Assembly: GCA_043228905.1 (NCBI GenBank)
Contig: JBHGNT010000016.1
Location: forward strand, 15,934,001-15,998,000
DNA length: 64,000 bases
Reading direction: 5' to 3'
Source: Azolla caroliniana
Taxonomy: Eukaryota > Plantae > Polypodiophyta
Part shown: in pieces, positions 1-64,000 of the stretch
How positions within the stretch are numbered: the stretch's first letter is position 1
Layout of the letters: each line of letters begins with the position of its first letter
Notes under the pieces: generated by a model
Seen by the model: the letters and a program-made list of their open reading frames with translations, nothing else
Told to the model about the DNA's origin: nothing
Databases searched by the model: none
Position numbers and translations under genes: made by a program

Positions 1-590
1 TTTCCAAGAAAATCTAAGAACATTAACGAAATCATGGAGATGATTGAACCAATGCTATTGGTTGATGTAGAAAATAATCATATTGATTATGAAATTATGG
101 ATGATCATGCTCATGTTTTTGACTTAACCCCAGAGATGGCTCATCATGGTTTCCATGCTACCCAATGGGATGCTGTAATGCAAGCTAAAGTTGATGTTTT
201 AAATCAAAATAAGATATGGACCTTAGTTCCATGGCCAAAGATAGAAAAGTCTTTTCAAGGAAAGGGGTTGTACCAAGAAAACTGATGCCACCTACATTGA
301 GGATAATGCCTCTATATGTAATCTTCTCTAATTCCTATAGCCTTAACCTTGAACACCATCAACTTGACATTGAAACCACTTTTCTGCATGGAGAACTCAA
401 GGAGATTTATGATGGAGCAACCAACTCATTTTTTAGATCTAGGATTCCTAGTCTATGCTTGCAAATTTCACAAATCATTATATGGTCTAAAATAGTCTCC
501 GCGTATGTGGCATTTCAAATTACACACTTATGTTGTTTGCATCTGCTTCAATCATCTTCAAGCAAAGCCAAATATCTACATTCTAAAATA
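1..590 (+). mobile_element. Highly degenerate Ty1/Copia RT remnant, duplicate of ~48965-49500
   Basis: Frameshifted RT motifs (WDAVMQAKVDVLNQNKIWTLV; HQLDIETTFLHGELKE). Near-identical to sequence downstream of the RLK at 50166, so part of the tandem duplication unit. Confidence 0.75.
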
Positions 591-913
591 AATGTTTTAC
601 ATTTAGCGAAGTATTTTAATTTTAGAAAAATCAATGTGCTCCGTTGTATCCCTTCACCAGAAGAGGTCTGCACATTCTCTAACCTCTAATAAACCATAAC
701 AAACAAAATGAAACATAGAAACGATCAATCTTAGAATCAATACAACACATAATTGACTGTCTCTCTCTTTCTCTCTCTCGTTTATTTCTCACATATTGGA
801 ACAAACTTTTTACAGTTATTATTACACATGAGAAATCCATGGTTATCATATATCGTCCAGGAATCCATAAATGTTGTTAAATAATGTTGAATAGTCCATG
901 ATGATCACATGTT

Positions 914-2838
914 TTACTTAGTTTTTCCATATGTATGATCACTGAGATGAAGTGAGTCCATGTATTCCTCGGAGGTGGACTTGTCCCCGCGAGTATAAGC
1001 ATTCTCGAATATGATTGGTGTCGACTGTTCTGCTCGGCTACTGCAGTTCTCTGGCGAGATTTGATTGTATTTTGAAATTACTTCCGACCTGTGTCAGTAT
1101 GAATAAACATGTCCAAATCTGTCTGTCAATGAGATTTCCTAACTACTATACATATATGAGGAATCTGGAGGGAATTATTTACAAATGATTAATACTAACC
1201 CGTTGATTGCTGATGGAACAATATCCAATTGGAGACTGCTGTGGTTGCCCGGAGACCAGCACAATACTGCTGCTGCTGTATGATCATAGGAGCGATTCAT
1301 TTCCTGTGTATGATTGACAGGCCAAACGAAATAAGGATATCCATATCCGCTGTAATCTGTAGTGTTAATTATCCGGTCACTATTTTGTTTTGTTTTCTTT
1401 TAATAACATTTATTATTATTATTATTAGATAGTAATATGAAACAAAACAAAAGTTTTGTTTCTTTAGTAATTATTACCCTTACTTTATTCTTTAAAAGGG
1501 TAAATGTAAGTTACGTTTTTTAGCGAGTAAAGAAAGAAAATAATAATAGTAATAATAATAATAAAGAGTAAAACAAAACAAAACGACCGTTTTTGTTTTG
1601 AGAGAGACAAAGAGAAGGTGGAAAGGAGATATATATATATGGGAAGAGATGAGAACAAGGTATGAGAGCGTGAAGGAGAGTGAAGCATTGTGAAGCATAG
1701 AGAAGCTTAGTGAAGCTTGGTGAATCTTGGTGAAGCTCGGTGGAGCTTGGTGGAGCTTGGTGAAGCTTGGTGCTCGACTCATCTACTCTTAATCTTCTTT
1801 CCATCTCCGCTACTCAACGTGAGATCTACACGGCTACTACTTCGACTTGTGGACATTCTTATCCGGGTTTTCTTCTCTCTTCTTTTCTACTATATGCTTG
1901 AGAGATAGTCTTATCCCTTTGGATTATTGTACCATTTTTGTCGGTAGTATTATGCTACATATCTCTACATATTTCTAGTATATCTAGAAGTAGAACTTGT
2001 ACTTTGTGTTGTATCTCTTTCTTGATAGTGGATTGGTTTTGGACTTTTGTCCCGTGGTTGTTTCCCTCATTGAGGGTTTTTCCACGTTAAATCTTGTGTA
2101 ATCTTTTTTGTGTCATTGTGTGTGTGTTGTTGTGTTCCTTTTACATTATAATCGAGCATAAAACGTGACGCGTGTTACACTCTTACGTGTCTATACCTCA
2201 TCATGTAGAACTATTAGAGGTATTGTTGTTGTTTAAGGCTTTGTATTGAATCTTGGTGTAGAGTGTAAGGGTCCCGTTCTCCATGGCTAGCGTGTGGCTG
2301 GCTGTTTTATTGCCTGATTCCGTGGTGGGGGTGGTGAGATTCGTCCCGGATCGAAGGGCTTGCAGCACCATGAGCGTGTCGGTGGGATGCTCATAAGATA
2401 GTAGGAAGGGGTGCTGGCATTGCTCCTGCGGCACAGCTCGTCCGCGGAGATGACGAAGAAGAGCTGAAAGTAGAGAGTGTAGTTGAGGTTATAATGTCCC
2501 GACGGAACGGCAGCTGGGCGACCATACAGCCTGTCCTGGCTGCTCAATGCTTGTAGAAGGGATCCGTTGTTGCAGGAGCGAATCGTGGATCTGATCAGCG
2601 GAAAGTTGCCCAGATCATTGGAGTAGGAAAAGAGGCTGTCGTCCACGTTAGAGGCGGGGAACTGGTAGGGATCCGCCGCAGCGACGGTAGGAATGGATGT
2701 TATTAATAATAGAAGAAGTAAAGACGTGGCCGCCATACAGCAGCAGAAGTAGGAGCAGCAGGCCCTCCTCCTCCAAATGACTTGAATTAAACCTCCCCGC
2801 CAATCCTTACTATTATTAGCCAAGCCCTCCATCACCAT
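914..2838 (-). pseudogene. G-type lectin receptor-like kinase pseudogene (copy A)
   Basis: Close paralogue of 50166-53465. A ~1.93-kb deletion (junction ~979) removes EGF/PAN, TM and kinase; a 286-bp frameshifting deletion lies at ~2399; a solo LTR sits at 1363-2203; the intron is retained at 1089-1199. Confidence 0.9.
1363..2203 (+). mobile_element. Solo LTR (Copia-like), 841 bp
   Basis: TG...CA ends; 5-bp TSD TGTAG (1358-1362/2204-2208); absent from paralogue C; contains a CCGTGGTT...GGGTTTTTTCCACGT LTR motif and short TGAAGCTTGG-type repeats (~1680-1772). Confidence 0.85.
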
Positions 2839-4189
2839 CCTTCTCGTATCATAATCACACCCACATGTGTAATGCTCACTCTCTCTCTCTCTCTCTTGTG
2901 TGTGTCTGTATAACCCACATGTTTGAGCTATAACAAGAACATGGACGACTATCTTGTGTGTGTGTGTCTAATAACCCACATGTTTGAGTGCATAGTAAGA
3001 AGATTGACGACCTCTCCGTCCATACGAACGTTATAGGGGCCAACACGTTTCCTTCTCTTATGGTGCCAAGTACTCGGTGATCACCAACAGTACATATGCT
3101 CCTTCTACGTTGACTAAATGATGAGAAGATGATGAAGTGGATCAAGCCAATATATTATTGTCGTATAGCAAAATCATAGTTTTCTTGCGTTTATGAGCGT
3201 TGACTTTGACAAATGGTTATGATTGGAAATGTTGACAATGGCACAATGATCATAAAGCTTGATGTTTCAACGATCTCCCCACTCTCTTTATACTCTCTTC
3301 TTGTTGTTCTTTATCTCTATACTTCATTGTTCATGAGTTCAAGTGGTCTACAGTGTACACTTCCTACTCTTACAAAACTACAATATACCCAACATTGACT
3401 TCTTAAATATGAGATGCCTCAAGAAACTATTGTATTTCCAATATTGACTTCCAAAAAAGACGATGCCTTAATAACTACCTAATTTCAAGGTTGAACTTGA
3501 CAATTATTGGGAGCCTTAAAGAACTACCTATCACTATCATTGACATTGGAATATGAGATACGTTTTGCACTCAATGAAGAGGATGCCATGCATATCATAC
3601 CCACATTTCGGATTATTACTAAATTCTATGTCACTTCCATGTACGATTGAGTAGAAACTCTATTTAAAGAAAATCTCATCTTTTGTATAAGGTTTTGTTT
3701 ACTTTTCATTCATACATAAGGGGCATATGGGTCAAAGCATGCTACGGTGTACCAAAAAAGTATTGTTTTTGGCCAAGAAAAACACGAGTACTTTTAGTAC
3801 TGTTAGTACTAAGTAATTATAAAAAATATTTTTAAAAATCGAAAAATTTTATAATATTTTTAGGGAGTGGGATGGGGGTAGTACACATTGCATTTAATGG
3901 GGGGAAACAATTGTGAGGTATTCAAGAGTCAGGACTGATTTGGGGGCTATTTCCCCCTCACTTTTAATTTAGCACAACACATTAATTGAATGTGGCGCTT
4001 CTCACCATTTTGGCGCATCCTCTTCCTCCCAACCGAGCCCATCTCTATTTGTCATTCTCTGCATCTCCGGTATTCACAGCACACGAATGTCCCCAATATT
4101 TGGGGTCTTGCCATTCCTTATCTACGAATCAAACCTACGTGGAGATGATCAAGCGTTCTTTGTGTCACACATCTGAGCCATCTTGGCCT

Positions 4190-4665
4190 TTCGTTGCTAT
4201 GTCTTCTCCTTCCCTCGGTATGTCTTCTTCTTCCCTCGGTATGTTGTCTCCTTCCCTTGGTATGTCTTCAAAACTGTTTTTTAAGCATTGGTTATTTCAG
4301 AATTGTTTTTTAAGGTTTACTATTTATTGATTATCCTTTGAAATGGAAACTTGAAGATTTATTTATGCTGAAAAGATAATGTCTTCATCATCATGATGAT
4401 TATTATTGTCAAGTTCTAGATCTTAATAGAATGATAATCTTCCCTCGGTATGTCGTCTCCTTCCCTCAGTATGTCTTCAGAACTGTTTTTTCAGAACTGT
4501 TTTTTAAGCATTGGTTATTTCAGAACTGTTTTTTAATGTTTGCTATTTATTGATTATCCTTTGAAATGGAAACTTGAAGATTTATTTATGCTGAAAAGAT
4601 AATGCCTTCATCATCATGATGATTATTATTGTCAATTTCTCGATCTTAATAGAATGATAATCTTC
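4190..4665. repeat. Tandem duplications in the 5' region of the DNA transposon
   Basis: 21-bp TCTTCTCCTTCCCTCGGTATG units, plus a ~220-bp block duplicated at ~4230-4440 and ~4440-4665. Confidence 0.8.
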
Positions 4666-6539
4666 TGGCACTGATGTTAGGCACTTGTGGATAACACCTG
4701 AAACTTGACTTTTATATTAGCCTATTGGTTTGGTTGTCTTTCTTAGTATTGTATTGTTTTGTTAAAGGAATATATGTGTGTGGTATTATCGTACATGTTT
4801 ATTCGAAAACTGGTTGATGTGGTTAATTAGGTATTGAAATAACAAGAAATTAGGTGCTAAAATACATGAGAGTGGCAATGGTAGATGTCAAGGAGAGTGA
4901 GTTGTCAAATGGTAGATGTCAAGGAGAGTGAGTTGTCATGTAGCAATTCTATGTCTGAGAGGAGCAAGAGAAGGGTGGTTCTTCACATAGTTCGTTATTT
5001 ACTAGAAGTAATTGAGAGATTTACCAAGGAAGATCGTAGGGATATTATCTCTAGAGTGTTATCTCTAGAGGAGATTGTAGACTCTATGAAGTCATCGCTA
5101 CACTTAGTGAAAGGGGTAGAGAGCATAGATAAGCCTGGTGCAAAAAGAGCAGCCCTTCACATGGTTAATGGTACAACCAAAAAAATATATAGTGATACTA
5201 AAGTTGCCTTAGCCCTTGGTATTCAAAGAAGAAACTTGAGGAAGCATCGGACAAATATACAGTCAAATCAATTTAAGTGGTTGGGGTTAGGCTGTAGACG
5301 ACGATGTGATGCCTTGTCTCAAGAGATTGTTGAGAAAATGGATTCCTTTTGGACAAAAAACACTCGTGTCTCACCGAATAAAAAAGATGTATGTAGACAA
5401 CGTATAAGTCGGGGTAGGTACCAGATTCACCCAAAACACTTCTTGGAGATGACTGAGGTAATTCTTTTGTTTTAAAAAAATAAATTGTACTAAAGGATTC
5501 TATTAACATTTGTTATTTATTGAGTGATGTAGGCGGAATTGTTCATGAACTTCAAAGACCAACATCCTAACATCAATCTTGGATTTCGCAAGTTCCAAGG
5601 TTTGAAACTGTTTTTTGTTAGAAAGTTAAAAGAGAGGAACACATGTTGTTGTGTGTACCACATTAAAATGAACATGTTAAGGCTTGGCCTGAACAGTATG
5701 CGTACTGATTCTAAGGGTATACACGGGGATGGGTGTGTTTGCACTTGTGAGGTATGTAGACCAAATGGCAGTGATAATAGATGTAATGCATGAAACATGA
5801 CTTACGCATCGGTTTCTGAGATATGGAGGTCTTTTGTTTGTGAAAAACAACCATCATCTGAGTGGCATATCGTACATGTCTTCTAAGAGCATGTAAAGTG
5901 TGCCCACAACCACCATTTTGTAGACAAGAGCTTGATGTAGATAACTGTCATATTGTGAAATGGAAATATTTAGAGTATGTGACAGAAAATATAGGTAAGG
6001 GTCTTGTTAGTAAGCGTATCAAGGAAGTATATAAGGAGACATGTGCTGCTACCCTTGTCTCAGAGTTTAAGAACCAACTCGAGGAGTTCATTCCACATAA
6101 CTTTAGGAGTTATTGGCAAAATTCACAGTTCAAGGAATGTATAAATAACTTACCACCAGATGTTATAGTATCCGTTATTGAATTTGCAAAGAACTATACG
6201 TTTAAAGTTCAAAATGAGGTTCAATCAATGCATTGGTATAATGACCAATGCACAATACTTGTACATATTTGCTACTGGAGAGAAAAGACGGTGAGTTACA
6301 TAAGAAATCAATATTCTACATTTCAGATGATAAAAAGCATGATACGCTATTTGTTCAACATTGTTTTAAGCTTCACCATGTAGATTTATTGCCCTTGGAT
6401 GTTAACTTTAATCGGCATTGGGTTTGGTCTGATGGTGTTACCTCGCAATTTAAGGCGGCCCGGTCCTTCTACTTCATTGCAAGGTGAGGAAATAATCCAT
6501 ATGTTTGGTACTTATAAATGGAAGTCTATTTTGGTAATA

Positions 6540-7625
6540 CTCCATAGTACTTAGAAATGTTTGTATAAAATACTGAATGACATGCACCTAGATTCACTAG
6601 TACTGATTATGGTAATAACAATGTTAAGTAAACTTAACTTACAGGTTAGTACTGTCATCCTACATGTACAAGTACTAATTAAGGTTGAGGCCTTGTAATG
6701 TATGCGTAATTTACAACATAGTATTGTCCCCAAAGGTGCACATGTACAAGTACTAAATTATAACTTAGGATTGCCCCCTCTTAGTAATGTTTGTACTAAT
6801 GAGTAACTTAGCTATAATCAACTTTGTTCGTTAGTACTAATTTATAACTTAGGATTGTCCAACTTAGTACTAATTAATCACTTAGAACTGTCCAACTTTG
6901 TTCATTAGTACTAATTAATCACTTAGAACTGTCCAACTTTGTTCATTAGTACTAATTAATCACTTAGAACTGTCCAACTTTGTTCATTAAGACCAACTTA
7001 TAACTTAGGACTATCCGTTGTCATGCACTAGTACTAAATTATAACTTACGATCGCCCCCTCTCAGTAATGTTTGTACCAATTCACATCTTAGCTATATTC
7101 AACTTTGTTCGTTAGTACTAATTTGTTCATTAGTACTATCCATTAACTTAGTATTGTCCTACTTTGTTCATTAAGACCAACTTAGTACTATGGACTGTCC
7201 GCTGTCATGCATTAGTACTAATTACAAACTTAGAACTATCCAACTTTGTTCATTAAGACCAACTTATAACTTAGGACTGTCCTTTGTCATGCATTAGTAC
7301 TAATTAATAACATATTACTCTCCAACTCTGTACATTACGACCAACTTATAACTTATGGATGTTCTCTCTCATGCATTAGTACTGATTAGTAACTTACCAC
7401 TCCCCTCTCTCGTTTGTTAGTACTAATTCCCAACTTAGTACTATCCTTTCTCGTGCATCATTACTAATTAATAACTTACCACTTCCCTCTCTCGTTTGTT
7501 AGTTTTAATTTCCAACTTAGTATTATCCTCTCTCGTGCATTAGTACTAATCAATAACTTAGTGCTATCCTCTCTTGTTCATTTGTATTGATTCAAATATT
7601 AGTATTGTTCACTCATGCATAAGTA
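6540..7625. repeat. Intronic degenerate ~40-bp repeat array built on the palindrome TTAGTACTAA
   Basis: Near-perfect units TTAGTACTAATTAATCACTTAGAACTGTCCAACTTTGTTCA at ~6864-6990; more than a dozen TAGTACT(A) cores across transposase intron 2. Confidence 0.85.
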
Positions 7626-8754
7626 ATAATTATGGTTTAAGTCATGCAATTAATTATGTTTGTTGGCTAACTGTCATGCAAAACACCTAGATACTTCTCA
7701 TTGACAAACATTAGGATGCAATGGAACTACTTCGGGTCTGGACATGGAAAGGGAGAGCATGATGGTGCGGGGGCTATGATCAAGCGTGCTCTTACATTGG
7801 AGCAGTTGGATAATAAAGGTGCTAAGCTACAAAATGCACATGATGTTGTGGAATGCCTCACATGGAAGATGTCAAATGATGGTAAGAATAGATTGTTTAT
7901 TGAGGTTCGTGCTAATGAGGTGGATAGGAGTAAATCATACGGCTGTAAAACCGTGAAAGGGACGCGCAAGACCCATTGTGTTTTACGGTTTAGTCGCAAG
8001 GACACAACACAATTGTTATTCCGCAGTTTATCTTGCTTTTGTTCCATGTGTTTAGATGAAGCTTGGGATGAATGCACCAATCTATCAATTGTGGAGCCAT
8101 GGAAGCTACAAAAGCTAGAGATAGAAGACATCGTGAATATCCAAGAAAACGAACATTCAGACCATATTGTCTACTACAACCAATGTGAGGACTTGGCAAC
8201 ATGATTGGAAATTGGAGATCATTTTTGTTGAGAGACAAGCTCAACATCGGCCGGATCGGCTGAGCAAGCCGAGGACTGGATCGGTTGGGATCGATTGGTT
8301 AGGCCGGACCGGTGCGTAAAATGGATACGTAAACCGGTGCGTAACGAGAGGCCGTATCGGTGCGTAAACCGAAAGGCCGTTAGAGAGATATTCCTCGTAA
8401 GGAATAGTTTTGGGAGTAAGTGTCGAGGCTCATTTATGAGCAGTCAAGTACTGTCAGTACTTGTGTCAGCCCGATTGTCAGGGCTTGTATAAAAGGTTCT
8501 CACTGAGCACGGTGTATGTACACAGAGTTAGTATTTTTTGAATTGAGTTTTTTTTCTGTGTGTTCTCTCTCTGTCTCTCCCATGTATTGTGTATACTCAA
8601 GCTCTCCATTAAACCTGCATGTTTTCTGTGTGTTTGGTTTTCCATTGCTTCCGCACATAATTTTTTACATGGTATCAGAGCGCGAGGGTTGAGAACCTCT
8701 ACAACCAACATAGCTTGAAAGGAAAAACCAACCGATAAGAACAGGTAAAAACCG

Positions 8755-11700
8755 ATGGATAGAGGCATGGCTAGCTCGCTTTCGACGGAGAAGCTCGACA
8801 GAAACAACTACGCATCTTGGTCCTACAAGATGCACCAGTACCTACTCGGACACGGTTACTGGAGCTATGTCGATGGAGCAAATGACACAGCCCCCGATTC
8901 GACCCACAAAGACTTCCCGGCGTGGGAACAATTGGCGAGCAGAGTGCTGTACTGTTTTGCGTCTTGTGTGGGCAAACAACTATTAAGCTACGTTCGGGAT
9001 GCAAAAATGCCGAAGGGTGCGTGGGAAAATCTGAAGAAGATCTTTGCCGCGAGCACCACGGTCAGGAAGCTTTAGCTCCGATAGGAGTTGAGCAACCTAC
9101 GACAACGCGATTTGTCGATGGCTGACTATACCTCAAAGATCAAGGACATATGCGACTGCTTAGCTTCCATCGATGTGAACATCAAGGAAAGCGAGATGGC
9201 CCAGGTCTGTCTCGGGGGTTTGGCGTCAAAGTTCGGAGCATTCCGAACTGTTGTGTGTACACAGGAGAATACGTCGTCGTTTTTCAACTTATAGTCGATG
9301 CTCCTTACAGAAGAGAACCACGCGGGTGCGTCGACAAGCACGCATGCCGACAACAAGATGCTGTACACGGAGGGAGATAGGCCCCGTGGTCGTGGCGGAC
9401 GAGGCGAGTCAGTACGCAATGGAGGCGGCCGACGGGATCAAGGAAGAAGGCATCGAAGTGATGCCGATAGCTATTCCGGACCCTCCGGAAACAGGGGAAG
9501 TCGAGGCGACGAGAACCGGCAAGGGAAATCTGTCGTGGAATGCTAGTACTGTGGCAAGAAAGGCCACAGGGACAGCGAGTGCTGGAAAAAGAGCGCCGAT
9601 TCGGGGAGAACCGGGTTCGGAACAGGTTCCGGACAGACCGACAAAGGAAATCGACAACGATCACACTACACCGAAGGATCCGGAGAAGCCGGAAAAGGGT
9701 CAGTCTTTGTGACGAGACACGAAGCAAACTCCATGAAGAAGATCACCCCGAAGTCGGAGGTGTGGTACGTCGACTCCGGCGCGTCAAATCACATGACGAG
9801 CCATAAGGAGTGGTTCTTGTACCTAGAAAAACCGATGCAACCGGGAGTAGTCGCAACCGGAGACAACACTCCGCATCCGATCGCGAATGTCGGAGAAGTT
9901 CCCCTAAGCCATGTCGGGCAGAAAGGGAAACTCATGAACGTGCTACATGTTCCGACAATCACGAAGAACTTGGTATCGGTCGGACAGATCGTCGACCAAG
10001 AGATGGAGGTCCGGTTTACACACCTCGGGTGCTTCATTGAGGACGAAGGCCGTGTTATTGCGCAAGGGTGCAGAGATGGGAGGATGTTCATCCTCGACTC
10101 TACTGACGGTGGCACCGTAATGTTTGCGAAGGGACAAAAGGTCGAGTTGGACATTGACTTATGGCACAAGCAGTTAGGCCATGTCAACTGCCAGCGGCTT
10201 CAAGACCTGCAATCGAAACAGGTGGTGTTCGGATTGCCCAAATTTAGTGGCCGGAAGGCACAAATTTGTGAAGCCTGCCAGCTTGGGAAGCAACACCGAC
10301 TTCCCTTCCTCAATGAGCGTAACCGGAGCTAGAACAAGCTCGACTTGTTACACTCCGATGTGTGGGGGTCGGCACAAAACGTTAGTCTTGGTGGGAGCCG
10401 ATATTTCGTCTCCTTCATCGACGACTACACGCGGCACACGTGGATCTACCTCATCGACGACTGTTTCCAAGACCTCAAAGGGTTCGTGGAAATGGAAACA
10501 AGAAAAAAGATCAAGTGCCTGCGGTCGAATGGTGGAAAAGAATACTTTTCCGATCAATCCAACGATTATCTACAATAGATGGGAATCTGGTGCGAATTCA
10601 GTTGTAGATATACGCCGGAGCAAAACGGCGTGGCCAAGAGGAAAAATCGGTTGGTTGTGGAAGTGGCATGGGCAATTCTAGAGAAGAAGAGCTTGCCCAA
10701 GTTCTACTGGGCCGAGGCAGTAAGGACCGCGGTATACATCCAGAACCGGATCGGAGACAAAGCGTCGGTGCACGATCTATATTTCGGAACGAAGACGAAC
10801 TTGCGACACTTACGAGTTTTCGGTAGCATTGCATATGTGCATGTGCTGAAGGAGAAACGGAGGAAGCTGGAAACAAAGGCCAAGAAATGTATCTTGGTCG
10901 GTTACTCAGATGAGTAGAAGGGTTATAAGTGTTATAACCTGCGCTCCAAACAAGTGTGCGTGAGCCGCGACGTTGTGTTTGACAAGTTCGCATCCTGGTA
11001 CTTGCCTCCGACTCGGGACCTCACCTCCAATCCGAGTTTTGACGATGAGGTCAGCAAGACTGAGATGCCTCCGGATGAGCCTGAAATAGGGACCCGTGAA
11101 GATAGTCCGATTTCGTTTCGGTTAAGTGGACCGAATGGACGACTGAGTCGGTTCGACCAGTCCGATGAAGAGCCGGCGAGTAGTGGAGACTCAGTTGCGC
11201 ATTCCCCACGCAGGAAGCCGCGGAGACGGCTTACGCTCAAAGAGAAAGGGAAGAAGAAGGTGTCGGATTCTGGCACGGATAGGAACGAGTTCGACTCCGA
11301 GGGAAGCGGTGATGGGTCTTCAAGAGCGAAGTCTGCATCAGCTGAGAAGACCTCGATATCGGGTAATGACCAATTACGCCGATCTACCTGCCAGAAGAAC
11401 CCAGTTGTGCGGTTCGGATACAACGAGTACATGGCGCATCATTATGCGTACATGACCCGTGTAGCGGAAGTGCGTGAGCCGGAGAGCTATGCAGAAGTGG
11501 CTAAGGACACGAATTGGCGCGCCGTGATGGAGGAAGAGATGCACGCATTGGCGGAAAATGAGAGCTGGGACCTGGTTGATGCACCGAAGGGTGTGAAGCC
11601 GATCAGATGTAGGTGGGTGTACAAGGTCAAGTACAACACCGACGGCTCGGTCAACCGATACAAGGCCCGGTTAGTGGCAAAAGGCTACGCACAAAAACAT

Positions 11701-13020
11701 GGCATCGACTACGATGAGACGTTTGCGTTGGTCACGAAGATGACGACCGTCCGTGTTTTGCTCGCGGTAGCTGCGGCAAAGGGGTGGCACTTACATAAGA
11801 TGGATGTAAAGAATGTGTTCCTACAAGGTCAGATTGAGGAACAGGTGTACATGGTACAACCCCCCGGATTTCACTCCGGAACGAACACGTCGGTAGTGTG
11901 CCGTTTGAAGAAGTCCCTTTATGGACTGAAGCAAGCCCCTTTACGGACTGAAGCAAGCCCCGCGTGCCTGGAACGCGAAGATCACACAACAACTGTGTCG
12001 GATGGACTTTGCAACGTCAAAATCGGACCCTTCCCTGTTCATCCGGAAAGGTCGACTCGGTCCGGTCAGTATTTTACTATATGTTGATGACTTGGTCATT
12101 ACCGGCGCCGACCTAGGTGAAATCAACTGCGTGAAGCTCCAACTTGTGGCATCGTTAGACATGAAGGATTTGGGGGATCTTCATTACTTCCTCGGGATCG
12201 AGGTGATCCGCACCCCCGAAGGCATACTGATCAGCCAACGACATTACGTGCTGAGTATGCTCTTCATATTCGGGATGGCAGACTGTAAGTCCGTCTCGAC
12301 TCCTCTGGATAGAACCGTCAAGCTTCGCCCCGATTTTGGAAAGCTATGTGACTCGACGAGGTTCCGACAGATCGTCGAAAGCCTTATATACTTGACCATC
12401 ACTAGACCAGATCTCAACTACCCGGTCGGGGTGATTAGTCAATTCATGGCGCGATCTACCGAGGAGCACCTTCAATGCGCACAACGCGTACTCCGGTATG
12501 TAAGTGGCACTAAGGACAGGGGGCTGCTATATCGGTTCGGTACAGCCCCGCAGTTGATCGGCTACACCGATGTCGACTGGGTCGGCAACGCCGCCGATCG
12601 CCGATCCACGTCTGGATACACGTTCTCTCTTGGGAGTGTCGCGATAGCGTGGAGCAGTAAGAAACAGCCGGTAGTTGCACTATCGAGCACCGAAGCTGAG
12701 TACTGAGGAACGGCTGTCGCGACATGCAAAGCCATATGGTTGAAGTGGCTACTCAAGGACCTGTAAGAGGAGGTGTCCAATCCAACGAGGTCTACTGCGA
12801 ATACCTCAGCAACATCTAGCTCGCGAAGAACCCCGTCTTCCACGCATGGACCAAGCACATTGAGGTGCACTACCATTTTTTCCATGAGCGTGTCCTTTCT
12901 GGTGAAGTCGAACTTCAGTATCTTTCGACGGATCGGCAACACGCCGATATTTTCACCAAGCCTCTTGGTCTCGGGTGCACTTGGGTTGCGTCACCTTGGC
13001 GTGCCGAACTTGAGGGGGAG
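8755..13020 (+). pseudogene. Copia gag-pol with multiple premature stops and frameshifts
   Basis: Gag with zinc knuckle, protease WYVDSGASNHM, integrase, RT ([14 protein letters not shown]), RNase H (SSTEAEY). Stops at ~9073, 9292, 9544, 10330, 10576, 10915, 12704; a ~22-bp duplication causes a frameshift at ~11920-11960. Confidence 0.9.
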
Positions 13021-13799
13021 AGACGTAGACGTCCCAAATGACCACGGAAGGGAGTAGGAAAGGAGCGGAAAAGACCGTGACACAGAGTGGATGACGAATT
13101 CGACTTCGGATCGGCTGAAGAAGCCGAGGGTGGATCCGCGAAAGAGTCCAAAAGCGGACATAAGGGGAGTAGCCGAAAGAAAGAGCCGAAGCCAACCAAG
13201 CATGGGGGAGATGATGCCGTCAAGGACAAGAAGACCGAAGACGAGTTGGAGATAGCCAACTTGGACGAGAGCGAAAACCGGTTGGAGGTAGCCAAGTCGG
13301 TTCGGATGTTCGATTCGGATACACTGAATCAACCGAGGGACAAGCGGAAAAGAAGGAAGTAGGAGAAACGCCAACACCGCAACAGCAAGGGAGTTGTGAA
13401 GGGCCATGGGAGTAGACAAGCCAACCGGAAGGGTCGAAGTGCGCGGAGTCGAACAGGCCGAGGAGCGCTGTCGGGGTAGTTGTGGTTCATGCGGCGAAGT
13501 CGTAGGGATGAAGGTTAAGGAGAGTTGAAGGAACTTAAATTTTAATAAGTCTTGTATGGTGATGTAAGAAAGGTTAAGAATAGCAAGAAGAAGAGTTACG
13601 AATAATGTTTGTGAGAGAGAGAGAGGAGAATAGATAGAAGATAGAGACAATATATGATTCAAGAAGCAAGATAGAAGAAACAAAGTATGATTTAAGAAGC
13701 AAGAGTATTTAATATAAACATGATGTATATTAAAAAGACAATATTTTACCAACTTTACAATCCTTGATCACAAACTGAACCCATTCTCTACCGACCCTT

Positions 13800-13858
13800 A
13801 ATTTGAACCCACGACCTCAACTTCGAAACGAGAGGTTCTCCACCCAATGAGCTAGTCT
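13800..13858 (-). other. tRNA-derived (SINE-head-like) sequence inside the solo LTR
   Basis: Minus strand reads TAGCTCATTGG...GAGGTCGTGGGTTCAAAT: A-box and B-box at tRNA spacing; no acceptor stem. Confidence 0.55.
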
Positions 13859-14114
13859 TCTTTACTTGATTGTATTATTTTCTCAGTGTCTCTTGATTGA
13901 TTGATTACCTTGTTTTCCCCTTTCCCCTCTTAATATAAGTGTTGCCATGCATATGGTAATGTATGGGAGCATGGCATGCATGCAATGCATGAGTTACATG
14001 TAATGCATGATCACCATTTGGCGCTCATGCATTGCATGTGATGAATGATGGCTATGTATGAAAATAGATATGGGATAAGTATAATGATGAAAAATGCATT
14101 CTTAAAATAACGAA

Positions 14115-14310
14115 CCTAGCTTAGTGGTGTATGCTTGGTGCTTGGTATACAAGGTTGAGGGTTCAAGTCCCTCAATTTTACTTAATACAATATATAACTT
14201 CATTCTTATATCATGAAGCACATTTATTACACACTTTTACAAATAAATAGCCTAGCCTAGTGGTATGTACATTGTACTTCGTATATAAGGGTGTGAGTTC
14301 AAGTCTCTCA
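14115..14310 (+). other. Two tandem tRNA-derived Pol III A/B-box units inside the solo LTR
   Basis: TAGCTTAGTGG...TGAGGGTTCAAGTCCCTCA (perfect T-arm hairpin, ~14117-14174) and TAGCCTAGTGG...GAGTTCAAGTCTC (~14253-14310), each in a ~135-bp duplicated unit. Confidence 0.65.
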
Positions 14311-17300
14311 AATATTATTAAATACAACATTTAAGCTCATTTTTATATCGTGAAGCACATTCTTCACGACAGCGCGAGCGAGGCGTGGAGCCAGGAGGAA
14401 CCGGAGTGGTGATTGGTAAGATCCCGAAGAACCTCAAGTTGAGCTTGAGGGGGAGTGTTGAGAGACAAGCTCAACATCGGCTGGATTGGTTGAGCAAGCC
14501 GAGGACCGGATCGGTTAGGCCGGACCGGTGCGTAACAAGAGGCCGTATCGGTGCGTAAACTGAAAGGCCGTTAGAGAGATATTCCTCGTAAGGAATAGTT
14601 TTGGGAGTAAGTGTCGAGGCTCATTTATGAGCAGTCAAGTACTGTTAGTACTTGTGTCAGCCCGATTGTTAGGGCTTGTATAAAAGGTGCTCACTGAGCA
14701 CGGTGTATGTACACAGAGTTAGTATTTTTTGAATTGAGTTTTTTTTCTATGTGTGCTCTCTGTCTCTCCCATGTACTGTGTATACTCAAGCTCTCCATTA
14801 AACCTGTGTGTTTTCTGTGTGTTTGGTTTTCTATTGCTTCCGCACATAATCTTTTACAATTTTGCAGTGCTCAAATCTCCTTAGAATGAAGATTTTGAAG
14901 ACTACTATGTTGTGGTGTGCAAGCAAGGAAATATAATATTGGAAGAAGTCGTGAGGGATGGCTGGGGCAACATGTTCAATGAAGGTGAGTCTGTCATGTA
15001 TGGCAACTACTATGCAAAGTTGCCACAATGCAGGAACACATATGCATTGTTAAAAGATGCACCCATTGCAATTATCTATGTTGATGCCATTATCGCAATC
15101 AAGTTCAAAATGACTCAAGCAAAGCACAATGTTGAGGGATACAACACACTCTAAAAAGTCCCCAAAGGGGTACACGAACACATATTGGGGGAGGTCTCCC
15201 TCTTTAATGCCTAGAATGTCAAGTGTTGTGTCTAATGTAACTTTTGCATGTATTCAAACTCTGACTTACACGTGAAAGGAAATATATCAAAACCGGTTTT
15301 CATATTTATCTTGGGTTTTCTAACAATATTCCTCTTTGGTTTAGATATGTATGTTTCTTTTACATGAAGTGTCAAGTGCTTGGATTCTACGTTAGTATCA
15401 AAGTTAGGAGTTCATATGTATCAAAGTTAAGAGTTCATATGTGTGCCTATAACTCTTTAGTAGTTCATATGTATCATATGTGTGCCTATAACTCTTTAGG
15501 AGTTCATATGTATCAAAGTTAGTAGAATGCATATCAAGTTAGTACTAAATCACTGTCACATGTTTGCATAACAAGTAAACCAGAACAATGTCACGATGAG
15601 GGTAAACAATAATTTAACATTCCTATCAAATTACAGACAACAACCTAGATACAATAAACTTATCATTAGTACTAAAGTTGTGTTAAGAGTTTGCATCCGT
15701 AGACATATGTATTAAAGTAGTGACACTCATCACTCATCACTCATCTTCTCACTATCACATGTTTGCATAACAAGTAAACCAGAACAATGTCACGATGAGG
15801 GTAAACATAACTTAACATTCCTATCAATTACAGACAACAACCTAGATACAATAAACTTATCGTTAGTACTAAAGTTGTGTCACCATGACATGTGTGCATA
15901 ATAAGTAAATTAAAATTGTGTCAAGATGATGGTAATCAATGACTTAGCATTCCTATAAATTAAAACAGTGTCAAGATGATTTCCATCAATGACTTAGTAA
16001 ATTAAAAACTGTGTCAAGATTCGTTAATCAATTACATAAAACGATCAATATACAATAAACTTTGGTTTTAGTTTTTTCTAGATCTTGTAATGCGCCTATT
16101 TTTGGTTTCATTCTTCTCAGATTTCACACCCTTCTTCATCTTAAAACCACGAGGTAGTAAACTACTTAGTGGTAACTCATCATCGGAGGGTGAAGCCAAG
16201 CTGGAGGGAACAATGTGCTCTATTGCAACTGCCTGAGATGCACACACTTCCAAGGAGATGCGGTCGATAGTCTTACCAAAAATCTCTTGGAGGTCATTGG
16301 ACGTGTCATTCTTCAACTTTTCTTGCTCCACTACCACATTATTAGGAGTACTAACATGTTCCTCATCTTCGGTAGTTTCCACTACCACATTATTAGGAGT
16401 ACAAACATCTTCCTCTCCTTGGGTAGACACCACCACCACATTATTAGAGTGCTCCAAGTGCAAGCTACTTGCAGTATTTTGGACAGACACCTCATTCGTA
16501 GTACCACACTCTCCTTCTTGGGTAGCGGCAGGGGTCTCCTTAATGTTACATCCTTGCCCTAGATTAAGGCTGCTTGTGGTGTTTTGGACACACACCTCAT
16601 TCTCTCCTTGGGTCATTTTCACATTCTCTGCTGACTCCATTGCAAAGTTTCTTGTCACCTCAGGCTTTTCACACTCCAGCTCCTCTTTTTTACTAATCTC
16701 ACATTCCTCATGTGTGTTAGCATCTGAGCTAGAATAATCAAGATTGCTCCATAAACTGCCTAAATCATCTGATGGTATTTGTGAATCTACATGCTCTTCT
16801 ACTCCTAAATAACAGTAAAGTGATCCAAGAACAATATCAATTCACATTCTGAAAAAGTGACGGCACCTAGCCAAATGATTAAGGTTAAGGGACAAATGTT
16901 TACCTACTGTTACATCATCATTGTTGCTTGGGATGATCCCAGTTTCAACTTGGGGCTCTTCATCATGCCCTATGTATTAATTAATACACATGTACATTAT
17001 TGTCACGTGAAGTAATATTGTCACGTGAAGTAATATGCTACCATCATGTACCTGGAAGTGAGATAAATTCTTCTTCACATTGTGGCTCTGAATCTGTAAC
17101 TCCATTTTCATTACTCTTTTCTTCCTTGTCTAAAAACAAAAGTATGCAGTATTAGTCTAACTCATCAAGATGACAACAACAACAAGTTTGTGAGAATTTG
17201 TATTACCCACCACAACAATCAACTTTGCATTTTTTCCCCTTTCTGTACAATTTCCTTGCAACATTATGCTTCTTTGTAGGCTCTTTCATAGAAACATAAT

Positions 17301-17512
17301 AAATTAGTAGTATACCAACATCTCAGAATTTAGAAAGGCAAACACAATTAGCATTACCATTCACAGAGTCAGGGCGTGCTGAGCTAGGAGATTTTGATTC
17401 AAGAATCACATCTTCAATTATTCCAATGGCCTTTCTCATACATTCATCTTCATCATAAACTTCATCAGGTACCACTAAGGAACGATCGTGGACTTTGGAA
17501 TTTGTAGCAGAC

Positions 17513-20500
17513 TGTTACACTCAGTGCTCGGCCACAACCGAGGAATAGGATCGACTCACAGAAAACAGGAAATACACAATGCACGAAGACAATAGAGAGA
17601 AGAGTGCACAGGATGTTTTACGTGGAAAACCCTAAATGGGAAAAACCACGGGAGTCCTCAAACTCCAACTATCACTATGAACAGAGATGTACAATGGTGA
17701 AGCTACAAGGCAACAACCTTGAGCTCACTGTCTTCGCCACAAGCGGCGGTAATACACAGAGGCAACGACCTCTTCGTCTCTCTCTCTCTCTCGGCTGCTC
17801 TCTTCACTCTCTTGCAAGCATAAGAGTGGCAATACACAATAATCAACAACTTACAACAGCGCTAAACAGTTTGCCCTAAGTCATATTTATACACATATGA
17901 CTTTCAGGCTATTTACAAATATAGCCTCAAGGGCCCTTGGCAAACATATTCACAAATATGTCCCCGCATCCGGATCTCTCTCCGGGTACATTTGTCATCC
18001 AGCTCCGTAGCCGGGGTCTTCATCATCCGGATCCGGAACCGGGTCCTCATCATCCGGCTCCGGAACCGGGTCTTCATTCCCGATTCCCGGACATCCGACC
18101 ATCCCATCCGGAGGGACCGTAATCCCAACAAACTCCCCCTTCACTTCGGCATGGGATGTCTCTCCAATCCGATCCTCTTCCGGCACGCTTCCAGCTTGTC
18201 GGGTGTGAGCACTTTGGTCAGCATATCTAACCCGTTCTCGTCCGTGTGGATCTTCGTCAGCACGAACTCCTGGTCTTCTATCCTTTCCCGGATCCAGTGA
18301 TATCTTCGCTGGATGTGCTTCGTCCGGGAGTGATAGGCCGCGTTCTTCGCAAGGTGGATGGCACTCTGACTGTCGCAGTAGAGTCGGTACTCCTCCTGCC
18401 GGATACCGAGCTCTCTAATGAAGTCCTTCATCCATATCATTTCCTTGCCGGCTTCAACAGCCGCCATGTACTCCGCCTCCGTGGTTGACAATGCAACCGT
18501 CTTCTGCAGCCTCGACTGCCACGAAACAGCTCCCCCTGCATACGTCATCACATACCCTGATGTGGACCGGCTGGTATCTGCATCAGCCGACATATCCGAA
18601 TCGGTAAAGCCGTCGAGTTCGGGCTTACCGGAGCCGAATCGGAGGCACACGTTTGCCATGCCCTTCAGGTATCGGAGTATCCACTTGGCCGCGTTCCAGT
18701 GTTCTTTGCCGGGATTGCTCATGTACCGGCTCACCACTCCGACTGCATATCCTATGTCCGGTCTTGTACACACCATTGCGTACATCAAGCTTCCGACGGC
18801 AGAGGCGTATGGTACTTTCATCATGTCCTCCTTCTCAGCCTTTGTCTTGGGGCTTTGCTTGCTGGACAACTTGCAGTTTGCCGGGAGGGTTGACCCGACC
18901 GGTCTTGCTTCCGACATGTTGAACCGGTGAAGCACCTTTGTCACGTACTTCTCCTGTGACAGCCACAACTGCTTCTTCCTCCGGTTCCGGATGATGTGCA
19001 TCCCTAGTATTTGCCTTGCCGGACCCACGTCCTTCATTGAGAAGGTTCGGTGAAGCGCTTTCTTCAGCATCCGTATCTTGACCTGGTCCCGTCCGACGAT
19101 CAACATGTCGTCCACGTACAGGAGGAGTATTAGGAAGTCTCCTCCTTCGAACTTCTTCACAAACACGCAGTGATCGGACTGCGTTTTGTGGTACCCTTCG
19201 TCGGTCATGAAAGAGTCGAACTTCCGGTACCATTGCCGGGGAGCCTGCTTCAGTCCGTAAAGGCTCTTCTTCAACCGGCATACCAGGTGCTCCTTCCCTT
19301 TCTTCTCGAATCCTTCCGGTTGCTGCATGTAGATCTCTTCTTCGAGGTCACCGTGAAGGAATGCCGTCTTCACGTCCATCTGTTCTACCTCGAGGTCCAT
19401 GCTTGCCGCTATGCTCAGCACCGTCCGGATGGAGGTCATCTTCACTACCGGGGCAAATATCTCGTCGAAGTCGACGCCCTTCTTCTGCTGGAACCCCTTC
19501 ACCACGATCCTGGCTTTGTATCTCGGGGGGTTGCCGGCATCTCCCGGTTTCAGCTTGAACACCCACTTGTTTCGAAGTGCCCGCTTTCCTTTCGGCAACT
19601 CCACAAGTTCATATGTGTGGTTCTCATGCAGGGAATCCATCTCCTCCTGCATGGCACTTAACCACCTGCGGCTATGGGTGTCAAGCTTTGCTTCTTCAAA
19701 ACTCTCCGGCTCCCCCTCGTCGGTTAGCAGCACGTGCTCTGGTTCCGGAAATCTCCGGGGGGGCCTTCTCTCTCTTAGAGGATATCTCCGTTCCGGAGCT
19801 TCGGTAACCGGCTCCTCCGTTTCCTCTTCATCCGAATCCATTTCGGGATCGGGGCCGGTTCCGGTATCAGTTTCATCTTCCTCGGCCGGTTCTGTTTCTT
19901 CACCGTCTTCGGCCGGATCCTCGAGTGCTAACCGGTCCCTTGCCGATCGGGACTGCTCCTCGTAGAGTTGATCCTCACCGGTCGACTTGGAGCTTTTCAT
20001 CTTCTTCTCCGACACCCAGTCGGCGAGTGTCTTGTCCTCCATGAAGATGATATCACGACTCCGAAATATCTTTTTGTCGACCGGGTCCCATACTCGGTAG
20101 CCGAACTCGTCATCGCTGTAACCGAGGAATATGCATGGCCGGGTCTTTGGATCTAGCTTTCCTCTCCGGTCCTTTGCCACATGCACATATGCGAGACACC
20201 CGAACACCTTCAGATGCCGGTAGGATACTTCCCTACCGGTCCACACTCTCTGCGGCGTGTCTCCGTCCAAAGGTACTGAGGGTGATCTGTTTATCACGTA
20301 TGTCGCCGTCGACATTGCCTCAGCCCAAAACCCCTTGGGTAATTTCGCATGCGCCAGCATACTCCGGACCCTCTCCATTATGGTCCGGTTCATCCTCTCG
20401 GCCAGCCCGTTCAGTTCCGGCGTCTTCGGCACAGTAAACTCGAGCCGGATTCCCTTCGAGCGACATTACTCCTCGAACTGCCCCCGGTATTCCCCTCCGT

Positions 20501-22890
20501 TATCCGCTCGTATCGCTTTCAGCTTCTTGCCGGATTCCCTTTCCACTCTCGCGTGGAGTTCTTTGAAGACGCACAACACTTGGTCCTTTGTCTTCAACGG
20601 TGCCGTCCACAGCTTCCGGCTGTGGTCATCAATGAATGTCACGAAGTACTGGGCTCCGCCAGGTGACTTCGTTTCTACTTGACACACGTCAGTGTGCACC
20701 AACTCCAATGGTGCGCTACGTCTCGTCGGTGGCCTTGAGTGGAAGGAGGTTCGGTTCTGCTTACCGGCCAGGCCATCGGTGCACTTCTCCAGGTGCACGT
20801 GCTTCACTAGAATAAGGTTGTCTTCTGCAAGCCTCCTCATCCCCTTCTCACTCATGTGGCAAAGTCTCTTGTGCCACAGCTCACCGGCAGTGTCGGCTGC
20901 CACGTTCAACTCCTCCGGACACAACCAGGCATTCATAAGGTACAGTGTGTTGACTTTCCGGGCCCGAGCCACTATCAGGCTCCCCTTGCTGAACTTCATT
21001 TCGCCGTTCCGGATGCTACCCGTGTAGCCTTCATCGTCTAGCCTCCCGGCCGAAATCAGGTTCAATCGAACCTCCGGAACGTGTCGGACATCCTTCAGCA
21101 GCATCTTGCATCCGGTTGATGTCATCAGCCACACGTCTCCTATGCCGGCAATCCGGCATGTACCTTCATTTCCCATCCGGACACAGCCGTGCTCACCGGC
21201 TGTGTAGGATGAGAAGTATTTCTTCTCCGGGGTCAGGTGGAACGACGCTCCGGAATCGACCACCCAGGTCATCTCTTCGCCGGCAAGGTTCAGCTCCCTC
21301 TCTTCGGTAATGAGCATTATCTCTTCTTCACTTGCCGCGAGTGCCGTCGTTCCTTTCCGGTCCTGCCCTCACCGATCCGGACCTCTCCGGTCCGTGGCTC
21401 CCCGATATGCACCATATCGCTCCGGTGACTTCTTCGAATCGGTACCGTCGGTTCCGTTGTCTTTCCGGAAATGCCAACAGTTCTTCTGGAAGTGCCCCGG
21501 CTTCCCACAGTAGAAGCATGTAGGTCTTCCCCTCGACTGCGACCGTGTCCCCGACTTCTCCCGTCTTTGCGGACTCCGGTTCCGTTGTCTTCCCCGTTCC
21601 GATTCGGTAAGCAACGCCTTGGAGTCGGAGGCCGGTTCTTTATCTCTCCGACGCGCTTCTTCATTTAGAATACTTGTCTTTACCGTTAGTAAAGACAAGT
21701 TCTCTTCCTTACAGGAGGTGCTGAGAGTAACTACCAAGTTCTCCCAGCTCTCCGGAAGGGTACACATCAGCATGATGGCTTGCATTGCGTCATCCAACGG
21801 GAACTTGATCGCCGCAAGCTGGTTCACGAATCCCATGAACGTGCTGACGTGTTCGACCATGCTCTCGCCGTCCCGGTACTTAAGATTCATTATCTTCCTC
21901 ATCAGGGAGGTCCGGGTCAGAGCATTCTTCCTCTCATACAGTCCGGACAGCTTCTGCCACATCTCATAGGCGTTCGTATCGTTCGCCACATGTTGCAGAA
22001 CACTTACATCGACATATTGCCGGATCGTCGCTACGGCTTTCCGGTTCAGGAGCTTCCACTCCGACTCTATTACCCCCTTGGGTATCTCGGCATTGTCGAT
22101 TGGTTCATACAGGTCTCGGACAATGAGAAGGTCTTCCATCTTTATCTTCCAGGCGGCGTAGTTCTGTGAGTTCAACACCATCATGCCCGGAGGCCCACTA
22201 CCGCCGCCTTCCATTTTCTGTGTTACCGTCGCTCTGATACCACTTTGTTACACACAGTGCTCGGCCACAACCGAGGAATAGGATCGACTCACAGAAAACA
22301 GGAAATACACAATGCACGAAGACAATAGAGAGAAGAGTGCACAGGATGTTTTACGTGGAAAACCCTAAATGGGAAAAACCACGAGAGTCCTCAAACTCCA
22401 ACTATCACTATGAACAGAGATGTACAATGGTGAAGCTACAAGGCAACAACCTTGAGCTCACTGTCTTCGCCACAGGCGGCGGTAATACACAGAGGCAACG
22501 ACCTCTTCGTCTCTCTCTCTCTCTCGGCTGCTCTCTTCACTCTCTTGCAAGCATAAGAGTGGCAATACACAATAATCAACAACTTACAGCAGCGCTAAAC
22601 AGTTTGCCCTAAGTCATATTTATACACATATGACTTTCGGGCTATTTACAAATATAGCCTCAAGGGCCCTTGGCAAACATATTCACAAATATGTCCCCGC
22701 ATCTGGATCTCTCTCCGGGTACATTCGTCATCCGGCTCCGTAGCCGGGGTCTTCATCATCCGGATCCGGAACCGGGTCTTCATCATCCGGATCCGGAACC
22801 GGGTCCTCATCATCCGGCTCCGGAACCGGGTCTTCATTCCCGATTCCCGGACATCCGACCATCCCATCCGGAGGGACCGTAATCCCAACA
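17513..22890 (-). mobile_element. Young full-length Ty1/Copia (Tnt1/Tork-like) retrotransposon
   Basis: LTRs 17513-18130 (618 bp) and 22246-22890 (645 bp); TSD CAGAC; PBS TGGTATCAGAGC at 22231-22242; PPT at 18131-18141; about 8 substitutions between the LTRs by manual count. Confidence 0.97.
18141..22214 (-). pseudogene. Single-frame Copia gag-pol with two in-frame stops
   Basis: ORFs 21369-22214, 20466-21317 and 18141-20432 share one frame. Motifs: CFYCGKPGHFQKNC knuckle, WVVDSGAS, RADNGGEY, LYVDDMLI, STTEAEY. Confidence 0.93.
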
Positions 22891-23029
22891 CAGACTCTGT
22901 ACGTAGTAACGCGGGGTCTGGTTTGTCAATTACCTTCCTTGGTGTGGTGTTGCTAGAAACTACAACATTCATATTATAAGCATACATATTATAAGAGTAC
23001 ATATTATAACATGAGTCCAAAATAACAAA

Positions 23030-23830
23030 TATAGTACTGATCCACCTGGACATGCATATTTCATCTGGATCCGAACAATGTTAGTACTAAAAAGCCAACA
23101 GATTCATGTCTATTTGTTCGGTCATGCAAAGCCTAATTCAAGTGGACACAAAAAGTATAATGCAATAAGCAATGTTAGTACTAATACAAGTTATACAACT
23201 AAACATTTAGGACCCTCCGTACCAAATAATCAATACTGAATCAATTGATTATAAAGGAATACAATGTATTAAGTAATGTTAGTACTTAATCAACATCTTA
23301 GGAACTTAAAGGATTAGTACTAAGCCACCTAGACACACATATTTCATCTAGTAAGGAACAATGTTAGTACTAAAAAGCAAAGACCTTCATGCCTATTTGT
23401 TCGGTTATGCAAAGCCTAAGTCAAGTGGACTAAAAAAGTATTGTTAGTACTTAATCAACATATAAGGATCTTAAAGGAATAGTATTGAACCACCTGGACA
23501 TGCATATTTCTGATGGTAATGAGCAATGTTAGTACTAAACAACCAAGACCGACATGCCTATTTGTTCGGTTATGGAAAACCTAGGTAAAGTGGACACAAA
23601 AAGTACAATGCAATTAACCAATGTTAGTACTAATACGAGTTATACAACTAAACATTTAAGACTCTCCGTACTAAATAATCAATACTGAATCAAATGATCA
23701 CGAAGTAATACAATGGAATAAGTATTGTTAGTACTTAATCATGCAAAGCAACAATGCAATAAACAATATTAATACTAATACAAGTTATACAACTAAACAT
23801 TTAAGACATTTAGTACTAAATAATCTGCAC
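23030..23830. repeat. Second TTAGTACTAA-containing repeat array, in an intron of the RING gene
   Basis: About ten TTAGTACT(AA) cores in duplicated 100-300-bp blocks. Confidence 0.8.
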
Positions 23831-26459
23831 TAAATCGAATGATCATCCTGGATCCAACTGTAAGAACAGAACCAAAAGTAAAATTATAAAATCATAGTAT
23901 AAAAATTACATAATGCTTAATCACGTACCATAGGAGTGTACTTTTAAACCCCAAGCTAGGTACCATTCGGCTCCAACTGTACTTTTACAGTCCAAACATA
24001 TATTTTCTTTCTCGAAATGGTACTTAGCACATAACAAATTATATGTGTGCAAGCATGGTGTAATGATAGCATCCATAGACTCAAGCTTGAATCCAAGGCC
24101 ACAGAATAAACACCTTCAGTAACGAGACACAACATACACTATATTAGTACCAATGATATTTTATACCATAGAAGGTCAAAAAGGAGAAATATAAACCATT
24201 ACTGTGATATAGTAATGCTCTATTTGTACTTTCCATGCAAGTGGGGTGCTCGACTACGTCTGGACATAGAGTATCTAAACCTTTTTCTTTTAGAACCTTC
24301 ATAAAACATGTTAGATTCTCTGAATGCAACTTTAAGGATGATAATTGCTCATCAATTTCATTACAAGAAGACCACCATGTCTCTAGAACTTTCTTTTGTG
24401 CTTCTAAATGAGTGCCCATACTTGTGAGCTCCTTCTTCAATTCCTCTTTTACCACATCACTTTCAGAATTTTGGATTGTTGATGCAATCCATTTGTATGT
24501 AATCGACCTAGATGTGAATTACTTCTCTGCCGCCATCTCACCAGATGAAATTTCTTCCAAATCGGCCAGCAGTGCTTGCATTTTTGTTTGCATGGAAGCT
24601 ATACAGCGCAACAATCGCTCTTCATGTTTTTCTGTCAGTGTGGCTTTCTGTTTTGCAATTTGTTGAGTCAACACAGATGTCCGAGTTGGGATTTCAATAT
24701 AAGAGGTACCCTCAGACTTTATGGTAGTGTTGCTACTTGAGGACCCTCTATAATGTAATGATCGATGATGAGAAAAATCTTCCCAATCAACTTCAATGCC
24801 ACCATGGAGTTCACATGCAAATGCACATGCAAAGACAGATCCTACCTCATTGTTTAGGATATGTTTCGTATCATAAACTTGTTCATATCGTGACTTTAGT
24901 TCAGTGATATAATCCTTCTTCAATTGAGTGAGGTGGAAACCTCTCCGTAACTTAGGTTGTGATGAGCCACAAGTTTGCTTCATCCACATGTCTACGTCTT
25001 CATAAGTGTCAGGTCGTGCACGAAGGAAATAGCCCCATCCCAATTTTGAACCTCGAAGGATGTTTGTGTGAACCTTTTTGCCCTGAGTTGCTGAAAACCC
25101 TGACCTCCCTTTGGCAGGGGTCATCTTACTTTCTTTGATGGGGGTCCTTTTTCTTTCCTTGCATGGTGTAATGAAATTTTCGGTGACCATTTTCTTATTT
25201 GTGGGTGTCTTCCTTGTCATGTGAATCTTGTCTCTCTTCTTTGCCTCACATGCACAACAATAGTAAATAACAGTAAATCATGCACAACAATAGTAAACAA
25301 TATTAAATAATATACAATTCAAGGAGATGTCAGATATGAAACATAATGTTAACTCCCGATACTTGACATATACACATATTGTCCGACTCTCAAATTCAAG
25401 CATATGCATGTACAACACGCTCAAATGATCAAATGATCAAGGCAAACCAACAACAACAACAAAACCCTCAACGATAATAACAAATAGAATCAAACATACA
25501 GATAAACATGTCCCAAACATCATTATGGTTGCAAATGTAAGAAACAGATAAAAAATGACAAAAACAAATAGAATCAAACATACAAATATAGTGTAAAACA
25601 AGTACCAAATGTCGTTGTCGAAGTCTTTGAAGAGGGGACGCAATTAAAACACACCAGGTAGAGGGAACTAAGTATGAGGGAACACTTGGAGGTAGAGGGA
25701 ACACGACTAGCAAACCCTAAACCGATGCGAAGAGGACACGGTGTGCAAACCACACTTCAGAGAACCCTTGAGAGAGAGAACATGGCCAGCAAAGGAAAGC
25801 TCGAGAACATGACCAACGTTTATTTGTATTTGAATTCTATTTTCATTGAATGTGACTTTTAATTTTAAGACAAGTGATCAACTTTTTCAACCCAAATACT
25901 AGATTTATTTTTACATTTTGAAGTTTTTCCTCCACATGGAATTAGTACTAAAGTTTTGGCCAAAAGTTGGTACATCATACCATGCTTCGACCCATATGTC
26001 AACGGCCTTTTGTACCAACTAAGAAAAATGTTACAAAATGAAACTTCATTGATCTAATTACAAATGTTGAGCAAAGTCTCTAGTCCTGACCAGAATTATT
26101 AAATTTTAACCAGCCATTTTCCAACTAGTTTTAATGTTAACTGTAAGTCTTGAAATTTCAAAAATTTTCATTACATAACAAATCAATGAATCACAGAATT
26201 AAGGATCCAAAAGTTTATGCATAGAGTATATAACCTAAAAATTGCCAGATTTTCTAGTCTTGAACTTTTGCAGATTCTAAAATTTGCTAAATTCCAAGTG
26301 TTATGCAATCGACATGTCATTGCTATGTTGAGCAAAATCTATTACGAACTAGAAAGTACACCACACCTATCACGAAGAAGAACGCATCCACAAAGGACAT
26401 CGAGTAACTAAAGAGACATACAAAAGTGCAGTAGAAGAAATAGCCAACACGTGGAAAGG

Positions 26460-27528
26460 TATAAAAGAATACCTTTGCGGAAGCGTGTGTGAAAGACACA
26501 AAGTACACAGTCCATGTTCGAAAATTCGACAGTTAGGAATACACAGAGAATGGTGAGAGAGAAAGAGACATAGAGAGGAGACAACAAAATTCTATTTCAA
26601 ATAATGAACACTTTGTACATACACCGTGCTTAGTGAGCACTTTTTATACAAGTCCTGACAAGTGAGTTGACACAAGTACCATCAGTACTTGAACGCTCAT
26701 AAATGAGCCTAACACTAATTCTTCCTACAATACTTCTATTTACTATAATAGGAATATAGGCCCTCAACGGCCTTGGAATCCTTCCAACTTGACTCACCCG
26801 ACTCTCGACTCTCGGCTTCTTCAGCCAATTTGGTCCATGTTCAGCTTGTCTCTCAACACTTCCCCTCAAGCTCAACTTGAGGTCCCGCCACGTTAGCTCT
26901 GGCTGTTTCATCACACATGATGTGCAGTAGTACAAAACACTGCGCTTTGCATGTTCCCAAGTCAGGAAATCTGTCTATGTTGATTAGGGTGATGCATCAT
27001 TAGCTCCTTCGACATAACTCCAGTAACCATGACCAAGCAGGTATTGTTGCATCTTGTAAGACTAAGATGCATAGTTGCTCCTGTTGAGCTTTTCGGTCGG
27101 AAGTGAGCTTCCCATTCCTTTGTCCAGGTTCCTGTCTTTCCTTTTCCATAAACGAGAAGCCTAGTCTCTGTCTTGTTCGCTTGCTTTTTTGTTGGCCGTA
27201 GAGAGGTATCAACCTAGTCTCTGATACCATGTAAAAGAATACATTTGCGGAAGCGTTTGTGAAAGACACAGACGGAGTACACAATCGGTGTTCAGAAATT
27301 CGATAGTTAAGTATACACAGAGAATGGTGAGAGAGAGATAGAGAGAGTAGAAAACAAAATTCTATTTCGAATAATGAACACTCTGTACATACATTGTGCT
27401 CAGTTAGCACTTTTTATATAAGCCCTGATGAGTGGGCTGACACAAGTACCATCAGTACTTGAATACTCATATATGAGCCTGGCAATAATTCTGCCTACAA
27501 TAATTCTATTTACTATAATAGGAATATA
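26460..27528 (-). mobile_element. TRIM-like internally deleted Copia (5' LTR truncated); copy of the insertion at 58652-59879
   Basis: 3' LTR 26460-26858, PPT, ~370-bp internal region holding only the gag N-terminus, PBS at 27219-27229, 5' LTR from 27230 cut at ~27528. Left flank AAAGG matches the paralogue. Confidence 0.85.
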
Positions 27529-28775
27529 ATACCCGACGAGCAGACATGACAAGTTCCACCTTGACCGGACTACACCTCCGAATGGAAGTTGAAACCTACA
27601 CTTCTGAATGAATCAAGCCGAATGAAAACCAAACAAGAAGCTACCACATCAAATCCTACCCGAGACCACGAAGGTTGGTTAACCCTTGGAGCGTTGCCTA
27701 ACATCAACTTCCCCCCAAGCCCCTCTACTAATTTGCCCCTTAACACATCCCCACACCGTGAAAGCACTGTTAGCAATCGATCAAATTTAGAACGACACAT
27801 TCAAGACAGGGTCCAAGAAATACGAGCTTATTTGCCCACGTGCACACCGCACTACCCACACCCCTACTGACAAAACACAGCCCTACTACATCCTGACCCT
27901 CTGTCATGACTGACTTGAATGGATACGTGTTGGTTGCCCCTCCCACACATTGACCCCAAATTGCCTCTAGATACCCCCAAGCCAAGACTCATTGTTTTTC
28001 ACGCTCATGTTAGCATTTTCCTCACGAGTGTTTTGCTCACCGCTCTAGCGATTCTGGTCTCTCTCTATTTATCCTCCCCATATTTTGGTATTTACGTCTT
28101 CGTGTTCTTTATTCTTTTTCTTACTTTTATTTTTACTTTCTCCCCTCATTCTCCCCTTTTCTAATCGACTTTCCCCCTTCTCCTTATCCCTTTCCTAATT
28201 GTATATTTTCTTCCATTCCCCATGTTTTCTGCATTTACTTGGTTTGGTTGCATTTGTTTTTGTTTTTTCTAAATTTTATTCTATTTCTCCTTATTTTCCT
28301 TCACTTTCGCATGTTACCTCATTCTTTGTCTTTCTTTCTTCTTTCTTCGTCTTCTCCCTTGTCATGTTCCCTTTTCTACCCATCTACATCCTTCTCGTCC
28401 TCCACTCTCAGACTCTGTTTGTCTATGCACCCATCCTCGCTTTCCCTCTCCCCTGAGTCCCACAATCTATGTATTCCCCTTCCCTCGATCTCTGTTATCC
28501 CTCCTCCTTGCCCCATTCCTTTCTTTCTCACTCCCCTGTTCTCCTTGTGTTGCCTCCACCGCCCCTGCGTACCCCTCGGCTAGTTCACCGAAACCCTCGA
28601 CAAACCCCCATTAGGTGTGTCGCCTCGTTCCTCACTAATAATCTCAGTGTCTTCATGTTTTTATTGATTATGCAAATCTTGACGGAGTCCACTAGTTTCG
28701 TAAAGCTACTCCACTCATTCCTAGATCCTGGTAGAGAGACAATGTTGTTTAGTGACACCTTTAACAACACTACGT

Positions 28776-31700
28776 TATCGTGTGAATCTTCACATACTAT
28801 GTAAAAAAATAATGAAATAATTATTTTAGATTAGATTTGTAGCTTGTTATAGGGAAAATAGAACTATGATTTATCCCACATAGATAAGAAATTTAAGGCC
28901 TTGGCTATATAAGCACATTGAGATCCCTTATATTTCATTTATGCTAAGTGCACTTTGGCCGTTTTGTCTAGATGGATGAATGTGGCCAAATGCCCAAAAA
29001 CCGATTGGCAATAAAATGGAACTGGCCGGTAAGCAATCTGGAACCGGCCGGAAAGCAAACCAGAAGCTCCGGTAAGCAAACAAGAACCGACCGGTAAGCA
29101 AACCAAAACTGGCCTGTAAGCAATCTGGAATCGGCCGGAAAGCAATCCGGAACCGGTCGATAAACAAACCGGAACTGGTCAGAAAGCAAACTAGAATCGA
29201 CCGTTAAGCAAACTGGAACCGGCCGGTTATCAAATCAAAACCGGCGAAATCGGCAATCGGATGGTGTCGGAAATCGGGCGGATCCGACAATCGGCGACCG
29301 AGCAGAACCGGCGACCGGACGAGGCTAGACGCGGACCGGACAGATTGGATGGGCGGTGATCGAGAAGGAAAAATGATAAGATCATGTCGTTAATTAAAGT
29401 AAAGTAAAGAAAACTAAAGTAAAGGTCATGTGGACGGTCACATGCAACTAAAAGAAAAAGCCATGCAACTAAAAGTAGAGGCCATGCAACTAAAAGTGGA
29501 CATGCAAGTAACATTGAAGGCTATGATCAATGGGGAACTCCAAATAAAAATTCCCTTTTTTTTTGCTACAGTCATCCTCTCTCCATATATATATATATAT
29601 ACTTTTTTTTTTTTTCTTTTCCTTCTTAGCTCTCTTATCTTATCGAAGCCAAAAACCCTGAATTTCCTTACGAAAGTGATACCTCATAATTCCAAATTTT
29701 CCATACGGAAGCTATTGAACTCATAAACCATAATCTCTTATCAAAGCCAAGAAACCCTAATTTTCTATCGAATCCATATCTCAAATTCTTCTAATCTATT
29801 ACTCTAGCAATTTGCATTAGCTAAACTTTTTGTAATCCCAATCTTTGGATTAATTGTAATCTTTCTTTCTATTTGTTAATGAAATTTGTCAATCCTTCTT
29901 ATTTCAGTTAATTCTTAGTACATAAACACACGAATTTGATATCCTCTAGTCAGAGGCCCCGGGGTCCTGCCTCAAGTTCACGTGTCCTCGTCGTATTTTC
30001 GTGACATGTTTGGTGAACCCGACGTGAAACGAGGTGGTAGGAGAATATCAAGTGCGACGATGGCTTCGACAAGTGGAACTCAATGAGAGGAATTAACGAA
30101 AGGCATGGTGTCTGTTGTGGAATACATGCTGAAGGCGAGAGATCGAGAGGCTTTAATCGACAAAGCTGTTGATCGAACGGTGGAGATATCTGGACGATTT
30201 GGTGGCAAGAATATCACGGATTTCCTTGCTACCTATTGGAACAAGAGGTAACAGAGGGATGTGCATGATTTGAAACAAATTTCTAGTTTCAAGCGTGTGG
30301 TGGGACCAGGAATCCGCGAGTGTGTCATAGAGATCCAAAATGAACACGCAACTTGGGCAGAGTTCGAGAAGGCGCTTCTTGTTGAATACATTCTTGAAGA
30401 CGCATCACTGATGACTCGACATACACTGATGATTTGGATCAAGAAGAAAGGAAAGAATCTATGTGCATCGGGAGTATATGCGGAATTCAACTAGAAGTAC
30501 AACCAACTTTCGAGTGTTGATCAACAAGTTCTCGATGGAGATAAAGTTTTGCTATTCCTGAAGGCGGTGGATACAAAAGACCGGCGAGAATTGGGCGGTT
30601 TTTTGGAGGACGAAACGCAACCAAATGGCTTGGTAGCGGACTGGACGGAGGTGAAGAAGGCTTGTAGCCGTCTTGATAAGCGTTGACAATGGCAAGAGGA
30701 AACTGATATGGAGAATCTACAAACATGGAGGAGGAAAGCACCTGCGACGGTCGAGCCTAACAAGCCGATAAACAATTTCGACAAGAAAGCAATGGAGGAC
30801 TCTATAATCGAAGAGCTCTCCAAGAAATTTGAAGCGGTATCGCTGGCCAACTTAAGTCGACGCGGGCCCAAGGGAAAAGAAGCGTATAGATGTGTGTGGT
30901 GTGACAGCTTCGAGCACTCACGAAGGGAATGCGCTGACTTGCAAGACGCGATTCGCAAGAATGTCGTCTATTTGGATGGCAACATGATCCACTCGAACGA
31001 GACCCGGAAGCCACTACAAGTGAACTTCGGAAGAGGCGGGCTGAAAAACATTGTAGAAGAGGAAGATGCAATGCATGTGGAAGCTATGCACTATGCTGCA
31101 TCGACCGGGATATGAGTTGGAAAAGAGAATCTAAAGACGATCAAGCTAGGAGCTGGGTTTTGGCCGACGGTCTTCAAGTGCGAGAAAAAAGGCCAAATTG
31201 ATTCGGATGATCTAAAACATGCTGATCAGAATGTGTGACGAGTTACCGAATGGATAGATTCAGTCGACGAAAACACAAGCTTTGCGGAGGTAGTGTGTGA
31301 CAACTATGAAGCTCTTGTCGAAGAGAAGAGGAAAAGAACCGGTGAAGAAGATGGCATGTCAAAGCGTCCCAACACGAGGAACAAAGGGAAAGAAGGGCAA
31401 CTCCCACCTACGCCACGAAAAGAGGTTGGAGAAACAACCCTAAAGCCTGGTGGATCGAGCCAACCTGCTCGGATGGAAGTCAAAGAATCAATGAAGAAAG
31501 GAAAAGAACGAGCGGCACCGACTTACAAGTTAAGATCAGACATAGAACAAATGACTGACTTGTGGAAGGTCCTTGAGGAGAAGGTTTTAGACAGTCATGT
31601 CGACCTTACTTTGAGAGAACTACTTGGGATCGCGAAGAAGGAGTTCCATGATACTATCGTGAACCTTATTAAAAGGAAGCGGCAACAATCTGATGAAGAG

Positions 31701-34700
31701 GAGGTGAAAACTAGTGCCATAACCATGGAAAGATCGGAAGAGGAGGAAGAAGAAGAAGTGGTGGTGGATAACCATTACTCTCGACCTCATTGGGCAAGAG
31801 TGACAACGGAGACGCCGGTGAAGATCGGGGAGAAGAAAGAAATTGTGGTAGCCTTGATTGGCCATGGCTCGGAGATCAACCTCATGTCGACCGAGTTCTA
31901 CAAGAAAGGAAGATGGACAATTAATACAAACCACAAATGGAAGATTCGAGCGGCGACGAAGGCTACGGAGGACTTGTACGGAGCTTGCCCCAACGTTAAA
32001 GTCACGATCGGGGATGTGGAGATTGATCAACACTTCTTCGTGCAAGACTCGGCTTTGCATCTTGTCATCCTAGGACAACCGTATATAACATCGTCCCGGA
32101 TGGAGACCAAGGTGTTCGATAACGAAGTAGCCTTCGCGCGCGTCAAGAGTCTTGATAGTAAAAGATCTGTTCAATTCCTAACGGTGCGAGCTAATCACGA
32201 AAGGAAGCGAGATATCCTTGGAGGCGAATCCTCGGATTTTTAAAGCGGACTATTGAAGTATGGGGCACGAATAGTCCAAGCAATCATAAGTACCCACAAG
32301 GAAGCAGAGTGCGTGGATTGCAAGGAGAAGCTACATGCGTCACACCTAGCGGCACATGCAAACTAAGACTACTCAACAAGAAGGAAAAGTGTCAGATACA
32401 AGACTTCGAGGAGGTGCTGAAAGAAGAAAGCATAATCGAAAAAGAAGAATCTGTGTCTTATATTCTGGAGGAAGCCTCATTTAACGACACCATCGGCGAA
32501 ATCGAGGAAGTTGTGGACTTGAGCTATCCTCACCATCAACATGTGATTTCGGTTAACTTCATCAACATGTTCGCTATCATCGATGAATATCATCGAGGCA
32601 TCTTGATAGAGGAAGCCAAAGTCAACACAAAATATAAAACCGTGGATAGGAAGGTCAAGCTAGTTGCAGTTCCACTACCGGAAGATAGCTGGCAAAAGAT
32701 GAAGGAGGTTGCAAAAGATCCAAACTTAAGGAACCCAAATACAATTGGTCACGTCTTCACTGAAGAGACGAAGGGAAAGCTATGAGTTGGAAGGGAGGAT
32801 TTCCTCCTTCCTGAAGAGGAGCAAATGTTCCGCGAAATGCTTGAAAGACATGGGAAGGCTTTCACATTTTTCCCACAAGAAATCGGATGTGCTAATCCAA
32901 GGATGGTAGAACCGATGGTGATCTTCACGGTGCCGCATGTGCCTTGGAATTTGAAACCGATACCAGTTCCAAGAGCACACCTACCGAAGCTGATCGAGCT
33001 CTTAAAGGAGAAGGTGAGGATGGGAATTTTGGAACCGTCGAACGCTCTTTATTCTAATAGATGGTTCACGGTACCAAAGAAGAATCGATCGTTGCGATTC
33101 ATTCAAGAGCTTCAACCTATCAACAATGTGACAATTCGGAATGCTGGAATCGGTCCAAATGTGGATGCTACTCCATTGGTGATCTCTACTCTGACTACGA
33201 TCAATTCCAGTTGGCGGTCAACAGTCGTGACATTACAACCATGAGAACTCCTATCAGGTTTTGCGGATGTGTACCTTACCTCAAGGTGCGACAAACTCAG
33301 TGGCTCATATAATGAACACCATGAACAAGGTCTTGAAGGATTGCATCCTGGATATCACGATGCCATTCTTGGATGATATTCTGATAAAAGGATGTTCGGA
33401 TGAAGAGAAGGATGAATCAAAAGATAAGGATGGATGTAGAAAGTTCGTCATGGATCATATGAAAGAGTGCGAGAAGGTGCTCCAAAGGCTCAAAGATGCG
33501 AATTTGACATTTTCGGGAGAAAAATCGGCATTCGGGCAACCAGAGATCTTGGTGGTAGGTCACTTGTGTGGAGCATACGGTCGGAAGCCTTCACCATCCA
33601 AGGTGAATGCAATCCAAGACATGAAAGAAGAATGTGTAACCCAAACGAAGGTTCGAAGGTTCCTTGGAGCATGCGCGTTTTATCATATTTGGATTCCACA
33701 CTACGCCCACATTGCAGAGCCATTATATGGTCTACTAAAGAAGAAGCGGATGTTTGAATGGACGAGCGAGCATACAATCGCCATCCGAAGGCTCAAGAAA
33801 TTATTGATGGAGGCACCTACATTACGGAAAGTGAACTATTCATACGGCAAACCCATTTTTGTGACCGTGGATACTAGTCCAATCAGAATCGGATGGGTTA
33901 TCAACCAAGAAGATGAAGATTGCAACCGATATGCAATTCGGTTTGGCGCGAAAGTGTTAAGTGATAGGCAAAGAAGGTATACCCAAGTGAAGAGGGAGCT
34001 ATGGGGAATCGTCTTGGCAATGAAATCTAATCGTGATTACCTTATTGGAGCAGAAGTCATAATTGAGACAGATTGCCTACCAATTTTGGGTATGATATCT
34101 AGTTGTAATACACCAAATATTGTCATGTTGCGTTGGATTGCATATATCAAATCACTCAACCCAGAGATCCGTCATGTAGCTGCGAAGCGTAATGTCATTG
34201 CAGATATGCTATCACGAGCGAGATACAACGAAAAAGAAGATCAACATTCTAATGAAGAGGATGTTGGCTTGGATTTCTTTACAAGTTCCTACGCTCGGGT
34301 GTTGATGACTTTCATAGAAGAGGATTACGAAGTCGAATTCGTGGAGATCGGGAAATACTTGAGTTCTCTCCAAAAAGATGAGTCATGGTCGATAGAAGAC
34401 TTCCATCGAATTCAAAAGAAGGCATAGAAGTATTTTCTTAAGGATGGAGCTCTTTGGAGGCATGCAAAAAAGAAGAATGGGACTCCAATGAGAGTTGTCT
34501 GCAAGCTAGAAGACCGACAAAAACTACTGTCCGAATTTCATGATAGTGTTTTTGTAGGCCATCGAGGAATATGGGCTACGTTTGCGAAGCTTAAGGAGAA
34601 ATATTGGTGGCCGGGCATCTACAAAGATGTAGCAGCTTAGGTGGAAACATGTAAGGAATGTCAGATGTTTTCGAATATTCGCCATTGAGATGAACTTCAT

Positions 34701-36874
34701 CCGACTTACCCGTTGGCTATGCATTACAAGTGGATGGTGGACATCGTGATGATGCCAATGGGGCGATGGCAGATGAAGTATCTTGTGCTCGCAAGAGAGG
34801 ATCTTACCAATCAAGTTGAAGGGCGAGCATTAAGAACTAAGGAGACATCATCGGTATGCAGATTCCTTCTTGAAGATGTTATTTGCAGATATGGATGAGT
34901 CGGCAAGATAGTGGCTTATAGAGGCGAGCTAGACGCCAATGAAGCTAGAGAATTCTTCTCTAGGATGGGAATCAAATTATCTCTTACCATGGCGTATAAT
35001 CCGGAAGCAAATGGGAAAGTGGAACGTGGCCATGGACCAATTGTGAAGGCTCTAGTGAAAGCTTGCCATGGGAAAATAGGAGAATGGCCACAACTATTGC
35101 CATTTGCACTATGGGCTGATAGGACTACTCACAGCACGGTGACGGTATACATGCCGGCAGAGCTCATATTCGGACAAAAGCCAATAATGCCGATAGAACA
35201 AAGTATTGTTTCATGGTTCGCATTGCCATGGCAAGATGAGATAAGTAGAGAAGATCTTCTAGCATTGAGGATTCCACAGTTGGAGCGGAAGTTGGAAGAT
35301 ATAGATATGGCTAAAGAGCGGCTCAAGAATGCAAGGTTGAAGAACAAGAAAGACTTCGACAAACAACATCGACTTCGTCCGAGGAAAATCGTTGAAGGAG
35401 ATTGGGTGCTGGTCTATGACAATAGCCTAGACAACCAACATAGTACGGCTCAAAAAAATTTCACAACGATGGTTTGGACCATATGTGGTGAAGAAAGTGG
35501 AAGATAATGCAACATATCGTTTAGCAAAACTAGATGGTACACCACTTGCCTTGCCAATTGCTGAGAAAAGAATTAAGATCTTCAAGAGAAGAGATAGAAT
35601 AGAAATTGGATTCCAAGCTTTTGACAATTCTATCTTGAGCATCGACGAAAAAGTATAGTAATCAAATTTAGTGGAGCCTCACCAAAATTGGCACATGTCG
35701 GTGGATGTGCAGGTTTGGTGGGGTTGAATGTCGTATGAATCTTCACACACTATGTAAAAAAATAATGAAATAATTATTTTAGATTAGATTAGTAGCTTGA
35801 TTTATCCCACATAGATAGAAAATTTAAGGCCCTGGCTATATAAGCACATTGAGATCCCTTATTTTTCATTTGTGCTAAGAGCACTTTGGCCACTTTGTCT
35901 AGATGGATGAATGTGGCCAAATTCCCAAAACCGATTGGCAATAAAATTGAACAGGCCGGTAAGCAATCCGGAACCGGTAGGAAAGCAAACCAGAACCGGT
36001 AGGAAAGCAAACCAGAACCGATCAGTAAGCAAACCAGAACCGATAGAAAAGCAAACTGGAACCGGCTGGAAAGCAAACTGGAACCGGCGAAATCAGCAAT
36101 CGGATGGTGTCAGAAACCGCGCGGATCCGACAATCGGCGACTGGGTGGAACCGGTGATCGACGAAACCGGCGACCGGACGAGACTAGACACGGACTAGCC
36201 AGATTGGATGGGCGGCGATCAAGACGGACAGATGATAAGATCATGTTGCTAATTAAAGTAAAGTAAAGAAAACTAAAGTAAAGGTCATGTGGACTGTCAC
36301 ATGCAACTAAAAGAAAAAGCCATGCAACTAAAAATGGATGCAACTAAAAGTAGAGGCCATGCAACTAAAAGTGGACATGCAAGTAACATTGAAGGCTATG
36401 ATCAACGGGGAACTCCAGATAAAATTCCATTTTCTTTTCCTACACTCATCCTCTCTCCATAAATTTTATTTTTTTTATTTTTTTTATTTTCCTTCTTAGC
36501 TCTTATCTTATTGAAGCTAAAAACCCTGAATTTCCTTATCGAAGCAATAACTCATAATTCCAAAATTTCCATCCGGAAGTTATTCAACTCATAAACCATA
36601 ATCTCTTATCAAAGCCAAAAAACCATAATTTTCTATCGAATCCATATCTCAAATTCTTCTAATCTATTACTCTAGCAATCTCCATTAGCTAAAAAAATTG
36701 TAATCCCAATCTTTGGATTAATTGTAATCTTTCTTTCTATTTGTTAATGAAATTTGTCAATCTTTCTTATTTCGGTTAATTCTTAGAACATAAACACACG
36801 AATTTGATATCCTTTGGTCAGAGGCCCCGGGGTACTGCCTCAAGTTCACGTGTCCTCGTCGTATTTTCGCGACA
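28776..36874 (+). mobile_element. Full-length Ty3/Gypsy retrotransposon (non-chromovirus, Phygy/Selgy-like), decayed
   Basis: LTRs 28776-30006 and 35729-36874 (T(G/A)TCG...GACA); 4-bp TSD ACGT; PBS TGGTGAACCCGACGTGA 30011-30027 (complement of plant tRNA-Trp 3' end). Gag CVWCDSFEHSRREC, PR, RT LPQGATNS/FLDD, RNase H, integrase. The lineage name is tentative. Confidence 0.92.
30060..35655 (+). pseudogene. Gypsy gag-PR and RT-RH-INT coding region with stops and frameshifts
   Basis: ORF fragments 30261-32243 (gag, PR) and 32309-35507 (RT, RH, INT) in Gypsy order. Confidence 0.9.
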
Positions 36875-39800
36875 ACGTGCACATATTGAATCGCAACCGC
36901 GACGTCTTTGCAACACTCCCGCGCCTCGCACTTGGGTTCTTACTCGATATCAACCTTTGGGGAGTCCTTCCCGAATTGGTGAACAAATTCCTCACCAACT
37001 ACGATCCACACAGACAACGTCATCATGCAAGCCTTTGAAGACGCCACCCCCTATTGAATTCTAGTTGAAGGTGGTTGATATCTGTGAAACCCTTCATTTA
37101 TCATACAATGAACTCCCTTTTCGTGCAATCAAGTTACCAAGAGTGGTGCCATATATCATCCCCGAAGCTCACATTCATTACAAAGGCCACGAAGGTTGGA
37201 AGTGCACTGAAATCCCTTTGCACCTCCACGACAAATGCAGTGCGATGGCGCAAATAAGGGACACTATAACGAATGAGGTAATCTGTCAACCAGGCATAGG
37301 ATAGTTCATCAAATGGGCTAATGATTGCCAAACAATCCAATGGGATCATGAAGTTTATGTTGGATACAAGTGTATAATGGCCGTATTCACACTGTCCCAC
37401 TCGGACATACTAAGTTTAAGACAATTATGTAAATATGAAACCCCAACCCAACCCACACCCCAACAACTACAACCAATGGTCTCCGTTGGCGGCGGTCACC
37501 CACGATCATGTCCCGCCGCCCACCCTGACCCCCCTTATTAACTTCGCCACCTTGGACTTATCGGTTTCGAAAACTCCATCCGAGGACCCAATGTTTGACG
37601 AGTTTTCACTAGTTGAAGAATTAAACAATACTCGATGAGTCCCCCCTCGACGAGCTTTCCACCAATACTCGATGAGTCCCAACTCATTGAGCTTTTCTTT
37701 CACCTTGGATGAGTCCCCCCTTGTCGAGCTTTCCCCAATACTCCACGAGTCCATGAGTGCCAAATTGTCGAGCGTTCACCGACACTCAACGAGTTTTCAC
37801 TTGTCGAGTGCTCCCTATCACTCATCGAATCCTCACTTGTCGAGCATTCTACAATTATTCGACGAGTCCCCTACTTGTCAAGCTTCCCCATAACCCTCGA
37901 CGAGTTCTCAATCATTGAATTTTCCTCGACCACACGATTCACCCAAACCCTCGTTGCCACTCCATTTTGCATGGGTGTGTAAGGAACAATCTTTTGATGC
38001 CGGATCCCTTTGTCAGACGGATACTGTTTGAAGGCTCTAGAGGTGTACTCTCCTCCTTTGTTCGATCGGGGTGTCTTCACTCTATATCCGGATCGGTTCT
38101 CCACTTCAATTATCCATCGAGTGAGGACCTCGAGTGCTTCGTCTTTGGACCCAATGGGGTAGGCCCAGACCTTTCGTGTACAATCATCTACAAATGTAAT
38201 GAAAGTACAGGGAGCTTCCTAGTGATCACTCTAGCATAGGTCCACATATATCTATGTGCACGAGCTCTAGGGGCTATCGTACCATCTCGTAGTGGAGAGA
38301 ATGCGGACTTCAGGTTTGTTTCCCATATCAACCGATCAAGTTCGGCTTGAGACATATGACAGAGTCGGCCATGCCATAGGTTTGGGTTGGTCTTCTCGAC
38401 TACATTCACGGCTCCTTCAAGGTTGATCATCATTAATGGGTACAAGTTGTTGTACTTGTACCCCCTCCCAATTTTGAGGTTTCCTTGGCTGATCACCCAT
38501 GTTGACTCATTTAGAGTCGTATAGTACCCGACTTCGGCTAGCATACCGATGGAGACCAAACTCCTTTCTAGATCAGGTACGTGCCGGACTTGGTGCAGGG
38601 TTATTGTTGTCATTTGGCAATCTAATGGGAACCTCTCCGGTTCCGACTATTTTGCACTCCTGCCCGTTTCCCATCCGGACTATGCCGCTAGTGTCCGCCA
38701 AATAGTTTGAGAACCATTCAATGATGGGGTTCACGTGAAATGTGGCACCGGAATCCAGTAACCACATGTGTGCATCTTGTGCACTGTAGAGGACTTCTCC
38801 GATCATTGACTCCTCTAAGGAGAGGATTTCTCCAGATCGGGTGTCAGTAATGTTAACTTTGTTGCTGATTAGAGAGTGGTTCGAGTCGGGTCCTCCTCAA
38901 TTCTCTTTCGTCTTGATCGACTAGTACTCGGAAACATTGTGGCCCACTTTTCTGCAATTTGTGTAGAATTCGCTTGATCGGCATGTTCTAGACTTCGACC
39001 GCTATCATTCTCCCCTTGTTTTCGTTCGACTATAATGTCGACTTGGCCACTCGATCGACTCTGTTATTGATGGGCTTCTGCTGACTCATCGATGGTGAGT
39101 CCTTGGTGAGGACTTGGCTGATCGTTTCATCCAGATTCAGGATTGGTCGGCTATTGGTGTATGTCGTGCAGAATACCTCCCAACTCGCCGGAAAGCTCAA
39201 TCAGAGGGCAAGGGCTTTAACTTCTTCTTTGAAGTTCATCCTTTGTGAGGAGAGTTCTGACAACTCCCAGTTGAAGGTGTTGATGTAGGAGGTAGCCGGA
39301 TCGGTCTTTCTTATCTTCATGTTGAAAAGCTGTTTGATCAAAATCAGTTTCAAAAATGATAATTTCTTCTTGTACACTGCTTGTAGCTTCTCCCACAATG
39401 AGAACGTTGTCGTCTCTTTCGCCATGCTGAAGTAGACGTTTTCGGTTAGGTGCATTCGGATGGTGGAGAGATTTCGTCCATTGATCTCTACTCATCGGCT
39501 AACATTGAAACAAGCTTTTCGCTATGTCGAATAGCTTCAAGCTATCATTGAATAATCAACACATCCTACATCATCTCCTTCCATAGGGCAAAGTTTTAGG
39601 CGTCGAATTGTCGGATCTCAACTCCTCTACCGAATGCTGATGCCATGATTCTTTCGAAAGTGAGATTTACTAACCTTGTCTTTTCTTTCAGCCTCTTCTG
39701 CTGTCTGTTGCCGCCGAGGAGCAAGTCACTCTGATATCAGTTGAAGGAAAGATGTTAGCGGAAACATGTGAGGACCTGTGTTCGCATATTTAGAAAACAA

Positions 39801-40198
39801 CACAGAAAGGGGGAAGCAGAGATATACACAGAACGAAGCTTTAATGGAAGCTCTATTACATTCTCTCTCTTTCTCTCAGAGATACAACATACAATATGAT
39901 CAAGAGGATTACCCTTTACAACGTTAGGTTATTGCTTATATACTAAGCCCTAACTATGCGGACGAATTCACACTCGGGCGGATACAAGTTGGAAGGAGTC
40001 GGCCTTTTATGCCAACAAGTTTCTCCACCACATACTTTCTTACCATTTGATTTGATGATGCAACATTGATTTGATTTCCACCAAAGTCCAATTGGTTTTT
40101 CCATATCGGTTGTCGACGACATCTTGTATAGATTGTCCGAATCAATCTAATGTGATGTGTTTATTCATAGATTACTTATCTAACATGATGAATGTCTC

Positions 40199-40500
40199 TC
40201 TGATACTATGTGAGAAATTAAAGAGAGAGAGAAGAGAGAGACAAAGAGAGGGATAGAGAGAGAGAGAGAGAGAGAGCAAAAATTTCTGTGTTGTATTAAT
40301 CAAAAGTATGTAGATACATCACGTTCAATATGTATACAAGAGATTACCAAAAGGTACACCTCTTCCACTAAAACTAAAACGAAGGGCTACATTGACGGGC
40401 ACCATTTTTAGCTATAGGTATCTCTGCTTATATTGAGTAGTCAACCTGTTATGCTAAGTAACTAATCTCATTTTCTTGTACTTGTTCGGAGGGAGATTTC
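40199..40500 (-). mobile_element. Remnant of another Copia PBS and 5' LTR
   Basis: TCTGATACTA followed by TGTGAG and a (GA)n-rich LTR-like sequence; no partner LTR found. Confidence 0.35.
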
Positions 40501-40908
40501 CCAATTTATATATAAGCCCCGTGTACAGTCTTTTTGTAATAATCCTTCCTAACTAATGGGAAAGTAGCTTCATTTTGGAAAAAAAAAAAAAAAAAACCAA
40601 AGGGCTACATTTATTTCCCCCAAAGAGTAAATGGCTAATAATAGATAACTTAAAATGTTTGTATATTATTCTTTATTCTAACAGGAACAAGCATTTTACA
40701 ATTATTATTACACGTGACAAATCCATGGCTATCACATATTTTTTTAGGAATCCATTAATGTTGTTGGATAGTCCATGATAATCACATGTTTTACGTAGTT
40801 TTTCCATATGTATGATCCCTGAGCTCAACTGAGTCGATGTATACCTCAGACATGGAGATTTCCACATATTTATATGATGTATTGCCATTCAAAATCGATT
40901 TCCTCGAC

Positions 40909-43900
40909 TTACTCATCATGGTCGATGTGCCTCCGGATCTCGAAGAGTCTCCAAAGGGTCCATCGATGCTTGGAATGCTCTGGCTCTAGCTCTTCTAGCC
41001 CATCCCTCCTCATCTTCTCGCTTGGAAGTAAGAGCTCCATCTGTGGATAATAATCAATGGGAGCATGGGGTATGACAGCCACTTTACCTTCCAGCATCTG
41101 CACCACACTACTCATGCTTGGCCGGTTCCTCGGATCGGTTTGCACACACAACATGGCTACCTCCACCATTCTCAATGCTTGCTCCTCATCATATATCTTT
41201 GCACCACCGATGCCATAGTTCATGAGTCTCTCATCCACCAGCTCCATCACACCCTCACGGGGATCCGATCTCATATCTAACGCCTTTCTCAATGCCCTCC
41301 AATCTCTCACTCTCCTCCCACTCACGATCTCCAGCAACACAATCCCATAACTATACACATCACACTTCTCCGTGATGGCCCCGTCTGTTAGCCACTCGGG
41401 CGCCAAGTACCCTGGGGTTCCCCTCATTATGGTTACCACTGCACTCTGTTCATCTCGTACCACTCTCCGGGACATCCCGAAATCCGATATCTTAGGGAAG
41501 AAATCGACTCCCAAGAGTATGTTCTGCGGCTTGAGATCCATGTGTATGATTCTGTCCTCACATTCTTCATGCAAGTAGGCCAGGCCTTTTGCCGTACCCA
41601 GGGCTATAGCAAACCTGCTCTCCCATGACAAGATCGGTGGCTGCTTTTCGGCCTTAATCTCCTCGGATTCTGGAGTAAAATTGGGCGTTTTACTGAAGAT
41701 CCAAGCATCCAAAGAGCCGTTTTCCATGTATTCATACACGAGGAGCTTGTGTGTTGCACCTTCCAGGCAGAAACCAACCAAGCGAACAAGTTGAAGATGG
41801 TGTGTCCGGCCCAGGATTGAGACCTCGGCTATGAACTCTTTATTACCCTGTTGACCTCCATCGATGAGTTGCTTCACGGCTATGGGCGTGCCATCCTCCA
41901 TAGCTCCTCGGAAGACATTGCCGAAACCACCACCCCCAAGCGGGTCCGAGAAACCGCACGTGTATTCGTGCATCTCCTTCCATGTGAATCGCCGGGGCTT
42001 CGTGCCCAGAAGTGAGTCTCCGAGGAGCTCCTTTTCGATCTCGTAATCTTCCAGTCGTCTGGCTTGTAATCTTCGTCTCCTGTGCACATATCCTCCACCC
42101 ACGAACATAGCGATGATAAGCACAAAGACACCTAATGATACTCCTATTGCGATGGGTTTGGTTATAGGAGTAGTAGGTGAAGAAGTATGTGGGTCCTCCA
42201 TGAACTTCAAGTATGCTATGAATTCTTCTTCAGTTGCCGAAGCATTAAATATGATGGTAGCTACGGGACCCTGGATGAGGAAACAAGAACCATTCCGTTT
42301 TGACTCCCAGAATGCAGCAGTGCAAGCGCAGTTGCCCAGACAGTGATTTTCCCAGCAATCTTTGGCCTCAATTCCGGTGTGATCGGGAGGAAGGAATGCA
42401 TTGGAGAAGTAGCTGGCCCCTGCTATGGTTGAACTTCCAAGCAGATTAGATCCATAGCCACAAGATGAAGGGTACGGTTCTCCATAACCCGCCTTGAACT
42501 TGCAGCCTAATTTGGAGTTATTGTTGGAATCTTGAAGCTCTAATTTATTAGACCCACCACAATTCTGTGTGCAAACTTGCTTCTCATTGTCACATAAACC
42601 ATAGAATCCGCAGAAGAGAGGCAATTGGCATGGATTTATAGAGCGGCTTTCGAAGAGATTAGCGAATTCGGTCATAACTGCAGTGCTGGGTAATCTGGTA
42701 TCAGTCAGTGTGTAAGCGTGAAGGTCTCCGTCACTCTCCAGCCTGAGGAATGTGGCATATGTTATGTTGAAGCTGTCACCGTGAATATGATGGGCATTCT
42801 CGAATATGATGGGCATCGAGCCAATGACGGGCGTCGATTGTTGAGGTCGCCTACTGCAGTTCTCTGGCGAGATTTGGTTGTATTTTGAAATTACATGGGG
42901 ACTGTATGAGTTTGATTAAATCTTTATGTCAATGAGATTTTCTAACTACTATACATATGTGGAATGTGGCGGGAATTCATTACAAATTCTTAATACTAAC
43001 CCGTCGATTGTTGATGGAACAATATCCAATTGGAGACTGCTGCGGCGATCCGGAGACCAGCACAATACTGCTGCATAATCGTAGGAGCGATTCAGTTCTT
43101 GTGTACCATTGACAGACCAAACCAGATAAGGATGTCCGTATCCGCCGTAATCTGTAGTACTATTAGAGGTATTGTTATTGAAGTCTTTGTATTGTATCTT
43201 GGTATAGAGTGTTAGGGTCCCGTTCTTGTCGATGGCTAGGGTGTAGATGGCAGTTTTGTTGGTAGATTCTGTCGTGGAGGCGGCGGTGAGATTCATCCCA
43301 GGCCGAAGGGCTTGCAGCACCATGAGCGTGTCGGTGGGATGATCGTATGATTGCCACAGTATCTGCTGTTTCAGAGTAGAGTCGCTAGGACCTGTGGTGT
43401 TAGTGAAGAGGACCAGGTTTCCTTCATACGTGATGGTGAGGGATGCATTGGTAAAACCGGGAGTATTCGTCTGCCACACGACCGAGCCGTTCCTGTCGTA
43501 ATCGACGAGCCGTAGATTGCCATCATCTGGAGAGAGGTGGAGGCAGGCGTTCTCACCCACAGGGTTGTCTGCATTGGCCGTCCACACGACTTTCCCTTTG
43601 TTCGCGTCCTGAGACGCCTTCCCGTAGGCTTTGAAGGCGACGAGGGAGAGGTAGTAGGAAGGGGTGCTGGTGCTGCATAGCTCATCCGCAGAGATGACGA
43701 AGAAGAGTTCGAAGATGAGAGTGTAGTCGAAATGATTATGTCCCGAATAAATGTCGGTCGAGCGACCTTGCAGCCTCTCCTGGGTGCTCAACACTTGTAC
43801 AAGGGATCCATTGTTGCAGGAGCGAAATCTGGATCTGATGTCGGGAAAGTCGCCCAAATCATTGGAATAGGAGAAGAGGTTGTCGTTGGCGTTGGAGGCT

Positions 43901-44088
43901 GGGAACTGGTAGGGGTCCTCAGCAGCAACACTAGGAATGGATGTTATTAATAGTAGAAGAAGTAAAGGCGTGGCTGCCATACAGCAGGAGAAGAAGGAGT
44001 AGCTGGCCCTCCTCCAAATGACATGAATTAAGTGTCCATGCCAATCCTTACTGTTATTAGCCAAGCCCTCCATCACCATGCCTGTCAT
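40909..44088 (-). CDS. G-type lectin S-receptor-like Ser/Thr kinase (SD-2-like, non-RD), copy B; join(44088..43001,42901..40909)
   Basis: Signal peptide from Met 43980; bulb lectin (VVWTAN, LWQSYDHPTDTL); SLG (FLRLESDGDL); EGF/PAN cysteines; TM followed by RRRR; complete kinase (GGGGFG, VKQL, HMDLKPQN, DFG, GTPGYLAPEW). A 99-nt GT-AG intron at 43000-42902 joins the two ORFs in frame. Confidence 0.9.
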
Positions 44089-44382
44089 ATCATAATCACA
44101 CCCACATGTGTAATGCTCTCTCCCTCTCTCTCTCTCTCTCTCTCGTGCGTGTCTATATAACCCACATGTTTTGAGCTATAAGAAGAACATGGACGACTCT
44201 CTTGTGCGTGTGTCTATATAAACCCACATTTTTGAGTTGTCCGTCAATATGAATGTTATACGGGGCCAACGTGTTTCCTTCTCTTTTGGTGCCAAGTACT
44301 GAGTGATCTTAGGTGTACGTATGCTCCTTCGACGTTGACTAAATTAAGAGAAAATGATGAAACAGATCAAGCCAACATACAT

Positions 44383-44615
44383 ATTATTGTCGTATAGCAA
44401 AATCGTAGTTTGCTTGTGTTTATGATGGTTGACTTCGAGACATTGTTATTATTGAAAATGTTGGCAACTGCATAATGATGATGAAGCATGATGCTTCAAT
44501 TATTGTCGTATAGCAAAATCGTAGTTTGGTTGTGTTTATGATGGTTAACTTTGTGAAATTGTTATTATTGAAAATGTTGGCAACCACATAATGATGATGA
44601 AGCATGATGCTTCAA
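44383..44615. repeat. ~115-bp tandem duplication in the upstream region of RLK copy B
   Basis: ATTGTCGTATAGCAAAATCGTAG...GAAGCATGATGCTTCAA occurs twice here; copies A and C have a single related unit. Confidence 0.75.
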
Positions 44616-46279
44616 ATGTCTAGCTTGGTTCATTGCTCAAGAGTTAGGTGGTCTACTCTTCCTACTCTTACAAAACTACCATATACCTAACATTGAATTT
44701 TGAAATAGGCGATGCCTCAAGAAACTATTGTATTCCCAATATATTGACTTTCAAACAAGGTGATGCCTTAAAAAACTACCTTATTCCAAGGTTGACCATC
44801 GCAATTATTGGGAATGTCTTAAAAAACTACCCTATCCCGATTCCCCATCATTGACTTTTGAATAAGACAGACCTTTTGCGCTTAATGAAGAGGATACCTT
44901 AGATATCATACCCACCTTTGGGATTATTACTAAATTCCATGTCACTTCCATGTGCGATTCCGTAAAAGCTCTATTTAAAGAAAATATCATCGTTTGTGTA
45001 AGGTTTTGTTTACATTTCACTCTTACATAAGGAACATATGTTAAACTTCCTTTTTTACCAACAAAACGACAATAAATGTTGCAAACGAAACTTCATTGAT
45101 CTAATTACCAATGTTGGGCAAGGTTTTTAATCTGTATCAGAAATTTTCCTATTTCCCATTATCCTAACCCAATTTAATAAATTTTAGCCAGTCATTTTCC
45201 AACAAGTGGTAATGTTAACAAAACGTCTTGAAATTTTTAAATTCATATATATATTTCCAAAACAAAATTACTAACTTGAAAATTTGCAATTGTGGAACAT
45301 TTGGAGATTCTGAAATTTATTAAATTTCTAGCACTATGAAGTCAACATATGCTAGAATCGGTATAAGGGAGTGACGAGTAGAAGGGAATATTGAGACAGA
45401 GGTAATGTCAAACACATGGGAAAGGTGGGGAGAGAGGGATTCAAAGACTTATGAGTTCGTCAGATAAGGAAATATAAAAACAATTTTGTTGTACCTTCGT
45501 TTACAAAACTAAAATTATGGCTGATTATAAAATATAAACAGGCAATATTTTGGTTTTCAGAAAAATCTTCCAATTGTCCCCCACATTAGCCGAAAAAACT
45601 ACTGACGTAACCAGATCATTAACACTCTTCCTAGGACTTTGCCCCACATTTCTAATTACCGATAATCTATGGATTAGAACATTGATAATCCAAAATTTTG
45701 CGTGACTAAGTGACCTCTATTTTTACTTCTTATGAGCCATATGTACATGATCCCTAATCCTAATCTTAACTCCTTCAAGATGATGACAATTCATAAACTT
45801 CATAGATGTGTGCTTAAGCAACATGTAAACGATGGAAAAGAGCAACATGAACCTCTTTGAGTTGAAGTTGACAATTTTAAGCAACAAATTTTTTCCCAAG
45901 AATTCTAGATGTTCATGCATTTTCAACATACATTGTATCTGATGTTGAGAAAGAAGGGAGTATATCCAATGCAAGAACATACAAAACTATGTAAGATAAC
46001 TCCACTCATTAGTTAAAGCAACAAAGTTATTGTTGTGGACCTAGAACATGGGGGTCTCGAAACAAGCTCAAAACATGGTTGGGACTAAAGAGCTCAAGCA
46101 AAAATGGTGATTTATTAGCATTAGATTAAGCAAGATTACACAAAGGGTTTATTACAACCTCCTTAGAGCAAAGATTATTAACACGTCCTTGTTCACAAGT
46201 GGAAGGATTGTGCACAAACAGATGGATAATGAATATTCCATTTGATTTCAGGGATTTATTAGGCATTTCATAAAACACA

Positions 46280-46347
46280 TTGATACCAATATCAGATTAT
46301 AAAGAATCGGGAGTGTTTCTGTGTAGCAAGAGAGGTGTGTGTGTGTC

Positions 46348-46378
<31 letters not shown>

Positions 46379-47064
46379 ACACGATCTATGTAACATAAAA
46401 ACAAAAAAAATATATTGTATTAACAAGGACCAAGAATAACCAACGCTTTACAAGGATTCAAGAGGAGAGGTGCTTATATAGTCACCTTCTCTCTATATTC
46501 TTTTTCTACAACGACCAATTACTAAAGAGAGATGAAGACTTAACTACACTAGATATGTGTCACAAAATCTGATAGTTCTATGTTACACTAGTTACTATAC
46601 TAGGAGGTGGGGTGTTCACACACTAAGGTGTGTTCCCACACTGAGAACGATAAGTTTGATTCTCAATAGGCCCCTTCAAACACAACTTCTGGTCATCAAA
46701 AAGTTGGTTTGGTCTCTTCAATTTGGCTAAATCGGCTTCGGCTTTGGATGGTCGGTACTACTTCGAATGACATCCTCATAATGTCGTGTGAGGCAGCTCC
46801 TTATTCATACTCTCCTCAAGCTCGATTGGTTGGTGATCAAGAGATCAAAGTTCGTCACGAACTGCCATAGCTTGTTGACTCCCAAGGCCTTTGTGAAGAT
46901 ATCAGGCGTCCACATGTTCGTGCTAATGTGTTGTAGGTAGATATCTCTAGCCAGGAAACATTCTCCGATCAAGTGGTAGTGCACCTCAATGTGCTTGGTC
47001 CGAGCGTGGAAGAATGGGTTGCGAGCCAGGTGGATGTTGCTCATGTTTTGTAGAATATGGGAAC
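46280..47064 (-). mobile_element. Copia remnant (RNase H C-terminus, PPT, degenerate LTR)
   Basis: NMSNIHLARNPFFHARTKHIEVHYH..PDIFTKALG at 46805-47064; PPT-like sequence ~46669-46678; LTR-like sequence to its left. Confidence 0.65.
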
Positions 47065-47065
47065 A

Positions 47066-47582
47066 AGATCAGCCACAACCAATTATCACTCCCAAGTAGA
47101 AATGGAAGAACGAAAATGAATTACAAAACAAGAGGACACAAGATGTTTACGTGGAAACCCTAAAATGGGGAAAACCATAGGAGCCCACAAACTCCAATCA
47201 AAATCACTACCTCGAGAGAAAATACACAAATAAGAATCTCAGGCAATGACCTTGAGTTCTTCTTCATCTGACAGATAGTTGTAGGGTTACAACCCTCTCA
47301 CACACTAGTTACAAAGGCAATTACACACTATTACTTGTTCAACAATGATCATACCACCCTCACTACTTGCCCAATGTATATTTATACTCCTATTCATATA
47401 TGAATATTTACAAATCTAGCATTGAGTCAGCTTCAACTGATTGAGTTATTGGTCAGATCGATTATATTTGAATTTGCTGATTTTTCGGCCATCAACTAAT
47501 TTGGCTTATCTTACCAGCCAGTACTCAATCAACTCCATCTGACTTGTCTTCTTTCCACCCGAACGGACCGGTTTTCCCAACA
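47066..47582 (-). mobile_element. Truncated LTR related to the 17513-22890 family
   Basis: Shares GCCACAACC, GTTTACGTGGAAACCCTAAA..GGGAAAACCA and the ...CCCAACA end with LTR 17513-18130. Confidence 0.65.
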
Positions 47583-48119
47583 CATTTCCATCGATCAAAC
47601 AAGGTCGATCAATATCCCAGATGTTTGTTATGACCTAGGTATAATGAAAAAATTATTATCAGTTAACGAAACTCTAATTCCATTCAAAGTATGCTAATAT
47701 TTGATACCAATTATCTTATGGTGAGACATTTAAAACATCATGTCCAAATTTGGTTGCCTTTATCGGATTCCTCTTAAAATGGAGTAAAACATGAATCAAA
47801 ACTCATACAAAATTCGGAAACCTCATTACGGATGCCTCTTAGAGAGAAACAAAATAGAATTACATCACTGATGAGGTTTCCAAATGTTGTGAGAGCATTG
47901 ATTGGTGTTTTGAAGATTTCACCATTTGGTAGTCGATGTCAAAGAATAACATAATTTGAATGGCAAATTCTATTATAATTCCATTAACAATGGCTTCATT
48001 AATTGATAGTAAAGTTTTCGTTATCATTGATGCCACTCTACTTTCAATATTGTCACACAACATATTGTCCTTACAGTCCACAACAAAATTGAGTCTTTGA
48101 TCGAACGAATTGAACACTC

Positions 48120-49680
48120 TTGGGTGCTAGTCGTGGTCTACTACAAGTTGTGGGTCTTCACGTCCAATTTTCGCAAGAGGCTATTGCAACCGCTTGCTAC
48201 ATTCAAAACCAATCACCTCATAAGATCTTGGTTTGCACATTCCATATGCAATAAATTTTGGCCGTAGACCGAATCTTTCTCACATTTGTGTATTTGATGC
48301 CATTGCATGTGGTGATATCTACAAGAGAATAGGATAAATAAGATCCAAATACCAAAAAGGGTATTTTTGTTGGCAATGGAAAACTAGGCAAAGTCAAAGA
48401 TTACAAATGATTTTATCTCAATAAAAAGGAATTTTTATTTAGCCAATGGATTACTTTTGATGAGGAGGGGCTCTTATCAAATCTCCCAGGCGAGGTAGAT
48501 CATGTTCTCTTCAGAAGATTAATACAAACTTACAGTGCCTTTGGACATTTGGAATATGAAAGGACACAAAGGCTCTACTACTAGAGAATGAGTGTGAAAT
48601 CGTGATGGTGTTGAAATAGTTCAAAGTGAAGTAATACATTGTCATCATCAAATTCTCTCCAAATTGAGTATTTCACCATTAACATGCAAATCAACCATGT
48701 AAACATGAAGATGGTCAAATATAATCAAATTTACTAATGGACAAACGTCATTGAATAAACAACAATAATTTAGCCATGATGTGTTGTCATCATCATCTGT
48801 TAATTTGTTCCCTAAAGTTGGTGATAACTTCAACAACCTTGGAGGAACCAATAAGGATGACTCACACACATCTTTCTCCAAGAACACAAATCTTAACGCT
48901 TCACCAAACTCACATTTAAAAGGTGAAGAGGAGTACTTCGAACAGTTAATACCAAAAAAACCTAAGATCAAAAGAAAATGCAAGAACATTAACGAACTCA
49001 TGGAGATGACTAAACCAATGCTATTGATTGATGTAGAAAATAATCATATTGATTATGAAATTATGGATGATCATGCTCATGTTTTTTACTTAACCACAGA
49101 GATGGCCCTTCATGGTTTCGATGCTACCCAATGGGATGCTGTAATGCAAGCTGAAGTTGATGTTTTAAATCAAAATAAGATATGGACCTTAGTTGCACAC
49201 CCAAAGACAGAAAAGTCTTTTCAAGGAAATATGTAATCTTCTCTATTTCTTCTAGCCTTAACCTTAAACACCATCAACTTGACATTGAAACCATTTTTTT
49301 GCATGGAGAACTCAAAGAAATTTATGATGGAGCAATTGATTCATATTTTAGATCCAACATTCCCAATCTATGTTTGCAAATTTCACAAATTATTATATGT
49401 TCTAAAATAGTCTCCACGTATGTGGCATTTCAAATTACACACTTATGTTGTTTCCATCTGCTTCAATCATCTTCAAGCAAAGCCAAATATCTTCATTCTA
49501 AAGGAACTATGTATGTCATTATTGACATTTATGTTGATCATTTACCAATTGCTTTGTACTCTATAACTTTCATATGCAAGATTATCAATTAATTAAAGGA
49601 TAAGTTCCCAACGAATGATCTTCGACCTCTCGAATATTGTTTTGGATTTAAGGTAACTCATAATTGGTGGAGTTTGAGTT
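48120..49680 (+). mobile_element. Old degenerate Copia pol remnant (integrase C-terminus to RT)
   Basis: EAIATACYIQNQSP, GIFVG, WDAVMQAEVDVLNQNKIWTLV, HQLDIETIFLHGEL, IYVDH motifs with many frameshifts. Confidence 0.75.
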
Positions 49681-50165
49681 CGACATCACTGGATAAGGGA
49701 ATTGGTAGGATTAAAAAAATATTGTTACATCACAGTTGAACAACAATGCGGACAGATTTCTCAAAGAAACGGGCGTCCTTTCAAAAACATTGGAACTATT
49801 GTAATAAAATTAGCCTCTATCTACGAAAGTTTGAAGAACTAAAATGTTTTCCATTAAGCGAAGTATTTTAATTTTAGAAAAATAAATGTGCTCCGTTGTA
49901 TCCCTTCACCAGAAGAGGTCTGCACATTCTCTAACCTCTAATAAACCAAAACAAACAAAATGTAACATAGAAACGATCAATCTTAGAATCAATACAACAC
50001 ATAATTGACTCTCTCTCTCTTTCTCTCTCTCATTTATTTCTCACATATTGGAACAAACTTTTTACAGTTATTATTACACATGAGAAATCCATGGTTATCA
50101 TATATCGTCCACGAATCCATAAATGTTGTTAAATAATGTTGAATAGTCCATGATAATCACATGTT

Positions 50166-53100
50166 TTACTTAGTTTTTCCATATGTATGATCACTGAGAT
50201 GAAGTGAGTCCATGTATTCCTCGGAAGTGGAGATTTCCATATATCTAGACGATGTATTGCTATTGAAAATTGATCTCCTTGACTTACCCATCATCGCCGA
50301 GTTGCTTACGGATTTCCAAGATTCTCCATCGAGGGACCATTTATGTTTGTAATGCTCTAGCTCTAGCTCTTCTAGCCCATCCCTCATCATCTTCTCACTC
50401 GGAAAGAGCTCCATCTGTTGATAATAATCAATGGGAGCATGGGGTATGACAGCCACTTTCCCTTCGAGCATCTGCACAACACTACTCATGCTCGGCCGGC
50501 TCCTTGGATCGGTTTGCACACACAACATGGCTACCTCCACCATCCTCAACGCTTGCTCCTCATCGTATATCTTCGCACCACCACCGATGCCATAGTTCAT
50601 GAGTCTCTCGTCCACGAGTTCCATCACACCCTCACGAGGATCCGATCTCATATCTAATGTCTTCCGCAATGCCCTCCAATCTCTCACTCTCCTCCCACTT
50701 ATGATCTCCAGCAACACAATCCCGTAACTGTACACATCACACTTCTCTGTGATGGCCCCATCCGTTAGCCACTCAGGCGCCAAGTACCCTGGGGTACCCC
50801 TCATTATGGTCACCACTGCGCTCTGTTCGTCCCGTAAGACTCTCCGTGACATCCCGAAATCCGATATCTTAGGGAAGAAATCGGCTCCCAAGAGTATATT
50901 TTGCGGCTTCAGATCCATGTGTATGATTCTGTCCTCACACTCTTCGTGCAAGTAGGCCAGGCCTTTTGCAGTACCCAGGGCTATAACAAACCTGCGCTCC
51001 CATGACAAGATCGGTGTCCGCTTCTTATCGGCCTTAGTCTCCTCGGATTCTAGAGAAAAATTGGGCGTTTTACTGAAGATCCAAGCATCCAAAGAGCCGT
51101 TCTCCATGAATTCATACACGAGGAGCTTGTGCGTGGCACCTTCCAGGCAGAAGCCAACCAAGCGCACAAGTTGAAGATGGTGAGTCCGGCCCAGGATTGA
51201 CACCTCGGCTATGAACTCTTTATTACCCTGTTGACCTCCATCGATGAGTTGCTTCACAGCTATGGGCGTGCCATCCTCCGTAGCTCCTCGGAAGACATTG
51301 CCGAAACCACCACCCCCAAGCGGGTCCGAGAAACCGCAAGTATATTCGTGCATCTCCTTCCATGTGAATCGCCTGGGCTTTGAGCCCAGAAGTGAGTCGC
51401 CAAGGAGCTCCTTTTCGATCTCATAATCTTCCAATTTTCTGGCTTGTAATCTTCTTCTCCTCTGCACATATACTCCACCCACGAATACTGCGATGACAAG
51501 CACAAAGACACCTAGTGATACTCCTATTAGGATGTGATTGGCTCTGGAAGTAGTAGGTGAAGAAGTATCTGGGTCCTCCATGAATTTCAAGTATCCCACG
51601 AAATCTTCCTTAGCTGCCGAAGCGTTGAATATGATGGTGGCTACGGGACCCTGGATGAGGAAACAAGAACCATTTGATTTTGACTCCCAGAATGCGGCTG
51701 TGCAAGCGCAGTTGTCCTTACAATGATTCTCCCAGCAGTCTTTAGCATCAATTCCTTTGTGGTTGGGAGTGAAGAAAGCATTGGAGAAGTAGCTGGCCCC
51801 AGCTATGATTGAAGCATTTGGTTTCTTATGATTAGATCCATGGCCACAAGAAGAAGGGTACGGTTCCCATTTGCCATGGCCCGCATTGAACTTGCAGCCT
51901 AATTTGGCATCGTTGGAATCCTGAAGCTCTAATTCATTCGACCCACCACAATTCTGTGTGCAATTCTGCTTCTCTTTGTCACATACACCATAAAATCCGC
52001 AGAAGAGAGGCAATTGGCATGGAATTATGGAACTGCTGTTGGAGAGAGTGGCAAATTTTCGCCAGACCGCAGTGCTGTTGGGATATGTGGTATCATTGAC
52101 CGTGTACGCATGAAGGTCTCCATCACTCTCCAGCCTGAGAAATGTGGCATATGTTATGTTGAACTTGTCCCCGCGAGTATAAGCATTCTCGAATATGATT
52201 GGTGTCGACTGTTCTGCTCGGCTACTGCAGTTCTCTGGGGAGATTTGATTGTATTTTGAAATTACTTCCGACCTGTATGAGTATGAATAAACATGTCCAA
52301 ATCTGTATGTCAATGACATTTCCTAACTACTATACATATATGAGGAATCTGGAGGCAATTCTTTACAAATGATTAATACTAACCTGTTGATTGCTGATGG
52401 AACAATATCCAATTGGAGACTGCTGTGGTAGCCCGGATACCAGCACAATACTGCTGCTGCTGCTGCATGATCATAGGAGCGATTCATTTCCTGTGTATGA
52501 TTGACAGGCCAAACGAAATAAGGATATCCATATCCGCTGTAATCTGTAGAACTATTAGAGGTATTCTTGTTATTTAAGGCTTTGTATTGAATCTTGGTGT
52601 AGAGTGTAAGAGTCCCGTTGTTGTCTATGGCTAGCGTGTGGCTGGCTGTTTTATTGCCTGATTCCGTGGTGGGGGTGGTGAGATTCATCCCGGATCGAAG
52701 AGCTTGCAGCACCATGAGCGTGTCGGTGGGATGCTCATAAGATTGCCACAATATCTGCTGTTTGACTGCAGAAACGTTAGTGTAGAGGACCATGTTTCCC
52801 TCATAGGTGATGGTCAGGGATGCATTGATATGACCGGACGTATTCGTCTGCCACACCACAGATCCATTCCTGTCGTAATCCACGAGCTGCAGATTGCTAT
52901 CGTCAGGGGAGAGGTGGAGGCAGGCGTTCTCGCCCACAGGGCTGTCGACATTGGCCGTCCACACGACTTTGCCTTTGCTCGTGACCTGCGCCGCCTTCCC
53001 GTAGGCTTTGTAGGCGATGAGGGAGAGGTAGTAGGAAGGGGTGCTGGCATTGCTCCTTCTGCACAGCTCGTCCGCGGAGATGACAAAGAAGAGCTGGAAG

Positions 53101-53465
53101 TAGAGAGTGTAGTTGAGTTTAAAATGTCCGGACGGAACGGCAGCTGGGCGACCATACAGCCTGTCCTGGCTGCTCAATGCTTGTAGAAGGGAACCGTTGT
53201 TGCAGGAGCGAATCGTGGACCCGGTGAGGGTAAAGTAGCCCACATCATTGGAGTAGGAGAAGAGGCTGTCGTTCTCGTTGGAGTCGGGGAACTGATACGG
53301 CTCCGCGGCAGCAACGATAGGAATGAACGTTATCAATAATAGAAGAAGTAAAGACGTGGCCGCCATACAGCAGCAGAAGTAGGAGCAGCCGCCCCTTCTC
53401 AAAATGCCATGAATTAAGCCTCCATGCGAATCCTTACTATTATAAGCCAAGCCCTCTATCAACAT
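50166..53465 (-). CDS. G-type lectin S-receptor-like Ser/Thr kinase (SD-2-like, non-RD), copy C; join(53465..52384,52272..50166)
   Basis: Same domains as copy B; signal peptide from Met 53366. A 111-nt intron AG|GTTAGT...TCATACAG|G (52383-52273) removes the in-frame TAG at 52323. Catalytic residues are intact. Confidence 0.92.
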
Positions 53466-53509
53466 CTGCCTCTCATATCATGATTCATAATCACACCCAC
53501 ATGTGTAAT

Positions 53510-53510
<1 letters not shown>

Positions 53511-53557
<47 letters not shown>

Positions 53558-53558
53558 G
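53511..53558. repeat. (CT)n/(GA)n microsatellite just upstream of the RLK start
   Basis: Present at different lengths before all three copies (~2876-2896, ~44116-44143, 53511-53558). Confidence 0.85.
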
Positions 53559-54669
53559 TATAACACACATGTTTGAGCTATATCAAGAACATGGACAACT
53601 CTCTTGTGTGTGTGTGTGTGTCTAATTATCCACATGTTTGAGTAGTAAGAAGATTGACGACCTCTCCGTCGATACGAACGTTATAAGGGCCAACACGTTT
53701 CCTTCTCTTATGGTTCCAAGTACTCGGTGATCACCAGGAGTACATATGCTCCTTCTACGTTGACTAAACTATGAGAAGAAAATGAAGTAGATCAAGCCAA
53801 CATATTATTGTCGTATAGCAAAATCATAGTTTTCTTGTGTTTATGAGCATTGACTTTGAGAAATGATTATTATTGGAAATGTTGACAATGGCACAATGGT
53901 GATAAAGCTTGATGTTTCAACGATCTCCCCACTCTCTTTATACTCTCTTCTTGTTGTTCTTTATCTCCATACTTCATTGTTCATGAGTTCAAGTGGTCTA
54001 CACTTCCTATTCTTACAAAACTACAATATCCTCGTTTCTATTCGACCTCAGGTTCATAAATGTGAAGAGGGAGTGAATCTAGGGCTTGGACGGCCTTGAA
54101 CTCATCTCGGGAATCTCGGATGATCAAGGCCGTCCAAGCACAAATAAAAATAAAAACAAATAAAAACAAATAAAAAAAAATAAAAAGCAAAAAAACATTA
54201 AAAAACAAAAATGAAAAGTAAGAGAGAGAAAACTATTTTGGGGTCTATTTGGGGGAAATTCAAAATCGTGAATTTTTGTGTCTTCTTCTCTGTTTCCTCG
54301 CTTCTCTGTTTCCTCGTCGAGCACCCTGATTTCTTTATCATACGCAAGAATAACCTAATTTCTGTGTCTTCTTCTCTTTATCACAAGCAAGAATCACAGG
54401 TGTGCAAATAAACTTTTCTCCACTTATGAACATGATGGATTTCTATTTTACCCCATACATATTTATGCTTTTTTCTGTTTTTTCATTTAGGGTTCAAAAT
54501 CGACATATTCTGTGTCTTCTTCTCTCTTTCCTCGTCGACCACTTCTCTATCGCAACTTGCAAGCAAGAATCACAGGTATGTAAATGAAACTTTTCTCTTT
54601 TTATTTCTATGATTTTCTTTTGTTTTACCTCATACATATTTATGTTTTTTCTGTTTTTTCATTTGAACA

Positions 54670-54850
54670 TTTTTATGTCTCAATATCATGAGATAATGAA
54701 AACATATAATGTTTGGTGACATAATAATGAAAACAGAGAAAAAAATAGAAATCATAGAAGAATGATTTCTATTTTTTTCTCTGTTTTCATTATTATGTCA
54801 CCAAACATTATATGTTTTCATTATTATCTCATGATATTGAGACATAAAAA
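54670..54850. repeat. Near-perfect inverted repeat (hairpin, ~86-bp arms, ~6-nt loop)
   Basis: TTTTATGTCTCAATATCATGAGATAAT...AGAAATCAT and ATGATTTCT...ATCTCATGATATTGAGACATAAAA, differing only by a small indel. Confidence 0.9.
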
Positions 54851-56214
54851 GGGAAATAGTAATTTGGTAAAGTGAGATAGGAGAAGTGATATATGAAACA
54901 TGATATTGAGACATAAAGAGGGAAACAGAAAATTGGTAAAGAGAGATAGGAGAAATGAGCACTATGAGCACATACTAGAAAGATATTGAGTAAAACATGC
55001 ACTTATATTCCCTTTTACCAAATTTTGTTTGCATACTTACTCTTGCTTTTATTTTCGTGGTTTCAATCTTTAATGTCAAACTTGAATATTATGTGTGTTT
55101 AGGGGCATGAACGATGTTCGACTTAAATAGAAGTCCATCACATTGTTCTACCTCTTATGCAATTGAGGAACACGATACGAATGCTTCGCATGATGCATGA
55201 GATCTGTTCAGACTATGGTGTGATTCAGTTTTGCCAGGTTTGATTCTCATTCCTAAATCTATATTGTTTCTCATTTGCAGCTTTCGTATTTGTACATTGT
55301 TGACTGGTAACCTTGTTTGGTGCCTTTTGTAGGTTCATGGGCATGAGAAAATTTGGATGCCTTTTTCCAACTCGGATATTTATCGACAATTTAAATTTTG
55401 GATTATATTGTAAATACACAAACTCTGAATAGTGTATCTTCAGTCTCAACTTCTATAAATACACAATCTGCCATATTGTATCTTCAATTACAATTTTTGT
55501 AAATACTCAAACTCGAATATTGTGTATTGAGTGTTATGTAATGGTTTCATGCGTTAATGACATATTTGCGTAAACTTTCTTCACTTTGTATCTTCACTTT
55601 TGAATATATTTATGTTGTGTGGTCATGTATGGTTTTATGCAATGATGCATTGCGTGAGATATATGTAGTATGGTCTTGTCTAATTCCTGAAATGATCTCT
55701 TTGGTAGGCACACAATTTGTTAAAGTTTTAAATTTCATGCATCGATTCATTGGAGAGCTACGTAATATGCATCATTAAGTCTTATTAATGTCTATGTTAT
55801 ATATGTGAAGCTCAGAAGGATGCTTTTTTGATAGTGATTATTTAATGTTTGAACTCTTGTTTGAGGTTGTTCTTTGGAGATCCATTTGAAGCAACCAATC
55901 ATCTGTATGAAATGTATGGTAATGATGTTAAGACACAAAGGGATGATAAAGGACTCTTTCTATTGTTCAACCTTCAGAAATTATAGTGTTGTAAGGGTGA
56001 ACCTTTATCAACAGGTGAAGGGCCTTGAAACAATCAACAAATTTGCAGCACCCTAACACAGTTTGAATTTTGATTGCATTATAACTCTTGCATAGGACTC
56101 TTGCATAGGAAGGAAATTTGTGAGAGCTCATTATTGTAATTGTGGCAAAGCAAAACAAATTCCTTTTGCATCCATGTTGCTTTAGGAAGTGCTAATGATG
56201 TCAACCTGGGTTCC

Positions 56215-56261
<47 letters not shown>

Positions 56262-57188
56262 GTTGGCTAAATTTAAAGCAGAGGTATGCTTGTTCTTTGA
56301 AAAAATATATGAGAGCATGGAAGCTGCCTATGCTTGACATTCTCATGGTATGCTGCTTTTGGTGTCCTTAGATGACAACTGAGCACATCTCCCATTCCAA
56401 GAACCATGAACTGAATTATGTTTGTTTGCTTACAATTGTAACACCGACTCTTTCTATTGAATAGAAATTTGGGGACCGAGCCTTCATAGGATACATAACT
56501 AGACAATATAGGGGAATGGTTGCCTTCATGATAAGGAGCGATACATCAATGCCCCATGATATTATTTGAGCATATATGAAAGCAGACCCTATTGTGACCA
56601 TGGTGATTGGTGTCCAATGTATTTGGGAGATCTTTATGCAAGGGTACTCAAGATGGGCGCTTACATAATCAAAACAAAATGCTAGGTATGTAGGTACTCA
56701 TTATTGGTATACTCATGCAAGAATGTTTTCAATGATGTATCACATGGCAGCTCAAAACCTCTTCACATCCAATAGAAATAGATTTAGCCAGATATGCAGG
56801 TCTACAGAACACCTCTATAGAACAGATCTGCCAATCATATAGTTGGGAACTGGAGTCAGGAGAGAACCATGTTTTCTCTTGTGTCGTCTTCAAACAGAGC
56901 TTTGATTAACTGCGCTAAGTTAATAAAATACAAAGACTAACAGAGGTTAGCCCTGTTCTTGTTAGAACGCAAGAGACATACGAGATGTTGTTGAACAACA
57001 ATACAACCAAAATAGCTCATCAACTCAGAACAGTCAGTCACGGCTTCCTCATTAAAACAAGGATGTGTCGATGCATCTTCGTTTCCTCAATGAGCTAAGG
57101 GAGCTCATGGGTAGAGTGGTCTCTATTCCAAGGTTATTTAGGGGGTATCGATGAGGATGGGAAGCATCATGAAGATGGGCGGTTAAGT

Positions 57189-57447
57189 GAGGGAAAGAGA
57201 GAAAGGGATTTGAACATGAGAAAGAGATTTCAAGTGCCCTATATGCATATAGAAAGAGCTGCATTCTTTTGCTTGTTTCAACTCTGATTTGGGGGAGGGA
57301 AAGAGAGAAAGGGATTTGAACATGAGAAAGAGATTTCAAGTGCCCTATATGCATATAGAAAGAGCTGCATTCTTTTGCTTGTTTCAACTCTGATTTGGGG
57401 GAGGGAAAGAGAGAAAGGGATTTGAACATGAGAAAGAGTTTCAACTC
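57189..57447. repeat. 106-bp tandem repeat (about 2.4 copies) inside the MULE
   Basis: Units start at 57189, 57295 and 57401. Confidence 0.9.
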
Positions 57448-58651
57448 AGAGAAAGAAAACGCAAAGAAAGGGAAGGGAAAGAGAAAAATAAAAATAGAGA
57501 AAAGAAAATGCAGAGAAATGCAAGGGAAATAGAGAAATAAAAATAGAAAACCATAGAGAGAGAGGGGATTTTCACACACAATTTTGAATTTCCCCCAAAA
57601 AGTTTTCTCTCTCTTCTTCTTCTTTTTCTATTTTTCTACTTTTTTTACTTTCTTCGAGGTCTTTTTCTTTTTTTTTGCTTTATCTTTTTTTCTGTGCTTG
57701 GACGGCCCTGATCATCCGAGATTCCCAAGAACAGTTCAGGGTCGTCCAAGCCCTAGATTCACTCTCTCTTCACATTTATGAACCTGAGGTCGAATAGTGA
57801 CGAGCACTACAATATACCCAACATTCACTTCTGAAATAGGAGATGCCTCAAGAAACTATTGTATTCCCAATATTGACTTCGGAAAAAGACGATGCCTTAA
57901 ATAACTACCTAATTCCAAGGTTGACATTGGCAATTATTGGGAGCCTTAAAGGACTACCTATCACCATCATTGACATTGGCATATGAGATACCTTTTGCAC
58001 TCAATGAAGAGGATGCCTTACATATCATACCCACTTTTGAGATTATTACTAAATTCTATGCCACTTCCATGTGCGATTCAGTAGAAGCTCTATTTAAAGA
58101 AAATCTCATCTCTTGTATAAGGTTTTGTTTACTTTTCATTCCTATATAAGGGGCATATGTCAACGTACTTTTGTACCAACTAAACAAAATGTTACAAAAT
58201 GAAACTTCATTGATCTAATTAAAAATGTTGAGCAAAGTGTCTAATCCATGCCAGAAATTTTCATGTTTCTCATTATCCTAACCAAAATTAATAAATTTTA
58301 ACTAGCCATTTTCCAACTAGTTATAATGTTAACTGTAAGTCTTGAAATTTCAAAATTTCTCATTACATACCAAATCAATAAATTGCAGAATTAAGGATCC
58401 AAAAGTATGTGCATACAGTATATAACCTAAAAATTGCAAAATTTTCTAGTCTGGAACTTTTGCAGATTCTAAATTTTGCTAAATTCCAAGTGATATGCAA
58501 TCGACATGTCATTGCTATGTTGAGCAAAATCTATTACGAACTAGAAAGTACACCACACCGGTCACGAAGAAGAACGCATCCACAAAGGACATCGAGTAAC
58601 TAAAGAGACATACAATAGTGCACTAGAAGAAGAAGCCAACACATGGAAAGG

Positions 58652-59879
58652 TATAAAAGAATACGTTTGCGGAAGCGTGTGCGAAAGACACCGAGAGTAC
58701 ACAGTCGGTGTTCGGAAATTCGACGGTAAGGAATACACAGAGAATGGTGAGAGAGAAAGAGACATAGAGAGGAGACAACAAAATTCTATTTCGAATAATG
58801 AACACTTTGTACATACACCGTGCTTAGTGAGCACTTTTTATACAAGCCCTGACAAGTGAGTTGACACAAGTACCATCAGTACTTGAACGCTCATAAATGA
58901 GCCAAACACTAATTCTTCCTACAATACTTCTATTTACTATAATAGGAATATAGGCCCTCAACGGCCTTGGAATCCTTCCAACTTGACTCACCCGACTCTC
59001 GGCTCTCGGCTTCTTCAGCCAATTGGGTCCATGTTCAGCTTGTCTCTCAAGCTCAACTTGAGGTTCCGCCGTGTTAGGTCTGGCTGGTTCATCACACATG
59101 ATGTGAAGTAGTACAAAACTCTACTCGTTGCCTATTCCCAAGTCGGGAAATCTGTCTATGTCGATTACGGTGATGCATCATTAGCTCCTTCGACATTACT
59201 CCAGTAACCATGACCAAGCAGGTACTGCTGCATCTTGTAAGACCAACTTGATGGATAGTTGCTCCTGTCGGGCTTTTCGGTGGGAAGCGAGCTTCCCATT
59301 CCTTTGTCCATGTTCCTGTCTTTGTTTTTCCGTAAACGAGAAGCCTGGTCTCTGTCTTGTTCGCTTGCTTTTTTGTCGGCCGTAGAGAGGTCTCAACCTT
59401 GCATTCTGATACCATGTAAAAGACTACATTTGCGGAAGCGTTTGTGAAAGACATGGACGGAGTACATAGTCGGTGTTCAGAAATTCGATAGTTAAGTATA
59501 CACAGAGAATGGTGAGAGAGAGAGATAGAGAGAGCAGAAAACAAAATTCTATTTCGAATAATGAACACTCTGTACATACACTGTGCTCAGTGCACAGTTT
59601 TTATACAAGCCCTGATGAGTGGGCTGACACAAGTACCATTAGTACTTGAATACTCATATATGAGCTAGACACTAATTCTGCCTACAATATTTCTATTTAC
59701 TATAATAAGAATATAGGCCCTCAATGGCCTTTTGGAATCCTTCTGACTTCACTTAGTCGGCTCTTGGCCCTCGACTCTCGGCTTCTTTAACCGATTCGGG
59801 CCTACTCGATCGATCTCCAATTGATTTGGCTCTCGGTTTCTTCAATTGATTCAGCCCATATTGAGCTTGTCTCTCAACA
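58652..59879 (-). mobile_element. TRIM-like internally deleted Copia derivative, 1.2 kb
   Basis: LTRs 58652 to ~59049 and 59415-59879; TSD AAAGG; PBS 59405-59414. The internal part encodes only MDKGMGSSLPTEK..YLLGHGYWS..SRVLYYFTSCV, matching the gag at 8755. Confidence 0.9.
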
Positions 59880-60159
59880 AAAGGCAAACCAATGGGCGGC
59901 CTAGTGTGAAATGAGCATACTCACAATGTAAAATTGATAAAATCTACCTTGTGGTGACTTTTTAGCCCGGGGGCTTCATTGTTAAAACTTGTACGATAGC
60001 ACGTGAGTTCATCAAAAAGGGTTTAAATGAGCCATTCAGGTACAGAATGTATATATATAAGGGTATTAATAAATATTTGAAATATATATTTAGATAAAGG
60101 TATTATCAATTATACTAGAAAAAAAATTACATAAGCCCATGAAATATTAGATATTTTAA

Positions 60160-61349
60160 TGAGATAGTAAACAAGTATTATGCAAACAATACTCAAATTT
60201 GGAGTAGCATATATACATATACTCTTTCATACATACATACATACATATACATGCATGTATGCATATGTACCTATATTCAAACATTACATCCATGAATATG
60301 TATATACATGCATTACACCGATTTATACATGCATACTTGACTACGTAAATATATGTACAAATATATATTACCATGTGTAAATATTTACATACACATACAT
60401 AAATACATTGCATACTACATATATAAATACATGCATACATACATACATATGCATGTATGTATGCATGTATGTATATATATGTATGTATGTAAAATCAGCC
60501 ATATATATATATATCAGAATCAACCATATATATTGATATATATATATATATACTACACATTTTTACAAACATATTTTATATAGTACATATTACACACATG
60601 TATCATTATACACACAATTATATGCAACTGCATATATTATACATACCAAACACAAAAAATATGCTCAAATAAATAAATTACATATTATATATATATATAC
60701 ATACACATACATATCAATACATAAGATTACATATTATATGTCTTACAAATAACACATACAAACAAGTTACATATATTATATATGTATATACACACACACA
60801 CACAGATAATTTAATAAATTAGATATTAGATATCATATAGTCCATATATATTACACAATAAACAAATTTACATACACATACATACATACATAGATATATT
60901 AAATATAGACATACATATTCCACATATCACCATATATATAGATAATACAAAACCATGCAAACTACATTACTTACATATATACACACACATTAGATATATG
61001 TATACTTACACATACATCCATATACGAGCCCCGAAAATATACATACATAAATACATTACATATATACACACACATTAGATATATGTATACTTACACATAC
61101 ATCGGATATATACATGCATATTACATACATACATCCATATACGAGCCCCGAAAATATACATACATAAATACATTACATATATACACACACATTAGATATA
61201 TGTATACTTACACATACATCGGATATATACATGCATATTACATACATACATCCATATATGAGCCCCGAAAATATACATACATAAATACATTACATATATA
61301 CACATACATACATACATTCATACATGTACATACATATCACCATATACAC

Positions 61350-61381
<32 letters not shown>

Positions 61382-62425
61382 CATACATACATTAAATATA
61401 TACATACATATTACAAACAGACATCCATGCACGTTGACATATGTATATATGCACATACACATACACATACACATACATACCTTACATATGTTACTATGTA
61501 CATACATATTCCACATATATACATACATATTACAAACACACATCCATGCACATTGACATATGCATATATGCACAGACATTTAGACATTACATATGTACAT
61601 ACATATTACATATATATACATGCAATATACATACACACACATTGGATATATGTATACTTACACATACATTGGACATATACATATATATTATGTGTATATT
61701 GCAAACATACATCCTTATATGAGCCATACACATACTAAACACAAAAATACCCTGAAATTATACATACATAAATACATTACATATTACATACATATATACA
61801 TATACATACATTCGTACATGTACATGTACATACACATATTCATTTATACATTGCTACATGTATATACGTACATATGCCTACAATGCTACACATAAATTTT
61901 ACAAACATACATCCATACACATATATACATACATTACATATGTACATAGATATCATCACATATGCACACACACACATGGTCATACACGTTATAATAGAAC
62001 ATATATACATACGCATACATACATTAGATATATACATAGATATCGTGCACATATTATAATCACACATCCATATAAATTGAATCGTGTACATTGACATATG
62101 TATATATGCATACACATGTACATTCGTACATGGACATATGTACATTAACACATGGACATACATATATTCATTTATACATTGCTACATATACATACACATA
62201 CATACATTAGATATTTACATAGATATTATGCACACGTTACAATCACAAATCCATACACATTGAATCATGTACATTGACATATGCATATACGCATACATAC
62301 ATACATTACATATGCATACACATATGTACATTCATATGCAACATACACATATGCAATCACACATGCCATACACACAATACATACAACACAATATGTACAT
62401 ACATACAATATATACAATACAATAC
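60160..62425. repeat. Degenerate (AT/AC/ATAC)n low-complexity tract with ~118-bp higher-order repeats
   Basis: Units containing GAGCCCCGAAAATATAC at ~61025, ~61143 and ~61260; strong G depletion on the + strand. Confidence 0.9.
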
Positions 62426-62879
62426 TGTAAACGTGAGTGTTTGCGGAAGCGTAAAACAGAGAACAACACACACAGAGAGAGAGAGAGAGAGAGCAGAACG
62501 TAATTTCCAAAATTATATCAAGACTCTGTCACTACACACTGTGCTAAGTAGCACTATTTATACAAGTCCTCTTGGGACTGACAGAAGTACCATGTACTTC
62601 AATGCTCACACGAGCATCTGACACTTACTACGAGACTATAGCTACCTAGTAGTCTATCCTATACTAGGCTTCCGATTGGACTACCGGTTACGGATTGCAC
62701 CCGGCCTCCACTGCTTGCCGGTTCGGTTGCTCACCGTCATACTGATCCGTTTCGCCCGATCCGTCTCGCTTACCGGCTCAGGCTTATTCAGCCGATCCGG
62801 CTCCGGTTGAGCTTGCCGCTCAACACTCCCCCTCAAGCTCAACTTGAGGTGGGGTCGTAGTGTCGACCTCTGTGGCAGC
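62426..62879 (-). mobile_element. 3' LTR (62426-62825) and PPT of a Copia from the same family group as 8226-14858
   Basis: TGTAAAC..TTGCGGAAGCG..CTCAACA followed by CTCCCCCTCAAGCTCAACTTGAGG, the reverse complement of 14432-14455. Confidence 0.85.
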
Positions 62880-64000
62880 TGTTGGCCGGTCAGAAGAGCA
62901 AGGACAAGTGGGAAGGCGGAATCAGATCGGATAATAGGAAGTAAATAATAGTAAAATTATTATTCGGAGGGACGGATCCGGTACAGTTGTACCGATCCGG
63001 ATCCGGACCGATTCGGATGTCGGTTGCCTAAGCACACCGATTGTAACCTTGCCGGATGCCTATAAAAGGATCCGATGATTTGTAAAGTGTTTTGACGGAA
63101 GTAATACAATAGTGATTATTGCGTATTTATCTGTATCTTGTATTGTTTGCCATCCGTGCTTAATTGTAATCATCTTATGCGTGTAACCTAGCATCCAATC
63201 CTTACCACCCCTTTGGAGAAGTGTCGGATAGACACCTGTGTTGAGGCTAGTCCGGCGAGACAGACAACACTATTTTGGCGACCACGATTCCTGCAAAGTG
63301 CAGAGGACAACCGGGGGATGGATGTCTAGACCAAACGACGACCACATCACCGAACGAGGGAGACGATACACCGAACGCGAGCAACGACGGGAAGCCCTGC
63401 AGCAAGCCGTCGACGAGATCCGGCGGGATCGGTCATTCTCCAAAACTCTTCGGAGAGTCGCAGAAGAAGCACTGCAGTTCCGGGTTCTGCAAATCCCCGA
63501 CGAAGGCAGTAGCATAACAAGCCTGCAAGAGGCGGAAACGATACTGCAGACGCTCGCCACGGGCGACGGGGACTCAGAAGCATTCGCAACACTTGAGGCG
63601 GAGTCAGAAAGCGATGGAAGCGTTGCATCCCGGTATAAAAGTAGCCACGACACACCAAACGACCGGGAGGACGAGGGGTCGGACGACTCAGTAACACCGG
63701 CGCCAGAGGAAGAAATAACCCTGGAATTCGGTGATCGGCAACCGCCGAGGAAGGCTGAGCGGATACCGACAACACCCGCGGAGGAACCAACGGACCGGAC
63801 ACCGGCAACACCCGCGGAGGAACCAAAGGTTCTCACACCAACGCCAACAGCGGACAGAGAGCGGAGGGAACAGGACAGTCAGTTGGACGACACGATGCCG
63901 TACCCATACCCAAAGTACCGGGATGAGGCCGACGCGGAGGCACACGTGTACGCATTCCTCCAAACATGGGAAGCCAACCATGTCTCCCAAAGATTGACGG
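62880..64000 (+). mobile_element. 5' end of a Ty3/Gypsy element (LTR 62880-63269, PBS, gag from 63322) running off the window
   Basis: TGTTG...CAACA LTR with TATAAAA; PBS TGGCGACCACGA at 63276 (tRNA-Arg-like). The frame is open from ATG 63322 to the window end and includes the gag motif YPKYRDEADAEAHVYAFLQTWEAN. Confidence 0.85.

What the first reader, a model, noticed from the sequence alone, without database searches (positions are those of the whole stretch)
13469..14371. Solo LTR carrying three tRNA-derived Pol III promoter units
Seen: a 903-bp TGTCG..CGACA insert with a GCGC TSD contains two tandem + strand units and one - strand unit. Each has an A-box, an anticodon-like arm and a T-arm/B-box (one is a perfect TGAGGG-TTCAAGT-CCCTCA hairpin), but no acceptor stem. 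Known: Cassandra TRIMs carry 5S-derived Pol III promoters in their LTRs, and tRNA-derived LTR promoters have been reported in some non-autonomous LTR groups. Inference: a Gypsy-related family using several bidirectional tRNA-like modules as promoters or TFIIIC-binding insulators.
Basis: partly seen in the sequence, partly recalled or inferred. Interest (0 to 1): 0.7.

Follow-up and report, generated by a model that had tools for sequence, protein, structure and literature searches.

The report
Gypsy LTR carrying three tRNA relics
This is a leftover end-repeat of an abundant plant jumping gene whose family carries three worn pieces of tRNA genes pointing both ways; they are likely inherited passengers, not the promoter that copies the element, which makes it a variant of a design described in 2024.

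Summary
The 903-bp TG..CA insert with a GCGC duplication sits in a Copia 3' UTR, and empty sites occur in 4 of 4 runs. It holds the window's only three A-box/B-box units. Other copies show a sharp end, flanks ending in an NCGN-type motif and, in 2 of 4 runs, a primer site matching the neighbouring 8.1-kb Gypsy. So it is a minus-strand solo LTR of Phygy type (4-bp NCGN TSD). The units belong to the family and are not private SINE insertions. Units A and B are antisense in U3 and arose by duplication of the LTR's first 136 bp; unit C is sense and unrelated outside the boxes. T-runs follow every unit within 67-126 nt, so Pol III should not make the genomic RNA. It fails Helenus/TRIM membership. 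Selection on the boxes is inconclusive, and expression is untested. Most likely these are captured tRNA heads riding a Pol II LTR; a selected TFIIIC or short-RNA role stays open (0.25). The scan noted tRNA-bearing solo LTRs in other genomes, none with this sequence. New variant of a known kind; interest 0.42.

The parts
13469..14371 (-). Solo LTR, 903 bp, of a Phygy-type Ty3/gypsy family (5' end at 14371, 3' end at 13469)
   Evidence: TG..CA ends; sharp family boundary at 13469 in 4 of 4 runs; primer-site loose ends on that side in 2 of 4 runs; 5' 60 bp resemble the neighbour Gypsy LTR's 5' end (34 of 2000 shuffles)
13465..13468 (.). Left target-site duplication GCGC (fits NCGN)
   Evidence: empty site
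14372..14375 (.). Right target-site duplication GCGC
14110..14174 (+). Unit A: tRNA-derived head, A box 14117-14127, B box 14160-14170, perfect T-arm 14156-14174; antisense to the LTR, in U3; T4 run at 14176
   Evidence: (17.4 bits)
14246..14310 (+). Unit B: tandem paralogue of A, A box 14253-14263, B box 14296-14306; antisense to the LTR; T5 run at 14340
   Evidence: (15.6 bits)
14100..14371 (.). Tandem duplication of two 136-bp units (102 of 137 columns identical) that includes the LTR's own 5' terminus; the inner copy of the terminus is degenerate
13799..13861 (-). Unit C: A box from 13854, B box 13809-13799; sense to the LTR, 83 bp after the TATA-like box; unrelated to A/B outside the boxes; T5 run at 13736
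   Evidence: not detected by the Rfam tRNA model
13925..13937 (-). TATA-like box followed by a G-run; likely Pol II core promoter (inferred; other TATA-like words occur at 14347 and 13716)
13969..14039 (.). RY-motif (CATGCA) cluster forming a hairpin with perfect 15-bp arms, upstream of the TATA-like box
   Evidence: 8 motifs in 106 bp; 78 in the whole window
13469..13770 (-). Pyrimidine-rich R/U5-like segment ending in CA
   Evidence: composition
8226..14858 (+). Host Copia element (LTRs 8226-8669 and 14456-14858, ATTTT TSD, Met-type PBS, RVT_2); the insert lies in its 3' UTR about 75 bp before the PPT
28776..36874 (+). Neighbouring full-length Gypsy of the same type (8,099 bp, ACGT TSD, same PBS after a 4-nt spacer), used for comparison; it carries no A/B-box units

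Best explanation
The insert is a minus-strand solo LTR of an abundant Gypsy family, likely of the Phygy type, whose copies carry three tRNA-derived A-box/B-box units that likely ride along as passengers of an element predicted to be transcribed by Pol II. Inferred history: a tRNA-gene head lacking its acceptor stem was captured in antisense about 65 bp inside U3, by a SINE-like or tailless retrocopy insertion at an A/T-rich site or by a reverse-transcriptase switch onto a packaged tRNA. It was then duplicated together with the first 136 bp of the LTR (units A, B). A second, unrelated head was captured in sense after the TATA-like box (unit C). All were copied into many loci by ordinary tRNA-primed reverse transcription and integration at NCGN sites. 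One copy landed in a Copia 3' UTR and would have been reduced to a solo LTR by LTR-LTR recombination. If Pol III still fires at the boxes it would give RNAs of about 70, 95 and 125 nt that end at the next T-run, never the genomic RNA. Shown: ends, TSD, empty site, family-wide units, orientation, primer site next to this LTR end, T-runs. Inferred: lineage name, capture route, Pol II start, passenger status.
For: Boundary at 13469 with unrelated flanks (agreement 0.41-0.47; 20, 29, 14 and 15 contigs) whose consensus ends ACGT in 4 of 4 runs and 4 organism labels. Loose ends before 13474/13475 in X1 and X6 (3 contigs each) read on the minus strand as CA + 4 nt + a site matching the neighbour Gypsy's PBS at 17 of 18 and 16 of 18 letters (compared by eye). 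Phygy is listed with a 4-bp NCGN TSD (100%), tRNA-Trp PBS (81%) and 7.7-10 kb length (PMC6317226 supplement); the neighbour is 8,099 bp with an ACGT TSD. Single contigs link unit A to B (X15 records 13-14, X6 record 31, X3 record 22), B to the LTR end (X1 record 5) and U5-side sequence to unit C's B box (X6 record 30). At 13800 and 14296, where this copy departs from the B-box pattern, 94-99.8% of laid depth in 4 of 4 runs carries the pattern-matching letter. The first T4+ run lies at nt 67, 95 and 126; the neighbour Gypsy has 35 T4+ runs. C is unrelated to A/B outside the boxes (843-1694 of 2000 shuffles reach the score). The neighbour of the same type has no units, so this type of element can do without them. 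Box conservation between A and B is not exceptional: 19 of 22 vs 83 of 115, p 0.13; 7 of 84 mask positions, the true one included, reach 15 of 16.
Against: Two independent captures in one 900-bp LTR, in a window where no other unit occurs in 63 kb, placed divergently around the TATA/RY core, is more than a neutral passenger needs. Promoter-defining positions are 15 of 16 identical between A and B vs 87 of 121 elsewhere (p 0.048; 0.008 if 14296 is counted by the family majority). At 14137 most family depth (64-99%) carries the letter that pairs in the anticodon-like stem. The PBS-bearing contigs align only to the last ~30 bp, which may be shared by sister subfamilies, so it is inferred, not shown, that full-length copies carry all three units. 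No internal region of this family was seen, so autonomy and phylogeny are unknown.
Confidence: 0.55

Rival explanations
1. The units are selected accessory Pol III modules. TFIIIC/Pol III bound on both sides of the Pol II core would shield it from silencing, or the units would make short RNAs, as foamy-virus U3 Pol III cassettes do, while Pol II makes the genome.
For: Divergent geometry around the TATA/RY core; two independent captures and one duplication; pattern-matching B boxes in most family depth; nearby T-run terminators; a TATA-like word about 30 nt before A and CAA just before B and C, like the plant tRNA upstream signature (PMC3082873, abstract only). Precedent: the BFV U3 cassette matters for replication (PMC7693620, passages).
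Against: The shifted-mask control is not significant. Upstream words and T-runs are cheap in 35% GC DNA. The neighbour Gypsy lacks units. One contig per run joins 13708 to 13965 and skips unit C in 4 of 4 runs (short sides of 24-27 nt). The stems are too short for a foamy-type precursor.
Confidence: 0.25
2. The antisense units in U3 of the genomic RNA pair with a host tRNA and act as a second primer-binding segment that bridges the RNA ends, as in the Ty3 bipartite PBS.
For: A and B are antisense and lie in U3, where the Ty3 3' PBS segment pairs with the T and D arms of its primer (PMC5371799, passages). A comparable HIV-1 U3-R tRNA-like sequence is recalled, not read (one search gave a listing only).
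Against: The units do not match the primer defined by the PBS: 6 of 18 letters each over the primer's last 18 nt. They keep their own T-stem. Unit C is in the other orientation.
Confidence: 0.08
3. A Helenus/Cassandra-type element in which a unit (C) is the Pol III promoter for the element's own RNA.
For: Boxes fit the Helenus motifs TRGCY..YGG and GGTTC (PMC10886601); C is sense.
Against: T5 at nt 126 after C. The LTR is 903 bp, against a longest Helenus LTR of 323 bp and a longest element of 1263 bp. TSD is 4 bp, against 5 bp for plant Helenus. Two units are antisense.
Confidence: 0.07
4. The units are private SINE insertions in this copy or chance motifs, or the insert is a TIR DNA transposon (MITE/Ginger-like) and not an LTR.
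For: Sub-threshold tRNA scores; an imperfect 25-nt inverted repeat at the ends.
Against: Units are covered and linked by contigs in 4 of 4 runs; a primer site adjoins the end in other copies; motif shuffles give 1 of 5000.
Confidence: 0.05

Closest known systems
Phygy clade, non-chromovirus Ty3/gypsy (Neumann et al. 2019, PMC6317226; passages, section 9 and supplement rows read)
   Same: TG..CA LTR, 4-bp NCGN target duplication, primer site of the same sequence as the window's 8.1-kb Gypsy that has all listed Phygy traits.
   Different: Phygy was described from Physcomitrella patens only, and the parts read mention no tRNA-like modules in its LTRs. The interior of this family was not seen.
Helenus / TRIMp3 (Kojima 2024, PMC10886601; main text parts 1-4 of 6 and supplement passages read)
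   Same: tRNA-derived A and B boxes inside an LTR, no functional tRNA, solo LTRs occur. The paper also says that 'not a few' Repbase LTRs hold tRNA-like parts but follows up only TRIMs.
   Different: Helenus elements are 311-1263 bp, with LTRs up to 323 bp. The only plant family (Selaginella) has a 120-bp LTR with one sense unit and a 5-bp TSD. Here the LTR is 903 bp with three units of two origins, two antisense, each followed by a T-run, and a Gypsy-type primer site.
Cassandra TRIM (PMC7215508, passages read; described in PMC10886601)
   Same: Small-RNA-gene-derived Pol III promoter boxes in a plant LTR.
   Different: 5S-derived, single, sense, and shown to transcribe the element; here tRNA-derived, multiple, and predicted unable to transcribe the element.
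Foamy-virus U3 Pol III miRNA cassette (BFV; PMC7693620, passages read)
   Same: A Pol III unit in U3 of a Pol II-driven LTR that yields short RNA apart from the genome; the functional analogue for the rival reading.
   Different: Long dumbbell hairpins with shown expression and function; here short tRNA-like arms, both orientations, expression untested.
Ty3 bipartite PBS (PMC5371799, passages read)
   Same: tRNA-complementary sequence in U3 of a Gypsy RNA.
   Different: The Ty3 segment matches its primer tRNA; these units match the primer's last 18 nt at only 6 of 18.

Membership tests
Phygy (Ty3/gypsy) | 4-bp TSD with NCGN preference | tested here: met
   GCGC here; flank consensus ends ACGT in 4 of 4 runs; neighbour ACGT; the single site alone also allows a 5-bp reading
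Phygy (Ty3/gypsy) | TG..CA LTR followed by a full-tRNA PBS in complete copies | tested here: met
   Loose ends in X1 and X6, 3 contigs each; not among the rows shown for X15 and X16 (46 rows hidden)
Phygy (Ty3/gypsy) | PBS is tRNA-Trp | tested here: inconclusive
   The PBS complement is an abundant CCA-ended 18-nt plant small RNA mapped to gypsy (PMC5846777 Table 3). The Trp isotype is recalled; 0 of 31 viral loci with the motif held a tRNA
Phygy (Ty3/gypsy) | Polyprotein domains group with Phygy; element 7.7-10 kb | not testable with these tools
   No interior of this family was obtained and no REXdb reference is held. The neighbour is 8,099 bp, and 19 of 120 RT hits carry a species name, all Riccia or Adiantum
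Helenus / TRIMp3 | tRNA-like sequence with A box (TRGCY..YGG) and B box (GGTTC) in the LTR | tested here: met
   unit B of this copy differs at one letter of GGTTC, where most family depth matches
Helenus / TRIMp3 | TRIM size (about 1 kb in all, short LTRs) | tested here: not met
   The LTR alone is 903 bp, so a complete element is at least 1.8 kb
Helenus / TRIMp3 | 5-bp TSD in plant and fungal families | tested here: not met
   4 bp preferred; animal Helenus has 4 bp
Helenus / TRIMp3 | Pol III unit able to transcribe the element | tested here: not met
   Sequence test only: 2 of 3 units antisense; T4-T5 within 67-126 nt of all 3. Not tested on RNA
Helenus / TRIMp3 | Non-coding interior with PBS and PPT only | not testable with these tools
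   No genome held; contigs give only 30 letters past the end
tRNA gene | Cloverleaf with acceptor stem, above model cut-off | tested here: not met
   ARAGORN 0; 17.4 and 15.6 bits vs 29; acceptor pairs 3, 4, 1 of 7
tRNA-derived SINE | Dispersed copies with own tail and TSD outside the LTR | tested here: inconclusive
   0 units in the other 63 kb; no tail or TSD seen around units; whole genome not held
Retrozyme | Self-cleaving ribozyme in the LTR | tested here: not met
   No ribozyme family among 9 Rfam matches at E<=10 in 13000-15000
TIR DNA transposon (MITE, Ginger-like) | TIR-bounded unit with no primer site beyond its end | tested here: not met
   A primer site adjoins the end in other copies

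The most novel reading that the evidence does not exclude
A non-seed-plant Gypsy family has twice captured tRNA promoters and keeps them, facing outward on both sides of its Pol II promoter, as a self-encoded TFIIIC/Pol III shield or short-RNA cassette against silencing. This would be the first plant retrotransposon to use Pol III machinery as an accessory instead of as its promoter, spread over many loci as portable boundary elements.
Probability: 0.25. Interest if true: 0.72.

Novelty: new variant of a known kind. Interest (0 to 1): 0.42.

Why it matters
If the units are passengers, the value is modest. It extends tRNA-bearing LTRs from miniature TRIMs to a long Gypsy LTR, adds a multi-unit two-way layout, suggests Phygy-type elements beyond Physcomitrella, and flags a source of tRNA pseudogene calls. 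If they are selected, the family is a natural high-copy test of whether TFIIIC/Pol III boxes act as chromatin boundaries in plants and whether a retrotransposon exploits them against silencing. Copies with and without individual units would serve as built-in controls.

Tried and rejected
No whole genome is held, so copies could not be aligned end to end. No second copy lies in the window. Exact-pattern scans gave only chance hits with no similarity beyond the pattern: 7 of 7 metagenome loci, 20 of 20 viral loci and 2 of 2 GTDB loci. No viral-contig relative of the neighbour's RT was found. No RNA holder listed; this says nothing on expression. Holes in contig cover, which prove nothing: X15 has low depth over unit C (155-1296 vs 2,465-23,937 in other insert bins), and no contig covers 13447-13458 joined to the insert in the 4 runs. 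Variable unit number was considered: joints 14364->14231/14235, 14309->14171 and 14093->14245 fit one or three units but equally fit two-unit copies with more similar units, so it is not claimed. An apparent compensatory pair in unit B's T-stem was dropped because most family depth does not carry it. Naming the source tRNA failed: the anticodon-like loops read TGG (A) and TCG (B, C), a likeness to tRNA-Arg is recalled only, and no plant tRNA set was available. Confirming the primer isotype with viral loci failed (0 of 31). The protein Atlas gave no answer. The kinase search named no close relative: the 9 best hits carry no species name and named hits are 30-46% identical. No ORF above 99 codons lies in the insert. 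Of 20 runs holding part of the insert, 5 were laid (X1, X3, X6, X15, X16). Only the best-supported rows of each table were shown (40 of 279 variant places and 24 of 1826 loose ends; 24 of 70 loose ends).
Full report
Observation. The insert spans 13469-14371, begins TGTCG, ends CGACA and is flanked by GCGC. It lies in the 3' UTR of a Copia element (8226-14858; LTRs 387 of 403 aligned columns identical; ATTTT TSD; RVT_2 domains). Nesting in 3' UTRs is the commonest pattern in plants (PMC6911290, passages). Contigs of 4 of 4 public runs join 13463 to 14371 and skip 907 bases, which is the empty site. A pattern for A box plus B box at tRNA spacing hits 3 times in 64 kb, all in the insert. Shuffles gave one hit in 1 of 5000 inserts and in 4 of 100 windows (the pattern was fitted after seeing the units). 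Units A and B reach 17.4 and 15.6 bits on the Rfam tRNA model, below the 29-bit cut-off; unit C is not detected; ARAGORN finds nothing. Acceptor pairing is 3, 4 and 1 of 7. The units are real tRNA-like promoter relics, strongest in A and reduced almost to the two boxes in C.

What the insert is. Laying four runs under four organism labels on the 13469 end gave a sharp boundary. Flanks were unrelated (agreement 0.41-0.47 over 20, 29, 14 and 15 contigs), but their consensus ended ACGT in 4 of 4. In X1 and X6, three contigs each continue, on the minus strand, as CA, four letters, and a site matching the primer site of the window's full-length Gypsy at 17 of 18 and 16 of 18 letters (read by eye). 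So the insert is an LTR on the minus strand. This agrees with a pyrimidine-rich 3' third, a TATA-like box at 13937 and an RY-motif cluster upstream of it, and with a weak likeness of its first 60 bp to the neighbour's LTR start (34 of 2000 shuffles; the 3' ends show none, 1988 of 2000). The neighbour (28776-36874, 8,099 bp) has the same kind of termini and an ACGT TSD that can only be 4 bp. Phygy is tabulated with a 4-bp NCGN TSD, 81% tRNA-Trp primers and 7.7-10 kb (PMC6317226 supplement). The primer-site complement is printed as an abundant CCA-ended plant small RNA mapped to gypsy elements (PMC5846777 Table 3); that it is tRNA-Trp is recalled. Of 120 relatives of the neighbour's RT, 19 carry a species name, all liverwort or fern, so the host is likely a non-seed plant. 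I call the family Phygy-type, not Phygy, because its interior was not seen.

The units belong to the family. In one search contigs cover all 30 bins in 4 of 4 runs. Single contigs link A to B, B to the LTR end, and the U5-side sequence to C's B box. At 13800 and 14296, where this copy departs from the B-box pattern, 94-99.8% of laid depth carries the pattern-matching letter in every run. At 14137, 64-99% carries the letter that pairs in A's anticodon-like stem. This rejects private SINE insertions. A and B are halves of a 136-bp tandem duplication that includes the LTR's own 5' terminus. C shares nothing with them outside the boxes (843-1694 of 2000 shuffles reach the score, against 0 of 2000 for A vs B), so there were likely two captures. 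One contig per run skips unit C (13708 to 13965, short sides), and loose ends behind 14049 in 5 and 9 contigs suggest a sister family with a different upstream U3. Not every LTR with this U5 end need carry all units.

How it works. Relative to the element RNA, A and B are antisense in U3 and C is sense, 83 bp after the TATA-like box. The first run of four or more T lies 67, 95 and 126 nt from each unit's start, and the neighbour Gypsy has 35 such runs. Pol III stops at T-runs (established knowledge), so none of the units should produce the genomic RNA, unlike Cassandra. The units are also not copies of the primer tRNA's end (6 of 18 each), which weakens a Ty3-like second primer segment (PMC5371799, passages). 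That leaves passengers or selected accessory modules. For selection: two captures in a region with no other unit, divergent placement around the Pol II core, 15 of 16 promoter positions identical between A and B against 87 of 121 elsewhere (p 0.048; 0.008 counting 14296 by majority), and plant-type upstream words (PMC3082873, abstract). Against: whole boxes give p 0.13, 7 of 84 mask positions (the true one included) do as well as the true mask, intact boxes are why the units were noticed, and the neighbour of the same type has none. I commit to passengers at 0.55 and give the accessory reading 0.25. Its precedent is the foamy-virus U3 Pol III cassette (PMC7693620, passages).

Comparison and novelty. 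tRNA-like sequence in LTRs is known. Helenus TRIMs carry it, and the same paper notes that many Repbase LTRs do (PMC10886601, parts 1-4 of 6 and supplement passages). This element fails Helenus membership on size, TSD and predicted read-through; it resembles Helenus only in holding the boxes. Searches, and passages of a 2026 sugar-beet survey (PMC13570524), showed no report of several two-way tRNA-derived units in a long plant Gypsy LTR. The library lacks most subscription papers; Repbase entries and the element-level supplement of PMC6317226 were not seen and could hold such a case. Earlier notes of this scan describe tRNA-bearing solo LTRs in other genomes, none with this sequence and none of this family among the rows shown for this genome; they are unchecked leads.

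Verdict. A real, family-wide feature, and a new variant of a known kind. Interest 0.42.

Noticed in passing
window 28776-36874: Full-length Gypsy with all tabulated Phygy traits (8,099 bp, ACGT TSD, 4-nt spacer before the PBS, DUF4100 in the first ORF; LTRs 1024 of 1109 columns identical; the 5' LTR begins TA instead of TG). Phygy was described from Physcomitrella only.
   Followed up: partly
window 13969-14049: RY-motif hairpin segment with about 2-3 times the laid depth of nearby insert bins in 4 of 4 runs; 5 and 9 contigs leave it at 14049 into a shared different sequence, suggesting a promoter module shared with a sister LTR family.
   Followed up: partly
window 30011-30028: The complement of this primer site is the sequence catalogued as miR894 in plant small-RNA papers (PMC5846777 Table 3); probably a tRNA 3' fragment able to target this lineage.
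   Followed up: partly
window 17513-22890: Second Copia element on the minus strand, LTRs 94.6% identical, CAGAC TSD, nearly intact gag-pol broken by in-frame stops.
   Followed up: no
window 40909-44175 and 50166-53477: Two paralogous G-type lectin receptor kinase loci (83.6% over 3.9 kb), each with the lectin and kinase parts separated by an in-frame stop; further fragments at 6-3386. No named close relative.
   Followed up: partly
window 25993-27528 and 58154-59715: A 1.5-kb repeat pair (90%) with internal repeats that resemble the host Copia LTR in inverted orientation (70-80%).
   Followed up: no
window 60200-62430: About 2 kb of strand-skewed TACA-rich low-complexity sequence with 117- and 183-bp higher-order repeats.
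   Followed up: no
window 13426-14431: Besides the exact empty site, contigs join 13426-13442 to 14428-14431, which suggests Copia subfamilies with a shorter 3' UTR.
   Followed up: no
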